This document shows positions 1 through 64,000 of a stretch of DNA of 64,000 bases, one piece after another. The position numbers were made by a program, and so were the translations under genes. The first letter of the stretch is position 1. Each line of letters begins with the position of its first letter. The stretch spans positions 124,001-188,000 of the forward strand of contig JAUFOR010000004.1 of assembly GCA_040285745.1 (NCBI GenBank), given 5' to 3'. The notes under the pieces were generated by a model. That model was not told the origin of the DNA. It saw only the letters and a program-made list of their open reading frames with translations, and did no database searches. Source of the DNA: Barthelona sp. PCE. Its lineage: Eukaryota.

Positions 1-558
1 CCTCCCAAATCTGCACGGCGTAGGAGACTATCAACTCCAATAACACCGGTATTATCACGTAAAGCAGTAATTTCTCGAAATTTGCGAAAAATTGAAGAAA
101 AGCAGATGGATACTCTTATCCCAAGAACACCATCAGTGTGCATTGAATGTGAAAGTCTTAGGGAAGAGCTCAATATCCTTAAAAAAAGGCAGTTGAAGCA
201 ATCCCTTCAATTAAAGGAAAAAGAGGAGGACAATCAGGATCTCCGACTAGATTTACACAATTTACAAGAACAATTTGGTGAATTAGAAAACAAACTGATA
301 AACTTGTGTGATTATATTAAAAGGCAACAAGATCTCAATAACACACATAATTTAACGTCAGACAAGCACTTTTTCTTTCGTATTGAGGAGCTAACCAATA
401 TGATAAATGATAAAGATGAGCATATCTCATCATTGCAACAGGATTTGGATCATCAAGAATCCAAAATTGCATTGTTGACCAATCAACTTAATTCCTTTCG
501 TCAAATGCATGCAACAATTGGATTTCAGGACTTTTCAAAAAATGATGTTTATACATAA
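1..558 (+). CDS. 5'-truncated coiled-coil protein (hypothetical)
   Basis: Frame is open from base 1 (PPKSARRRRLSTP...) to TAA at 556-558; heptad-like L/E/Q/K-rich sequence. The true start lies upstream of the window. Confidence 0.65.
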   Translation, partial: PPKSARRRRLSTPITPVLSRKAVISRNLRKIEEKQMDTLIPRTPSVCIECESLREELNILKKRQLKQSLQLKEKEEDNQDLRLDLHNLQEQFGELENKLINLCDYIKRQQDLNNTHNLTSDKHFFFRIEELTNMINDKDEHISSLQQDLDHQESKIALLTNQLNSFRQMHATIGFQDFSKNDVYT

Positions 559-611
559 AATAGTTCTTAGCTTGTAAATAGAATCAATTCTTTTTTTTCT
601 TCCTTTTCTTC

Positions 612-2591
612 ATGCCTCGACCCAAAATTTATGAAAATGGGCTGACAATTTCTGCATATCCAGAGGGCTTCATTAAATTTTACACTAAAGATGTGATGCA
701 CCCCAATGACAAACTTATAATTTATAAAAGTGACTTTGAGAATGTATCTATTACACATCCGTCATCGTACGTAATGGCTACTGATGTGTCCCGATTCAAT
801 GAGAGTATTCTACAGACCGTTGTTTTTGAATCAGGTTTTTACAGTAATTTTTTCAAGAATGATCTTTCTCAGATCTCTGTTGTCGTTTATTCGGCACTAA
901 ATGATATCAGCAGTAAGATTACACTTGCTTTTAATTTAGAACTTGGTGAGGGATATAAGTTTAGAAGTCTGGTTCTTCTTTCACGGGATTTAGTCGTATA
1001 CCAATATTCAAACTTGGTGGAAGACGGCGTGGCATTTCAAAGGATATCAAGTGGTGAAGTTCATAAGGTTCCTGGATTAAAGATAGTTGAGTACTTTTGT
1101 ATGAAGTCACTTTTTTTTTATGATAGAAATCATGTAATACACGGTTATAATCACAGTAATAACTTGTTTGAAATGGGTGCTGAGCGGTGCATTGACGAGT
1201 TACCGTTCTCTTTCAGACGACATTCCATAGTTCCTGTGGTAAATTCTGATTGCGTCGCATTTGTTCAGAATAATATTGATGGTATTAAGTATCTGAGCTT
1301 CGTGCGGGGATCTGAGGTAATTAATGTGCTGGATGCATTTGACTTGGCTGAAATTAAGTTGAAAAGCGCATTCACGAGCATTGTTGTTGTACAGTTTTCA
1401 GTTGATACTCAGGTGTGTAAGTTGTGTTTCATCTCAAATACATGTGCAATTTTATGGTCTCTTGATGAGGAAGAATCAACGGTGAGTATAGATCTGCCAA
1501 TATGCAGCAATCTCTTGCATTGTGATGAAAAAGTTAATGTGATGCATGGTGTGCATGGTTACAAATTCACACAATTTTGGGGTATTTACAATAAGCAGTC
1601 GATTCACTTTAATTTCTATGACAAAAGCCATATACTTTTAAGTATTGATAGTTTAAATAAGATAAACCAGCGATGGGGGCCGTACATTGTCGAGTATAGG
1701 TTGTCAAACGGTATGTATGCAGTATTTTTTTTAAAAAATGCCTCTGTTCTTCTATTAAATATACATAATTACAGTGAAATTGATGTTATTGATGAGCATA
1801 TAGTCATAAAAGGTATAAGTAGTGTTAATGGTGAATGGGTGCAAATCATCTATACCGTTTATCGTGACGGAACGGTTCAACATAAATTAGCAGGAAGTGT
1901 ACCGGCATCTCAGTTCATATACAAAAGAGTCAACTTGGCACATAGAGTCTTATACAATTTAACATTCTGTGAAGAAATAACTAAACATCTTCCTCGATTC
2001 TCATGCCTTGTGACGAAAGATATGGGTGTTTTCGTCTTTTCAAGAACGTTAATGAAGTACGTTGAGAGGGACATAAACGTTGGTGTGATGTGCAGAATAA
2101 TTGAGTTTGATGGGTTTGAAATTTTTGGGGTTAAGATGGCTCCGTTTACATATGATGCTCATTATCAGTTATTTATTGTTGAAAGAGTTGAAAACAATTG
2201 CATGAGGAATGCTATTTTGGTGTTTGATATGAAAGATATGAAGTTTTGGTTTATATATGATGATGAAGTTCTGAAAGGAAAGACAGAATGGTTGTCAAGT
2301 ACTGTATTTAGATCAAATAATGTACTTTTTTCTGTGGATTTTGGAATAGGTTCAGGTAGAAGGATTAAAGAGCTCGAATCTTCAAGAATTAATTGCAAGG
2401 TTGTTAAAGATAACTTTTTTGGATTTACATATGTTGATGATAGAATATTTCGCATACGAGTCGAGAAATTCGACCCTCAGGCATCTGAAATAGTGGAGAT
2501 TAAGAGAGAAGAAATATTTTTGTCTGACTTCTTATCAACTGCTCAAATTTATCATTTGAACGATTATTGTGATGTATCTGTGCATAAATAG
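612..2591 (+). CDS. Hypothetical 659 aa protein, rich in beta-strand-favouring residues (V/I/F/Y)
   Basis: Long ORF with an ATG after a T-rich tract; no family motif recognised; more AT-rich than its neighbours. Confidence 0.7.
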   Translation: MPRPKIYENGLTISAYPEGFIKFYTKDVMHPNDKLIIYKSDFENVSITHPSSYVMATDVSRFNESILQTVVFESGFYSNFFKNDLSQISVVVYSALNDISSKITLAFNLELGEGYKFRSLVLLSRDLVVYQYSNLVEDGVAFQRISSGEVHKVPGLKIVEYFCMKSLFFYDRNHVIHGYNHSNNLFEMGAERCIDELPFSFRRHSIVPVVNSDCVAFVQNNIDGIKYLSFVRGSEVINVLDAFDLAEIKLKSAFTSIVVVQFSVDTQVCKLCFISNTCAILWSLDEEESTVSIDLPICSNLLHCDEKVNVMHGVHGYKFTQFWGIYNKQSIHFNFYDKSHILLSIDSLNKINQRWGPYIVEYRLSNGMYAVFFLKNASVLLLNIHNYSEIDVIDEHIVIKGISSVNGEWVQIIYTVYRDGTVQHKLAGSVPASQFIYKRVNLAHRVLYNLTFCEEITKHLPRFSCLVTKDMGVFVFSRTLMKYVERDINVGVMCRIIEFDGFEIFGVKMAPFTYDAHYQLFIVERVENNCMRNAILVFDMKDMKFWFIYDDEVLKGKTEWLSSTVFRSNNVLFSVDFGIGSGRRIKELESSRINCKVVKDNFFGFTYVDDRIFRIRVEKFDPQASEIVEIKREEIFLSDFLSTAQIYHLNDYCDVSVHK

Positions 2592-2914
2592 TGTGGTTAC
2601 CATGCTTTTTTTTTCGATTTTTATAAACAGAATTGTTGAGCTCAAACCACGTTTTTAAATTTTTCTTTAGTGCATTAATTTTACTAACTTATGCATTGTT
2701 TTGGATGCTTTAGTACATATAAGAGTGTATTTTAGGTAACACATCGTCAATAAATTAAAGGAACAGATTATTTTTTTGTTTTATTTAGCATTTAAGCATA
2801 AACGGTATATTTGAAATGTGTTACCGGTTTTCTACGAGATAGGATGAAGTCAATAACGTCGTATGTTCTGAAATATGGTTTTACGTACATTTTTGGTTTT
2901 ATCACTTAATTCAC

Positions 2915-5059
2915 ATGACACTCGAAAAAGATATTGATACCTTCCTGAAGGCTACTGGTTACATCATTGTTGGTGCCTCTACTCGTCCCAACTCTGCTGG
3001 TAAGGTTCTTGCTGATCGTTTTCTTGCTTCTTTCCCTGGTAACACTTATCTCGTCAATCCCAGAGGTGGTGAGCTGAACGGTGAGCCCCTGTACAAATCT
3101 ATTGATGAGATCCCTGCTGAAGCCGAGGCTCAAGCTGCTGTTCTTGTTGTTGCTGCCAAGTACACTCTTGACAGTGTCAAGGCTTTGATTGCCCGTGGTG
3201 TCACCCACTTCATTGTTATCAGTGGTGGTTTCGCCGAGGCAGGTCCTGAGGGTGTTGAGTACCAAAACCAACTTGTCGAACTCGTTGAGGAGCACGGTAT
3301 TACCATCATCGGTCCCAACACCGTTGGTGTCTACAGCCCCAAGTATGGTGTCGATACCGTCTTCCTTCCTGAGGATAAGCTCGATCGTCCCCCGGATGGC
3401 AAGGTTGCTTTCTTCAGCCAGTCAGGTGCTCTTGTCGCTTGTTTGATGAACCACCCCACCATCCAGGCCACTGGTGTTTCTAAGATTCTGTCTCTTGGTA
3501 ACTCATGTGATGTCTCCGAGGTTAACGCACTTCAGTACCTTGAGGAAGATGATGATACCGAAGTTATCCTTGCTTATCTCGAAGGTTTCCACCACGGTCC
3601 TGAGTTCTTCAAGCAGTTGCGCCACCTCACCAAGGTCAAGCCTTTCGTCTGTATCAAGTCCAACCGTACTGCTGCAGGTGCCCAAGCTTCCGCCTCACAC
3701 TCTGCTTCTGTTGCTGCCAACGATGCTGTCTGTGACTACCTCCTCAAGGTCTCTGGTGCTGTGCGTTGTGATTCATGGACTGAGCTCTTTGATACCACCG
3801 ATGCCATGCTTTACCAACCCATTCCTAAGGGTAAGAACATTGCTATCGTCACCAACGGTGGTGGTATCGGTGTTTGCTGCACTGATCAACTTGATCTTTC
3901 TGGCCTCAACCTCGCCAAGCTCGACATTACTGCACAAGAGTACATTGATTACAAGAAGACAATCCCTCACCACTATATCTGTCCCGAGCAGGGCCCCGTC
4001 GATCTGACTGGTTCATGTAACGTCGATGATTACGTTGGCGCTCTCGACATGGTCCTCAAGAACCCTGGTGTTGATGGTGTTATTTTGATCTGTCTGACAT
4101 GTGTTCCCAATATTGACCCCCACGAGTTCGTTGAGAAGATCTCCACCCAATTCAAGGGTAACGAGAAGCCTATCGTTACCGTGTGTCTCGGTGGTAAGAC
4201 TGATCACATTGTTTTCGAGGGTCTCTCCAAGGAGGGTATGCCCGTTTACGAAAGCGAAGAGCGTTCTGTCAAGGCCATGATGCGTATGTGTCAATACGGT
4301 GAGTACCTCCAACTCGAGGAGAAGCTCGCCAAGGAAGGAGAGACTGAGATCGTCCTTCCCCCCAAGAACGATGCCATTCAGGCTATTCTTGACAACGCCA
4401 AGGAAGAGGGCCGTACTTCTCTCCTTGAGCCTGAGGCCGCTGAGGTCTTCCGCCAAATGGGTATCCCTACCGCCCCCTCCAAATTTGTTCAGACCGCTGA
4501 CGAGGCCGTCTCTGCTTGGAAGGAGCTTGGTGGTGAAGGTACCAAGGTTGTTATGAAGCTTGTCTCACCCCAGGTCATCCACAAGACAGATGAAGGCGCC
4601 GTCTTTGTCGGTCTCAAGACAGAGGAGGAGATCCGTGAAACCGCTGAGCACCTCATCAACAAGTTCAAGGACCGCGATTTCCGTGGTTTACTTGTTAACT
4701 CTTTCGTTCCCCAGGGTATGGAGATGCTCGTCGGTGCAGTCTTCCCTCTTGAGCCTTTTGGCAACCAGGTCCTCGTATCCGTTGGTGGTACCTTCGTTGA
4801 GGTCCTACCTGATAATGGTCGTTTCGCAATGGCTCCTTGCACTCGTGCTGATGCCCGTCGTATGATTGATGAGCTCCCCTACCAACAGATTCTTAATGGT
4901 TACCGTGGTGCCCCTGCTGCTGATCGCGATGGTCTCAGCGACATCATCACTAAGGTTTCCTTCCTTGCCGAGTACCCTGAGATTAAGGAGGTTGATATCA
5001 ACCCTATTATCTTCTATGAAGGTGGTTACTGTGCTGTTGATGCCCGTATCATTCTGTAA
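2915..5059 (+). CDS. ADP-forming acetyl-CoA synthetase (acetate-CoA ligase, ADP-forming), fused alpha-beta type
   Basis: CoA-binding motifs IVGAS/VNP/IIGPNTVG, SQSGAL, SLGN, YLEG; phospho-His loop KSNRTAAGAQASASHSA; TNGGGIG; C-terminal ATP-grasp LLEPEA..MGIP, MKLVSPQVIHKTDEGAV, DINPI. Strong codon bias suggests high expression. Confidence 0.95.
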   Translation: MTLEKDIDTFLKATGYIIVGASTRPNSAGKVLADRFLASFPGNTYLVNPRGGELNGEPLYKSIDEIPAEAEAQAAVLVVAAKYTLDSVKALIARGVTHFIVISGGFAEAGPEGVEYQNQLVELVEEHGITIIGPNTVGVYSPKYGVDTVFLPEDKLDRPPDGKVAFFSQSGALVACLMNHPTIQATGVSKILSLGNSCDVSEVNALQYLEEDDDTEVILAYLEGFHHGPEFFKQLRHLTKVKPFVCIKSNRTAAGAQASASHSASVAANDAVCDYLLKVSGAVRCDSWTELFDTTDAMLYQPIPKGKNIAIVTNGGGIGVCCTDQLDLSGLNLAKLDITAQEYIDYKKTIPHHYICPEQGPVDLTGSCNVDDYVGALDMVLKNPGVDGVILICLTCVPNIDPHEFVEKISTQFKGNEKPIVTVCLGGKTDHIVFEGLSKEGMPVYESEERSVKAMMRMCQYGEYLQLEEKLAKEGETEIVLPPKNDAIQAILDNAKEEGRTSLLEPEAAEVFRQMGIPTAPSKFVQTADEAVSAWKELGGEGTKVVMKLVSPQVIHKTDEGAVFVGLKTEEEIRETAEHLINKFKDRDFRGLLVNSFVPQGMEMLVGAVFPLEPFGNQVLVSVGGTFVEVLPDNGRFAMAPCTRADARRMIDELPYQQILNGYRGAPAADRDGLSDIITKVSFLAEYPEIKEVDINPIIFYEGGYCAVDARIIL

Positions 5060-5128
5060 GTCAATGATAGTAAACTTAGTTTGTTTTTCACATTTTTTTG
5101 TTTGTTAAAACTTTTTTCTTTTATATCA

Positions 5129-6085
5129 ATGAGAGAACTTATCGTTACAGTCAAGGACTTTGAGCAACTTGCTTCATATCAGCAGTTCCATACACAATGC
5201 TCCTTCAGAATTAACTCATCGCATATTTCACATGCTCAATTGGATTCTTTTCTCTCCAACTATAACAGCACCGAAACCTTAAAGGACTCTCCGGTTTATA
5301 TTGATCTTCAGGGGGCAAAAATGCGTTTAGGTTTTAACCAGGCTGAAATCGACATCGCAGAGGGTGAAGTAGTTGCAATTACAACTGTGGACGAGGTTAC
5401 CACAGACAAAGTGATCATCATTGATGAACGTGCAGTGTCTTTCTTGAAACAAGGCACAGTTTTATCAATACATGATGGTAGAATGATTGTTGAGGTTGTG
5501 GGCCAGAACAGTGTTAGGGTTCTCAAGGGAGGCCGTGTCGAGCGCCGCAAGGGCATTAACTTCCAACCACATCCCAATGTTCCTATTGCATTGAGTCAAC
5601 GTGATATTGAATTTATTGGTATTTGTAAGCAATATCTTGCCTCTAACGATAATATCCGTCTCGCCCTATCATTTTCTACAGACAAAATTCAGCTTGATGA
5701 GATTAAGGAGCTCATTGACTGTCATATTTGCGTAAAGATTGAGAAGGATCTTTCTATGGAGAAATATACTGAACTTCTTAATAATTCAGATTCCGCTTGG
5801 ATCTGCAGAGGAGACCTTGGTGCTCAAATGGGTCTCAAAGATATGCCAAAATTCATCTATGATGTTGCTTTTGAGACTGCTCGTTCAGGCAAATATCATT
5901 TTGTGATGGCTGGTGAGGTTCTTGATGGGTGCTCATTTGTGGGGCACCCTAGCCGTACTGAGATATGTCACCTTTATAACCTCAAGATGAACGGTTTTAA
6001 TGGTATGGTTTTAAGTAATGAAACGGTTTATGCACCCAAACCTATGGAAACAATTAGAGCCTCAATTGAACATTTTATTGAATAA
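5129..6085 (+). CDS. Pyruvate kinase-like protein (barrel plus B domain only, 318 aa, no C-terminal regulatory domain)
   Basis: Ordered PK motifs RINSSH, DLQGAKMR, KGIN, ALSF, VKIE, CRGDLG, AGEVLD, PSRTE, VLSNET. First ATG is at 5129; the track start at 5081 is a TTG. Confidence 0.8.
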   Translation: MRELIVTVKDFEQLASYQQFHTQCSFRINSSHISHAQLDSFLSNYNSTETLKDSPVYIDLQGAKMRLGFNQAEIDIAEGEVVAITTVDEVTTDKVIIIDERAVSFLKQGTVLSIHDGRMIVEVVGQNSVRVLKGGRVERRKGINFQPHPNVPIALSQRDIEFIGICKQYLASNDNIRLALSFSTDKIQLDEIKELIDCHICVKIEKDLSMEKYTELLNNSDSAWICRGDLGAQMGLKDMPKFIYDVAFETARSGKYHFVMAGEVLDGCSFVGHPSRTEICHLYNLKMNGFNGMVLSNETVYAPKPMETIRASIEHFIE

Positions 6086-7925
6086 ATTCATCCTTCGTCT
6101 TTGAATGATCCGCTAATCCACGTTCGATTTCTTCCAACGTTCTGTTCGTTAACGGTTCAGGTTCCTTACCTTCAATGTTCTTCTTTAGTTGGGAATATAC
6201 AGATACAGTGATAGCCCTCTGGTTTCGGGTGATGTGCTTCTTGATCTTGAACTTATCCAGTTCAGGGTAGAGCATGGACTCCAGCAAGTTCTTTGATGTG
6301 ACTTCAGGTTCGACGTAACGTTCTGTAAGAAGTGCGTTCACCAGACGGTTTACCTTAACATGTGCGGAACGACGATGTACATCCAGCTCACGCTCCTTCA
6401 TTGCCTTGAACTCCGCCTGATCTAGGAATGCCTTGACTCTACGCTCAGTCTCCACCTCCTCCAGCTTGTGACGTTCTGCCTCGGCTTCTGCGATGAGATT
6501 CATGAATTCGCGCTGATGGTTGTGTCTGATAAGCTCCTTTGTTAGGAAGTCGAGTGCTTTACCTACAACCTCACCAGTAACTTCATCAACAGCCATGTTT
6601 TGCAACTTCTCCTTAATCTCCTGCAACTTACGCTTCTGTGTCTCGTCCTGGATATGCTTTTCTACCGAAGAGATCTTCTGCAATGTTCCAAGTTCTTTCA
6701 TGAGTGATGAACGGGAGACCAGTTCATCAATGAGCGCATCCTGGACCATGCGGCCACGCGCCAGGCTTTGTAATCGATAGACAGCGTCGGTGACACCCTT
6801 GTTGGTCATATCAGCCAGAGCATCTACGATGGGGGTCTGAGGGCGCTCCAATAGTGAAATGGCAGCTTCGGGGATACGCAGCAATTTAGCACGGCGAGTG
6901 CGCTCATCTAGGGCCGCTTCAGCCTCATCAACAGCCTTATCATTGGCAGAGATGACAGAAACACGGCGTAGAGATGATAAGTACTTCTTTTCTTCACGTT
7001 TGATGTTTGGAAGCTGTGGCTTGGTTACAACAATCTCCTCTCTCAACAAGTCGTCAATCTCATTCAGGCGGTCTATCGTCATTAGGCTATCGACGTTGAT
7101 AGCGCTTGACTGCTGACTGAAACCATCACGCAGCTTCGGGGCGTATAACTTTGAAGAGTAGTCGGCGTAGTCTTGTACAATATCGCCTCTGCTATTCTCG
7201 CCCTGTTGTAATGTGCGAAGCTTCTTGTCGGTAACTTGCTTGTTCGCAACGAGTCTGCGCAATGTCTGAACTCTCCTTCTGTGCAACCTCTCTATCGTTC
7301 CTTCATCTTTTGTTGTACGCATTGTACGGATGTGCTGGAGGTGGCGTGTTTGCATCTCCTTTCGGCGCACATCCTCACCCTTCAGTGCGTCGATGATTTC
7401 TTCCAATTTTTTGTCTTGGATAGATTTGAGCTCAGCTTCGCGATTCTCCCATTGACGCATGTCCTCCTCTCCCAATAAGCGAACTCGTAGGTCGAAGTTC
7501 TCCTTCGTGTCGGCCTTGGGCAACGCCTCCTCAAAATTCTTCCGTTCACGATCAGCTAGGATACTCTCAATCTCAGGTAACCCTGCTGGAAGACCGTTAC
7601 CCCATGTAAGACGTGTGAGAGACAGGATCTCAGGTTCGGTCTCGCCATCGCGAATTACATAATCGGGATCAAAAGGATCAGTTTGAGTTTCTGAATCACG
7701 GTATAATGTTTGAACACCTACATCCCTTGTTGGGTGAAGGATCTCCTCCTCATGCTTGCTCGGCTCAAGCGGTTTTGTTCCGTCTTGAGCTGGTTCAAGC
7801 AAAATACCACGAGAAACTGGAACTAAATAGGGTAGTTGCGGCCTTCTATGAAACATATACCTGTGTTGCCCGTGGACGTCTACCGTCCTCTGATACTGAC
7901 GTGTTACTGTAACAGTTTGTGACAT
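6075..7925 (-). CDS. CFAP91: Cilia- and flagella-associated protein 91 (MAATS1/CaM-IP2 family)
   Basis: Signature VQTLYRDSETQTDPFDPDY...PEILSLTRLTWGNGLPAGLPE, IQ-like LQSLARGR and long coiled coils. Start chosen at ATG 7925; an upstream in-frame ATG exists at 7994. Confidence 0.85.
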   Translation of the reverse strand: MSQTVTVTRQYQRTVDVHGQHRYMFHRRPQLPYLVPVSRGILLEPAQDGTKPLEPSKHEEEILHPTRDVGVQTLYRDSETQTDPFDPDYVIRDGETEPEILSLTRLTWGNGLPAGLPEIESILADRERKNFEEALPKADTKENFDLRVRLLGEEDMRQWENREAELKSIQDKKLEEIIDALKGEDVRRKEMQTRHLQHIRTMRTTKDEGTIERLHRRRVQTLRRLVANKQVTDKKLRTLQQGENSRGDIVQDYADYSSKLYAPKLRDGFSQQSSAINVDSLMTIDRLNEIDDLLREEIVVTKPQLPNIKREEKKYLSSLRRVSVISANDKAVDEAEAALDERTRRAKLLRIPEAAISLLERPQTPIVDALADMTNKGVTDAVYRLQSLARGRMVQDALIDELVSRSSLMKELGTLQKISSVEKHIQDETQKRKLQEIKEKLQNMAVDEVTGEVVGKALDFLTKELIRHNHQREFMNLIAEAEAERHKLEEVETERRVKAFLDQAEFKAMKERELDVHRRSAHVKVNRLVNALLTERYVEPEVTSKNLLESMLYPELDKFKIKKHITRNQRAITVSVYSQLKKNIEGKEPEPLTNRTLEEIERGLADHSKTKDEFIQ

Positions 7926-8078
7926 ACAGTTTAAGAAAAAGTGAAAGAAGGTTAAAACAGCAAAATTTGCATTTTTACAAGGGTTAGGGGACATTTACTT
8001 CCAAATAAGGGGTGATAGTCATGTAAATATGTAAAAGTCGGCAAAAAGTGGCGTTTTTTTGTTTTTCTTTGTATTTTG

Positions 8079-9065
8079 ATGAGTCAGAGAGAGAAGGGCA
8101 TAAAGATCTGTCTCGTAGGCCCTCGGAGTGGTAAAACAGCATTCATACATTCCATCTTAGCACATTATTGCCATGAAAGATTTGTTGATGTAGATTTAGA
8201 CAATTACAAGCCAACAAGGGGTTATAAACTTTATTGTTTTGACAAATGGGCCACATCAAAGCAGTCGTACTTTATTAGATTCTTTGATATTGGGAGTTCT
8301 CAAATTTCTTCCCCATATATTCAGGGAGTATTTTCTTCCGTAGATATAATTCTTCTGTTCTTTGACGTCAAGTACGATAATTGCGATGAGGAGATGCATC
8401 AATGGCGACAAGTGCTAAGCAGGCATGTTTCACGACAGACTCCAATATTTCTATTATCAACACAATCGACTCTGGGAAACCGGGAAGACGTTGAACACGC
8501 TTTGATTGCGAACGAAATGAAGGATTTAGAGTTTGTGGAATTCTTTGAGCTACCGGATGTAATGAATATTCTGCGTGCAGAACTCGAGGGGTCAGCTGGC
8601 CGCAATGTTTGTGTGGAAACACTACGGCACATCATGCGCCTGTACCATCTGAGCGAAGGCAGGCGACCGAGAAAGAAAAAAAATTTCCTGAAGAGACAGC
8701 GTTCCTTTGTCATGGCGGATGAACAGATTGTTGCCCCTATGCTTGATACTGATGCAGACGAAACACTCGAAGCCATGCGGGACGCGGTCTTTTCAAAGTG
8801 CACCGTTGATGACAGCATCGAAATTTCAAAAATTTTAGATACAATGACCAACGATGAAACGGAAGAGTGGTGGATTCGGAGGCAGATGAAGCGTCTCGAG
8901 CACACCCTATCATTGTGCGAGAGCCTCAGCACAAGTGTGACCCAACAGGATGTTTCTGTTGAGCCAGCAAACGTACCGAGAGAATCAACAGAGTTTGACG
9001 AAGTGGGATCATTCTCTCTTGGCACTGCTCGTATGTCATTGAGCAATCTCAGCGTTGTGAGTTAG
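8079..9065 (+). CDS. Divergent Ras/Rab-superfamily GTPase-like protein with C-terminal extension
   Basis: KICLVGPRSGKT (shortened P-loop), YKPTRG (G2-like), FFDIG (G3-like), IILLFFDV; G4 degenerate; basic stretch RRPRKKK. Confidence 0.65.
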   Translation: MSQREKGIKICLVGPRSGKTAFIHSILAHYCHERFVDVDLDNYKPTRGYKLYCFDKWATSKQSYFIRFFDIGSSQISSPYIQGVFSSVDIILLFFDVKYDNCDEEMHQWRQVLSRHVSRQTPIFLLSTQSTLGNREDVEHALIANEMKDLEFVEFFELPDVMNILRAELEGSAGRNVCVETLRHIMRLYHLSEGRRPRKKKNFLKRQRSFVMADEQIVAPMLDTDADETLEAMRDAVFSKCTVDDSIEISKILDTMTNDETEEWWIRRQMKRLEHTLSLCESLSTSVTQQDVSVEPANVPRESTEFDEVGSFSLGTARMSLSNLSVVS

Positions 9066-9794
9066 TGAAACATCAAAATCGAACTTTTTAATGTATGATA
9101 ACCATGGCTCAGTGCATGTTGGAAATATGCGCTGATGTTTCTTTGGTTTATCGAACTTAACTCTCTTTCTATCCTCCAGTTCAATCGAAGAAGGCATTAC
9201 AGGTGGAGACTGTGGGAGATCGATGGAGTCATCCAGAATTTCCAGTCTGTCAATGAGTTCAAATATTGTTTGTTCATCATCTTCTTCATCATCACTGTAA
9301 TCAATAAGAGGCTTGAACGAAGGAGGGCTGCGCTTGGCATTTATATTGGGTGATATCTTGTTTGGAGATATTTCATCTAGTTTCTCAGAACACTCTGAGA
9401 ATTGCACAGCAGCTACTGTTGAATCAAGAGCTTTTTCAACAATTTCAGGTTCAAGAGAACGTGGTATCATTGATGCTATTGGTGTAGGTTTATCGTTGTC
9501 AGTGTTGTTGGAAACTTCAACAACAAGAACTTTTTTTCTCTTTTTTAAAATTTTTTTCGGCTTTCTTTTAACAACAGATTTCAGTAAAAGTGTCATGTCA
9601 AACGGATTACTCTCATTATACGGGATACTAGATCGTCTAACAGTTCTTTTTTTGGTTTCTTCAGTTCTTTGATGATTTTTTGAGACTGAAATACTGTTAG
9701 TGTGCATTATTTCTGGTCTAGGCATGACTTTAACCCTTCTTCCTCTTTTATAAAAGTTAGAATAGAATCGTCTGAAAGCAGGTTTTTCATACAC
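9036..9794 (-). CDS. Hypothetical low-complexity protein (K/S/P/D-rich); start uncertain
   Basis: 252-codon ORF filling the gap between two genes. Track start is GTG; first in-frame ATG is at 9725. Confidence 0.5.
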   Translation of the reverse strand: MYEKPAFRRFYSNFYKRGRRVKVMPRPEIMHTNSISVSKNHQRTEETKKRTVRRSSIPYNESNPFDMTLLLKSVVKRKPKKILKKRKKVLVVEVSNNTDNDKPTPIASMIPRSLEPEIVEKALDSTVAAVQFSECSEKLDEISPNKISPNINAKRSPPSFKPLIDYSDDEEDDEQTIFELIDRLEILDDSIDLPQSPPVMPSSIELEDRKRVKFDKPKKHQRIFPTCTEPWLSYIKKFDFDVSLTHNAEIAQ

Positions 9795-9922
9795 TCTTCT
9801 GCAAAGAATTAGTTGTCAGTCTTCGACGCATATATGTAGTTATAAAGTCCACAGGTTAAGTTAAACAATATTCAAGTTTAAGAAAAGTGTTTTTCGAAAC
9901 AACAGGTTTTTCACTGCAAAAA

Positions 9923-11221
9923 ATGACAGGCAATACTCGGGAAAGATCGTTTTCGGACGTTTCTGCGGGTTCTGACTTGACAGATAACGAATACGAACGT
10001 CTCATTGAAGATACTAATCCTTTGTTACAGTCAAGGAATGATTCTTCTTCTTCTCGCATGAAATGTTATTGTATAGTCATTATGATCATTATTATTCTTG
10101 TCGTTGTTCTGTTCAGACTTCTTTCAAGCTACTCTGGATTTTCTCCAACTATTGTTTCAGTGGGTATTATCACAAGACACGGTGACAGGGCTCCGCTCAC
10201 CGATTTTGGGCTTAAGAAATCAAACACAGACTTCATCTGCACATTAGAGGAATACTTTTATGAAACTGCTGAGTTTCTTCCTCAATATAACCGTAGATTC
10301 AGAAGGATTATGAAGCATGGTGACGAATGGCTGCCAGGAAATTGTTACCCTGGCCAATTAACAGAGAAGGGAGCAGCACAACATAGAAGTTTGGGCAACC
10401 ATCTCCGTATGCTTTATGGAGATATCATTAACAAGGGAAGGTGGCATGTGCGCTCCTCAGACGTTCCCAGAACACGTGATTCTGCTGCAAACCTCATGAA
10501 GGGTTTGTTACCACCTCAACATTACCCCCGACTTCGCATCAACGTTGAGCAAATTGAGCCTCCACGCGACCCCATCCACGCCAACGGTAACATGTGCCCT
10601 CGCCTTCAGGTCGAGTGGGACGCAGCGCTGGCAAGCGAGACATACGTTAAAGAAGATGAGAAGTACGCTGATGTACGTAACTCGATTGAGACCTTTTTTG
10701 AAAAGTCATTCGAGGACAAGTGGGAGCACGTTCATGACTGGTTCGTGTGCTCTCAATCGTTCGGGCATACACTTCCAACTTTTGTGAACAAGGAGATGCT
10801 TGATGTAGTCGATCATATGGCTGCGTTCAGAAACTTTTACATTAATGAGAGCCCTAAGGCACGCTCTCTAACCGCAGCGTCTGTCATGCGAGACTTCCTC
10901 GATCACCTGAACAAGGTTGTTGTTGGAGGAGATGATTTAACCTTTGTTTTCTTCAGCGGGCACGATTCAACCCTCATTCCTTTACAACTATTCCTTGGGG
11001 TTGATGAGTATCAGTGGCCTAACTACGCATCTCACTTCAGGTTTGAGTTGTCAAAGTTCAATGACGAGCATTATGTTCGATTTTTATTTAATGAGAAGAT
11101 CTATATCCCTGATTTTTGTGACATAAAACCCGATAATTGGTGCACATTTGACTCTCTCTCGAGCTATGTATACAGCCATGCTCCTAGAGATTACTATGAA
11201 GCATGTCATGAGAGCGCTTAG
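9923..11221 (+). CDS. Histidine acid phosphatase (branch 2), type II membrane protein, probably lysosomal
   Basis: RHGDRAP catalytic motif, GQLTEKG, RSS..RT, SGHD; N-terminal TM helix preceded by YERL and EDTNPLL sorting-like motifs. Confidence 0.92.
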   Translation: MTGNTRERSFSDVSAGSDLTDNEYERLIEDTNPLLQSRNDSSSSRMKCYCIVIMIIIILVVVLFRLLSSYSGFSPTIVSVGIITRHGDRAPLTDFGLKKSNTDFICTLEEYFYETAEFLPQYNRRFRRIMKHGDEWLPGNCYPGQLTEKGAAQHRSLGNHLRMLYGDIINKGRWHVRSSDVPRTRDSAANLMKGLLPPQHYPRLRINVEQIEPPRDPIHANGNMCPRLQVEWDAALASETYVKEDEKYADVRNSIETFFEKSFEDKWEHVHDWFVCSQSFGHTLPTFVNKEMLDVVDHMAAFRNFYINESPKARSLTAASVMRDFLDHLNKVVVGGDDLTFVFFSGHDSTLIPLQLFLGVDEYQWPNYASHFRFELSKFNDEHYVRFLFNEKIYIPDFCDIKPDNWCTFDSLSSYVYSHAPRDYYEACHESA

Positions 11222-11257
11222 TAAATGAAATTCATTTTTTTACTCTTTCCTCTGTAC

Positions 11258-12550
11258 ATGAATATTTATGGGCAAGTCCACAGTGTGCAGTTTGGTACAT
11301 TTGATGCTGTGGAGTTTGTTAAAGTGAATGGGCCATTTAAAGATATCTTTACAAAAAAGCGAGGTTCAGTGTTAAATTTAGTGAAAACTGAAACTGAAAT
11401 TGCTGACAAACCGGACGAAAAGCTGAGTTTAGCTGATAGAATTAAACAAAAGACAGGGTTTAAGAGTATTCTTTATAAGAAAGAAAAAACTGAGGTTGTT
11501 CACTCAACACCACTTTTTGAAAATCTTTTGCGACATAGGCTTTCTCAAATTCTCGATTCAAAGATCAGAAGAGTCAGTAGACGATTGGTACCAAAAGGTT
11601 ATCATAATCCCAGCGCATTTTGCTACGCTCATGCTATTTTACAATGTTTAATGAGTTCCAATTATTTCTGCGACTTTATCATGAACTTGCTAACACCTAT
11701 CACCGAAGATGATAGAGTTTTTGTGAATGATCTAAGTAATGATGCTTTTAATCGATTTTTACGTAAAGAATACCCGGTTCTTTTCCACTTCTTTTTGCTC
11801 AAGTCGTTGGAGACCAACTTTCCTCACATGCTCTCTGGCGATGCATTGAAGTTCTTCCATTCCTATATGATGTCAGGACCACAGGATGCAAGCGAATTGT
11901 TAACCAAAATTCTGCAAGACTTTGCTAACGAACTACACAGCATTGATGAGCTGCTATCAACCCAAAGCGAAGATCTGGGATTGTGGCAAATTTCGAAAGG
12001 CAATGGACGATTCTATAGAACTGAAAAGCGTAATGCCGTTGTTGAAGATATTTTTACTATTGTTGTTGATAAACACGTTCACAACCGCCAAACAGGAGCA
12101 AAGTCGACAATCCGCGAGCACCTAAAAATGCTGTACTGCTACGATCTGCGTCACACATTGGAGGAAACTCTTGAAAGTGTATTTGCATCAGAGGAGATAG
12201 GTGAGACCATCGTTTCCTACACAATTGTTCATGTGCCAGAAATCGTCGTCATAGTATTCAATCGCATCAAGTGGGAGAATGGACTGGTGAAGAATCGTCA
12301 AGTGGTAGAGTACAGCTACAGAGAGGAAATTTTCGAGAATGTACGTTATCTTTCTGGTGTTGTGTACCACCGTGGCGAGTTGGAAGAGATGGGGCACTAC
12401 TTTACAAATGTACTCCGTTCAACCCCTGAAGAATGTAACGTATTCAACGTCAATGATTCGGTTGTTAAACCAGTAAGTTTGTTTGAAGGAGATGATTTAG
12501 GAGATATTGCTTTATTGTTCTATGAGAAAAAGATTGATATGAGCAGTTGA
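11258..12550 (+). CDS. Ubiquitin carboxyl-terminal hydrolase (USP, peptidase C19)
   Basis: Cys box GYHNPSAFCYAHAILQCL, QDASE, His box VVYHRG....GHY, NDSVV. Alternative ATG at 11225. Confidence 0.88.
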   Translation: MNIYGQVHSVQFGTFDAVEFVKVNGPFKDIFTKKRGSVLNLVKTETEIADKPDEKLSLADRIKQKTGFKSILYKKEKTEVVHSTPLFENLLRHRLSQILDSKIRRVSRRLVPKGYHNPSAFCYAHAILQCLMSSNYFCDFIMNLLTPITEDDRVFVNDLSNDAFNRFLRKEYPVLFHFFLLKSLETNFPHMLSGDALKFFHSYMMSGPQDASELLTKILQDFANELHSIDELLSTQSEDLGLWQISKGNGRFYRTEKRNAVVEDIFTIVVDKHVHNRQTGAKSTIREHLKMLYCYDLRHTLEETLESVFASEEIGETIVSYTIVHVPEIVVIVFNRIKWENGLVKNRQVVEYSYREEIFENVRYLSGVVYHRGELEEMGHYFTNVLRSTPEECNVFNVNDSVVKPVSLFEGDDLGDIALLFYEKKIDMSS

Positions 12551-12555
12551 AATGA

Positions 12556-14595
12556 TTAAAACATGTCGAGATTCAGTGTGAATTCAAAAGTATCCTTGGG
12601 GTGGTAGTAATTGTAGGAATTGAACTGATGCTCTGTTCCATCCTTGTGCTCCACTATGGCTTCATCTTCTTCACTACTACGGTATTCTTCGACTTCATAA
12701 TCGTTGAAGTCGAAAAGTTCCGTTTCATTAGGCTGATGTTGAACTGTTTCCATGCTAAAAAAATCGTTTTCAACAACAATTTCATTCTTTGTAGTACCTG
12801 CAGCGCTTGCTTTCCACTTAATACTGAACGGTTTGAGGTCGTCTTCGGAGTTCTTAACCGTTGTGGTAGGTTCAAAGAAATTATCAACGGTGATTTTCGG
12901 ATTTTCATCTGTTTTTGGACTCATCACCTGAGGTGACACGGGGCTTTGGAGAGGGCTTGCTGATAGCGCGGTATCAAATTGAATGTCTAAATCGGTATCA
13001 AGAGGATCTCGGCTTGAGAAGTTTGTTCGGAATATTCCCATATCGGCGGTGTTTTGTGGGGACATTTTCTCTACATCCATCTCCTCTTCGCTTGAATACT
13101 CATCAGAATCTGAATCATCACTTGAATTAATATCCATATTAACGAGTATATGGGATTCGTTCTTATATTCGATACTTGTAATGGAAGTTGAGTAAATTAC
13201 CGACTCAATTCTTTCGTTCAGCGTGATTGCAAGAATATCACCCTTTGACGCAATGTCCTCCGAGAGAACAGCACGGAAATCATGGAATAAATTTTGTAGG
13301 GTACTAAAGTTGTTGTTTTTATAATTCATCTCACTTAGACACTCTACAATACGACAAAACAGATTAATGTCGTTCACTAAGTAATTGATATACTCCACTT
13401 CATCTTCCAAAATAACGTTCTCGAAAAAATGCTCAAGACTAATGAGAAGAAGGGTGGCATCTTTCATATCAAAAAGCATATCAGCAAAAATACCCACAAT
13501 TCCAGATTCGATGATGCGCATGGCAAGGTGGATCGTTCCAATATCTTCGAAATACAGTGAAAGGAGGTTAACACATTCAGGGAGGTAGACTTGGTTGAAT
13601 GCGTAAGGGGTGCAACCTGTAATCCTGACAGTTGATACATTGTCAATGAACTCATGCTCGTTCTTTACCAGACTGATGATATGCGGAAGCAAGAAGTCGA
13701 GAATATCAAAGAAGACCGGACGCACTTCCTCTTCAAAAAAGACGCTGTTTTTATCAACCAGTCGCATTATACTGTAGTCATTATCGAACCCACTGGAATA
13801 CACAGAGTATATATCCTTGAAATGGAATCTACTGATGAGCATACGCAGAAAATCAAAGAAAAATCTGATTGTTGAGATCTTTTTGAATTTCTGAAAGAAA
13901 ATCTTAATGTTTTCAAAACTAAGGAAGGGCTCTAGACTTAAACAAGTTAAATATGGAGAAAAATAAATTGCAAGTTTTAACATTCTGAAAATTTCCTTTT
14001 CCAAGAAGTAGTCTTCACCATACTGTTCAAGAAGGGATATGGTAATATCAAAAAGAGACACATCCTCAAATATAACTTGTAATTCAGGTTCAGATCTAGT
14101 AATTATATCTATGTATAAAGAACAAATACATCCGTGATGGAAAAAATGAAGTAATTTTCTCAACAGATCATGTTCTCTAACAATTTCAACAATAAAGTCA
14201 ACCGTTGTTGCCAAGATTCGGAATACATTCGTAAAGTTTTCTGCATAAAGTGAAGGCAAAGTATCATGATTTAACATCTTGAAAAGACGTTCGGTGATAT
14301 CGAATTCCACAAACTTATCAGCCAATTTGACTGCCCCGATATCCAGAAGCAATACACATTTCTGTGAAAGCTGTGCAAAAAGGTCTGTAATGTGATCATC
14401 AGAAACAGGGTTCAGAGCATAGTTTAATATTTGCTCAAAGTGGCAGTCAACCCAATCAGTCACCGTTGTGTTACCAGATCTGAAGTCGTCGAGAAAATCT
14501 GCATGAACTACGATTTCTGAGAAGCTTTTGTCTTGGGTGATCAAACTCGACAGCTGAGGCCCGTTGCCATTGAAAAAGCTCTTAAACCACGTCAT
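12556..14595 (-). CDS. SAPS-domain (SIT4/PP6 regulatory subunit)-like helical repeat protein
   Basis: Helical N-terminal region resembling SAPS proteins (ILNYALNP, LYAENFTNVFRIL, LRKLLHFF), acidic low-complexity tail and terminal FNSYNYY. Alternative ATG at 14682. Confidence 0.6.
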   Translation of the reverse strand: MTWFKSFFNGNGPQLSSLITQDKSFSEIVVHADFLDDFRSGNTTVTDWVDCHFEQILNYALNPVSDDHITDLFAQLSQKCVLLLDIGAVKLADKFVEFDITERLFKMLNHDTLPSLYAENFTNVFRILATTVDFIVEIVREHDLLRKLLHFFHHGCICSLYIDIITRSEPELQVIFEDVSLFDITISLLEQYGEDYFLEKEIFRMLKLAIYFSPYLTCLSLEPFLSFENIKIFFQKFKKISTIRFFFDFLRMLISRFHFKDIYSVYSSGFDNDYSIMRLVDKNSVFFEEEVRPVFFDILDFLLPHIISLVKNEHEFIDNVSTVRITGCTPYAFNQVYLPECVNLLSLYFEDIGTIHLAMRIIESGIVGIFADMLFDMKDATLLLISLEHFFENVILEDEVEYINYLVNDINLFCRIVECLSEMNYKNNNFSTLQNLFHDFRAVLSEDIASKGDILAITLNERIESVIYSTSITSIEYKNESHILVNMDINSSDDSDSDEYSSEEEMDVEKMSPQNTADMGIFRTNFSSRDPLDTDLDIQFDTALSASPLQSPVSPQVMSPKTDENPKITVDNFFEPTTTVKNSEDDLKPFSIKWKASAAGTTKNEIVVENDFFSMETVQHQPNETELFDFNDYEVEEYRSSEEDEAIVEHKDGTEHQFNSYNYYHPKDTFEFTLNLDMF

Positions 14596-15005
14596 ATAAG
14601 TGGTAAAACCCTTTGAGAATAAGTTAAAAGACAGAAAACATTTCGTTTGATTAATATAACTTTGTTTACATGTTGAAGCCATATAAATAACTCAATGATC
14701 GCCGTTTTAAAGTACAAGAAAAGCATGCTCAGTTGAGGAATGTGTTTTTGTGTATTTGCTCTTATTTAGAAGTTTTTCGAATAATTGATTTAATTCCAAG
14801 TGTAAATTAACAATTTCAGTCTTTCTAGATATTTTAACCCATAATTTTGTTGTTCATTTCAAATGATTCCTTTTCTGGATTGTGTATTCAAATAACGCAA
14901 GACGTGTGATTTGAGACCTCAAAAAAACACTTGTTGCATAGTAACTCTTTAATAATTGAGCAAACTTACTTTTTTTTACTTCTTCTCTTTCTGTATTGCT
15001 TGAAC

Positions 15006-15230
15006 ATGAGTTATTTTGACAATATCTGGATGACTATGTTTGTGGTCATTGTTGTAGTATTCATATTGTGCATTATTTGTATTAATGCTTGTTGTGGAAC
15101 TCGCAAGCAACCTCAAACAAGCCAAGTGGTCATTTCTGGCTATCCCCAGGGACAAATTCCCCAAGGTTATCCACAGGGACAGCCTGCTGTTGTATATCAA
15201 CAATCAGCTCAACCCTATCCCACATATTAA
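15006..15230 (+). CDS. Small single-pass membrane protein (74 aa) with juxtamembrane Cys cluster and P/Q/G/Y tail
   Basis: MSYFDNIW, then a hydrophobic helix, CIICINACCG, and the repeat GYPQGQIPQGYPQGQP. Confidence 0.7.
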   Translation: MSYFDNIWMTMFVVIVVVFILCIICINACCGTRKQPQTSQVVISGYPQGQIPQGYPQGQPAVVYQQSAQPYPTY

Positions 15231-15485
15231 GAATTTTAGACATTTGGTTCGTTTTATTGTTGATAATTGTTATGATATAGAATGTTTTCTTTTGCATACG
15301 AAAAAACGAAATAAAATATTAATTTTCACGTTGTATTTTAATGGTTGCCAATATTTCTTTGGTGTACTCTGTTTTTAGCGGGTCAAAAATGCAGTTGCAC
15401 ACATAAGGTAACTCTTTCTACCTTCAAAATTTTGTTTTAGAAAATATCATCCATTTCATTCTATTTTAAGTAAGTCTCTGGTTTT

Positions 15486-17891
15486 ATGTCTTCAGATATT
15501 ACCGAAGTAGAATTATCACCACGAACAATTCAGGTTCAGGGAAATGAAAATTATTTTTCTGAGGATAATCCTCCTGATACTGTTGTTGTAAGTCAGGGTG
15601 AAAATGAGCAAGATATTGAGGAACAACCGGTTTCTGAGGTTGAGAAATTATCAGAAAAAGAAATTGCTGTGAAGATTGATTATATAAGGTTTGGAAACGG
15701 AGAGTTATCTGACAGTGATATTGAGGCTGTTTACGAGAGCAAGATCCCTCAACTCTCCGATTTTAGCCTAAATTTCAAAGGAATGATGCGTATGCTCTTG
15801 GTCTTGTTAATCTATTATGGTGCCTTAATTGAGCTTGTATTTGCACTCACACTTGTTATTAACATCACATTACAACCAGCTTATTCTTTGATCTATTTCT
15901 TACGTTTCCCTGAAGCAGAAAACAGTGGATTTTTTGCTGTTGCCAACGGTATTGGAATAATTATCATAATTATTGCTATTCCTCAAATTCTGTCTGCTGC
16001 CGTATCATTTACAGGTGCTATTTGGACCAAAAAGGGTTTCGAGCGAATTTTCTCAGTTCGTCTGTTGTCATGGTTGCCTCCTCTTGCAGGAAGAATTGTA
16101 CCTCAAAGAGTAGTTGAAAAGGGGGACTCAGATTACATTGGACAATGGTTAGTATTCATCATCTCTGTTGTGTACGCTTTCGTTGCTTGTATAATTGATA
16201 GTTTTACTGCTATTCTCACACATCTTTTGATGGGCTGTGTTCTCACAATGTGTTTCCTGAGTGTGTTTTTCATTGTTGAATACTTCTTGATTACTTATAC
16301 AAACATCGTTACAATTAATGCTGTTCTTGTTGGCTTCCACGTTACAGAGAACCGTTCATTGGTAAAGAAGTGTATTGAGAGAAAGGGACTCATCTTCAAA
16401 CTAATGATGATCAAGAATGAAGCATTCGAAGAAGAAGAAGATATTGAGCTTGGAGAAGTTCCCGCAGTGGACAGTGGCAAGAAGACCAAGACAAAGAAGC
16501 CTTTGGCATACCGTTCTCGTTGGAAATGCATGCCTCGCTTAGTATCATTCATCATTATTTCTCCTATCCTTGCCATCTTTTTCATTTGTCCTTTTTATGT
16601 GCTGTTTGATATATGGTCTGCACCAAAGAACAGAAAGCTGCGCCGTAGTAGCATCAAGTCTGTTGTATGGTTTTGGTTTATAATGTTGATGGGTCTCGTT
16701 TATACAGCAGCTGTATCTTTTGTTTTCTATGTCGTCTTCCAAAAGGCAACAAAAACAACTTCTCTCCTGGTAACAGTCATTGCCATCTGGCCATGTACCC
16801 CTTTCATATACTCGTTTTTGGCATCTTCAAAACGTTTGATGAAGGAAACAGCAAAGATCGGCTTTTTCTTCGGCATTATCATTGGCCTTGCTTTCCTCTT
16901 CTTTGCAGTCGGTGCAGGAACTTCACACACCAATGAGTATCCCGAGTTGGGTAACGCCACGCTTGGTGCCATGAACATGAGGAGTCACAATTTGCTAGAT
17001 TTCTCTGCTTGGATGGCAAGCTCTCCGTACCCTGATCTTGATCTTCCCGGTGCAGGCGAGTGGTCAGCCACTGATGCTGTCTCTATGCCGACGGCATACC
17101 CAATTTGTGGTTACACGTACTACAACATGAGCGTTATGGATTTCTTGGCGTTGTCTTACATTGCCTATGAACCATCCCTCTTTGTCGGATACCCTCCCTT
17201 GCAGAATGATGACTGGGAGGTCATTGGTCACGGTCCTGAAGACTATGATGGTTACTTCATCGACTACTATTCACCGAGTCGTAAACTCAGCATCATTGCA
17301 CTTCGTGGCACAAATAGTAACTGGGACATCATCCAAGACGCTTCAATCTATGGTGAGGCAGCCGTCCTTGAATTTGTCAACACCTTGTTCCCATTTGCAT
17401 CAATTTTACCGGAGCGTTACCAATCTTTCTTGGTCAAGTCCATGTCCTTTGTTGAAACTATATACGGTGACGATCTTAACTCATATGATGCGCCGATCGT
17501 AAATTACTACAATAACAGAACGTCAGTAGACATCGAGAGAACAGTATTTACAGGTCATTCTCTTGCTGGAGGTCTCGCTCAATTGGGTGCGGTGAAGACA
17601 GACAATAAGGCGATCGTATTCAGCTCACCTGGAATGCTCTTCACAAGCACAAAGTTTGATGTCGATTTCGGTGACTTGGAAAGCGTTACTGTTAACATTA
17701 ATCCCAGAGCAGATATTGTCGCTCGTGTTGACCATCCTGCAGGATGCACTCAGAGAATTGACTGTGATGCTTCTGCTCTTTCGGCAGTCGAATGCCACTT
17801 ATTGGGTAATACAATGGTTACAATGGGGAAAGCATGTATAAATAGTGATATTCTTTACTTCAGGGATCAGACAAAGACGTTATCTGTGTAA
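15486..17891 (+). CDS. Multi-pass membrane protein with C-terminal class 3 lipase (alpha/beta hydrolase) domain
   Basis: Many hydrophobic helices in the N-terminal 480 aa, then IIALRGT, nucleophile elbow TGHSLAGG, DIV (Asp) and ECH (His). Confidence 0.85.
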   Translation: MSSDITEVELSPRTIQVQGNENYFSEDNPPDTVVVSQGENEQDIEEQPVSEVEKLSEKEIAVKIDYIRFGNGELSDSDIEAVYESKIPQLSDFSLNFKGMMRMLLVLLIYYGALIELVFALTLVINITLQPAYSLIYFLRFPEAENSGFFAVANGIGIIIIIIAIPQILSAAVSFTGAIWTKKGFERIFSVRLLSWLPPLAGRIVPQRVVEKGDSDYIGQWLVFIISVVYAFVACIIDSFTAILTHLLMGCVLTMCFLSVFFIVEYFLITYTNIVTINAVLVGFHVTENRSLVKKCIERKGLIFKLMMIKNEAFEEEEDIELGEVPAVDSGKKTKTKKPLAYRSRWKCMPRLVSFIIISPILAIFFICPFYVLFDIWSAPKNRKLRRSSIKSVVWFWFIMLMGLVYTAAVSFVFYVVFQKATKTTSLLVTVIAIWPCTPFIYSFLASSKRLMKETAKIGFFFGIIIGLAFLFFAVGAGTSHTNEYPELGNATLGAMNMRSHNLLDFSAWMASSPYPDLDLPGAGEWSATDAVSMPTAYPICGYTYYNMSVMDFLALSYIAYEPSLFVGYPPLQNDDWEVIGHGPEDYDGYFIDYYSPSRKLSIIALRGTNSNWDIIQDASIYGEAAVLEFVNTLFPFASILPERYQSFLVKSMSFVETIYGDDLNSYDAPIVNYYNNRTSVDIERTVFTGHSLAGGLAQLGAVKTDNKAIVFSSPGMLFTSTKFDVDFGDLESVTVNINPRADIVARVDHPAGCTQRIDCDASALSAVECHLLGNTMVTMGKACINSDILYFRDQTKTLSV

Positions 17892-17902
17892 CACATGTAA
17901 AT

Positions 17903-19816
17903 TTACTGATTTTGCGATTGAAAATGTTTAACCAACTCATTCAGTGCATTTCTCACATTCAGCACTGTCCAAAAAACTCGTCCGTTCTTCTCTTCATGGT
18001 ACTTACAAAGACGCTCATCCTTGCCCATACTGGTTGCCAATACACGCAGCTCAGCTGGTGCCGTTGGATCCTGAGCTTCCTTCATCAGCTCAGATGCTGT
18101 TTGCTTCTGTATATCTGAAATGACACATTCGTAGCACTCTACAAGTAGCTCAACGGTACAGTACACTACCGTCATACGATGTTCACGTGGAATTAGATTA
18201 ACTTCCTTGAGAGATATTGCTTCGGACTGTACTTGGGCGCAGAAGCGATCCAGTGCTCGAGCTTCATCACTTATACTCGGACGATCACACTTCTCCTCTC
18301 CAGACAACGTTACGTAAATAGCGAGAAGTGATCTGGATAAAATCTTCTCAGTAAGTAATGATGCAAACGTTGTGCAAAGATGGTCAACAAAACTTTGAAA
18401 ACCTCCCCAAAAGCCATCTAATCCTTCATCGGGCGTGTGCTCGGCAACAACGTCCGCAAACCTAAGACTGTAAGCGATAGAAATGAGCGTCTTCTCAATC
18501 AATATGGAGCTCATCATTGCTTCAACGTTATCCATCAAAATATCTTCAAAAGCGTTAAACTGAACCTTGTGCTCATCACCCGTCAACCATTCGCCCGTGT
18601 ATATGCGTACCATCCTCTTGTATTGATCCAAAAACAGAACTGATCTTTCCGAAAAAATTGTCGCAACTGTGATTGGCTCTGTTTCAATACATGCATTTGT
18701 AAACACACGAAAGCGGTGTTCAAAGAGCTGCATCGTGCCATTTAGTTCTTGCAACACCAGATTGAAAAACTCTGGAGAGATTTCTCGAAAAGTTGCAGTA
18801 TAGAACAAACAAAAATTGATGCAGTTGAGAACACTTACCATGTCAGTGCTATCCTCTGCAATGTATCTTGCGAATATTGCGCTTATCAATTTAAACCTTT
18901 CAACAAGGTGCTGTACAAAGAAATCAAAGATTCTCTTGATATACTTGTTGATGTCACGATATTTAATAAAACGATGCAACGTTTCATGGGCGCTTTCTGC
19001 ATCAAGGTTCTCAAAAAGTCGTCGTATTTGAATGTAAAGCGTGTGCATCATCATAAAAAATTCATCAGGAGTGCTAACTTCAAAATATTCCCCAAAAAGA
19101 TTTGTAAAAATACATGAAAGTAGCTGCTCACTGTAAAACTCTCCGTCCATTAGGATGAAAAACTCCAACAACAAAAGATCACTGTCAATTGTCGTCCTCA
19201 ATAATATATCCACAATTGACTTTTCAAGAAATCGTTGGGTTGCATGCCTAAGGATTGTATCTAAACATTGTTTTCTCAGTTGGGCGAGCTCATCGAGTGT
19301 TTCAAATATAATACTGCTGAATAACTCAATGTTTGTCATCTGTTGTGCATTTGCAATAATTGTTTGCAAACGTTCGAACTCTGTTATGTATCTTAGATCG
19401 ACTGATTGACCTATCAATATCTCGACTGACTCGGGTTTGATTGTTATTGAACGTATTTTCTCGTTCAAACTGTTGAGCTCAGATTCACTTGTTGAAATAT
19501 CTTTTGTAAGCTTTTTCCATGAATCACGCAATGATGATAGCTTTTGTGGAAGCAAAATCAGCTTTCCGTGGATTCTTTGACATTCGTCTAATGTATCTTG
19601 AATGTGTTTGCGCAACAGGCTAAACTCCATGAAAGTATTTCGCAACTGGGTATTGATTTTAACAGCATTCTTCACGATAACTCCCCTTACCCGATTCCTG
19701 ACATCCCTTCTTGACATCTTTTTGACCCCATCGATATTCTGAAGCAAATTAAAGGTGTTGACAACATTATCATCAATGCTGAGCTGTAAAAGCTTTTCTG
19801 CCCTCTTGCCATTCAT
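17903..19816 (-). CDS. Conserved oligomeric Golgi complex subunit 6-like (CATCHR helical rod)
   Basis: N-terminal coiled coil SRRDVRNRVRG...KINTQL, ESVEILIGQSVD...LQTII...LDELAQL and C-terminal VELLVECYECV resemble COG6. ATG 19816 chosen over 20041 because it avoids a head-to-head overlap. Confidence 0.55.
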   Translation of the reverse strand: MNGKRAEKLLQLSIDDNVVNTFNLLQNIDGVKKMSRRDVRNRVRGVIVKNAVKINTQLRNTFMEFSLLRKHIQDTLDECQRIHGKLILLPQKLSSLRDSWKKLTKDISTSESELNSLNEKIRSITIKPESVEILIGQSVDLRYITEFERLQTIIANAQQMTNIELFSSIIFETLDELAQLRKQCLDTILRHATQRFLEKSIVDILLRTTIDSDLLLLEFFILMDGEFYSEQLLSCIFTNLFGEYFEVSTPDEFFMMMHTLYIQIRRLFENLDAESAHETLHRFIKYRDINKYIKRIFDFFVQHLVERFKLISAIFARYIAEDSTDMVSVLNCINFCLFYTATFREISPEFFNLVLQELNGTMQLFEHRFRVFTNACIETEPITVATIFSERSVLFLDQYKRMVRIYTGEWLTGDEHKVQFNAFEDILMDNVEAMMSSILIEKTLISIAYSLRFADVVAEHTPDEGLDGFWGGFQSFVDHLCTTFASLLTEKILSRSLLAIYVTLSGEEKCDRPSISDEARALDRFCAQVQSEAISLKEVNLIPREHRMTVVYCTVELLVECYECVISDIQKQTASELMKEAQDPTAPAELRVLATSMGKDERLCKYHEEKNGRVFWTVLNVRNALNELVKHFQSQNQ

Positions 19817-19931
19817 TTTGCACCGATTTGAAAGATTAAACTTTGTGAAAAGGATGTGAAAAGGATGAAAAATAGTGTTATACCTTTTATCATCTTTTTT
19901 ATAAAGGGGACTATATGTTAAAAGCTGGTAA

Positions 19932-22121
19932 ATGAGAAATTCACCGTTCAAATGTTGTTTACTGAGAAATTCAACGATAATCCTAATATATCTCGTTTGT
20001 GTAGGTGCATTTAATGTAGTACGTACAGATGTTGGAGGCATGTTTTATTCAGATCAGTCAGCTTCAAATTTTCCAATATTTGTATATTTTGGTGTCGATA
20101 TGTTGAATCATCACAATACTACATTGAGTTTGATTGGAAATGTTCAAGATATTCATTTAAAAACGATAGAATCAGCTGAAGAAAGTGCAGTTGCCGTGTT
20201 ATTTTTTGCAGAATCATTTCATGAAAGTACGAAAAAAGTAGTTATACAAGCTGTTACTTACAATGGATCAGGTTGCAGTACAGGAAGCTCAGATTGCGAT
20301 TTCAGCATGATTGTCAGCGACTCAATAACCATTATGTCACAGATGAAAGCAATCTGGCTGTGTATTTTTCCAACAGCCTTTGTGTTTGGTGTTTTTGCAA
20401 TGATTTATTACTTTCATTTAAGATGGGACGAGAGCACACTATCTTTTCGGATAATTAGCAATGTGTTTATGTTCTTAAAGAGATTTTCCTATTATTTTTC
20501 ATTCTTTTTAATTGATTTGGCTCATATGATCGTTATGATAGGAACTATTCTTCAGTTTTTTGGAGTCCAATTGAACAGTTTCGGTAAACTGTTTGGATAT
20601 TGTTACAGTCGAATATTCATATTTGTGCCGCATATTTGCAAGAATGCTTATGGATTTTTCTTAAGTTATTTTATAGACGGCCTTACACAGGTGTTTGTAG
20701 TATCACAGATTTTTATGCAGAACATAGTTCTTGAATATTCCAAATTCACGGGAATCTTGGCGTTTTGGTGCTTCTTAATTGTTTGTTTGCGTTTTCTACC
20801 TAATATAATTATGTATGGTACGTTTCGGACACGATCTAAACTGAAGCGCTTTATTCTTCATTTATTTTTGCGTTCAGCCGCGTGTTGTATGTACGGTCTG
20901 TTTCAGGGAACATTGATTTCCATAGAAGAAAAGGAAATACCATTCATGAGCACGCACTTACTATTTGTGTGTATTATTAGTCTTGTTTTATCCTTCAACT
21001 CTGTTATTAAGATGTTGTTTGATCACAATAATATACCATCCAATGCAAAGGATCGATCCTTAATGATCCAATTTGTTGCTAACAGTACAGTGGAAGATTC
21101 GGCGATGAATGAGGTGTTGGGTGATTCAAACATTAAAAAATATAAAGATATAGTTAGTATATCAGCGAATATGCAGGACATAACCGATGCAAGATTTTAT
21201 AATATATTATTGCGAGGTCGCGTCATTTCAGTCAAATATTTCAGTGCTTTTTTCTGGCGCATCATTAAGATATGTCTAGGTTTATTCAATCATATCGAGG
21301 ATTCATTCTATGAGTATGTGCTTCTGTTGAGATACCGTAAAAACAGAATACCTATTGATGAGGGGGTCATCAAACATTTCGTCTTTACCTATGGACAATT
21401 CCTCAGTTCATTCTTCCTTTTTGTCCCTCTGTTACCACTGGGTATGATAAATGTGTTTTCAACACGAATGGCTGGAACGTTCTTTACTCTAAAGTTTCGT
21501 TTCGTCGAGGTTATTCCCTTTAGATTGTACAAGAACTTGAAGCCACAATTTTCTTTTGCATTGTTTGTTCTCTTCCAGTTTATTTTGGATATCTTTATCA
21601 TCATTATTACGCTCAGATCACCTTTTAATGACAGATTTCTAATTCTTATATATTTCCAGTTCTTTGTTTTCATATGTGTTGAATTTGGAAGAGGGATTTT
21701 TGAAAGACAGTTGATAACTGATCACCCAGACAAGGGAACAGCAGATCTCACGGTCGATCAATCAAATGGAGGATTCACAGTTGATTATAACAGCAACACT
21801 GACTCCGACCCAAATAGCATATCATCGCAACGTTCAAACTTTGATGTATTACATTCAGTATCATACACACCAACCATAGACTCTGCCATTGAAATCACAG
21901 AAGGGTTCAGTGCAGGTATGTCAAGTGATGATGGGGAGTTTAGCTTTGATGTTGTTGAATTTGATTCACCTGAACTGTACAGCAATAATCGTACTAAATC
22001 ATTAATGAGGAATATGGAAGAATTGAATAATTACTATGAATTCAGTGGTGGGTTTTCAACTGAAGATCTTGATGTAGAGAATATACCAATGGCTATTCAA
22101 TCTCCAGGTTCACCTCTTTAA
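19932..22121 (+). CDS. Hypothetical multi-pass membrane protein with acidic Ser-rich C-terminal tail
   Basis: 729-codon ORF with an N-terminal hydrophobic segment and many F/I/L-rich helices; no family recognised. Confidence 0.7.
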   Translation: MRNSPFKCCLLRNSTIILIYLVCVGAFNVVRTDVGGMFYSDQSASNFPIFVYFGVDMLNHHNTTLSLIGNVQDIHLKTIESAEESAVAVLFFAESFHESTKKVVIQAVTYNGSGCSTGSSDCDFSMIVSDSITIMSQMKAIWLCIFPTAFVFGVFAMIYYFHLRWDESTLSFRIISNVFMFLKRFSYYFSFFLIDLAHMIVMIGTILQFFGVQLNSFGKLFGYCYSRIFIFVPHICKNAYGFFLSYFIDGLTQVFVVSQIFMQNIVLEYSKFTGILAFWCFLIVCLRFLPNIIMYGTFRTRSKLKRFILHLFLRSAACCMYGLFQGTLISIEEKEIPFMSTHLLFVCIISLVLSFNSVIKMLFDHNNIPSNAKDRSLMIQFVANSTVEDSAMNEVLGDSNIKKYKDIVSISANMQDITDARFYNILLRGRVISVKYFSAFFWRIIKICLGLFNHIEDSFYEYVLLLRYRKNRIPIDEGVIKHFVFTYGQFLSSFFLFVPLLPLGMINVFSTRMAGTFFTLKFRFVEVIPFRLYKNLKPQFSFALFVLFQFILDIFIIIITLRSPFNDRFLILIYFQFFVFICVEFGRGIFERQLITDHPDKGTADLTVDQSNGGFTVDYNSNTDSDPNSISSQRSNFDVLHSVSYTPTIDSAIEITEGFSAGMSSDDGEFSFDVVEFDSPELYSNNRTKSLMRNMEELNNYYEFSGGFSTEDLDVENIPMAIQSPGSPL

Positions 22122-22388
22122 TTTTCTTTACAAATATATTATTATATCAACCTGTACAATAAACAAAGTATTGCTTTTTTTCAACTCTAAAAAGTGTAGC
22201 AATGATCTGAGAAGTAAAAGGGAAACTTTTTGAAGCAGGGTACTTTTATTGAGATGTGGATGCTTAACTGTACCTCAATAAGCCGATTTGAATCAATAGA
22301 AGCACCAAAACAAATGTCCATTTTGTATTATTCAATTCGTCCCTTTCAAACACTTTTTTGAGTTAAATTTTATACTAGGGCCTTTAAA

Positions 22389-23225
22389 ATGTCATATTGG
22401 ATGACTTTTCGGTACATAATCCTTGGTGATTCAAGTATGTTTAGTTTAAAAATTTTTCTTTCTTTTTTTTTGTGATATGTGACGAAGTATAAGATATTCT
22501 CTGCCAATATGTGAGTTTTTCAGGCAAGAACAGGTTTATTTACCGATAATTGCAATTTTTATTCGTCATTCAATATCAACTTGGAGTGAAATAATTTTCG
22601 TTGTACAAGTGCAAACTAACTTTTAGCAGTAGGTAAATCATGTCTGATGCATCGATTTACTGATCGGCGTTATCGTGAGAACGCTCCACCAGCCACAGTT
22701 GGTGTTGACTTTGGAAGTCGGTTTTTGCAGCTGGAAGATCATGTAATTAAATTATTACTGTGGGATTCTGCAGGTCAAGAGTGTTTCAGATCAATTGCAA
22801 AGTCATATGTAAGGAATACAATTGGTATCTTACTGGCTTATGATATTTCCAGTCGCGAATCATTCAACAGTGTTGCTGGTTGGTTAGAAGATATACATAT
22901 GAACGCAGATCCCGACGCCATAATAATGTTGGTTGGTAACAAGAGTGATTTGGAGGATGAGCGTGAAGTATCATATGAAGAAGGTGAGAAGTTTGCAAAG
23001 GATAATGATTTGCATTTTTTTATTGAAACATCCGCTAAAACTGCAGATAATGTTGACGAGGCTTTCGAAAAGACAGCTTCTCTAATCTATCGACTGATTT
23101 TAGAAGAACGAATCGAGCCATCAGATAGCAATGGCTTGAAACCAGGTCCGTTGTATGGAGGAGTAGAAGAAGAAGTCATAGTCGAGGACACAAACGAGGA
23201 AGTCGGCGGTACGTGTACGTGTTAG
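22389..23225 (+). CDS. Rab GTPase (Rab2-like), two exons 22389-22434 and 22627-23225, 214 aa
   Basis: Splicing gives MSYWMTFRYIILGDSTVGKSCLMHRF with an intact P-loop; TVGVDF, WDSAGQE, GNKSDL, ETSAK and C-terminal CTC prenylation motif. The track ORF at 22647 lacks the P-loop. Confidence 0.92.
22435..22626 (+). other. Spliceosomal intron, 192 nt, phase 1
   Basis: 5' GTATGTTT; 3' ACTAACTTTTAG with the branch point abutting the acceptor. Removal restores GxxxxGKS in frame. Confidence 0.92.
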
Positions 23226-23442
23226 TTAGAAATCAAAGTAAAAAACAAATCATTTTTTGAGCAGTAATAGCAGATGAATTACTCATCCAATATTGGGCAG
23301 TTTCTGTCCTTCATTGTGTGCAAAAAAAAAAAAAATGTGGTACAGTCAATGTCCTACATCATCTACACACTAGCGAGAAAGAGTTAAAAATCTTCAACTG
23401 GTTGTGATAATGTTATTATATTTATTTTCTTATACATGATAA

Positions 23443-23862
23443 ATGACAGATTTAAAACGCATATTATTCGCTCCTGATTCGCCACCACCACTTAAAATAG
23501 AAGAAAAACCTTTTAAAGTTGAAAGTCCCAATGAATTGGTCCAAACCAAGCCTTCATCCAAATTTGTTAGTCCTGTTACATTCAATCCAGCGTTGTTCAA
23601 GCCAACTAATCTGACAAATTCGAATCTTTCTTCTTCAGGGAGAAAATCTGTTTTCTGTGCTAGTCCTCAAAAATCTTTTACTCCAGTGAAATTACCCCCT
23701 TCGCCTTTCGTAACCAGATCATCTTCATCTCCGAAATTAGTTTCTACACGTTCACGTAGTCATAGTAATTCTAGAACAACACCTAAACGGCTATGGGCAG
23801 GTTCAATCACTGATTCGATGAATATTCCTGGTGATTTAAACACTAAGCTATCCCGAAAATAG
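23443..23862 (+). CDS. Hypothetical Ser/Pro/Lys-rich disordered protein (139 aa)
   Basis: ATG-initiated ORF with many SP/TP motifs; no family recognised. Confidence 0.55.
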   Translation: MTDLKRILFAPDSPPPLKIEEKPFKVESPNELVQTKPSSKFVSPVTFNPALFKPTNLTNSNLSSSGRKSVFCASPQKSFTPVKLPPSPFVTRSSSSPKLVSTRSRSHSNSRTTPKRLWAGSITDSMNIPGDLNTKLSRK

Positions 23863-24258
23863 TGTAGCGTCTTTGCAGTTATTTATTTTTTATTTTTGCA
23901 TAACAACAATTGCAGTTATATCTTCGCATGTCTTTGAAGAGATCAAACTTTTAAATCTCTGTCATGGTTTTCATAAACACATGAAGATCTATCATCACGT
24001 GTTTTTCATTATTTTCTGCCACAATTTGCTGACAGCGTCATGAAAACCAGCTCTCTTGTCGATGAACTGTGTATGAAGCGAGCTTTTTTCTTGCAAAACG
24101 TACGTATAGAATAAAATGTGCACTACCTATGATTTTTTACGACAGTTTATGGTTTAATCAGATAGATTTTACATATGCTCATAATTAATCGTATTGGATT
24201 TACATGAAAGTATTTCAGAATGTTGTTTTTTGTTTTACTTTCATTTTCATCCTTTCAC

Positions 24259-27162
24259 ATGAATTATTTCTTATTGTTGTGTCTGGTGAGCATCTTCAGC
24301 ATCGTTGCTACTCGAGATTGCCAGATATACGATTACAAAGCACAGTTTTCTGATTGTTCCGTGAATAGTCGTTACGGTGTTTATCATTGGATTGAACCGA
24401 AGGAATGCACCGCAGGAGTTACGCTCCCCGAGTCATTCAGCTCCAGCACTTGTACTTGTACAATTCACGATTATGAATGGGAATATGGAGTTTGTGACTC
24501 AGCTACCCACACCACGACTCTCAAAATCGGTGCCAAGAAAACAGACTGTACGGGAGACAAACCAAGCGATATCACTAACGTTCCCTGTCCTTGTACAAGG
24601 GATGATATTCAGTTCACCGTATCTGAGTGTAATCCCTCCACTCACAAGCAGATGATTGTGTTTTACTTTGACCCCACGGTCCAGTGTAAGCATGACGCGA
24701 GCGTTCTTCCCGATCCCATTGAGATGGACTGTGACTTTACATGTGCAAATGGTACCCGTCTTGATGTAACTGGCGAAGGTGTTGTCTGCACAGAGTGCGA
24801 GTCAGGAACTTTCTCTCTAGGCGGAGGAGTTGTCATTGACGACTTCCCAGACACTCTTTCTCTCGCCAATCTTGGTTTCCAGACAAAGTGCATTGGTGAC
24901 AACTGTGGTGATGTTGACCGTTGGGCTATTGCTGATGGACATATTTACTCAGGTAATAATACAGCTGCAAACGTTGATAATGAACTAATTTATACTGTTA
25001 CGCTCCGCAGACCAGGTTTTGTTCGATTCGAGTTCACAGTTGAGGGTGAAGAAGACTTTGATGGCCTTTACTTCGAGGTAGATGGTGTTTCTGTAATGGC
25101 ACTCACTTCAGTCGTTTATGTCCGCAAGACAGTTGAGTTTGAGTTATCAGAAGGTCCTCACACACTCAAGTGGGTCTACCACAACGACGCTTCAATGTCT
25201 GTTGGAGCTAACTCGGCAGAGATTTACGCTATTTATATCACCGGTACTTCTCTTGCCTCTTACCAATGTCATGCATGTCCCGTTGGTACATATTCCAGTA
25301 AGGGGTCGAACAAATGCACCAAGTGTCCCTTAAACGAGTATGCCGATGTTGAGGGCACCAAGACTTGTAAGAAATGTGCCGATGACGAATATTCTCTCCC
25401 TGGTAGTGAAACCTGTACCACTAGAGCTGCTTGTGTTGCATCAGATTACGAAGTATTTTACACATCGTGCCAGGATAGCAAGCGAACCAAGTACTATAAG
25501 TGGCTTTCTCCCCATATTTGCAACAACGTGACTGGTGTTAACCTTCCTGTTGATGAGCCAGATCAGGAATGTCTCCCTTGCAATCCTGGATACTACTGGA
25601 AGGCTGGTGAGTGTAAGAAGTGCGCAACTGGTACCGTTTCTACAGGTGGTCGTCAGACAGCATGTTCTGATTGTTCTGCCGGAACATTTGGGCAACGAAG
25701 TACCAATTTCACGTTCTGGGAGGAATTTCCGGAAGGAGCGTACACACACTGCTACCCTAACAACTTATGTGGTTCACAAGGGTTCCGCTTGCGTAACACT
25801 TTTGTTGATTCTGGCACCAACCACATGGAGGGTGCCCGTTCGTACATCATGTACTCAACTACAATTGAGACAGCAGGAAAACTCAGTTTCAACTACTACT
25901 TTGATTGTCGTGACTCCCGTGATGGTCATGATTGCGCTCGTGCATCTGCTCTAAGAGTTTATGCTGGTAACGGTCGCTCACGTATGCTTCCAAGCCGTTG
26001 GTATGCTATCAACACTTGGATGCATTTCGAGATTGACCTCCCAGAGGGTCTCTCCTTTGTTTATTTTGTTTGGGAGAAGGGCGTGAAGAGTGAGAACGAA
26101 CTGACCGACTCTGTGAGAATTGCAAACGTTGTTATTCAAGGCGACGAACGTGGTGGCGGTGTCGAATGCAAGGCTTGTGCGGGTGGTTCCATTTCTGGTA
26201 ATAAGGCATCCGTGTGTGACCTCTGTCCCGCTGGAAAGCACTCATCTGAAGATAAGAAACAGTGCATACCATGCACCAAAAACAAATACGCCGATACTGA
26301 AGGCCTAGCCGAATGCATGGAATGTGGTACTGGCACTGTCGCCCCTGTTGCTGGTTCAGACCACTGCACTCCAGAGTGTGAGTTGTCGCTCACAAAGGGA
26401 GGAAAGACTTATGACTATTCATTCCGGGCCATCGATGATCAATTTGGCCCGGTTATCGATCAAGGAGAAATGTATTATGTTTCACTTTGTGACCGCAACA
26501 CATCTCACTTTAACAATAACACCTGTGTCCGTAACGGCGTTGCTCTCCAAACATACGCTTGTATGGTCTCTTCCTATGCCGATACCGTATATGATCTCGG
26601 ACATGAGGAGAATTTCCGCTTCTTGGATGACACCGACCCAACAAAAGGTCTCAAGGTCTCATTCTCACGCGGTGATGCTGGTTGTTATCGTGGTGGATAT
26701 CGTCGTGAAATGCATATAGACATGATTTGTGATCTGGATGCCGGATACGGTGCTCCATCGTTTAACATTAGTGAATCAGTTGAATATGCACCTTGCAAGT
26801 ATCAACTTGAATGGAAGACAGCGTATGCCTGTCCTTTATGTACTGATGATATGCTTACTAAGGTTATTGGTGAGTGTATTCACGGTAAGCGTTCTGTCTC
26901 ATGGCGTCCTAAGGGCAAGTGTCACTCTGAATCCCCAGTTTATTTCGAGAATTGCTCAGGTGTATCCATCTCAATCTGGACGATCATCTTTGTTGTTATG
27001 ATTGTTTTTATTCTCGGAGGACTGATTGCCTTTTATATCTATCGTAATCGTTCGATTACTGCTCAATACAAGGCTTTACGTTTGCAATCTGAGGGTAACT
27101 CAATGGGTATGTTCAATGCTACACTTATTGATGACGACTCTGTTTCAGCGCCACAATTATAA
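24259..27162 (+). CDS. ELAPOR/KIAA1324 (UPF0577)-like type I membrane protein
   Basis: Signal peptide; DYEWEYGVCD / DYEVFYTSC modules; CxxCxxGT(F/Y)S repeats; two jelly-roll-like inserts; MRH-like domain ending CKYQLEWKTAYACPLC; TM helix; cytosolic YKAL. Alternative ATG at 24220. Confidence 0.85.
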   Translation: MNYFLLLCLVSIFSIVATRDCQIYDYKAQFSDCSVNSRYGVYHWIEPKECTAGVTLPESFSSSTCTCTIHDYEWEYGVCDSATHTTTLKIGAKKTDCTGDKPSDITNVPCPCTRDDIQFTVSECNPSTHKQMIVFYFDPTVQCKHDASVLPDPIEMDCDFTCANGTRLDVTGEGVVCTECESGTFSLGGGVVIDDFPDTLSLANLGFQTKCIGDNCGDVDRWAIADGHIYSGNNTAANVDNELIYTVTLRRPGFVRFEFTVEGEEDFDGLYFEVDGVSVMALTSVVYVRKTVEFELSEGPHTLKWVYHNDASMSVGANSAEIYAIYITGTSLASYQCHACPVGTYSSKGSNKCTKCPLNEYADVEGTKTCKKCADDEYSLPGSETCTTRAACVASDYEVFYTSCQDSKRTKYYKWLSPHICNNVTGVNLPVDEPDQECLPCNPGYYWKAGECKKCATGTVSTGGRQTACSDCSAGTFGQRSTNFTFWEEFPEGAYTHCYPNNLCGSQGFRLRNTFVDSGTNHMEGARSYIMYSTTIETAGKLSFNYYFDCRDSRDGHDCARASALRVYAGNGRSRMLPSRWYAINTWMHFEIDLPEGLSFVYFVWEKGVKSENELTDSVRIANVVIQGDERGGGVECKACAGGSISGNKASVCDLCPAGKHSSEDKKQCIPCTKNKYADTEGLAECMECGTGTVAPVAGSDHCTPECELSLTKGGKTYDYSFRAIDDQFGPVIDQGEMYYVSLCDRNTSHFNNNTCVRNGVALQTYACMVSSYADTVYDLGHEENFRFLDDTDPTKGLKVSFSRGDAGCYRGGYRREMHIDMICDLDAGYGAPSFNISESVEYAPCKYQLEWKTAYACPLCTDDMLTKVIGECIHGKRSVSWRPKGKCHSESPVYFENCSGVSISIWTIIFVVMIVFILGGLIAFYIYRNRSITAQYKALRLQSEGNSMGMFNATLIDDDSVSAPQL

Positions 27163-27169
27163 TATTTCG

Positions 27170-28321
27170 TTAGTGTAAATACGGATTAAATAAATCAGTT
27201 TTAAGGCTAATCACCCTTTCAATACATTCTTCCGTCTTATTGAAACAGTCTTCAAGCTCACAGTGTTCACTCAAAGCTACAACATGGCTGTTTTTAAAAT
27301 TGTCAAGAGGTTCACGTTTCCCACAAATGACTCTCACCATATCAGTACTCCCTTTAACACGCTCAACAATTTGATATAACTGGCCGATAACCTTGCCTTG
27401 AATCGACTGTGAATCAAAGCTTCCTTCACCTGTAATAATCATATCGGCATTCGCAACCTTTTCCTCAATTCCTATCATACTAAATAAAAATTCAATGCCA
27501 GATTTGATATTCAGTTTATCCTTTAGTAAAGCGGAAAGGCCGCCGGGCACTCCACCTGATGCACCAAAACACGGTTGGTCACATGATATGCTCAACAAAG
27601 AAGCCACATTAATCATACCAAACTCAAGTTCACTGCGCATTTCAAAAGTTTTGGCACCCTTCTGGGGGGAGAACACAGCAACTGCTCCATTTTCACCGCA
27701 AAAAGGATTGTTCACATCACAGCATAAAGCAATTGGAGTTGAAAATTCTATAGGTGACATATCAATGCCCATAATGTTAAACAGGTCCCCACCTGTCAAT
27801 GGTCTACTAAGATTTGTCCCATCTGACATTGTGATAATAGCTCCAAGACCCTGTAAAATAGAGATCCCTGCTTCATTCGTTGATGAACCACCAATCCCCA
27901 TATAAATGATTTCAGGGCTATGCGTGAGTTCAATATGCTTCAGTAATTGACCAACTCCGACAGCTGTAGTTTTCAGTGGATTGCGTCTCTCGATAGGGAC
28001 CAGTTCCAAACCAGCAGCTTCAGCAAACTCAACACATGCAATACTGTGCTCGCCTTCAGTATATCCATATGCTGCGTTAACCTCATCACAAAAAGGATGT
28101 GCAGGATGTGTCACCATAAATTTTCCTGTTTTAAAGTTTAAAACTTCTCGAAAAGCTCCTAAAAACCCTTCTCCACCATCAGATAATGGAATAACTTCAC
28201 AAATTACTTCATTACTACCATCTTGCTCTTCAAAATTTTGTATCGTCTTCTCTATACATTTTCCAACACTGCTGGCGTCCAATGTATCCTTAAAAGAGTC
28301 TGTACAAATTAAAACTCGCAT
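27170..28321 (-). CDS. glxK: Glycerate kinase, class I (GlxK/GarK family)
   Basis: DSFK, PLSDGGEGF, GIGGSSTNEAG, CDVNNPFCGENGAVAVFSPQKGA, GASGG, ITGEGSFDSQSIQGKV. Confidence 0.95.
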   Translation of the reverse strand: MRVLICTDSFKDTLDASSVGKCIEKTIQNFEEQDGSNEVICEVIPLSDGGEGFLGAFREVLNFKTGKFMVTHPAHPFCDEVNAAYGYTEGEHSIACVEFAEAAGLELVPIERRNPLKTTAVGVGQLLKHIELTHSPEIIYMGIGGSSTNEAGISILQGLGAIITMSDGTNLSRPLTGGDLFNIMGIDMSPIEFSTPIALCCDVNNPFCGENGAVAVFSPQKGAKTFEMRSELEFGMINVASLLSISCDQPCFGASGGVPGGLSALLKDKLNIKSGIEFLFSMIGIEEKVANADMIITGEGSFDSQSIQGKVIGQLYQIVERVKGSTDMVRVICGKREPLDNFKNSHVVALSEHCELEDCFNKTEECIERVISLKTDLFNPYLH

Positions 28322-28735
28322 TGGGAAATTGGGGAAAATTGCTATAACGCTATTTTATGCTATCTAAACAGTATACATTGTGAAATTACTCGTCACTCTA
28401 ACCATATTATTATCGAAAATTGCAATAAAGCCAGAATATATTTTTTCTTTACATTTAGACTAATTTATGGAATAAAAGTTTAATGCGTGCGGCCACAATA
28501 ACAATAAAAGAGCTCTTAATTGATATAATTGACATAGACTATCAAGAATGTGTCTGTTTTGGAAAACTTGATTTTTGGTTTTAAGGGTCACTTAGATATG
28601 ATAAAGCCCCTTTAAACTGTTTGCGACTGAGATTGGTAACAAAAAATATCTCCTTGGTGCAAATAGAACTCTGAAAAAGTGCTTTTGCATTTTACTTCTT
28701 TTTTTCTTATATACAAGGGTATCTTGACATCTAAT

Positions 28736-31700
28736 ATGTCTAGACCAGGGGCTGAAAACTCAAAAAATAGCCGCTACTCTGTATATAGCAAGCATTCTAA
28801 TTTTTCTGCATGCATGCGAGTCACAAACTTATTTGCAAGGGGAACTTTATCCCTCTTGAAGCCTTTATTTGTATTTTTAATGTTGTCGAGCATGTTAGTT
28901 CATGTTTCAGCAACTAACTGTACTTTCACAGCTGGAGCAGGTCTCTCTGTTGATAAGTATGGTTCCAATGGTAACTGGGACTGCGCAAAAATCCCCACAA
29001 ACACGGATGATGCGTTTCTCAACACAACTACAGATCCATTGGTTTTGTTGCTTGATCGCTCAATTAACAACATGAAAATAACATTGGATGGTGCTTCCCT
29101 CTACATGAAGGACGGCGAACTTTCGGTCCAGAACGATTTTACTTTAAATTGTACTGGGTGCCAAGTCCACGGTGTTTCTATGACGGTTGACGGTGATTTT
29201 TATCACTATGAAGGAATTCATGGTGATACATGCACGCCATCTGGCTGTTCTGGCTCTCGAAACAGTGGCGATACCATTGTTTCTGGTGACTATATCTTCT
29301 CTGGACCACAACCCAAGCGATTGTATAATCGTGTTATCAAAGTTGCGGGTGATGTTCGATTCGAAGATGGTGTCACACAGATTATTGTTGGCTACGGAGG
29401 AAAATTAGTGGTTGATGGGACAGTTTACTTCCCCCATCACAGCTTATCATTCACCCAACGTGTTCCGGGTGATACAGAAATGTACACTCTTGAATTCAAC
29501 TCTTTTGTTGAATTCTCAAAGTACTCCACTATGTATAATCGTTCAACTTTCTTGTTCGAAGCTGATATTGGTAGTACTGCTAATTGGCTTATTGGAGCCG
29601 ATGAGCTCAACTTCAAGGCATGCTTTTTCTCATTTGTCGATCCTGCCGATTCAGGCGTAAAGGGTGTTTGGGAGTTCATCGGTGAGGCTGGTCATCCTAT
29701 CGTTATTTTCCATGACAATCAGGAGTGTTTGGCTACTGACTTTGAGCATCAAACCTTCTTCAAGATTGACGCTGGATACGATCACGTATCCAACCCTAAC
29801 GCGACGAACGGTATCCTTCAACTTAGTGGTAAATCTTTTGCACTCAACGGTGACGAGCTTCTTTTCGATTCCATCTCCGTTTTTTCACTTTACTGTGATG
29901 AAGTGCGTTTAAAGAGCAGCAATTACGTTGGAGAATTTGACTCCTTTTATTTAACTGGTGGCTTTGGCTTCGTCGGCCTCAACATCAAGTTCATTGTTAA
30001 GGATTTATATTTGAATCGTGAGGGTGGCTACACAGGTGAAATCTTTATGAACACATTCATAGAGACAGATCACTTAATTCAGGATAACTATGATTTGACT
30101 ATTGCAGGTGAACTTATCGTAAACGATTTGTATATCTTCAACAGATCGGTTATCACGTTCGACCATACTGTGTTCATCACAGTTCATGATACGATGGAGT
30201 TCTACTCTGGTACTTTTAACGGTCTGGTTACGGATTTTGAAGATAATGGACTTCACGTTGATACGTTGAAGCTCTTCTCATCAGAACCCAAAACCACATC
30301 TTTTCTAACCATTAATACTAACTCAACCTTCTGGGACAAGGGCACATGGCTTGCTAACAATGCCAAGTTTGTCTTTCAATATTTCGAAATCGCCCCTTTT
30401 AATGTTTCAGAATATAACGATGCTACTGAGTATCATTACATTAAGCATACGTCTAATGATGTCACAACGATTCGTACAAAGAATTTGAATCGTACAACAA
30501 CTGGTGACACACTTTTCCATGCTTACGTTCATCTAAACAACGGTACACTTGTTGGAAAGGACTCTGTTTCCTTCGGTGCAGGTGGTCGTGCTGATGAGCT
30601 TATGTCTGCTCAAGAAAACGTTACTGTTGCTTTCGTACATGATACTTTGGTCGATTCAGATGATACAAAGTGGGATTTTGCACCTAATTCGTTGGAAGTC
30701 ATCACTCGTGTATTAATCGACGGTGCAGTAATGGAGATCAACAACAACGTTGATATCTCAGACGCTAACTGCGTGTGGGAGATTATCGATGGTGAGTTTG
30801 AATCACATATTGCGCACCCCATTTCTCATCTTATTCTTGGAGGTGGTAACTGTGAGTTCACAGATATTCATGAAATTGAGAACATTACCATCTTAGCTGA
30901 TGGTAAGCACGAATTTATGACCAATATGAATATTTCACGTATTTACTCACACTCTGCTTCTTCTGGTGGTGCCAAGGTAATATTTTGGGAACCTGTAGAC
31001 ATTAACGAAATGGAAACAACTTCAGGACACTCTATTGTGTTTGAAGAAGTATCCACCTTCAATCGAATCATTCAGACTAATGGTCACAATGAATTCATCG
31101 TTCCCACAATTATTGATGAAGCGTTCATTTATAATGGTAACTTCTCTGGTCTTGGAAACAACACTATCAACCAACTTACTTGGAATGGTGGTTACATCAC
31201 GGGTGCTGATTCTACGTACTACGATCTGTTGATCCTGAAACCCTATCTTTTCGTCAAGGACTGGATTAAGGGTGTTGGTACGGCAAACCACTTTCTTTAT
31301 GGTCGTAACATCATCTTGGAAGCTGGAACTTTGTTTGAATACACTGGTACAGCTAGATTATACTGCCACGATGATGCAGTTCTGTTCATTGAGTCAAGTG
31401 CACTCTTCCAGATGAATACAACAGCTGGTCCCGTTATTTGGTCCCAACATGTTGGTTCACGTGCTCGTTGTCAAATCAAGGTTCGTCTTGGTGGTGATTT
31501 GGAGAAAATTGGTGCCAATTTGTGGACGAGTGATTGGGGTATCTCAACAAAGGGTAATGTTTCCCTTTGGGAAGGAACATGGAGACAACGTGCTCCCATT
31601 CTAATCGATTATATCTTTAACGTTAACAGCTCAACTCACTTTGAAATCTATTATGTCGGATATACGCTTGATATTTATCACGATTTCTCATGGAGAGAGA

Positions 31701-34700
31701 ATGCTGTATTGAACATTGGTGGTTTGTTTTCAGCCAATAACAACGCCTTTGTGTTCATTAATCAGTACGCCAAAATTCGCCCTTACGAATTCGACAGAGG
31801 CAACCTCCACTTCAAGTCTACATCAGACATTGTGCTTGATGCACCATTCAATATGACCAACCAAATCATTGAAGCTGATACTGCAGTCTTCACTCATGCC
31901 GATGGAGCACACTCCGATACTATCACAATCACACGTGGTACTCACACATGGCTTGGTGAGCAGAAGTTTGATGGAATGACCATTAGTGGAAGTTCTTCAA
32001 CCTTCAACGCTCATGTTAATGTGTCTGCGACATATCGACAAACTGCAGGTACTGTGAAGATGAAGAGCTCTGCCAATATGACTCGTCTCGAGATTTGTGG
32101 AGGTACCCTCACTGTCACTGGTGCACTGTACGTAGATAGTATTGACTTCTGCGGAGGTAAGCTATACATTGAAGGAGATCTCTTCATTGAAGATGTGGTC
32201 ATTGCGGTTACGGATTCCCTCAACGTTCTTGCCCCAGGTTCCGTTTACTCCAAGACTTTCACCATGAATGCAGGTTCTGCCACTATTTCAAGGATGTTAG
32301 TCGATGTAGTCACAGTTAATGGTGGTACGCTCCAGGTTGCCAATGGAAACATTGATGAACTGGCATGTGCGGCTGGTAACTTCAGAGTAACTGTTGATGT
32401 TAGCATTAACAGTACTGTTGTTAACAACTGTTATTTGCTGAGTGTTGGTACAATTAACCTCAACTACGTTTGGATGATTGGTGCCTCTGGCAGACTTGAG
32501 AACCAAGCCGCCTCGACCATTAATAATATTGATCAGACGCTGGGTTTCTTCTACATCAACTCACTTCCAATCGAGATCGTCAATCATACAATGCGTGGTG
32601 GTATCTTCTCCGCCAACAACCTTGTGCATGAAGTTCAGAACCTGCATTTTTACGGAGGTGATATCACATATCACACTGCTAATCAGATTCTAACCCTGAC
32701 AGGCAACAGTGAGATCCACGCAGGAACGAAGACACTTAGAAGACACATCAAGAACACTGGTTCACTCACTTTCTATGAGGGTGGTGTTCAATTAATGTAC
32801 TATACTAAGCTTGAAAACGCCATTGGTGGTGTTATTCACTTCGATAAAAGCATTACGAATCAGTATGTGTTTGATGTCAGCAACTGGAATGCTCAATCTT
32901 CAACAACAAAGGCTACATATAAGCGTAACACCCTCACCAACAAAGGAAAGATTGAGGTCAACGGTACTGTTTTCATGACAACCCAGCTCGTTGTTGAAAA
33001 TGGAGGTCTCGTAGAAGTGTGGAATGATTCACTCACTTTGCATGGTACCTCATTCGCAGGCACGTTCAATATTTTTGAAGGTGCGTTGTTGAGGTGTATT
33101 AACTATGGTCTCACAGCCGATTACCTCGGTGTCATTGAAGGTGATGGATCCGTTCTAATCGAGTCATCGTCAACCTTAAGCATTAAGGACGGTTCAAGAT
33201 ATAATATTAAGGACACCACAACAGTTCGCGGACATTTGGACATTCAAGTTGGTGCAATCATCACGTCCATTGGTTCTAATGTTGTGGTACAGTCAGGTTC
33301 AGTTTCTATCACTGACGATCACTTGGTGTTTGTTGATAACGTTACTGTATCCGGTGGTTCTGTTAATGTTGCATCGAAAATGTCCATTGCAGATACGCTC
33401 ACGATCACTGGCGGTACACAAACTTACACAGGTGAGTTTGATGTCGCACACGTTGTCCACAGCGCTGGTACACTCCGTCTACAGGGTGAAAGCGATGTTT
33501 CTGTCGACTATCACTCTTCAGGATCAGCTATGCTTAATGTTCAGACCTTGAATCTTGACATACTGCTACTGAACCTGACGGGAGGTACTGTTGACGTTGA
33601 TCCCACATACGAACTGAAGATTGTCAATCTTTATCACGACGGTGGTAACCTATTCAGTGATGGCCTCACCGTAATTGGACTCAAGTACGAGTTCCTCAGT
33701 GGAGATGTCCGCTGCTATGATGGTATTGTTCGAGTAGATGGAATAACATACATTCGTTCAATGGGAACCAAGCGCCTGTTTGGATCAACCACAAAATCTG
33801 CCACGTTATCATTCGTAGGCGATGTCCATTGGGAAGAGTCTAATATTGCACTAGGAAATAAGGCCATGTTTGTTATTGAGCCTTCCTCAATTCTAAACAT
33901 TGACTTTTGGACGGCCGATTACACGGTCTCAACGTTTGCTTCATCTTCATATCCGTCCCTCTTTTGGGTAAAGGGTTTGATGAACAAATACAACTCCACA
34001 AAGGTTACGTTCGCAGCACCCGTTACTTTCGACTCAACTACCCACGTTTACAAGGGTATCGTTGAGGTTGCGGGAACGGGTCAGTGTAACAACTACTTCA
34101 CGCTTGACAACGCAACTCTCCTGATCACTTCCAATTTCTTCTTTGGATTTGGTTCAGATATCGTTGGTTCAACCGACACCATATTAGAATTCAAATCAGG
34201 TGACATCACCACTGATCGTACTTTCTTGTACAACAATGGTACGTTCCTCATGACGGGTGCAAACGTTGTATTCGATTCTTCAACGTTCCTCATCCGTGTT
34301 GGTTCCAAGCTTAACGTAACATCAGGTAATCTGATGTTCGATCGTTCAGATTGTGAACTGGACGACGTACATGTCAGCGGTGGTGTGATGGATATTAACG
34401 CCATCGTTTCCATTGAATCACTCAACATGACAGCTCCAGGCGGCTTATTCGAGCTATCTCGTTCCGTAACTATCAACGGTGATTTCGACCTGTTTGCAGG
34501 TACAGTCACTGATGACGGTCAATTGGTGGTGCTTGGTATTCTGCGTTGGTTTGGTGGTGCGATTTCGGGTATGGGCAGATTGCTAACTGATGGCTCTGTG
34601 GATATTTATGATTCTGGTTCTTCGAAAGATCTTCGTATTTCAGAATTCATCAACACAAAGGAGTGTCGCTGGCATGGCGGTGATATTGACTGTTATGACG

Positions 34701-37700
34701 ACGCTTCCTTCAAGAACCTAGGTGAATCTTCATTGTTGCTGATTCCTGGTGGTTCTATGCTTTACAAGGGCACAGATGCCGATGCGCATCCTGCGATCCT
34801 TGAAAACTTGGGTAACATTACCAAGTACGATGCTGACGAGGCTGTCTTTAATATTAAGGTTAAGGACTCTGGTCGCACTGTTCTTGTTGAAGGTGTTCTT
34901 TCTTACACAGGAGGTATCGAGTCTATGGGCTACACGTTCATCAACGACAGCGCGGTTATCCAGTTCGCTGGTCCTACACAGCGATACTTCCCTGCTGCCG
35001 AAATTGTTGGACCTGGTCTTCTACGTGTTAGTGCCGGTGCCACAGTTACATTCACATGTAAGTTCAATGTTACTGGTGATACAGAGATCGCTGGTGGTAC
35101 TGCTTACTTCGAGCCAGGTCTTCAACTGACCAACATTGGTTCGTTACTGAATATCTCAGGTGGTATATGTAATTTCCACGGTTATCCATGTATTGCTAGT
35201 GATGTTCTCGTCATTGGTGGTACTTTTATTTCTGATTCTGATGTTACAGTCAACGGTAATTTCACACAAACTGCCGGTACTGATGTACTCGACTCCAACG
35301 CTGTTGTTTTCGGTACATTCAACCTTTCAGGTGGTGACTTTGGCGGTGATGGTGCAACAACCCTTAACGGTCCTGTTCATTGGTCAGGTGGTCTGATCTC
35401 AGGAGGTAACGTCTTCGAAGCCAACGAAGAGGTCTTCCTTACAGGTGGTGATAAATTCATCAACCGTCGTCGTTTCGAACTGAGAAAATCTGCTGTCTAC
35501 GAAAGCGGTGATATTTATGGTAAAAACGCTGCAAGTCTCATCGTTTCTACAGGCTGTACTTTAGATCTAAACCCTGGTGCTGACATGTACTTCTGGGATA
35601 ACGAAGGTGTTCGACCCGAACTCGGTAATGCGCATCTGATCAACAAGCTTGGTGCATCAAAGGTCACTGTTGAGTGGTACTATAACGCAATTGCAAAGCT
35701 TGATGTCCAGGAAGGTATCTTTGATTCAGCAGGCGGTGGATGGCTGGCTGGCAACATGACACTTGCCGCGTCAACATCTTTCGAAGTCTCTGGTGGTGTT
35801 GGTTTCACATTTGCTAATGGCTCAGACGTCTTTGGTGTCGGTGAGCTGTTACTAAGCGGTGGTGATGTCACAATGATGTCAGGTGCTTCAATCTCTCTCG
35901 ATCCAGGTGCCTCCGACCTCATCGTCGATGGTGCTGATGTCGCAGTACAGGATGATGTTACGCTTACTGTGTATTCTATCACTGTTGATGGTCCTCCCAC
36001 TTCTATTCTTAACTTTGAGGGTTACAAGTCCATCAACCTACCTCCTACTGTTGTTCAGGGTGGTTTCCTGAAGGCACGCGCACAAGTTACATTCACCACC
36101 CCTGTTGAATTTACAGGTGGTGAATCAAGTTTCTCAGGTGCAGTTAATGTACAAGATACAATGCTTGTATCTGGTGGTACTCATGCATTCCACAACTATA
36201 CAACTGCTGATGCTGTTGTTACTGTAACTTCTGGTGTTCTCACGGGTGATGGCCGCCTTGATTTCCAGGACCAGCTTATCTTCGAAGGCGGAACTATATC
36301 TGGTGGTGGCCTGTTAACAGCATCATCATTTACATTCCAGACTCCCACAGTCAAGGTATTGAAGGAGAGAACAATTAACTTCGCAAGTACGCTAGACTGG
36401 ACTGCAGGTGATATCGAATTACATGACGCTGTTCTTTTTAACGTCAGTGAAGCAGCAACTCTCAATTTCGATCTTACTGGTGATTACTCACTCAAGCACA
36501 TCAGCGGTATTGACTCTGTCATTGATAACTACGGTCTTATTGACATCAACAATGGTCTGAGCTCTACTATTATGACTTTAGATGTCCTGATCAACAGTTA
36601 CGCTGATATTACCGTGACGCAGGGTATTATGGACATTTATTCAAGGTTTACGTCCGAGGATCTCATCTCTATTGCTGCTAATGGTGTTCTCCGCGTTTCT
36701 GACAACGAGTTCAGTGTTGTAGGCGGCTCACTTACCAGTGTAGGTAAGGTTGAGTTCATTGGTGGATCTTCAATTGTTCGCGATGCTACATACAATATCA
36801 TCGACACTTTGGTTGATGGTGGTGATGTAATTATTCGTGACAGTGTTACACTCACTAAGTTGGGTAACCCTGCTGAAGTGCGTTCAGGATCCTTAGATCT
36901 ACGCGTTTCTCCTCCCAGTTCATCAGATATTGACGTTACTGGTGGTATTCTGCTTTTCAACTGTCTTGACTTCAACGTTAACACTCTGGAGATCACATCA
37001 GGTGAGCTGAAAGGTAAGGGAACGATCACTGTTGATGGCTCATTCGACTTCAAGGGTGGTCTTCTCAACGATATTGGTACCATCAAAGGTGACAACATTC
37101 AGATTTACAACAGCGCAGCTTCAAAATATATGGACCAGTTCTCTATTCAGTCAACCAGTTCCATGATTTTGAATGAAGGTTATTTGTACGGCACAAAGGA
37201 TTCAAAACTTGTTGTCGACGCTGGAGCAAAACTGACTGTCTCAGGTGGTAGTACCGAAAAGCTTCTGCGTAATGCACTAGATGAGTTCACCTCTATCGAA
37301 GTGTACGGTACCCTCGAGGTATCTGTTGTAGGTACACTTGATCTGGACTGGGACATTGTCGTATATAGTGGCGGTGTTGTTGACATGAAGTTGGGCAATA
37401 TCAACCTACGCGACAGTAAGGTGAAATTCCTTGCTGGTTCAACATTCAACATTGATAATGGTGTCTTCGTATTCGCAACATGTGACCGAAACCTCTTCAT
37501 TGATAACACTGCCACATTCACAATTGGCACAGCTGGTAAGTTCCATGTGCAGAGTTTCAATGTCTTCATTGATACTCCAGTTGTAGGTGCAGGTGAAATT
37601 ATTATTTCTGGTACAGGAACAGTTGTACTTGGCGACAATGCTGACTTAACTGGTCTAAGCGGTCTTGAAGTGCAAACAGGCGGAGAACTCTACGTACCCT

Positions 37701-40700
37701 GTACTTCGACCGACTTTGACGGTACACTCACGATCAGTGGTGGTGCTATTGACGGTGATGGTGACTTTAACGTTGCATCACTTGTTGTCACTGGTACTTC
37801 GACCGTGCGCAACCTTGTTGTCAACGTTGATGATGTTACTGTCTCTGGAATCCTAATTCTTCAAGAGGCTGTCATTTTTGCTGCTGCTACATTCAAAACT
37901 ACGAACGCTGTTGCAAACACATATATTAGGTTCCGTAGTTCCGAGCTCCAAATTGGTGCTAGTGCTACTCTTACTATCGATGGTACAAGCTCCCATCTTT
38001 ATTTCCAAGATTATGATGTTTTCGAAAAGGAGTCTCTTGTTTCTATTCTGGGAACAGTTACTGTAGGCTCACATAAAATCATTCCATATGTTCGTATTTC
38101 GATAGATGCTGCCGCATCATTCACACATACCACTGATTTCGCCGTATATAACGACGTTTACATTGATGGTACAGTGACAATGACTGATGGAATTGATTTT
38201 ACTGCTCTAAATGGTGCAAAGATCACTTTCTCACCGTCTTCAACTTTTGTTAGTGGTGTGCTTAAAGCAAGTACTAACGGTATTGTTGAGTTCAAGGGTA
38301 CATCCACAGCTACCAACCACTTCTTCGTGAACAGTGGTGATCTCATTCTTGATGGGAATTTCGATATTGCAGCGGCATTAGAAGTTCAGACCAATGGTCA
38401 TGTGTACGTAAAGCAAAACAGCGCCGCAGGTCTTCCTAACACAATTATCCACAATGGTGGTACTGTGCACTACGAAGTTGACACTGATGTTGTTGATTTA
38501 ACCCTTTACAGTGGTGGTGATATTTACATTGATCCTGAGGTTACTATTTCCTTAAAGTCAACTGGTACAGCCACATTCTTGGGCGGTAACATTCGAAGCC
38601 ACTTTACAGGCATAATTAACATCGATGCAGGATCTACTACAGTGTTTGGAAATGTGGGCTCTAGTGGCAGTGTGTACTTCTTTGAAGGAACAATTAACGT
38701 TGAGGGAACAATGAACCTCGACTACAGTTACCTCTATCTCAAGTTCGATGCTACAATCAACGTTGCAGTCGGTGGTGTACTCACTCTCAAACCTACCCAA
38801 GATGTTGCTAACCGTCATCATTATATTGAGGGCGGTACTATTAATATATATGGTGCGTTGAAGGATGAGCGAGCAAACTCAGACAGTAACGATTATTGGT
38901 ACATCAAGACATCTTTGAACATTCATAATGGTGGTGTTTTCAATATGGACAATGGTGTTGTTTTGTTGTATGTCGAATCCAACGTTCATGCTGGTGCTAA
39001 TATTCTTGGCACAGGTGCTTCACGATTGGACTATGAAAGTGGTATCCATACCCTTGCAGGTGTATTTGACGGTTACTACCTTCAAACATCGGGTGCTGAT
39101 GCAACAACTCTGACTGTAACAGGACAGATTACTGCTTCTCATCGTTGTTATTTCAATTCAATTGTTTACTACGATAGTGTCGATCCCATTAGCTGTTTGA
39201 ATGATAAGGTTGAGATCCTTGATGATTTCCACATTGTCTCGTTCCTCACACCTCAGAACATTGAGTTTGCAGTCACAAGTGATGCACGTTTGTTCATTGA
39301 AACCAATATTACAATCGATAACCTCCTCTTACAGACATCAACCAATTATGGTATTTATCTTTTAGCAACTCTTAATATTGCCAATACTTTTAATTGGCAG
39401 TATGGTGACTTTCACGGTACCCATGCACTTGTCGCCAATGACATTATAATCAATAGTGCAAGTAATAATCGTCGTGTTTATGATTCTGCAACTGTTCATG
39501 TGATTAACATATTAACTTGGAGTCATGGTAAAGTTGGTCTGTACGATACGGCTTCATTTGTCTTGAAACCAGGATCAACAGCCAATCTCGGATTCGTAGA
39601 TCACTATTATGGTTTCATGGGTGGTTCAACAGGTTACTTTATTCTGAATGGAGCAACAGTCAATTTCCAGTACACTAATGACTACTACGGTGATTTTTGC
39701 GCCAACATTCAGGCAAAGGACACAACGTTTAACTTCCGTCGCTGCCGTACTCGAGTGTATGCTCTTTACAATAAGTTTGAGAACTGTCTGTTTACATTCG
39801 ACTCCACATCCTCATACGATGACTTGGACTTCTTCACTGGTGAAACTCACTTGATTGACACCACTATGACGTTCACAGATAGCAACGATAAGTTCCGTGT
39901 TGATCACGGGTCCAAGGTTATGATGAGTGGTACGACAAATATCGCAATGGTGCATGGAAATAACATTATTGGACAAGGTACATGTTCTGGTGACCGTGGT
40001 CTTTATATCACAGACACTCTCAACGTGGCTGGTTCTGGTCGTTTCAGCTTCAGTAGTGGTTTCCATACATACTGGCATGATAACCCAATCATCAACTATG
40101 GTGTTTCAACCATAGCATCAGGTGAGCACTTCATCGTGGACACAACGTTCATTGATATGCTCAACATCACAACAGGTGCAATCTGGATTGTGTCAGGTAC
40201 TGTTAGCATCAACACAGTCAGTTGGACTGGTGGATACTTATACGGTATGAATGACCCTAATGATGTAACGGTGCTCAACATTGATACATTAAGTTGGAAC
40301 AACGGTTATTTGTACCAACATATAATGTTGAACGTCGATCACTTCTTTGCCAATCCAGCTTTAAACACACACATACAGTTCGGTGCTGGCTCTGTTGTCA
40401 ATGTTTTGATCGATGGTAACTTTACAGGTGGATACTTGTATGGTTCTATGAATAGTTTGTACGGTGCCAGACTTGTAATCGAGACTGGTGCTGTTTTTAA
40501 TATTTACTTCGACAATGGTGCATCATACTTTTTCCGTCGCTATAGTAGTGGTGCATCCGAAGCTACCTTTGAGAACAAGGGAACTGTCAGATTCTATGGA
40601 CACGATGTTCCATCATGGACTGTGATTACTTCTCGTCAGTATGTTGATTGGGATGTCATCAATCATGCAGGCGCAACGATGGAGATCATCGATGGCGCTG

Positions 40701-43700
40701 ATGTAGAGTTCAGACGCGGTGGTCTCTTTGACGGTACATTCACATGCTCTGATCTCGGAACCAACGTTCGATTCGGATCACCTACCCCTTTCTATTTCAT
40801 TGGTTATTTCAACCCTGATTGTTCTGTGACATTTGATGGAAGTTCAGTAACCTATGTATACGGTGAATGGGATGTTCAAAACGATAACTTAATTAAGTTT
40901 GGTCACAAGATCTACTTCCAGGAATCCCACGAACCTGATCCGTCCAACGATCGTAAGCAGGCCTACACCACTGCAGTTATAACAACAATTGGTGTGTGGG
41001 AGAGTACGGGTAAGATTTACCTTAACTCTCACAACCTCGTTTTTGATTCAGACTTTACACAAACTTCTGGTGAGCTCCACTTTGATGGAACTATCACTAT
41101 GAACCCGGGTACAACATTTGCGTTCAACGGTGGTAATTTCTACGGTGGAACACTGAATGTTGCTGGAGATTTCCTCATTGGAAACAGTGCAGTAACTTAT
41201 TTCTACACTGGTATTATCAACCTATCAGGTTATGGTCTTTGGACTTATCAACACATTTACTTCTATGACAGCTTTGTGCTTCACATTGCAGCAAATGGTG
41301 TCTTTGAAGTTGATCCTCTTTCGTCTGGTTATGGTTGGTATCACAGTAGAACATCGAGTTCGATGAACTATGATGCTAAGATCATCAATGATGGTTTCTT
41401 TGTTGTCAACTGTAGTATACCTTCGTACTGTAACTACATGAGCATCAGACCCCTGTTTATCAATAACAACGGATCTCACTTTGCAGCTGGTAACACTCGA
41501 TTCTTATCGAGCACAGAGTGGTACGGAACAACAAACGTTTCTGGAAACGCCATTCTTTCATTACATGCAGAATCAACGTACAATCCAGTCACGCATGTGT
41601 TTGACGATACCATGATATGGTTGAATGAATCCACGTCTATTCTTAGTTGTGAGAGTGGTACAACCATTTTCAAGAATACAATCGATTACTACGGTGATCT
41701 TTCTGCTTTCGGTGGTGCTATTGATTTCGATCCGAGCGTTGATCTTGTATGGATGAACGCCGAGGCCAAACTTACCATTCAGGGTTCAACATCAAAGACA
41801 TACCTAACACAGCTACCCAACAACTTTATTTGGGAATATGTTGAGGTTAAAAGCGGTGAGCTCATCATTACTGAGGATCTTGCTATACGTCGTCTTGAGC
41901 AGAGCGCAGGCATAATTGTCATCAAATCCGATGTCACACTCAGTGTAATCGAAAAGTTTGATGTTTCAGGAGGTTATATTCGTGAAGATGGTGTTCTAAA
42001 CGTCAATACAACTGATTACTGTAACATTCGAGGTTCTTATTATATCCGCGATAATTCTGTACTGCAAATTAATTCCACTTGTAACATTATGACATCAGCA
42101 CGTGTCGACCTTCATGGTGAATATTCACGTTTTATCTTGACTGAGACTGGTATGCTAAACGAAACTATGACAGGTGTCAAATACTTTGACTGTGTGCGCG
42201 CTGCTGCTTCCACTAATGGTGGTTGTTACTTCTACGGTACATACTGGCGTAATGTGTCCAGTTCGAATTCAGGTATGCAGATGTTCGGTACAATCATGTA
42301 CTATGACACGTTTGAGCTTCATGATTACACGAATGCAACCTCATACCCATCATCCGAGTTCAAGTTCACTGACGGAACAGGTGAGATGCGCATCGACGGT
42401 ACCATCTTCATCTATGACGATGTTATCATTGACTTTGCAGGATCACCAGTTTATTTGTTAAGTAACGGTCACGTTAATGTGTACGGTACAATGAAGTCCA
42501 GTGGTACTGCTGTCAAAATCCATGGTACAGTTGAGTTCCATCCAGGATCCCTTCTGCATGTTACACAATACAGCTCCATCACTTCTCACACACATTTCAT
42601 GGATGCTGAATATCAGATAGTTGATGGTGTACGCACCAAGACCGAGGAAGCTGGACGTCTAGTTGGTATTGATAATGCACGTTTCAAGTTCGTTGGAGTA
42701 TCTTCTTACGTTGCTCACATTCACTTCCACAGCAACAATCTCACTCTTCACAACCTTGATTGTGGTCATAACGCTTATTTACACATTAAGTCTTCTATGG
42801 TTTTAACCGGAGACGTTAAATTAGACCGCTGTACGTTCAATTGGAACGATGGTGTAAGTTATGTTGAGCGTTTACATGGTGACGAGAAGGTTCCTACTCT
42901 TTGGATTCCAACTGGTACCAATGTCGAAGCTGTAAGCCATGTTTATTGGGGTTGGATCCGTGTTATGCATTATGGTAACACTCATTGGAACACAGGTGGA
43001 ACATTCCATCTTTATTACGGGGCTGTGTTTGAGAACCATGGTTTGCTAAACTTCACATCAAGTTTCTCAATGACTACTACCTCTGGTTCGTTTATCAACA
43101 GTGGTGATGGTAAACTACATGTTACAAAGTATGGTTCAGCCATCACAATGGATGTAACCACTCATTTCATTAACAATGGTTTGGTTGCCCTCGACTCCGA
43201 TAATTCTGGGTCTTGGATTCGCTTCCAATCGCGTATGAACTCGACTGGTGAATTCCGCTTCGAACAGGGTTATATTAGATTCTATGCTGATATTTTCTAC
43301 TTGCTTCCTGGTAACAAGTTTACAGGTTGTCCAAGTTTGATTGATTTTGAGTATGAAGTTTCACGCACATATTGGTTTGATGGTTTCTATCTTGACAGCA
43401 ACTGTCCATATGAAACAAACCTTCGTATTCACAGGAATCGTAATCAGATTTTCTTCCCCGAGTTCTACACAGACTTTTCTACTGATCCACCAACACGTAT
43501 TCCCAGTCAGGATATCGATAACTTATCCGGTAAACCTCATCATTTCCAACTTATTGGTACCACAAGTCCATATTGGGTTTCTGTGTATTTCGAAAACGTT
43601 AACTCTCAATGGAATGAGTTCTTCCTGGAGCACGGAGCTATACATTTAACCAATTCAAAAATGGTTGTTCATGAATATGCCGATCTTCGTCATTTCTCCA

Positions 43701-46700
43701 TCATGGGATATGGCTATGATTCAATATTTGACTTAATGAACGTTACTACTATTAGTCAAAATAATAACAAACACATGTATGGTAATTTAACAGTTCGTAA
43801 TTACGGTGATCTGTATCATGATGATGGTCATATCTATATGAGCTGTTTCTATGAATATGGTACCCGTTTCATAAACTATGGTTATTACAGAATCAATTCT
43901 GCTAACCATGGTTATTATCACTCAAATAGTCGTCGTGCAATGTATATTAACCGCGGTAAATTTGAGTATTATCGACAAAGTAATTACTATGTTGAATTTG
44001 ATTGGGCCTTCATTGAAGAGTCGAAGCATCATTGTATTCGTCCTGATGGTGATTGTGGATTTGTAATTAGCAGTTCTGCTACTGATATAAATAGCTACGG
44101 TCTCCGGTTCAGGTATGGACCTCTTCGCTTCAATGGTACTGTGTTCAACATCACTTCAAACGGTCGTGTTAGATTTGGTCAACATGAAGAACGTACTGTT
44201 TTCATTGATACAAAACTGAATTGTCAGAGTTCTGGTTTGATTGTGCTCGAATCTGCTGTTAATGACATCTATGATTCAGATTGGTCAGACGTATATAACG
44301 GTGGATATCCGTGCTACAGATTATGGACTGGTGTCACAAACGCATTCAACTCAAACATGGGTAACGGTACAGATGATATGCAACGTTACACAAGTTCTTG
44401 GATGACATTAATGATTCATGAAGGTTCAACTTTTGTACCTGCTTCGAATATGTTCTTACTTACAACATATGATAGATTTGGTGTAACCTCAACCAGTGGT
44501 CCTCGTGTTTATGAAACTCCAAGATTGGACATCAAGGATGGGTCAACTCTGTTTATTGGTAAGGATGTTACATTTGTTGTTCATGATCAATGTAATCTTT
44601 ACTATGGTCGTGTTGTTGGTGAAGGAACACTGGACTGTCGTGGAACAACCACAATTTTCAACAGCAATCATTTTTACTTCCTGACAAAGAAGGTGCTTCT
44701 TCAAAACACCGTTTATCAATCACATTATAATATGCTGGTCGGAAGGGATACCGAAATTACACTGTACAACAATTCTGTTTGGGAGTGGAGACCGGGTGCC
44801 AGTAGTCACTACACATTCAGTATGTCAGGTTCATGTGCCTCATACGGTTGTTCAGCTCGCTTCATAATTGAAGAAGGTTCATCCTTTGTTGCATCCAATT
44901 CATACTGTTTGCTCACAATGGCCGTTCCTCTGATCAACCATGGTACAGTCGATTGGACAGGGTACAGTTGTGACTTCTACATGAGTCCAGTATATGATTT
45001 ACTTGAGAGATCAACTGGTCTGTACACGTTTGGCACATCAAGCGTTTACTTTACAACTGGATACTGGGTATTTGGTCCCAATTCAACATATGCTATTGAT
45101 GGAGCTGAAACATTCTCCATTCAAGGCGATTCAGTTTTCCGTGTTGTTGATCACGAAGATTGGGTGTTCATTGGTGTTGTAAGACCTAAGAATACAGCAA
45201 GAATAGAGTTCGTCAACACAACAGTTACAGACCTCGGTTCCATCACTTCATTTGATCAGCAATCTGGTATGTACTGTTACGGTGATGTTATGTTTGATAC
45301 TTCATTTGACATTAATGGTGGATATCACCATGCTGTTGCTGGCCGATGTATCTTCCTGCAACCCATCATTATCATGCAGGCAACGTATTTCTATGGTCCT
45401 AGTGCTTTCATTTTCGAACAACAACTTCGAATTCAGGCACATACGTATTGGTACGATGCTCGTGTTGTGTTACATGATGGGCTTTTGCACTCTTCAGGTC
45501 AGATTTACGGTCAAAGTAGTAACCGTGATGAATCATATGCAGATCACTCAGTGTTCGAGTTCTTAGGTGAGGCTACATTTAGTTCAACAGCAACAAGCCC
45601 AGTCACATACTCAACAGGTTCTGGTCCTAATGAAAGTGGTTACTTTATCACCTTTATCATTCGTGAAGGTGTAACAGCTACTTGGAACAGAGGTGGAAAC
45701 TACTACGTTGAGATCATCAACTATGGTACCATCATTAACGACGCTACTTCAGATGTCACCTGTGCGTATGGTTTACGCTTGAAGAACTATGGTACTATTT
45801 TAGCTCAGTCTGCTAGTACATTCTACAAGAACTGCGAAATTACCAACTACAATTTGCTTTCTATCGATGGTAACATTGGTCATGTTCGCAACTTTGGTAC
45901 TATCAACTTCATTTCTGATTCTGTCACAGCCGACTGTGGTTACTTCTTAACTGAATCCACTTCAGTCATTTACATGTATATTGGAGCAACTTACACACGT
46001 CTAATCTCATCAGGTGTTGTACGCATGAAGGGTGATGTCCATATCTCTCTTGATCAAGATGATCCAATCATTGACGTGAACCTTTGGAACGGTCAAATCA
46101 AGGAGGATGTTGCAACATATCACATCTACAACCACACCACTGGTGAAGCTGTTGGTGAAAAGGCCGTGAATGGACGTTACATTGAGATGAAGAGTACAAC
46201 AAGTGTTATTGCTGTTGCTGTCAACCACTGTCCCAACGATTGTTCAGGCCATGGTTCATGCACAACCGCAACTGGTGTTTGTAACTGTGATTTTGGTTAT
46301 TTCAACGATGACTGTTCAGGTCTATGGTGTGGTGATTGCGGTGACGGTTTGTGTGTCCAAGGTTCTTGCCTTTGTAAGGGAGAATCTGAAGGTAACTGGT
46401 GTGAGAACACTTTGGCTAGTGGCACTGTTGAATACAGCGAGGCTATTGGTGAATGGTTCGGTAACCCATGGGTTTGGGTACCCAACCGCTATCCTCGTGA
46501 TATTGATTCGGTCGTCGTATCAGGCGGTCCTCTTCATGTGACACAATCAACTTTAATTGAAGAGCTTGATGTCAGCGGTTATTTGATCGTTGATGAAAAT
46601 GTCATCCTCACTGTCAACACTACAATCACTGTTACTGGAACACTTGAGGTCAACGGTCGTCTAATCTTAAACCAGGACGGTGTTTTGACAATGACATCTG

Positions 46701-49700
46701 GTAAGCTGTCTGGTACAGGAATCATTGATATTCGCGGTGTATCTGCTTTTAGCGATGGACCTGTTGAGTTCGATGGTGTACAAGTCAGATTGGGAACATC
46801 AACTGGCATTCACAACCTTGATGGTTCAATAGTTGGACTGTTCCACTTTATTAACCATGGTACAGTTACCTTCACTGGTAATAACACTGTGAACGATCAC
46901 GGTTCAACCCTTTATTACCGCGAGGATTACTCTGCCAGTAGTTTCACTTTTGCACTGATCAACTTCAATAACTTGTTCGTTCCTTCTGACAACACTAGCT
47001 TCCCAAGAGTCCGATCATTGAACGCTTCAAACATTCAGGTCTCTGAAGGGGCCGTGTTCAACGTATCCAGCGGTCATCTTGATGGTCTTTTAGAGATTGG
47101 TGGTACTCTGCTATTCAGCTCTGAGTTCCATCACGATGTTGATTCTGACCACTACCTCTGGCTTGGTAAGAAGTATGATCATTTCTATAATGCCCTTCTC
47201 ACTGGTGAAGTCACACATCATGGTTCCAAATATGGTACTATTGCTTGTGATCATATGCATGTTGAGACCAGGCAATCATTAAGTATCGACACAAACTTTG
47301 ATATCGGTGAGCAGTGCTGGTTTGAATTCACTGATATTTCACGTATTAACTTGAGAACTATCAAACACTCTGGTGTCAACGCAACATCTGTCTTCTGGTC
47401 AGGTGGTGATACATCCGTTGCAGCAACGGGTACTTACTATCCACCAACAGGTTCAGATTTCGACATCCAGTTCGGTTCAGTGTTGTTCATGATGCCCGTC
47501 ATTTTCGATAATGACATTGAGATCGGTGGTTGTGTTCAGGGTTTTGCTTCTATTACTTTCAAGGGTATAGTTGAATTCAAAGACTTTGGTTCTGAGGATG
47601 TTATTTGTGTCAACGTTGAGGTGATGCAAGGTGATGTGTATCATACAATCAAACCTAACAACACTCTTATCTTTAAGAACGTTGTCGACTTCAATGGTGG
47701 ACAGTATTACTTCCTAACACCCAACACTCAGATGTACTTCCACGGAACTGTGACAATCACCCCTTCATCAGATTCGTTCTTCGATTGTCCTTCAGATGAT
47801 TGCTGGTTCGAACTTATAGATAGTGCTCAAATCTTTATGAACACACCTACACCATCTGTTTCATTTGAACTCAACGGTTTCAATGGTGTGATTCACGATA
47901 AGATTATTTCTATTTCACAAGGTCAATTCTACATAGACGCTCTTTGGATCACTGAATGTACAATTAACATTGCTACAAACGGTATCTTTGGTGTTAACAA
48001 CCGTATTACATCAACTATTTACCATGATCTTTGGATCAGAGCATATAGCAAACGTATTGCTGATGCTTACGCTTCTATTGCTTACAGTACCCTCACTGGT
48101 TCAGGTAAGTTAAAGGTAAAGCAGGGTTATGGTGTTTTCACAAACGTTGACACATCTTCCTTTATTTCAACTCGCCTCCACGAAGTTGTACATGGTGAGC
48201 TGAACATCAATGGTACTGATTTCAGCGAGCAGAGCTTCCATGTTGATGATGATGGTACTCTATCATGTCGATGGGTGTCATGTGATGTTAAGGATGTTAG
48301 TGTTGCGAATGGTACTCTTTACTTCTTCGCTCAAAAGGATGATATGAGCTTCAACATTCGCGGAGACCTCACCATTGCAGGTCGTGGTGGATTCAGTGGT
48401 ATTCATGATACTACTTTCCAGACTCCCAAGCACTTTCATTACCGCATCAATGTTTACGGAACAGCTGATATTTCTGGAACAGACGTATTTGTTACCAATT
48501 ATCAACACGTTCATTTCCATGGCACTGTGAACATCCATGACGCTTATATTGTGATGGGTAATTCAGCTGCTAGAGCTTCACTGAAATTCTTCGGTGATCA
48601 GCTCAACATGGGTGTTGGAGGCACAGATGTATTTGTTGAATCTCCTATTAATGTTGACTATCACGGAAGTTGGGTTGTGAACAGTGATACAACCATCGAT
48701 GCTGGTGGTAACGTAACCATCGAATCGAGAGTGGTCTTTACTGATGTTGACTTGACGTTAGCTACAGATCCCGATACCATTTTTGTTATTAAGGGTCCTG
48801 GTCAGTTCTACAAGACACACATTACTCTTGGTGATGAAACGACGTTCAAGGTTATCAATCACTTCACTGATGATGATCACAGCGACTTCACGCAGTTTGA
48901 TGCGTTGACTGTCATTGAGGGCACTGGTCAGGGTAACTTCCATATTGGTGGATATCAGCCCATGTTTATGAACGCCACAGTTAACTTTGGCGGTATGATT
49001 CATATCGAACAAGATTTGGTTGGAAGCGAAGGTGCATATCCGTATCATGTTGTCTATATTGGAACTTCTTTCAAGATTAATGTTCAGAAGCCTTCCTTCA
49101 ACGTCAGTTATCATAGATTAAATATCGCTATTGGCCAATCTCTCGTCATCAACCAACTCCATATTGACGGTAATCCGTCCAAGCATGGTGTCAAGTGCGG
49201 TGGTCAGATTAGAATGGATGAGTTACACTGGAAAGGTGGTTATCTTACGTCCACTCATACTGATTTTGCTAATCGCAAATTCAGAGTTGTTGGAACAATC
49301 AACCCCTCAACGTTGACCAGAGGAAACTACGACATGTACCTTAGTGGTATGTTGTACATTGAATCTGGAGCTACAATGATTTGGAGCAGTGGTCGGGTTT
49401 ACGTATCACATGGAAGTTTCGGTAAGATTCACATTATGAATGGTGGTACTTTCGAGGAGCGCCCAACAGAGAATCTTGAGATGAAAAACAGTGGTGCGTA
49501 TGGTCACCTCGTCGTTGATGGTGTATATCGCCGTAAAGCAGGTTTTACTGGTACTACCACGTACAACGTTTTACTTGCTGGTTCTGGATTATTCGTTAAT
49601 GAAGACGGTACTGATGATATGATTTCATATTTAACAACAACGTTTACTGGTGTATTCCAGAATGATGGAAACTTCCTTTCGAAGAGTACCACTCATTTTT

Positions 49701-52700
49701 ACTGTACCATAAGTTCAGTTGAAGCGGATGCACGTTTCAACTTCTTCTCTACTTCCTCTAAACTATACTTCCACGGTCCGGTCGACTTTGGAGGTACGTT
49801 CAACGTCACAACAGGTTATGTCTACTTTGTTCAGCAAGACGACTCTGCCACTATTGGAACAATGCTTCTCCAGGCAGGTGAAGTCCACGCAACAGAGGAT
49901 AGCTATGGTCAAAAGGCGCTTGTCAAGTACAGCTACCTTGAGATGACTGGCGGAAACCTTCGCGGTATCGGTACGCACTTTGCAGACTCGTTCAATTGGT
50001 TTGGTGGTAATATCTTAGATGCTGGTTATCTGGTCATTGATACCGATGCGCAGTTCCTTCCGCTATCTGGCACGACTCTTTCTCTTTCACAGAGACAAAT
50101 CGTCAACAATGGTACCATCACAGTTTTCACTGAGATTCTGAAATGTCAGCAGCTTGGTTCAATTAAGAACCTTGAAGATGGTGTTGTCAAGTTTGAGCTG
50201 GGTCGCCCTAAGCGCATTCACCTGTCTCTTAATGTTTATAATTCTGATCCCGCCAACTCTTGTCACTTTATCAACTATGGTTTAATGAACTCAACTAACA
50301 GCACCCATTCAATTGATCTTCTCATCGAATGGAACCTGTATCAGTACAATGAGATGACACTCATCAACTCTACGAGATTCCATTTGGATCATGCTCTCGA
50401 GTCTGTTTTCGAGGGAACAACTCATATTGCTGATGGAGGTATCTTTACTTTCAGCTCAGTTGACGTTCAGATCAAGAAATTTGCAGAATTTGAGGGTCCT
50501 GGTAAGATCTCTATTGAAGATGGTGATTTCAGGCTTAACGGCAGAATTTCTTCAATAGATTTAGATGTCGTAGGCGGTATTCTGTGGTACGAGGAGTTCG
50601 GTGAGACACTTGGTGAAGCCAACGTTATAGGTGGTGCTATCAAGTGCGCAGACACCGGTTGTACCATTGGTAACATCCTACTTCAGGGTGGTTCACTTGT
50701 TGCAACCGAGCTAATGTATGTCTCAAATAACTTCACGTGGGTAAATGGTGATGTCAGCGGTGCTGGTAATCTCATCATTCAGAATTACGCGCTTGTTAAA
50801 TCATACGAACCAAAGGTTTTCTCTGAACGTACTATTCTTGTTGAGGCGGGTGCCACTATGGAATTTGTTGACGCAGAGGTAACTGGTGAGAATTTCGGTT
50901 CTATCATTGCTGATGGTGTTGTAGATATCAAGGGACGTTGTCGTCTCCTTTCTGGTGATCCTATTGAGGTCTCTATCACATTGAACGGTGTTTCAACCGT
51001 TTCTACTACAGACGTGAATCATATCCACGAGCTAAACTGGGATATCAACGTTGAAAACTCACTGACGCTCACTGGTACCGTTCACTTTGGTGGTCTCTTA
51101 TCACTTGGTAAGGGAGCGAGTGCATCAATCTCAGTCAACAACGCAGAGATGCGTATTAGTGGCAGTGGTGCACGTGTTCAAAAGTCAATCTCAGTCATTA
51201 ACGGTGGTACTTTCAGACAGCTGCGAGGAGATATTTTCGTCTACTCGACTGGTTCTCTTATATCAGATGCATCCTCACTTGTTCTTCTCAGAAACCAATA
51301 CGGTGTTGTCTGGCCTGAGCTCGTGATATTCGGAACTATGAACGTCCCCACATTGGAGATGAACGGTTTCAACATCATGAAGCTTGAGAAGGGTGCTGCT
51401 GTCACTCTCAATTCTGTGTCTATCACTCATGACGAGTCATCAATACAATTCCGCGACGATTTCACGATTCCATCGCTGTCTATGTATCGTGGTGTACTCA
51501 GCAACGAGGCCACCCAAACTATCACGAACTTTGAGTTCACTGGTGGTAGTATCACTGGCATTGGCCACACCATTGTTTCTACTCTGTTTATGTATACTGA
51601 GAATCCCAAGGTATTTTCAGTTGGTTCCTTAGTTGTTGACGATCATTTACTGTGGTTGGAAGGTGATTTTGACCTAAATAACTACTTCCGTTTGCTCATT
51701 GACAATTCAGCCGGTACAGGCGCATTCTTGAGCAGTGGATATACTATTAAGTCTTCTGATGATACCGGTATCTTCATGAACAACGGTGATTTGACCGTCA
51801 ACACAACTACGGTTGTTGAATCTAAGTTCATTAACGATGGAGTGCTCACTATCGATTCAGTTTACCTTAACACATATGGTGAGTCCACTTCATCCGGCAC
51901 AATCACATATGCTAACAGCGGTGGTCTACTTGTCCGTGATAACATCTTTACGATCGATGCTGGATCGACTGTTTCTGGATCTTCTGTTGTTCGTGCACTA
52001 GGTGGTACTCTAATTATTAATTGTGCCAACTACGCACAGACAGGAAATTTGCGTGGTGATGTTGACGGTACTCTTATCTTCAAGGATCAGACAACATTTA
52101 ACGCTGCTGCTTTGAGTGGTTTAACTATCACCGCCTTACAGGGTGGTTTTGTTGAGTTCAGAGATCTTACTGGAACTGTTCCTAATCTTGAAACTCGTGA
52201 CCTGTGGTCTGGTGTCGCTGTCTTTGGCGGTATCATTACCACTGACACGCTTCTTTCCAGCGCTGTAATTTACGGTAACGGTGAGCTCGTCACAAGCAAT
52301 GTTTGGACGATGTTTGCAGGAACGCAGTTGAACGATACAATAACTGTCCGTAACACTGGTACAGCAACAATTGATACAGTTGTTGATCCCGTCATCGCAT
52401 TGTGGGATGAAACCCACATCATCAATGATGGTACGTTCAACGTGAACAAGGGTGCAATTGTTGGTACAGGTGCAACTATCACTAACAACAACGACTTTAA
52501 CATTGTGGCAACAACCGATAGCCCAACTTTCTCTACATCTGTCAGCGGAACCCAGTTTATTAACACTGGTACCGTTACCAAGACTGGTGTGCAGTCTTCA
52601 ACTCTCGGTTTTGAGTTCATTGCTTCTAACACTGGTGCTGTCATTGTAACATCTGGTTTCTTGCACATTAGTTCACCTTACACCGCTTTTGCTACCTTCT

Positions 52701-55700
52701 CAAAGGGTACTTTCTTTGCGGATGATGGTGCTGTGCTTGAGTTTGACCAAATCTTCCTTGATGTTGATGCTCAAGTCACATCCCATGCTAACGGTATCAT
52801 ATCGTTTGCAACAACTGGTTCAAACCCCACATCAATCTACGCAAATTACAATGTTGATGGTATCACTCGTGTTGTCGAGGGTGAAGTTCGCTTTGTCTCA
52901 TCACGCGAGTATTCCAACTACACGGTTGCTGACGGACATTATTGGACGTCTGCAGGTGGTAATCTCGTGAAGATCGGTACTGATATTGAAGTTACTGGAG
53001 GTCAACTACACCTTGAGCACTGGTCACATACAATTGAATCACTCACGGGTATCGGTGGTGAAGTTCACTATTTCAATGACTTCCAAATCGGACAGGATTC
53101 TACATTCAATGGTCTCATCCTCGACGGTGAAGACCTCGGTACTGTCTCTTTCACAAGCAGTTCGACAAGCACTGTTAACGACTTGGAAATCAAAAACTCC
53201 GTTGTCGTTGTTGATTCATCTTCTAAGCTGATCATCGATGGTGTGTTCACCCTAACGAGTACCACAATGTACGTCGATGGTGAGCTTGAAATCCAAGATG
53301 GTACCATTACCATTGAGGGAACATCGAAGATAATCATTCGAACTGGTGGTCTGTTCAGCTCTGTTGATGCCTTTGCACAAACAATTGTTGATTCAACAGT
53401 CGAGCCCACACTGAATTATTTCAAGGTAGAGAACGGCGCTACGTTTGTAAGGAACTCTGCTAATATGGAGGACGTGCTAACGATTGATGCTCACTTCATC
53501 TGCGAAGGTGATATGACCCTGACCCGTGGTACAGTACTCACAACCGCTTCATTCATCAGTTCTGGTGACGTTGTCCTGCCTCTTGGTGGACGATTAGTTA
53601 TTAGAGGAACTGAATATAAGCAGATTGGCGGTTCCATGAGCGATGGCGGTTTCGTTCTTATTGAGAGTGGAACTGTTCTTTTCAATTGTGACATGGACAT
53701 TTCTGGAACTAACGCAACTATTCGTGTTGTTGATGGTGATGTCACTATTCGTCCTACTGGAACTACTTCCTCAGATGCTTTCATCTCAAGAGTCATGCTT
53801 TATGGTGGTACAACACATTTAGGTGAGACATTATTCATCACAAACCTCATGACTGAGGAGCGCTCCTATATTGATAATGGTCTGCCCATTCTCAAGACTG
53901 AGTATGATGCAACCATTGAAGTAACCATCTTCACTGTTAACGCAATCGAGTGTCGTTTCGACCCTGTTGTTGATTTCACAATCATTAACTCGATGGACCT
54001 TGTTGGAGAGGATAATCACGACTTTTATTCTGCTCACATCCAGATCGCTGCCACTGCTGTTTTCACCTGGACTTCCGGTCGATTTGGTATTACTTCTGAT
54101 GTTATTATTGACAACCTCAACGAGATCAACTTTGCTCCTGTTGTAGCTGCTGATAACGTCATCATTTCAGGAACTGAAGGTGGTGTTATCAACAACGACG
54201 ATACAATGTACCTCCGAGGTGCATCCTATTTGTCATTCCCTGTTGTCTTTAATATCAACAACAATCTCAACCTCATCAAGGAGTTCCTATCCGAGTACGT
54301 GTTTGACCCTGTTACGACCATCACATCAGCTGTTGGCACATCATCGGTCTTCAAGAAGGGTACTGTCGAGATCAAGGGACGTATGGTATGTCACGGCACA
54401 ATCGAGGGTGATTCGTCAACCGACGGTAACCTCTTGTTCACGGACGATTCAACGTTACTTTTCTCTTCCACCTTCACTTACGTTCCTGAGAAACTTGTCC
54501 TTAACTTTGGAGGTCTCAAAGCTGAGTTCGAAGGTCATATGGATATGACTTCATCTGCAAGTGATGATTCATTCGTTGTCTCTGCTGGTACCATGTACTG
54601 GAAGGGTACAACCTTCACATCAACCCGACCCATCCATCTGACTGGCGGTTCACTCATCATGACACACGCTGTCGCTCCATCTGTGTGGGTTGACGGTGGT
54701 TCACTCTTTTCAGATTGTACTACCTGTTCAATTGCTGAAGAGCTCCGTCTCACAAGTGGTATTGTACGTACACACGGTGAGATCCAAATTTCAAAGAAAA
54801 TGGTTCAATCTGGTGATTATGCTAGTGAAACCATCACACTTGAAGGATACGGAGCAATTAACCTCAAGACAGGTTCTACGTCATCCTCCACTGGCTCACA
54901 ACTTTTGCTCGATGATCTCACGATCAATATGGAGGGTACTGCTTCCTGGAGTGTAAGCGGTGGTCGCTCTGACGCTGTTGATGCATATACATCAACAGGT
55001 AAGGTTTTGGTTGGGTCATCTGCTAATCTTTTGTTCAACGCGGATATGCCCAACCAGTGGTTCGGTCTCAACGTTGATAACGAAGGTACTATTACAAGAA
55101 ATGCTGGTGACTCTGGAAAGTCTGAACTACGCGGTGAATTCATCAATAGAGCAAGTGGTTCTGTTAACGTAGTTGATGGTACACTCATGCTCAACGTTAT
55201 TGGTGAGAATTACGGTAGCTACTCTGCTGCTGCATCATCATCCCTTGCTTTCGATACACCAAGCTTCTCTTGGAATGACGGAACAGCTATGTCTGGTCTT
55301 GGTACAGTTGATATCACTAACGGACGTGTTTCTGCACGTTGTGTTCCTTCTGCTATCACACTGAAGAATCTTAAGGTTTCAGGTGGTGCACTAGACTTCC
55401 ACTGTTCAAGTTTCACATTCGAGGATATCACAATCACAGATGGTTCATTCTACCTTTCAAAGGAAGTATCTTGTGACAATCTGTTCCTGTATGGTGGATC
55501 CATCAAGAACATTGGTAAACTCACAGCCAGCACATCAACACTTATTGACGGTAATCTGCCCATTGAAATTGTGCAATCCACGGTCGATATTGCTGGTGCT
55601 GGTGAATGGAGAGACGGTAACGTATCAATGAGTGATCTCGCTCGTGTTATTGTCAGCTCTGCGCTTGATATTAACCATCATAAGGAAGCAGACGGTTATG

Positions 55701-58700
55701 TGAACAAACTGGAGCACGTTTCAGGCGTTGACTCCGAACTTGTCATCACTGGAACTGTCACACAAAACTCCAACGCAACCGATATTGACGTCAGCGTCGA
55801 CACATTCATTGAAAGTGGAGGTTCACTCGATATCACAAACTCTTCAGTTATTCTGAGAGGTGACTCTGAGATGGATGGCTCCTCTGATATTGGTATCGAC
55901 GGCCATCTTGGTATAATGGATGGTGTTCATGCTTGGACCAGCGCCCACTCATTCAGTGGTCGTGGACAGCTTGAAATTGGTGGTACCACACAGCTCCGCT
56001 CATCTGCAGCAATGAACTTTGGTGTGGACGGTGAGTTGTTGCTCTCGGATGGTGTTTCCATTTTCGAAACAGGTGCCGATATTCCTGATAACGATGCAAC
56101 TGTTACAATTATTGGTGGTACTCATACTATGGCTGGTGAGCTCTCATGGTCAGAGATCAGCCACTCAGATGGTACTCTCGTAGTGAGCGCCCCATCCGAA
56201 GTGCGCACCGACTACATGCTGAGTAACAACGCCAAGCTCATTGTCGACTCGACGCTGGACGTCATGGCAACAATGGTACAGGAAGGTGATTCAGAGCAGT
56301 CAGGTAACGGTAAGATTGAGATCCATGGTGCCATCTATTGGAAGGCTGGTACGATGAGCGGTTTGGGATCCACAGTTATTCACGGTGTTTCCGAGTTTAC
56401 AACTGCCAAGCCAAAGTTCCTCATTGAGAGAGAACTATACTCAAGCGGTATCGTCTATCATAATCAGGGACACATTCATGGTTCAGATGGTTGTTCGATT
56501 GTTATTGGTAACAACTCAGTTTACTATTATTCCAACATTGATTTCATCAAGGATTCTGGTAAGGCTAGTATCCGTAACTTCGGTAACCTTACCAAGCTTG
56601 ATCAACTAAGAGAAGTTGGCGATTGGTGTACATCACCTCGTTTCGACGGTAGACTCAACCCTGATGTCACTGGTGGTTCTGTATCTTTCTCTACTGATGG
56701 TATGGATCTCGATGACATGGATATTATCTTCGAAGGTACAAACGAAATGCGCTGGGGCACTGGACTAACGGTTGCCATGTCGGTGCAACGTACTCGTAAC
56801 ATGCAAGGATCAATTTACATTGATCAGGGAGGTTATGGTGTACCAGATGTGCTGCACACATCATTCAAGACTGAGGGTAACACTATTTTCGATGGTGGTA
56901 TTGCTAAATTCGATACAAAGGGTGGTTCGACATCACTCATTTCCAAGTACTACTGTTCATTCGCACCATGCCCTAGCGGCTCACAGCTTGCAACACTGAA
57001 ACCTCACTACCTTGAGGTTCATCATGCAATGACTTATGACGGTACGTACTTCAGACTCTACGATGCGGGTACAAACATTGCTACACACACAGGAGAGGGT
57101 GATCTTTCTGCTGCTGTTGATACATTCCTGCATTATGGTGGTGTCAATCATGAAGGTCGTGTCAAGTACTTTAGAGTTTGGAACAGAACTCTCGATGGTA
57201 CTGAGATCTTCCGCATGTCAAAGATGACTGAAATGTTTGGTGTTGGTGATGATCTTGCTCAAGGACTTCTTGCCTTCATCAACTTCACTCATATACACGA
57301 CCCCACAGTTCCTTATGAGGCGCTTGGTCATTGTGAGACCTTGTCTCCCTTCAACTCATCGAACCATCAGGTGTCACGTAGTCGTATTGAATTCTCAGTT
57401 CAAAATAATCAGGTTCTTCTCATCAAGAATGGTACCACAACCTTTGTCGGTGGTGGTTATTCAAACGGTCTGTTCGAGGCTTATGAAACTGGTCGAATTG
57501 AGTTCGGTCGTGAGAAGCTGTACATCACAGGTGGTACTGTTATCACAAAGGGTTCTGGTATCGTTATCGATTCTGGTACTCACGATATTGTCCCAATGGA
57601 GTCTACTGTCATTGTCAAGGGTTCTGCTGTTGTCAATATCATATATGGTACTTGTGATGAGGCTTCGAGGTTCGGTGTTGATCTCATCATCGAGGGTGGA
57701 CGTGTCAACGTGCTCAAACCTCTTGACCCCTCACTCAACTGTTTCACACTTAACTCACTTGAGATCTATAATGGTACTATGTACGTTACAGGTAATCTTG
57801 TAGTTAAGGGTCACACATGGGTTTACGAACGCCTTTCCAGTCTGACAATTGATGTTGGTTACCTTGAGGCACGAGATGAATTCTTGTTCCGTAAGGGTCT
57901 GATTGATGGTACAGGTGCAGTTAAGGCCGAGAAGAACTTGGAATGGTTACAGGGTGAGTTCTCTGGTTCCGGACCTTTGTATAACAACGGTAACTTCACT
58001 CTTCACAGTGATGGTCTCAAGAAATTCTACACCAAGACGCTCCACAACAATGGTAACATGACGTGGATCGGCGGTATGTGGGAACTCGGCGAGTCACCAG
58101 TTATCAACAATAACGGTCCGCTGTTCATTAACGTTACAGATCTTGATTTCTCACCTCCATCTGGTTCAACACCACTGTTCAAGAATTACGACTCTGTCAC
58201 GATCGCATGTACGAGCGACGTTATTATTGGAATTTTCATTGATAACTTCGGTTCGATCCTTGCGCAGAATGACTCACAGCTATTCTTCAGTTACGGTGGT
58301 TCTTATCACGGTATTCTTCATGCATTTGACACATCGTCATTTGTGTTTGGACCTGGTAGTGTTTACTTCGCAGCTGACCTCACGGTTAAGGGTGACGGTA
58401 TTCTCACAATCAATGGTACATCATTAGAAGTCTACTCAACATTTGAAATGCCAGGTGGTGCTATTCACATTCACACCGGTCACGTAACATTCCGTCTCGG
58501 TTCAAACTTTGTCGGTACATGCCCTATCATTCAATATGGTGGTACTGTTGAGTTTGCTGGTGGTACGGTTGACAACCCCTTCACAATTTCTGCTTTTGAG
58601 CTTATTAACGGTAACCTCCTCACCAACTCTCCCATTATTACTGCAGGTAGCTGTAAGATGGATGACGGTCTAATCAACCTGATTGGTACCGGCTCCATCA

Positions 58701-61700
58701 CAGTCACGTCAGGACAGTTTAACATGTCTGGTGGTGATCTTCAGGGTGGTGGTTCTCTTTACGTCACAACCGGTGATTTCTACTGGGCTGGCGGAAACAT
58801 GAGCGGTTATGGTGACCTTGATGTTGGTGGAACATTACACATTATTACTTTGGATACCAAATTCTGGAGTGAAAGATCCATCATCTGTCGCGGTAATCTT
58901 TACTGGCAGGGTGGTGATCTCATTGCAGGAAACGATGGTAACATCAAGGTTCTCAACGGTGGTACTGTCTATGTTCAGGATGATTCCCGTCTTGTGATGG
59001 ATGGTACACTTGTTGTCGATGGTAACTGGATTTCTTATGGTGCATTCGAGCTGAGTTCTAGCATTGAACTGAGCGGTAACATGGAAATTTGGGACGGTGA
59101 TACCGAGCTGTATAACGGTGGTGTCATTGATGGTCAAATTTTCATCAACGAAACCGGTAAGCTTTCATTCCAGCAAGGTTTCTTCGTTCTCTCAGCCGAG
59201 TCAGTTATCTACGGTAATGGTTCACTCCATAACTTCAACGCCACGCTTCGTCTCTTCTCATCAATTAACATGCCTGGTACCTCCATCGTAACTGAAGGTG
59301 GTGCCATCTATCTCAAGGCTCCTGCGTCAATCAATAATTGTGGCGGTGGATTCTCTGTCTGGGCAGGTTTGGTTGATCTCTCTGGTGCTATTGACGCCAA
59401 GGAAGCATCTATTTGCGAGATGTGGATCAAGGGTGGTGACGTTGTTGTTCAATATGGTCTTAATCTGACTATTAACGATCGCATCCGTATTACTTCTGGT
59501 TCTCTCACGGCAAACGGTAACGTTAATTCATCCAGTACCACTTTATTAGAGGACGGTACTGTGAAGGGTACCGGTTTAATCGAATCATACGGTGTTGCTG
59601 TCTGGGGAGATGTCTTCTTCGATGAAGATGGTCAAACAATCTTCTACGGTGAAACAACGATTAACCAGACAACTCACTCTGTTCGCCAGCGTGAGATCCA
59701 ATTCTACGATGATACAACAATGACTACAGGTTCATTCGAGCTTGATTTCGGAGCTGTCATCATCAACCATGGTTACTTCACATTCACTGAGGTTAAGACA
59801 CTTGTTGATTTACTCAGTGACGTTAACAAACCATCTTCGTTCATCAACAGAGGTGAGTTTGAGATTGTCAAGGACTTTACATCCACCGCCAAACTCGACA
59901 ATTATGGTAATATAACAATAGGTAACCGTGTTGAATTCGTACTTCAGGCAGGTGGTGAGTTTACTCATCGCATGCACTCTGAGGCTACCACTTTTGTTTC
60001 AAACATTTACCTTGAGAAGGGTGCATTCACATTTGACGATGCATTAAACATCTCTGGTAAGCTTAACATTCTGTGGCTGAAGGATTCAATCACTGAAGTG
60101 TACGCTCGACTGGATAATGTGGGATCTTGGTTCGTTAACTTAACAACCGGTTCTGTCAACTTCCATCAAGCTGTCGATTTCGTCAACCCCACTTCAACGC
60201 TCATTGTTGTTGGTGGTAACGCCGTTCTGTTTAAGGACTTCGGTGTCACCGACACTCTACTGATTCCCAACATTCGCCTTCAGGATACTGGTGTTCTTAT
60301 TGTTGAGCGTGATCTTCACGTTAACGCTACATCACTTGATATGTACGACTCTACTGTCGCACGTTTCAGAGATGGTTCAATTGTTTACATCGACGAAGTC
60401 AACCAGAATTCAGGTATCGTTGAGGGTGCCGCTTCAGAGCTTCACATTCTCGATGAATTTATTTGGGATGCCGGTGCTCAGAACGGTTTCTCGGGTGTTA
60501 CAAAGTCTCACACCAAGACTATCATCCGTGGTACCGCATTCAAGTATCTTAGCGAGCGTCGTTTCATCTTTAATGGAATCACTGAATGGCAGCGTTCTTC
60601 AATTCGTCTTACTACAGGTGCTATCTTGGACATCTATGATGACTTCGAGGTATCGATCCCTGTTGACCAGACTATCCGCTGTGATACTGTGTGTGCAGAT
60701 GTTGAACTCAATTTATATGGTCACTTCTATAAGCTCACTGACTTATTGGTAAGCATTGATGTGCCTGTCGAAGTTGATGGTAACTTCAACATATCCGCTG
60801 GTGCTGTGAACATTGAGAACACTGATATTCGTATCACTGATACACTTGACGTTTCTGATGCTAACCTCACATTCATTAACACTAATGTTGATATTAGAGG
60901 TGTCGGTACTTTCATTTCAGAGGGTAACGTTACGATCGAGGATTCAACATTCACAACACGTGGTGAAGTTCAGCTTAACGGCGGCCGCTTTGACATCATT
61001 AATTCGGATATTGTTCTTCAGCAGAGGGAAGTTTTTAAGAATGAGCTTGTTAATGTCATCATTGAAAGCGGTTCTCAACTTCTTATTCCTTATTCATTCG
61101 ATTCCGAAACTACCATTGATAGATTCACACTCGATGGTGGTATTATTGACATAAGCGGTAAACTCACCGTTCCTCTCTCTGTTGAACTCATTAGTGGTAC
61201 TGTTAACGGCGATGGTTACTTGTACAGTTACAATGAATCCATCATTGTGAACCCAACATTCACTGATGAACTCACTGCCACTTTCATCAAGTACACTCTT
61301 ATTAACACACAGGGTGCACTTACCATGAATTATATCGATATGTGGTTCTATGATTCTCTTGAGGTAAACAGCACTTCACTAACTGTTGCTGATGGTGCTG
61401 CATTTAGAATCAACGAAAACTGTTCGTACTCTTCCGAAACTGCATTTACTGCATGGGACATTGGTATGAACGCACTCGACACTGCACTTTATGACCTCAA
61501 GGGTGTTATTGATATCAATATTGGAAGTGAGCGCTATACCATTTCCAACGCACAGCTTGTCGGTTCGATGCTCCTGGAGGATGGAGATGCTCGCTTCACT
61601 GGCTCTTACGTCCAGGTTGGTGAGCTCACCATTTCCAATGCCAATGTTGATTTCCGTGGCGGTTCCTCAAAGACAGTTGAATTCTGGTCTGCAAGTGAGG

Positions 61701-64000
61701 TTAACTGTCAAACAGGTTCTATCACTTTCAGCAACAACGCACAGGTTCAGATCGGCGGTACATTCAACATTGGATCAACATGTACTCTAGAGATCATTGA
61801 TGCTGATATAGAGATTCTCATTGGGGCAAAGATCTTTAACCCCACTGTTGATTCATTCATCATTCGCGCTGCATCCATTGTCACCTATATACCCAAGACT
61901 TCGGTTATTCAGCCTGATCACCAGGTTGACAACATCATGGTTGACCAAGGTTCACTTGTTGTCAACACAACAATGACCGTCAACAATTACCTCAACCTCG
62001 CAGGTAAAATCACTGGTGATATGGTTGTATCAGCTCCCTTGGTTGATCTCGGCTCTGGTTCATACAACCCTGTATTCATTGGTAGCGGTTCTATCGAAGC
62101 TGAGGTGTTAGGCTTCAACCGTGCTTCCGTCTCAATTGCTAATTGGGAGATTCTTGTTCTCAACGAGACCTCATTCGACAGCCAGACTCTCACTGTCAGC
62201 AGCCTGTTCACACTTGGTGCTGATTGTGTTGTCAGTGTGACTGACACATGCGACTTACGTGGACCTGATAACACCAAGCTGGTGTATAAGAATCTCGGTT
62301 CTTTCACACTTGATGGTGCTTTCACCGCGTACATTGATGGATTCCATAATCTCAAGACTTTCGATATGATTAACGGTGTTACACTTGTTCCTCTTTCTTT
62401 CACGAACTCAAAGACACTTACTGTTGATGCCACGAGTACAATTAATATGAACTCCTATTCAGGACAGAACGTCAAGTTCAGCAACGTTTGGGGTTCTGTG
62501 CTCATCACTGACGGTGCCATTGAGATGGTTCATGCTAACACCGTATTTGATCTCCAAGGTTCTCTCACCATTCAGGGTGTTGGAAGCGTGTCTGTGCAAG
62601 CTGGTGAACTCAATATCTTTGATTCCAGCTCAATTACCCAGAACTCACCAATTGTTGTTCACAGTACTGGTGATATCATTGTTCCTTGGACCGATCAAAC
62701 TGTCAATCTTGGTGACATCACTGTCAATTCAGGCGGTACACTCCGTATGAATGCCGATGCTACAGTTGACAACCTTATTGTTGAGAACGGTCAGATCTAC
62801 ATCAATACAACGTTCTCTGTTGTTTCTTCTGGAGATCTCCGTGCTGACGCTATTCTGACAGGCCCTGGTAAGTGGCATTCGGATGCTTCCGTCTCAGTTA
62901 CGGCTGATCCGGTTCACCTTCGCGTTCCTCTCGTCATTGGTGACGGTGCTTCACTCACTGTTGAGCCTTCAGGCCACCTGATGCTCGAGGTGAATGCTGC
63001 CATCGAAAATCCCGACGCTGACTTTGTGAATAATGGTACCATCACGTCCATTGCTCACACCACGCAATCAACCTACAATATCTCATCATTGGTTCAGGCC
63101 AATGGTGCGCTCAACGTACATGGCGACATTCGCGTTTGTAACCTGGATATTGAAGGTGGTACAATTACGCTTGTTGGCGATCTCAATCCCTATTGTAACC
63201 TCAACATGCGTGGTGGTATCCTCTTAGGTGCTGGTCAGATCAGAGGTCCGTTCGAGTTCGCAGTTGTCGGTGGTAAGTACTTCGCAGTCGCCACCAAGTT
63301 TTATCTTGAAACTGGTGCTGTTGCATATGTTGAGGATGGTGTTCTTGACTGTCAAGAGGGCTTTGAGCTCCGTACAGAAGATGCCTCTACACCTCTTCGT
63401 ATCACTGGTCCAAACGGTGTGATTACATTCACACCCAAGACTGATCCTACTGAGGAGTTCATCATTGATACAATCGAGCAGCTTGATGGTACTCTTGATA
63501 TCGCTGCACCTCTGCGTGTGTCGAAGCTTCTTGAGTCCAAGGGTGGTGCAGTTAACATCACATCCGAGCTCGTTATTGAATCTGACTTTACTCTTGATGG
63601 CGCTTCTATGACAGGTGTTGGTGGTGGTAAGTGGACTGTTGAGTCTGCTGCTAAGGCTACCATCATCTCCGGTTCTTTTGATGGTCCTTTCGACACAAAC
63701 ATTGAAGGCCTCGTAGAAATGAAGGGTACTCTCAATATCAATCAGCCATTCAACTTAACAGTTAGTCCTGGTACGTTCTCAGTTTTGTATGGAACTATTT
63801 CCTCACACTCTGCTGGAGTCAACTTTATAGTTGCTTCTGGTGGTGAGCTTCTCACTAATAACTACCAAGATCTTCTGTTCCAAACCGATAACGACGATTC
63901 ACATCTTGTTGTCGAAGTTGGCGGTAAGTGGTCCCTCAACTCCATTCGTAAGACTGTAGTCAAGTGGCCCACGCTCATTGAGGGTGAAGTGAACTGTTAC
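28736..64000 (+). CDS. Giant secreted beta-solenoid repeat protein, at least 11,755 aa, 3'-truncated by the window
   Basis: Codons start at positions 2 mod 3. Manual translation at the start (MSRPGAENS...MRVTNLFARGTLSLLKPLFVFLMLSSMLVHVSA/TNCTF), at many internal points and at the end (...KWPTLIEGEVNCY) is open and in the same frame. The ORF track lists no terminated ORF in this frame after 28.7 kb. Codon bias resembles the acetyl-CoA synthetase gene. Alternative start at 28814. Confidence 0.93.
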   Translation, partial: MSRPGAENSKNSRYSVYSKHSNFSACMRVTNLFARGTLSLLKPLFVFLMLSSMLVHVSATNCTFTAGAGLSVDKYGSNGNWDCAKIPTNTDDAFLNTTTDPLVLLLDRSINNMKITLDGASLYMKDGELSVQNDFTLNCTGCQVHGVSMTVDGDFYHYEGIHGDTCTPSGCSGSRNSGDTIVSGDYIFSGPQPKRLYNRVIKVAGDVRFEDGVTQIIVGYGGKLVVDGTVYFPHHSLSFTQRVPGDTEMYTLEFNSFVEFSKYSTMYNRSTFLFEADIGSTANWLIGADELNFKACFFSFVDPADSGVKGVWEFIGEAGHPIVIFHDNQECLATDFEHQTFFKIDAGYDHVSNPNATNGILQLSGKSFALNGDELLFDSISVFSLYCDEVRLKSSNYVGEFDSFYLTGGFGFVGLNIKFIVKDLYLNREGGYTGEIFMNTFIETDHLIQDNYDLTIAGELIVNDLYIFNRSVITFDHTVFITVHDTMEFYSGTFNGLVTDFEDNGLHVDTLKLFSSEPKTTSFLTINTNSTFWDKGTWLANNAKFVFQYFEIAPFNVSEYNDATEYHYIKHTSNDVTTIRTKNLNRTTTGDTLFHAYVHLNNGTLVGKDSVSFGAGGRADELMSAQENVTVAFVHDTLVDSDDTKWDFAPNSLEVITRVLIDGAVMEINNNVDISDANCVWEIIDGEFESHIAHPISHLILGGGNCEFTDIHEIENITILADGKHEFMTNMNISRIYSHSASSGGAKVIFWEPVDINEMETTSGHSIVFEEVSTFNRIIQTNGHNEFIVPTIIDEAFIYNGNFSGLGNNTINQLTWNGGYITGADSTYYDLLILKPYLFVKDWIKGVGTANHFLYGRNIILEAGTLFEYTGTARLYCHDDAVLFIESSALFQMNTTAGPVIWSQHVGSRARCQIKVRLGGDLEKIGANLWTSDWGISTKGNVSLWEGTWRQRAPILIDYIFNVNSSTHFEIYYVGYTLDIYHDFSWRENAVLNIGGLFSANNNAFVFINQYAKIRPYEFDRGNLHFKSTSDIVLDAPFNMTNQIIEADTAVFTHADGAHSDTITITRGTHTWLGEQKFDGMTISGSSSTFNAHVNVSATYRQTAGTVKMKSSANMTRLEICGGTLTVTGALYVDSIDFCGGKLYIEGDLFIEDVVIAVTDSLNVLAPGSVYSKTFTMNAGSATISRMLVDVVTVNGGTLQVANGNIDELACAAGNFRVTVDVSINSTVVNNCYLLSVGTINLNYVWMIGASGRLENQAASTINNIDQTLGFFYINSLPIEIVNHTMRGGIFSANNLVHEVQNLHFYGGDITYHTANQILTLTGNSEIHAGTKTLRRHIKNTGSLTFYEGGVQLMYYTKLENAIGGVIHFDKSITNQYVFDVSNWNAQSSTTKATYKRNTLTNKGKIEVNGTVFMTTQLVVENGGLVEVWNDSLTLHGTSFAGTFNIFEGALLRCINYGLTADYLGVIEGDGSVLIESSSTLSIKDGSRYNIKDTTTVRGHLDIQVGAIITSIGSNVVVQSGSVSITDDHLVFVDNVTVSGGSVNVASKMSIADTLTITGGTQTYTGEFDVAHVVHSAGTLRLQGESDVSVDYHSSGSAMLNVQTLNLDILLLNLTGGTVDVDPTYELKIVNLYHDGGNLFSDGLTVIGLKYEFLSGDVRCYDGIVRVDGITYIRSMGTKRLFGSTTKSATLSFVGDVHWEESNIALGNKAMFVIEPSSILNIDFWTADYTVSTFASSSYPSLFWVKGLMNKYNSTKVTFAAPVTFDSTTHVYKGIVEVAGTGQCNNYFTLDNATLLITSNFFFGFGSDIVGSTDTILEFKSGDITTDRTFLYNNGTFLMTGANVVFDSSTFLIRVGSKLNVTSGNLMFDRSDCELDDVHVSGGVMDINAIVSIESLNMTAPGGLFELSRSVTINGDFDLFAGTVTDDGQLVVLGILRWFGGAISGMGRLLTDGSVDIYDSGSSKDLRISEFINTKECRWHGGDIDCYDDASFKNLGESSLLLIPGGSMLYKGTDADAHPAILENLGNITKYDADEAVFNIKVKDSGRTVLVEGVLSYTGGIESMGYTFINDSAVIQFAGPTQRYFPAAEIVGPGLLRVSAGATVTFTCKFNVTGDTEIAGGTAYFEPGLQLTNIGSLLNISGGICNFHGYPCIASDVLVIGGTFISDSDVTVNGNFTQTAGTDVLDSNAVVFGTFNLSGGDFGGDGATTLNGPVHWSGGLISGGNVFEANEEVFLTGGDKFINRRRFELRKSAVYESGDIYGKNAASLIVSTGCTLDLNPGADMYFWDNEGVRPELGNAHLINKLGASKVTVEWYYNAIAKLDVQEGIFDSAGGGWLAGNMTLAASTSFEVSGGVGFTFANGSDVFGVGELLLSGGDVTMMSGASISLDPGASDLIVDGADVAVQDDVTLTVYSITVDGPPTSILNFEGYKSINLPPTVVQGGFLKARAQVTFTTPVEFTGGESSFSGAVNVQDTMLVSGGTHAFHNYTTADAVVTVTSGVLTGDGRLDFQDQLIFEGGTISGGGLLTASSFTFQTPTVKVLKERTINFASTLDWTAGDIELHDAVLFNVSEAATLNFDLTGDYSLKHISGIDSVIDNYGLIDINNGLSSTIMTLDVLINSYADITVTQGIMDIYSRFTSEDLISIAANGVLRVSDNEFSVVGGSLTSVGKVEFIGGSSIVRDATYNIIDTLVDGGDVIIRDSVTLTKLGNPAEVRSGSLDLRVSPPSSSDIDVTGGILLFNCLDFNVNTLEITSGELKGKGTITVDGSFDFKGGLLNDIGTIKGDNIQIYNSAASKYMDQFSIQSTSSMILNEGYLYGTKDSKLVVDAGAKLTVSGGSTEKLLRNALDEFTSIEVYGTLEVSVVGTLDLDWDIVVYSGGVVDMKLGNINLRDSKVKFLAGSTFNIDNGVFVFATCDRNLFIDNTATFTIGTAGKFHVQSFNVFIDTPVVGAGEIIISGTGTVVLGDNADLTGLSGLEVQTGGELYVPCTSTDFDGTLTISGGAIDGDGDFNVASLVVTGTSTVRNLVVNVDDVTVSGILILQEAVIFAAATFKTTNAVANTYIRFRSSELQIGASATLTIDGTSSHLYFQDYDVFEKESLVSILGTVTVGSHKIIPYVRISIDAAASFTHTTDFAVYNDVYIDGTVTMTDGIDFTALNGAKITFSPSSTFVSGVLKASTNGIVEFKGTSTATNHFFVNSGDLILDGNFDIAAALEVQTNGHVYVKQNSAAGLPNTIIHNGGTVHYEVDTDVVDLTLYSGGDIYIDPEVTISLKSTGTATFLGGNIRSHFTGIINIDAGSTTVFGNVGSSGSVYFFEGTINVEGTMNLDYSYLYLKFDATINVAVGGVLTLKPTQDVANRHHYIEGGTINIYGALKDERANSDSNDYWYIKTSLNIHNGGVFNMDNGVVLLYVESNVHAGANILGTGASRLDYESGIHTLAGVFDGYYLQTSGADATTLTVTGQITASHRCYFNSIVYYDSVDPISCLNDKVEILDDFHIVSFLTPQNIEFAVTSDARLFIETNITIDNLLLQTSTNYGIYLLATLNIANTFNWQYGDFHGTHALVANDIIINSASNNRRVYDSATVHVINILTWSHGKVGLYDTASFVLKPGSTANLGFVDHYYGFMGGSTGYFILNGATVNFQYTNDYYGDFCANIQAKDTTFNFRRCRTRVYALYNKFENCLFTFDSTSSYDDLDFFTGETHLIDTTMTFTDSNDKFRVDHGSKVMMSGTTNIAMVHGNNIIGQGTCSGDRGLYITDTLNVAGSGRFSFSSGFHTYWHDNPIINYGVSTIASGEHFIVDTTFIDMLNITTGAIWIVSGTVSINTVSWTGGYLYGMNDPNDVTVLNIDTLSWNNGYLYQHIMLNVDHFFANPALNTHIQFGAGSVVNVLIDGNFTGGYLYGSMNSLYGARLVIETGAVFNIYFDNGASYFFRRYSSGASEATFENKGTVRFYGHDVPSWTVITSRQYVDWDVINHAGATMEIIDGADVEFRRGGLFDGTFTCSDLGTNVRFGSPTPFYFIGYFNPDCSVTFDGSSVTYVYGEWDVQNDNLIKFGHKIYFQESHEPDPSNDRKQAYTTAVITTIGVWESTGKIYLNSHNLVFDSDFTQTSGELHFDGTITMNPGTTFAFNGGNFYGGTLNVAGDFLIGNSAVTYFYTGIINLSGYGLWTYQHIYFYDSFVLHIAANGVFEVDPLSSGYGWYHSRTSSSMNYDAKIINDGFFVVNCSIPSYCNYMSIRPLFINNNGSHFAAGNTRFLSSTEWYGTTNVSGNAILSLHAESTYNPVTHVFDDTMIWLNESTSILSCESGTTIFKNTIDYYGDLSAFGGAIDFDPSVDLVWMNAEAKLTIQGSTSKTYLTQLPNNFIWEYVEVKSGELIITEDLAIRRLEQSAGIIVIKSDVTLSVIEKFDVSGGYIREDGVLNVNTTDYCNIRGSYYIRDNSVLQINSTCNIMTSARVDLHGEYSRFILTETGMLNETMTGVKYFDCVRAAASTNGGCYFYGTYWRNVSSSNSGMQMFGTIMYYDTFELHDYTNATSYPSSEFKFTDGTGEMRIDGTIFIYDDVIIDFAGSPVYLLSNGHVNVYGTMKSSGTAVKIHGTVEFHPGSLLHVTQYSSITSHTHFMDAEYQIVDGVRTKTEEAGRLVGIDNARFKFVGVSSYVAHIHFHSNNLTLHNLDCGHNAYLHIKSSMVLTGDVKLDRCTFNWNDGVSYVERLHGDEKVPTLWIPTGTNVEAVSHVYWGWIRVMHYGNTHWNTGGTFHLYYGAVFENHGLLNFTSSFSMTTTSGSFINSGDGKLHVTKYGSAITMDVTTHFINNGLVALDSDNSGSWIRFQSRMNSTGEFRFEQGYIRFYADIFYLLPGNKFTGCPSLIDFEYEVSRTYWFDGFYLDSNCPYETNLRIHRNRNQIFFPEFYTDFSTDPPTRIPSQDIDNLSGKPHHFQLIGTTSPYWVSVYFENVNSQWNEFFLEHGAIHLTNSKMVVHEYADLRHFSIMGYGYDSIFDLMNVTTISQNNNKHMYGNLTVRNYGDLYHDDGHIYMSCFYEYGTRFINYGYYRINSANHGYYHSNSRRAMYINRGKFEYYRQSNYYVEFDWAFIEESKHHCIRPDGDCGFVISSSATDINSYGLRFRYGPLRFNGTVFNITSNGRVRFGQHEERTVFIDTKLNCQSSGLIVLESAVNDIYDSDWSDVYNGGYPCYRLWTGVTNAFNSNMGNGTDDMQRYTSSWMTLMIHEGSTFVPASNMFLLTTYDRFGVTSTSGPRVYETPRLDIKDGSTLFIGKDVTFVVHDQCNLYYGRVVGEGTLDCRGTTTIFNSNHFYFLTKKVLLQNTVYQSHYNMLVGRDTEITLYNNSVWEWRPGASSHYTFSMSGSCASYGCSARFIIEEGSSFVASNSYCLLTMAVPLINHGTVDWTGYSCDFYMSPVYDLLERSTGLYTFGTSSVYFTTGYWVFGPNSTYAIDGAETFSIQGDSVFRVVDHEDWVFIGVVRPKNTARIEFVNTTVTDLGSITSFDQQSGMYCYGDVMFDTSFDINGGYHHAVAGRCIFLQPIIIMQATYFYGPSAFIFEQQLRIQAHTYWYDARVVLHDGLLHSSGQIYGQSSNRDESYADHSVFEFLGEATFSSTATSPVTYSTGSGPNESGYFITFIIREGVTATWNRGGNYYVEIINYGTIINDATSDVTCAYGLRLKNYGTILAQSASTFYKNCEITNYNLLSIDGNIGHVRNFGTINFISDSVTADCGYFLTESTSVIYMYIGATYTRLISSGVVRMKGDVHISLDQDDPIIDVNLWNGQIKEDVATYHIYNHTTGEAVGEKAVNGRYIEMKSTTSVIAVAVNHCPNDCSGHGSCTTATGVCNCDFGYFNDDCSGLWCGDCGDGLCVQGSCLCKGESEGNWCENTLASGTVEYSEAIGEWFGNPWVWVPNRYPRDIDSVVVSGGPLHVTQSTLIEELDVSGYLIVDENVILTVNTTITVTGTLEVNGRLILNQDGVLTMTSGKLSGTGIIDIRGVSAFSDGPVEFDGVQVRLGTSTGIHNLDGSIVGLFHFINHGTVTFTGNNTVNDHGSTLYYREDYSASSFTFALINFNNLFVPSDNTSFPRVRSLNASNIQVSEGAVFNVSSGHLDGLLEIGGTLLFSSEFHHDVDSDHYLWLGKKYDHFYNALLTGEVTHHGSKYGTIACDHMHVETRQSLSIDTNFDIGEQCWFEFTDISRINLRTIKHSGVNATSVFWSGGDTSVAATGTYYPPTGSDFDIQFGSVLFMMPVIFDNDIEIGGCVQGFASITFKGIVEFKDFGSEDVICVNVEVMQGDVYHTIKPNNTLIFKNVVDFNGGQYYFLTPNTQMYFHGTVTITPSSDSFFDCPSDDCWFELIDSAQIFMNTPTPSVSFELNGFNGVIHDKIISISQGQFYIDALWITECTINIATNGIFGVNNRITSTIYHDLWIRAYSKRIADAYASIAYSTLTGSGKLKVKQGYGVFTNVDTSSFISTRLHEVVHGELNINGTDFSEQSFHVDDDGTLSCRWVSCDVKDVSVANGTLYFFAQKDDMSFNIRGDLTIAGRGGFSGIHDTTFQTPKHFHYRINVYGTADISGTDVFVTNYQHVHFHGTVNIHDAYIVMGNSAARASLKFFGDQLNMGVGGTDVFVESPINVDYHGSWVVNSDTTIDAGGNVTIESRVVFTDVDLTLATDPDTIFVIKGPGQFYKTHITLGDETTFKVINHFTDDDHSDFTQFDALTVIEGTGQGNFHIGGYQPMFMNATVNFGGMIHIEQDLVGSEGAYPYHVVYIGTSFKINVQKPSFNVSYHRLNIAIGQSLVINQLHIDGNPSKHGVKCGGQIRMDELHWKGGYLTSTHTDFANRKFRVVGTINPSTLTRGNYDMYLSGMLYIESGATMIWSSGRVYVSHGSFGKIHIMNGGTFEERPTENLEMKNSGAYGHLVVDGVYRRKAGFTGTTTYNVLLAGSGLFVNEDGTDDMISYLTTTFTGVFQNDGNFLSKSTTHFYCTISSVEADARFNFFSTSSKLYFHGPVDFGGTFNVTTGYVYFVQQDDSATIGTMLLQAGEVHATEDSYGQKALVKYSYLEMTGGNLRGIGTHFADSFNWFGGNILDAGYLVIDTDAQFLPLSGTTLSLSQRQIVNNGTITVFTEILKCQQLGSIKNLEDGVVKFELGRPKRIHLSLNVYNSDPANSCHFINYGLMNSTNSTHSIDLLIEWNLYQYNEMTLINSTRFHLDHALESVFEGTTHIADGGIFTFSSVDVQIKKFAEFEGPGKISIEDGDFRLNGRISSIDLDVVGGILWYEEFGETLGEANVIGGAIKCADTGCTIGNILLQGGSLVATELMYVSNNFTWVNGDVSGAGNLIIQNYALVKSYEPKVFSERTILVEAGATMEFVDAEVTGENFGSIIADGVVDIKGRCRLLSGDPIEVSITLNGVSTVSTTDVNHIHELNWDINVENSLTLTGTVHFGGLLSLGKGASASISVNNAEMRISGSGARVQKSISVINGGTFRQLRGDIFVYSTGSLISDASSLVLLRNQYGVVWPELVIFGTMNVPTLEMNGFNIMKLEKGAAVTLNSVSITHDESSIQFRDDFTIPSLSMYRGVLSNEATQTITNFEFTGGSITGIGHTIVSTLFMYTENPKVFSVGSLVVDDHLLWLEGDFDLNNYFRLLIDNSAGTGAFLSSGYTIKSSDDTGIFMNNGDLTVNTTTVVESKFINDGVLTIDSVYLNTYGESTSSGTITYANSGGLLVRDNIFTIDAGSTVSGSSVVRALGGTLIINCANYAQTGNLRGDVDGTLIFKDQTTFNAAALSGLTITALQGGFVEFRDLTGTVPNLETRDLWSGVAVFGGIITTDTLLSSAVIYGNGELVTSNVWTMFAGTQLNDTITVRNTGTATIDTVVDPVIALWDETHIINDGTFNVNKGAIVGTGATITNNNDFNIVATTDSPTFSTSVSGTQFINTGTVTKTGVQSSTLGFEFIASNTGAVIVTSGFLHISSPYTAFATFSKGTFFADDGAVLEFDQIFLDVDAQVTSHANGIISFATTGSNPTSIYANYNVDGITRVVEGEVRFVSSREYSNYTVADGHYWTSAGGNLVKIGTDIEVTGGQLHLEHWSHTIESLTGIGGEVHYFNDFQIGQDSTFNGLILDGEDLGTVSFTSSSTSTVNDLEIKNSVVVVDSSSKLIIDGVFTLTSTTMYVDGELEIQDGTITIEGTSKIIIRTGGLFSSVDAFAQTIVDSTVEPTLNYFKVENGATFVRNSANMEDVLTIDAHFICEGDMTLTRGTVLTTASFISSGDVVLPLGGRLVIRGTEYKQIGGSMSDGGFVLIESGTVLFNCDMDISGTNATIRVVDGDVTIRPTGTTSSDAFISRVMLYGGTTHLGETLFITNLMTEERSYIDNGLPILKTEYDATIEVTIFTVNAIECRFDPVVDFTIINSMDLVGEDNHDFYSAHIQIAATAVFTWTSGRFGITSDVIIDNLNEINFAPVVAADNVIISGTEGGVINNDDTMYLRGASYLSFPVVFNINNNLNLIKEFLSEYVFDPVTTITSAVGTSSVFKKGTVEIKGRMVCHGTIEGDSSTDGNLLFTDDSTLLFSSTFTYVPEKLVLNFGGLKAEFEGHMDMTSSASDDSFVVSAGTMYWKGTTFTSTRPIHLTGGSLIMTHAVAPSVWVDGGSLFSDCTTCSIAEELRLTSGIVRTHGEIQISKKMVQSGDYASETITLEGYGAINLKTGSTSSSTGSQLLLDDLTINMEGTASWSVSGGRSDAVDAYTSTGKVLVGSSANLLFNADMPNQWFGLNVDNEGTITRNAGDSGKSELRGEFINRASGSVNVVDGTLMLNVIGENYGSYSAAASSSLAFDTPSFSWNDGTAMSGLGTVDITNGRVSARCVPSAITLKNLKVSGGALDFHCSSFTFEDITITDGSFYLSKEVSCDNLFLYGGSIKNIGKLTASTSTLIDGNLPIEIVQSTVDIAGAGEWRDGNVSMSDLARVIVSSALDINHHKEADGYVNKLEHVSGVDSELVITGTVTQNSNATDIDVSVDTFIESGGSLDITNSSVILRGDSEMDGSSDIGIDGHLGIMDGVHAWTSAHSFSGRGQLEIGGTTQLRSSAAMNFGVDGELLLSDGVSIFETGADIPDNDATVTIIGGTHTMAGELSWSEISHSDGTLVVSAPSEVRTDYMLSNNAKLIVDSTLDVMATMVQEGDSEQSGNGKIEIHGAIYWKAGTMSGLGSTVIHGVSEFTTAKPKFLIERELYSSGIVYHNQGHIHGSDGCSIVIGNNSVYYYSNIDFIKDSGKASIRNFGNLTKLDQLREVGDWCTSPRFDGRLNPDVTGGSVSFSTDGMDLDDMDIIFEGTNEMRWGTGLTVAMSVQRTRNMQGSIYIDQGGYGVPDVLHTSFKTEGNTIFDGGIAKFDTKGGSTSLISKYYCSFAPCPSGSQLATLKPHYLEVHHAMTYDGTYFRLYDAGTNIATHTGEGDLSAAVDTFLHYGGVNHEGRVKYFRVWNRTLDGTEIFRMSKMTEMFGVGDDLAQGLLAFINFTHIHDPTVPYEALGHCETLSPFNSSNHQVSRSRIEFSVQNNQVLLIKNGTTTFVGGGYSNGLFEAYETGRIEFGREKLYITGGTVITKGSGIVIDSGTHDIVPMESTVIVKGSAVVNIIYGTCDEASRFGVDLIIEGGRVNVLKPLDPSLNCFTLNSLEIYNGTMYVTGNLVVKGHTWVYERLSSLTIDVGYLEARDEFLFRKGLIDGTGAVKAEKNLEWLQGEFSGSGPLYNNGNFTLHSDGLKKFYTKTLHNNGNMTWIGGMWELGESPVINNNGPLFINVTDLDFSPPSGSTPLFKNYDSVTIACTSDVIIGIFIDNFGSILAQNDSQLFFSYGGSYHGILHAFDTSSFVFGPGSVYFAADLTVKGDGILTINGTSLEVYSTFEMPGGAIHIHTGHVTFRLGSNFVGTCPIIQYGGTVEFAGGTVDNPFTISAFELINGNLLTNSPIITAGSCKMDDGLINLIGTGSITVTSGQFNMSGGDLQGGGSLYVTTGDFYWAGGNMSGYGDLDVGGTLHIITLDTKFWSERSIICRGNLYWQGGDLIAGNDGNIKVLNGGTVYVQDDSRLVMDGTLVVDGNWISYGAFELSSSIELSGNMEIWDGDTELYNGGVIDGQIFINETGKLSFQQGFFVLSAESVIYGNGSLHNFNATLRLFSSINMPGTSIVTEGGAIYLKAPASINNCGGGFSVWAGLVDLSGAIDAKEASICEMWIKGGDVVVQYGLNLTINDRIRITSGSLTANGNVNSSSTTLLEDGTVKGTGLIESYGVAVWGDVFFDEDGQTIFYGETTINQTTHSVRQREIQFYDDTTMTTGSFELDFGAVIINHGYFTFTEVKTLVDLLSDVNKPSSFINRGEFEIVKDFTSTAKLDNYGNITIGNRVEFVLQAGGEFTHRMHSEATTFVSNIYLEKGAFTFDDALNISGKLNILWLKDSITEVYARLDNVGSWFVNLTTGSVNFHQAVDFVNPTSTLIVVGGNAVLFKDFGVTDTLLIPNIRLQDTGVLIVERDLHVNATSLDMYDSTVARFRDGSIVYIDEVNQNSGIVEGAASELHILDEFIWDAGAQNGFSGVTKSHTKTIIRGTAFKYLSERRFIFNGITEWQRSSIRLTTGAILDIYDDFEVSIPVDQTIRCDTVCADVELNLYGHFYKLTDLLVSIDVPVEVDGNFNISAGAVNIENTDIRITDTLDVSDANLTFINTNVDIRGVGTFISEGNVTIEDSTFTTRGEVQLNGGRFDIINSDIVLQQREVFKNELVNVIIESGSQLLIPYSFDSETTIDRFTLDGGIIDISGKLTVPLSVELISGTVNGDGYLYSYNESIIVNPTFTDELTATFIKYTLINTQGALTMNYIDMWFYDSLEVNSTSLTVADGAAFRINENCSYSSETAFTAWDIGMNALDTALYDLKGVIDINIGSERYTISNAQLVGSMLLEDGDARFTGSYVQVGELTISNANVDFRGGSSKTVEFWSASEVNCQTGSITFSNNAQVQIGGTFNIGSTCTLEIIDADIEILIGAKIFNPTVDSFIIRAASIVTYIPKTSVIQPDHQVDNIMVDQGSLVVNTTMTVNNYLNLAGKITGDMVVSAPLVDLGSGSYNPVFIGSGSIEAEVLGFNRASVSIANWEILVLNETSFDSQTLTVSSLFTLGADCVVSVTDTCDLRGPDNTKLVYKNLGSFTLDGAFTAYIDGFHNLKTFDMINGVTLVPLSFTNSKTLTVDATSTINMNSYSGQNVKFSNVWGSVLITDGAIEMVHANTVFDLQGSLTIQGVGSVSVQAGELNIFDSSSITQNSPIVVHSTGDIIVPWTDQTVNLGDITVNSGGTLRMNADATVDNLIVENGQIYINTTFSVVSSGDLRADAILTGPGKWHSDASVSVTADPVHLRVPLVIGDGASLTVEPSGHLMLEVNAAIENPDADFVNNGTITSIAHTTQSTYNISSLVQANGALNVHGDIRVCNLDIEGGTITLVGDLNPYCNLNMRGGILLGAGQIRGPFEFAVVGGKYFAVATKFYLETGAVAYVEDGVLDCQEGFELRTEDASTPLRITGPNGVITFTPKTDPTEEFIIDTIEQLDGTLDIAAPLRVSKLLESKGGAVNITSELVIESDFTLDGASMTGVGGGKWTVESAAKATIISGSFDGPFDTNIEGLVEMKGTLNINQPFNLTVSPGTFSVLYGTISSHSAGVNFIVASGGELLTNNYQDLLFQTDNDDSHLVVEVGGKWSLNSIRKTVVKWPTLIEGEVNCY
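46229..46402 (+). other. Two tenascin-type EGF-like repeats within the giant ORF
   Basis: CPNDCSGHGSCTTATGVCNCDFGYFNDDC followed by CGDCGDGLCVQGSCLCKGESEGNWC. Confidence 0.88.
56600..57380 (+). other. LamG/concanavalin A-like (pentraxin-type jelly-roll) domain within the giant ORF
   Basis: HHAMTYDGTYFRLYDAG (57020), EGRVKYFRVWNRTLDGTEI (57152) and GLLAFINF match the Laminin_G_3 pattern HvavTyDg..lrLYvdG / G.idevriwnraLs..eI / GLvayw.F. Confidence 0.75.

Follow-up and report, generated by a model that had tools for sequence, protein, structure and literature searches.

A giant open reading frame of Barthelona sp. PCE with two candidate beta-helix arrays separated by an EGF pair

Beta-helix fibres and adhesins of the repeat type considered here have been described from bacteria. 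The closest relatives of the protein analyzed below are 12 bacterial-type secreted proteins (P0115–P0126), which were retrieved by a database search with a profile of its repeat unit (E-values from 2.5e-51 to 8.9e-8) and carry T9SS sorting domains in five cases, a dockerin in one, and an M43 peptidase in one. Further comparisons are offered by autotransporter passengers and two-partner-secretion adhesins (pertactin, Ag43, Hbp, EtpA, and HMW1) as well as tapirins, which share a right-handed beta-helix rod (Z of 8–10.9), by G8 proteins, in which a start motif of the form W..W..P..D.V..I is followed by a beta-helix, and by EGF proteins of the tenascin/teneurin type. Here, we describe a protist gene with the same unit and start element as the bacterial relatives, to which EGF domains are added. 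The bacterial proteins found are 811–1,888 aa long, relatives having been sought in the 521–2,000 aa range only, whereas the giant protein exceeds 11,774 aa and is thus more than six times the length of the longest relative retrieved.

The giant ORF and its bacterial-type relatives

In the window (i.e., the whole stretch of 64,000 nt that was analyzed), positions 28679..64000 of the (+) strand form one stop-free ORF of 11,774 codons (35.3 kb), the 3′ end of which is open at the window edge; residues are numbered here from its first codon. Translation probably begins at the ATG at nt 28814, from which a putative signal-peptide-like N-terminus extends (Table 1), and we infer that the giant protein is secreted. 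The genes beside the ORF include CFAP91, Ras/Rab, UCH, and ADP-forming acetyl-CoA synthetase, and the neighbouring ORFs terminate with all three stop codons, which is consistent with the standard code. Codon usage agrees between the giant ORF and neighbouring genes (RSCU r of 0.92 and 0.86). Based on these neighbour identities, the use of all three stops, and the codon usage held in common, the giant is a gene of the eukaryotic host, a flagellate with a compact, intron-poor (small) genome that is probably anaerobic. N-glycosylation sequons are not enriched in the giant protein (133 observed vs 140 expected). Single-sequence searches covering 5,499–17,499 and 2,200–7,000 aa returned no giant-length relative in the 2,200–17,499 aa range, and full-text searches of the literature listed nothing on a giant protist protein that combines a beta-helix with EGF domains.

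The original prediction described the locus as bacterial-style rods, and the repeat units do have bacterial-type relatives, namely the 12 proteins found with the unit profile. The likeness extends to a repeat unit with a W.GG.I.G-like beginning, homologous over ~180 aa, and to the element with which the helix opens, the module start W..(N)W..(V)P...D.V.I. Specifically, the bacterial units of ~180 aa align in phase to positions ~1–180 of the giant's unit profile, which in a local check matched 12 of 12 real sequences (33–197 bits) and none of 24 reversed or shuffled ones. One relative, P0120, carries three start-helix-closure modules in series, a parallel to the serial modules of the giant. In contrast, the unit of the giant is longer (~274 aa), and it lacks the conserved ~87-aa closure element with which modules of the relatives end (conserved in eight of the 12 and present three times in P0120). 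The relatives are also of bacterial type and without EGF domains, whereas the giant belongs to a eukaryotic host and has them. Pfam and NCBIfam cover neither the bacterial family nor the giant. The only sequence-profile match in the PDB was 4wa0, a "possible adhesin" (tapirin-like), at an E-value of 4e-4.

Table 1. Features of the giant ORF in the window, with nucleotide positions, residue numbers, and the basis of each assignment
Feature	Position (nt)	Residues (aa)	Strand	Basis
Putative signal-peptide-like N-terminus (MRVTNLF...VHVSA)	28814..28912	46–78	+	Read from translation
Array 1	28907..46216	77–5846	+	22 super-repeat profile matches, 15 near full length
Module start 1, including first opener	28967..29194	97–172	+	Bacterial start profile, 14.2 bits, profile positions 15–84
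Last unit of array 1, very divergent	45455..46216	5593–5846	+	Unit profile positions 10–267; leave-one-out 15.2 bits
Proposed "closing segment"	45941..46054	5755–5792	+	Inside last unit, unit profile positions ~177–215
EGF domain 1, six Cys	46229..46315	5851–5879	+	Pfam EGF_2 above cut-off; database matches
EGF domain 2, six Cys	46328..46402	5884–5908	+	EGF_TEN partial match at aa 5846–5911; database matches reaching query 408–417
Module start 2, including second opener	46448..46894	5924–6072	+	Bacterial start profile, 21.3 bits, positions 10–136 of 138
Array 2	46505..64000	5943–11727	+	24 super-repeat profile matches, 17 near full length; goes on past window

Super-repeat arrays, module starts, and the EGF junction

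A ~274-aa super-repeat profile, trained on the giant itself, gave 46 matches that together cover 9,125 of the 11,774 residues. As read from the sequence, the rods are tandem arrays of this super-repeat, with at least about 40 copies; the super-repeat is new here and was absent from the original prediction. In leave-one-out scoring, 32 of 32 near-full units remained positive (5.5–196 bits), and the scores peaked mid-half in both halves of the giant. Independent pairwise BLAST HSPs were in phase with the unit in 27 of 39 cases, while the remaining ones were offset by ~10 to 70 positions, most commonly by ~20, which corresponds to one coil. Hydrophobic autocorrelation peaked at lags of 6–8, 13–14, 19–21, and 27 (sequence period of ~6.7/20). 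Whole-protein self-blastp returned the identity match alone, and a blastp comparison between modules 1 and 2 yielded five weak, non-colinear HSPs; a self dot-plot of the two modules agrees with two arrays. The distances are as originally predicted: the junction is preceded by about 5,750 aa, and 5,851 aa lie between aa 5924 and the end of the window.

The fold was approached with AF2 models of both flanks of the junction. The model of the start of array 2, made from a single sequence, had a mean pLDDT of 43, rising to 71–86 at aa ~5941–6040, a short-strand solenoid that continues unbroken over the boundary at aa 5998/6004, where a partial unit match gives way to the next full unit. The model of the last unit of array 1 had a mean pLDDT of 61.6 (71–84 at aa 5653–5732). 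In VIA, the former reached a Z of up to 11.8 (4phb; rmsd of 3.2, 182 aligned) and the latter up to 11.6 (8ikx; rmsd of 4.2, 224 aligned), with 102 chains at Z ≥ 8; nearly all of the matches listed are beta-helix proteins, mostly right-handed parallel ones. A Foldseek search of the PDB with the unit model gave nothing at an E-value of ≤0.001 (best, 0.69). Both flanks were modelled as a right-handed beta-helix, as the original prediction would have it, and in these two models of modest quality the super-repeat copies resemble a right-handed parallel beta-helix with coils of ~20 aa. The autotransporter and two-partner-secretion adhesins differ from the giant in that no sequence family match links them to it and neither an autochaperone nor a closure element was detected in it; likewise, no passenger-family Pfam model matched within its visible 11,774 aa. 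To our knowledge, a beta-barrel translocator is not to be expected in a eukaryote.

Each of the two arrays was originally said to begin at an opener, and this is borne out by a module-start profile built from 11 bacterial module starts only. Across all 11,774 aa, its top two matches were aa 5924–6072 and then aa 97–172, and the other matches listed lack the opener part. A short opener profile matched best at module start 1 (5.2 bits), and none of 100 block-shuffled giants reached 4.2 bits with it. Smith-Waterman comparison of the two openers showed no significant similarity (z of 0.14–0.17). The literal motif proposed for them, W..W....P...D.V, has 0 matches in the giant; a looser pattern, W..[IVL]P..D, occurs solely at aa 100 and aa 5926/5931 (three observed, about one expected). 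The landmarks of the original prediction, i.e., YGSNGNW... at aa 94 (nt 28958), YFLTESTS... at aa 5755 (nt 45941), CPNDCSGHG at aa 5851 (nt 46229), and GEWFGNPW... at aa 5924 (nt 46448), all lie where it placed them. An opener-like site at aa 806–839 scored 3.8 bits and has no Trp; as it lies just 11 aa from the next unit start, it was not accepted as a module start.

Between the arrays lies the sole stretch of the 11,774 aa with ≥6 Cys per 60 aa (aa 5851–5908). It had been assigned to EGF domains of the tenascin/teneurin type, an assignment that the EGF_2 score, the six-Cys pattern, and the database matches support. The cysteines of the first domain are at aa 5851, 5855, 5861, 5868, 5870, and 5879 and those of the second at aa 5884, 5887, 5892, 5897, 5899, and 5908, a spacing that fits the C-x3-C-x5-C-x6/7-C-x-C-x8-C type. 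Pfam EGF_2 scored 25.2 bits in an 800-aa piece and 22.7 bits in a 4,000-aa piece (gathering cut-off, 22.1), while the 234-position EGF_TEN model gave a partial match of 27.2 bits, under its cut-off of 65. When aa 5501–6300 were searched against 1.84 billion representatives, 112 matches were obtained, the best stretch of which always fell within query positions 270–444, i.e., the EGF region; the junction flanks found no homologue in this single-sequence search. In the PDB, a sequence search returned a Reelin EGF (E-value of 0.0012), with the other rows at chance level. The giant shares the pattern CPNDCSGHGSC...C.C...C with tenascin/teneurin-type EGF, and its best database matches are of ComC type (P0003; Dictyostelium ComC-type) and tenascin architecture (P0006; EGF + fn3 + Fibrinogen_C). 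Unlike tenascin, teneurin, and ComC, it has two EGF units at one place in >11,700 aa, set between beta-helix arrays, and a Pfam scan of nine of the EGF-match proteins found no beta-helix family in any of them. In the AF2 single-sequence model, the pLDDT of the EGF pair was 31–39.

The end of array 1 had been read as a closing cap resembling that of bacterial passenger-like domains, which is not supported. The proposed segment lies within the last repeat unit. A profile of the bacterial closure element scored no higher than −1.4 bits anywhere in the giant and found nothing at aa 5755–5849, so that a likeness to that element suspected by eye was rejected. The reading of the segment as an ordinary unit tail, made with a self-trained profile, is weakened by leave-one-out scoring, in which the tail of the last unit reached 7.6 bits. 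The pLDDT was 49–64 over the segment and below 50 over the final 39 residues ahead of the EGF pair, and aa 5740–5851 matched nothing in the 112 EGF-match proteins (best, 1.6 bits). Array 1 has no detectable dedicated C-terminal cap, and since the bacterial closure element is absent, the modules of the giant do not count as "capped" by the standard of the bacterial ones.

A jointed fibre and the alternatives to it

The explanation that we regard as probable is that of a secreted fibre or adhesin consisting of two beta-helix arrays and an EGF joint. Its architectural part alone (two super-repeat arrays with bacterial-like starts, parted by an EGF pair) can be put forward with good confidence, while the functional part alone (secreted rods, a joint, and a fibre/adhesin role) is drawn from analogy and is offered tentatively. 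Each array would open with a start element (W..W..P..D.V.. plus about 70–130 aa) homologous to the bacterial N-terminal start, and two EGF domains would be inserted directly past the point where the final unit match of array 1 ends, parting the arrays. Outside the cell, the two arrays may act as stiff rods with a length on the order of 100 nm apiece, provided that they are continuous, and the disulfide-bonded EGF pair may provide a short non-helical joint between them, a hinge role suggested by analogy. The whole giant could then serve as a fibre or adhesin, either secreted or at the cell surface, with adhesion proposed by analogy to its T9SS-sorted, dockerin-bearing, and tapirin-like relatives. 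Overall, the original prediction is supported in part, and the giant is an unannotated eukaryotic variant of the bacterial beta-helix fibre/adhesin architecture, with a function that we infer.

Several features would fit a single continuous repeat array, in which the EGF pair and the opener are an incidental insertion or a remnant with no joint role and the "two modules" are an artefact of reading. The units of both sides are one family, intermixed in a star-like tree (8 label changes vs ~11 in shuffles), and HSPs across the halves are as strong as those within them, without colinearity. Array 1 has no closure element at its end, and stretches without a unit match interrupt the arrays elsewhere too (aa 6568–6840 and aa 9351–9568). 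However, the element that follows the EGF pair gives the giant's best match to bacterial module starts, at nearly full length, and it lies 71–78 aa from the next full unit, a spacing similar to the 60–84 aa or so of the bacterial proteins. On either side, unit conservation also drops as the junction is approached, the pattern expected for the edges of two arrays, with leave-one-out minima of 11.9, 22.0, and 15.2 bits on the array 1 side and 5.5, 7.5, and 20.0 bits on the array 2 side. We consider a single array unlikely. As to the originally suggested fusion of two ancestral giant genes, the star-like tree with intermixed halves and the dissimilar openers speak neither for it nor against it. 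That the junction is an artefact, i.e., that two loci were joined in assembly or that the gene is no longer expressed, is hardly credible: there is no identical or related giant protein on record, as an artefact would have it, but 35.3 kb run in one frame without a stop across the junction, codon usage is equal on both sides (r of 0.95 between the halves), and the EGF pair begins in frame four residues past the last unit match (from aa 5846 to aa 5851).

The fold matches raise a further alternative, namely an array of carbohydrate-active beta-helix domains (of polysaccharide lyase, hydrolase, or epimerase type) instead of a structural fibre. Polygalacturonases, pectate/alginate lyases, pectin methylesterases, and phage depolymerases are among the top folds (Z of 9–11.8), but adhesins and autotransporter passengers reach equal scores. 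One of the bacterial relatives has a dockerin and one a peptidase, which would suit such an array, yet no sequence match to these enzyme families was found in Pfam, NCBIfam, or the PDB, where the sole sequence-profile match is an adhesin-like protein. The more than 40 repeat copies are highly divergent and have no invariant column, which argues against a conserved active site. On this evidence, an enzymatic array appears very unlikely.

Returning to the jointed fibre, continuous rods would be among the longest single-chain beta-helices proposed and would illustrate, in a natural protein, the articulation of stiff solenoid rods. The giant is a concrete candidate for what coats the surface of an anaerobic flagellate or lets it attach, and it offers a case in which transfer from bacteria to eukaryotes can be weighed against deep shared ancestry of G8-like modules. 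A more specific history, in which a bacterial-type fibre module, made up of a start element and a super-repeat array, was taken up by a eukaryote and expanded to at least two rods of ~6,000 residues, with the closure element dropped and the EGF pair becoming an articulated joint, is speculative and in our view somewhat unlikely. If true, the giant would represent a new class of extracellular fibre, jointed and a few hundred nm long, possibly with further EGF joints downstream of the window.

Resemblance of the openers to G8

The openers had also been interpreted as a G8-like N-terminal cap, which is not supported for the giant itself. The members of the G8 domain family (PF10162) include PKHD1, CEMIP, and TMEM2. 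The giant itself has no G8 match: no row was returned for the whole protein at an E-value of ≤1 or for the isolated openers at ≤10. On the other hand, three of the bacterial relatives (P0120, P0125, and P0126) have openers that resemble the start of the G8 model, aligning to its positions 2–58 at 15.7–21.2 bits, which is below threshold. P0117 scored 23.5 bits against G8, over the cut-off of 22.9, mainly elsewhere in the chain than its opener. As a separate observation, an atlas search with aa 5919–6718 gave low recognition (1536), with phage hypotheticals as the best rows (0.91); it also listed a cluster with G8 on 14% of its members (score of 0.85), and all of these serve as leads only.

Repeat architecture and predicted fold

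The giant protein is encoded on the (+) strand by an ORF of 11,774 codons that contains no stops and is open at its 3′ end. Outside the EGF region, it gave no match in Pfam, NCBIfam or PDB sequence searches, and direct comparison of its two halves yielded five weak, non-colinear HSPs. An iterated profile seeded from aa 2495–2800 revealed a ~274-aa super-repeat, with 46 self-profile matches (22 N-terminal and 24 C-terminal to the EGF pair) that span 9,125 of the 11,774 residues. Since this profile was trained on the giant protein itself, four checks were made. Among 39 independent pairwise BLAST HSPs, 27 matched the phase of the unit coordinates exactly, and the remainder were offset by ~10 to 70 positions, most commonly by ~20 (i.e., one coil). 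On leave-one-out analysis, all 32 near-full units scored positive (5.5–196 bits), nearly all in register. The unit profile also matched 12 of 12 bacterial-type proteins and none of 24 reversed or shuffled controls. Hydrophobic autocorrelation peaked at lags of 6–8, 13–14, 19–21 and 27, a periodicity consistent with three short strands per ~20-aa coil.

The AF2 single-sequence model of aa 5601–6200 was poor overall (mean pLDDT 43; 31–39 in the EGF pair), with short strands starting directly after the second opener at aa ~5941–6040 (pLDDT 71–86); this confident stretch crosses the boundary between a partial match and a full unit (aa 5998/6004) unbroken. The last unit of array 1 (aa 5593–5849), modeled from an alignment of 32 units, reached a mean pLDDT of 61.6 and a pTM of 0.60, with pLDDT values of 71–84 at aa 5653–5732 and below 50 at aa 5811–5849. 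VIA-align matched both models to right-handed parallel beta-helices (Z 11.8 to 4phb for aa 5601–6200; Z 11.6 to 8ikx for the last unit, with 102 chains at Z of at least 8), and pectinases, tailspikes, autotransporter passengers, Awp adhesins and tapirins are among the proteins listed. However, Foldseek returned nothing at E ≤ 0.001 for the unit model, and a beta-helix fold for the flanks of the EGF pair is therefore supported with moderate confidence.

Two stretches of array 2 contain no unit match. Within the more distal one, aa ~9447–9510 weakly match Laminin_G_3/ConA-like domains (E 0.0024; 18.5 bits, cut-off 27.6), and the 250-aa dot-plot window 9251–9500 is one of two that resemble no other window. 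This stretch may be an inserted lectin-like domain.

Features of the giant protein and neighboring genes
Feature	Giant, aa	Window, nt	Remark
Giant ORF (+)		28679–64000	
First opener	94 (start)	28958 (start)	
Opener-like segment	806–839	31094–31195	VP...DEAFI.NG, no tryptophans; 3.8 bits with bacterial opener profile
Closing segment	5755–5792	45941 (start)	
EGF pair	5851–5908	46229 (start)	12 Cys
Second opener	5924 (start)	46448 (start)	
Unit-free stretch	6568–6840	48380–49198	273 aa
Unit-free stretch	9351–9568	56729–57382	218 aa
Pyruvate-kinase barrel ORF (+)		5081–6085	334 aa; TTG start
ORF convergent with it (−)		6075–7994	11-nt overlap
ORF (−)		17903–20041	
ORF (+)		19932–22121	110-nt overlap with ORF 17903–20041
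Cys-rich protein (+)		24220–27162	980 aa
Tight gene junctions		11221/11225; 12550/12556; 17891/17903; 27162/27170	

EGF pair and module boundaries

The original prediction described two complete beta-helix modules with bacterial-type caps, hinged by EGF repeats of the tenascin/teneurin type, and the four strings it quoted lie where it placed them (see table). The Cys cluster consists of two six-Cys units and is the sole stretch of the 11,774 aa with at least 6 Cys per 60 residues; its first Cys follows the last unit match of array 1, which ends at aa 5846. It exceeded the cut-off of Pfam EGF_2 (25.2 against 22.1 bits), and the multi-EGF teneurin model EGF_TEN matched partially across both units (27.2 bits, cut-off 65). 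When aa 5501–6300 were searched exhaustively with phmmer against 1.84 billion representatives, the best stretches of all 112 matches fell at query residues 270–444, i.e., the EGF region; nine EGF matches scanned with Pfam include a ComC-type protein and one of tenascin architecture. Together, the EGF_2, EGF_TEN and phmmer matches indicate that the EGF typing was right.

Twelve bacterial-type relatives (811–1,888 aa; E 2.5e-51 to 8.9e-8) were retrieved with the A1 alignment profile, the search covering proteins of 521–2,000 aa and scoring the 7,997 candidates that shared most words. T9SS sorting domains are present in five of them, a dockerin in one and an M43 peptidase in one; the named sources are Winogradskyella, a soil metagenome and a rotifer assembly (one each). 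Their units measure ~180 aa, in phase with positions ~1–180 of the longer unit of the giant protein. The motif W..(N)W..(V)P...D.V.I occurs in 10 of the 12, soon after the N-terminus or, in P0117, after the peptidase domain, and a ~87-aa closure element is conserved at the helix end in 8. Pfam and NCBIfam hold no model for the unit family of the giant protein, the ~180-aa unit or the closure element. One T9SS-sorted relative, P0120, has the opener motif three times and three closure elements, each closely followed by a new opener or by the sorting domain; bacteria thus do have start-helix-closure modules in series (in P0120, aa 48–1095, 1127–1315 and 1356–1639).

A start profile built from 11 bacterial starts (~140 aa each, beginning ~10 residues ahead of the motif) had its top match in the giant protein at aa 5924–6072 (21.3 bits; positions 10–136 of 138) and its second at aa 97–172 (14.2 bits). 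The other matches listed scored at most 11.9 bits and began at profile position 21 or later, i.e., without the opener, and a shorter opener profile gave no match of 4.2 bits or more in 100 block-shuffled giants. The bacterial profile thus lends independent support to both predicted openers as module starts, although the literal pattern proposed for them (W..W....P...D.V) is absent from the giant protein; the likeness of the two openers to each other was non-significant (z 0.14–0.17). An opener-like segment lies in array 1 but is probably no module start, since a unit begins just 11 aa later. As for the proposed G8 link, G8 had no match in the giant protein, its own openers included, whereas the openers of P0120, P0125 and P0126 aligned to Pfam G8 positions 2–58 (15.7–21.2 bits, the highest being the second opener of P0120), so the link is indirect. 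P0117 exceeded the G8 cut-off (23.5 against 22.9 bits) with its best stretch at aa 449–543, well past its opener.

The bacterial-type C-terminal cap predicted at the closing segment is unsupported: the closure-element profile reached at best −1.4 bits across the giant protein, with nothing at aa 5755–5849, and the segment aligns to ordinary unit positions ~177–215. Leave-one-out scores near the junction (7.6 bits for the tail, 15–16 for the whole last unit) lend weak support to unit identity, pLDDT at the closing segment is 49–64 and the final 39 residues before the EGF pair are unmodeled; a dedicated cap, not detected here, may therefore exist at the end of array 1.

Tandem arrays usually have divergent edges and a homogenized center. 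Leave-one-out unit scores in array 1 were 24 at the N-terminus, 70–196 at aa 1300–2800 and 12–22 at aa 4423–5846; after the EGF pair they were 5.5–20 at aa 6004–7075, then up to 30–92, and the dot-plot repeats this low-high-low/low-high pattern. Together with the start element after the EGF pair, the pattern favors two arrays over one, but completeness is more than can be claimed, as array 2 extends past the window. The visible part contains neither another EGF cluster nor another full module start. An assembly artefact at the junction is unlikely. The two arrays may have arisen when two genes fused, when a whole module was duplicated or by insertion; the unit tree is star-like with intermixed halves (8 label changes versus ~11 in shuffles, values as low as observed occurring in 22–33 of 500 shuffles) and hence favors none of the three.

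Proposed function and novelty

The signal-like N-terminus (a hydrophobic stretch after the ATG at nt 28814, seen by eye in the translation), the beta-helix rods, the surface-sorted and dockerin-bearing relatives, a PDB profile match to the tapirin-like adhesin 4wa0 (E 4e-4) and the extracellular-type EGF suggest an extracellular fiber or adhesin, in which two rods would be linked by a short, disulfide-stabilized EGF joint. A beta-helix rises 4.8 Å per coil; ~5,750 aa at ~20–25 aa per coil would give a rod on the order of 100–140 nm, if continuous. An enzymatic role is less likely, given no enzyme family match for the giant protein and no invariant column across the 32 units. Its architecture is like that of bacterial beta-helix fiber proteins but differs in its eukaryotic host, ~10-fold size, EGF spacer and lack of the closure element; the listings of full-text literature searches contained no description of such a protein.

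Gene and neighborhood

Codon usage of the giant gene correlates with that of its neighbors (RSCU r 0.92 and 0.86) and between its halves (r 0.95), so the gene looks resident rather than recently acquired. Genes upstream are eukaryotic (CFAP91, Ras/Rab GTPases, UCH protease, ADP-forming acetyl-CoA synthetase, glycerate kinase), several neighbors are separated by just 3–11 nt, and ORFs end in TAA, TAG and TGA, as in the standard code. The host is inferred to be a flagellated, probably anaerobic protist whose genome is compact and poor in introns. The Cys-rich protein encoded directly upstream of the giant gene combines Ephrin_rec_like, ELAPOR1-type TNFR-like and NCD3G-like repeats and is similar to high-cysteine surface proteins found in diplomonad-type flagellates. 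Given the 110-nt overlap, the (+) ORF concerned probably starts farther downstream than nt 19932. The pyruvate-kinase barrel ORF model may be truncated or start elsewhere.
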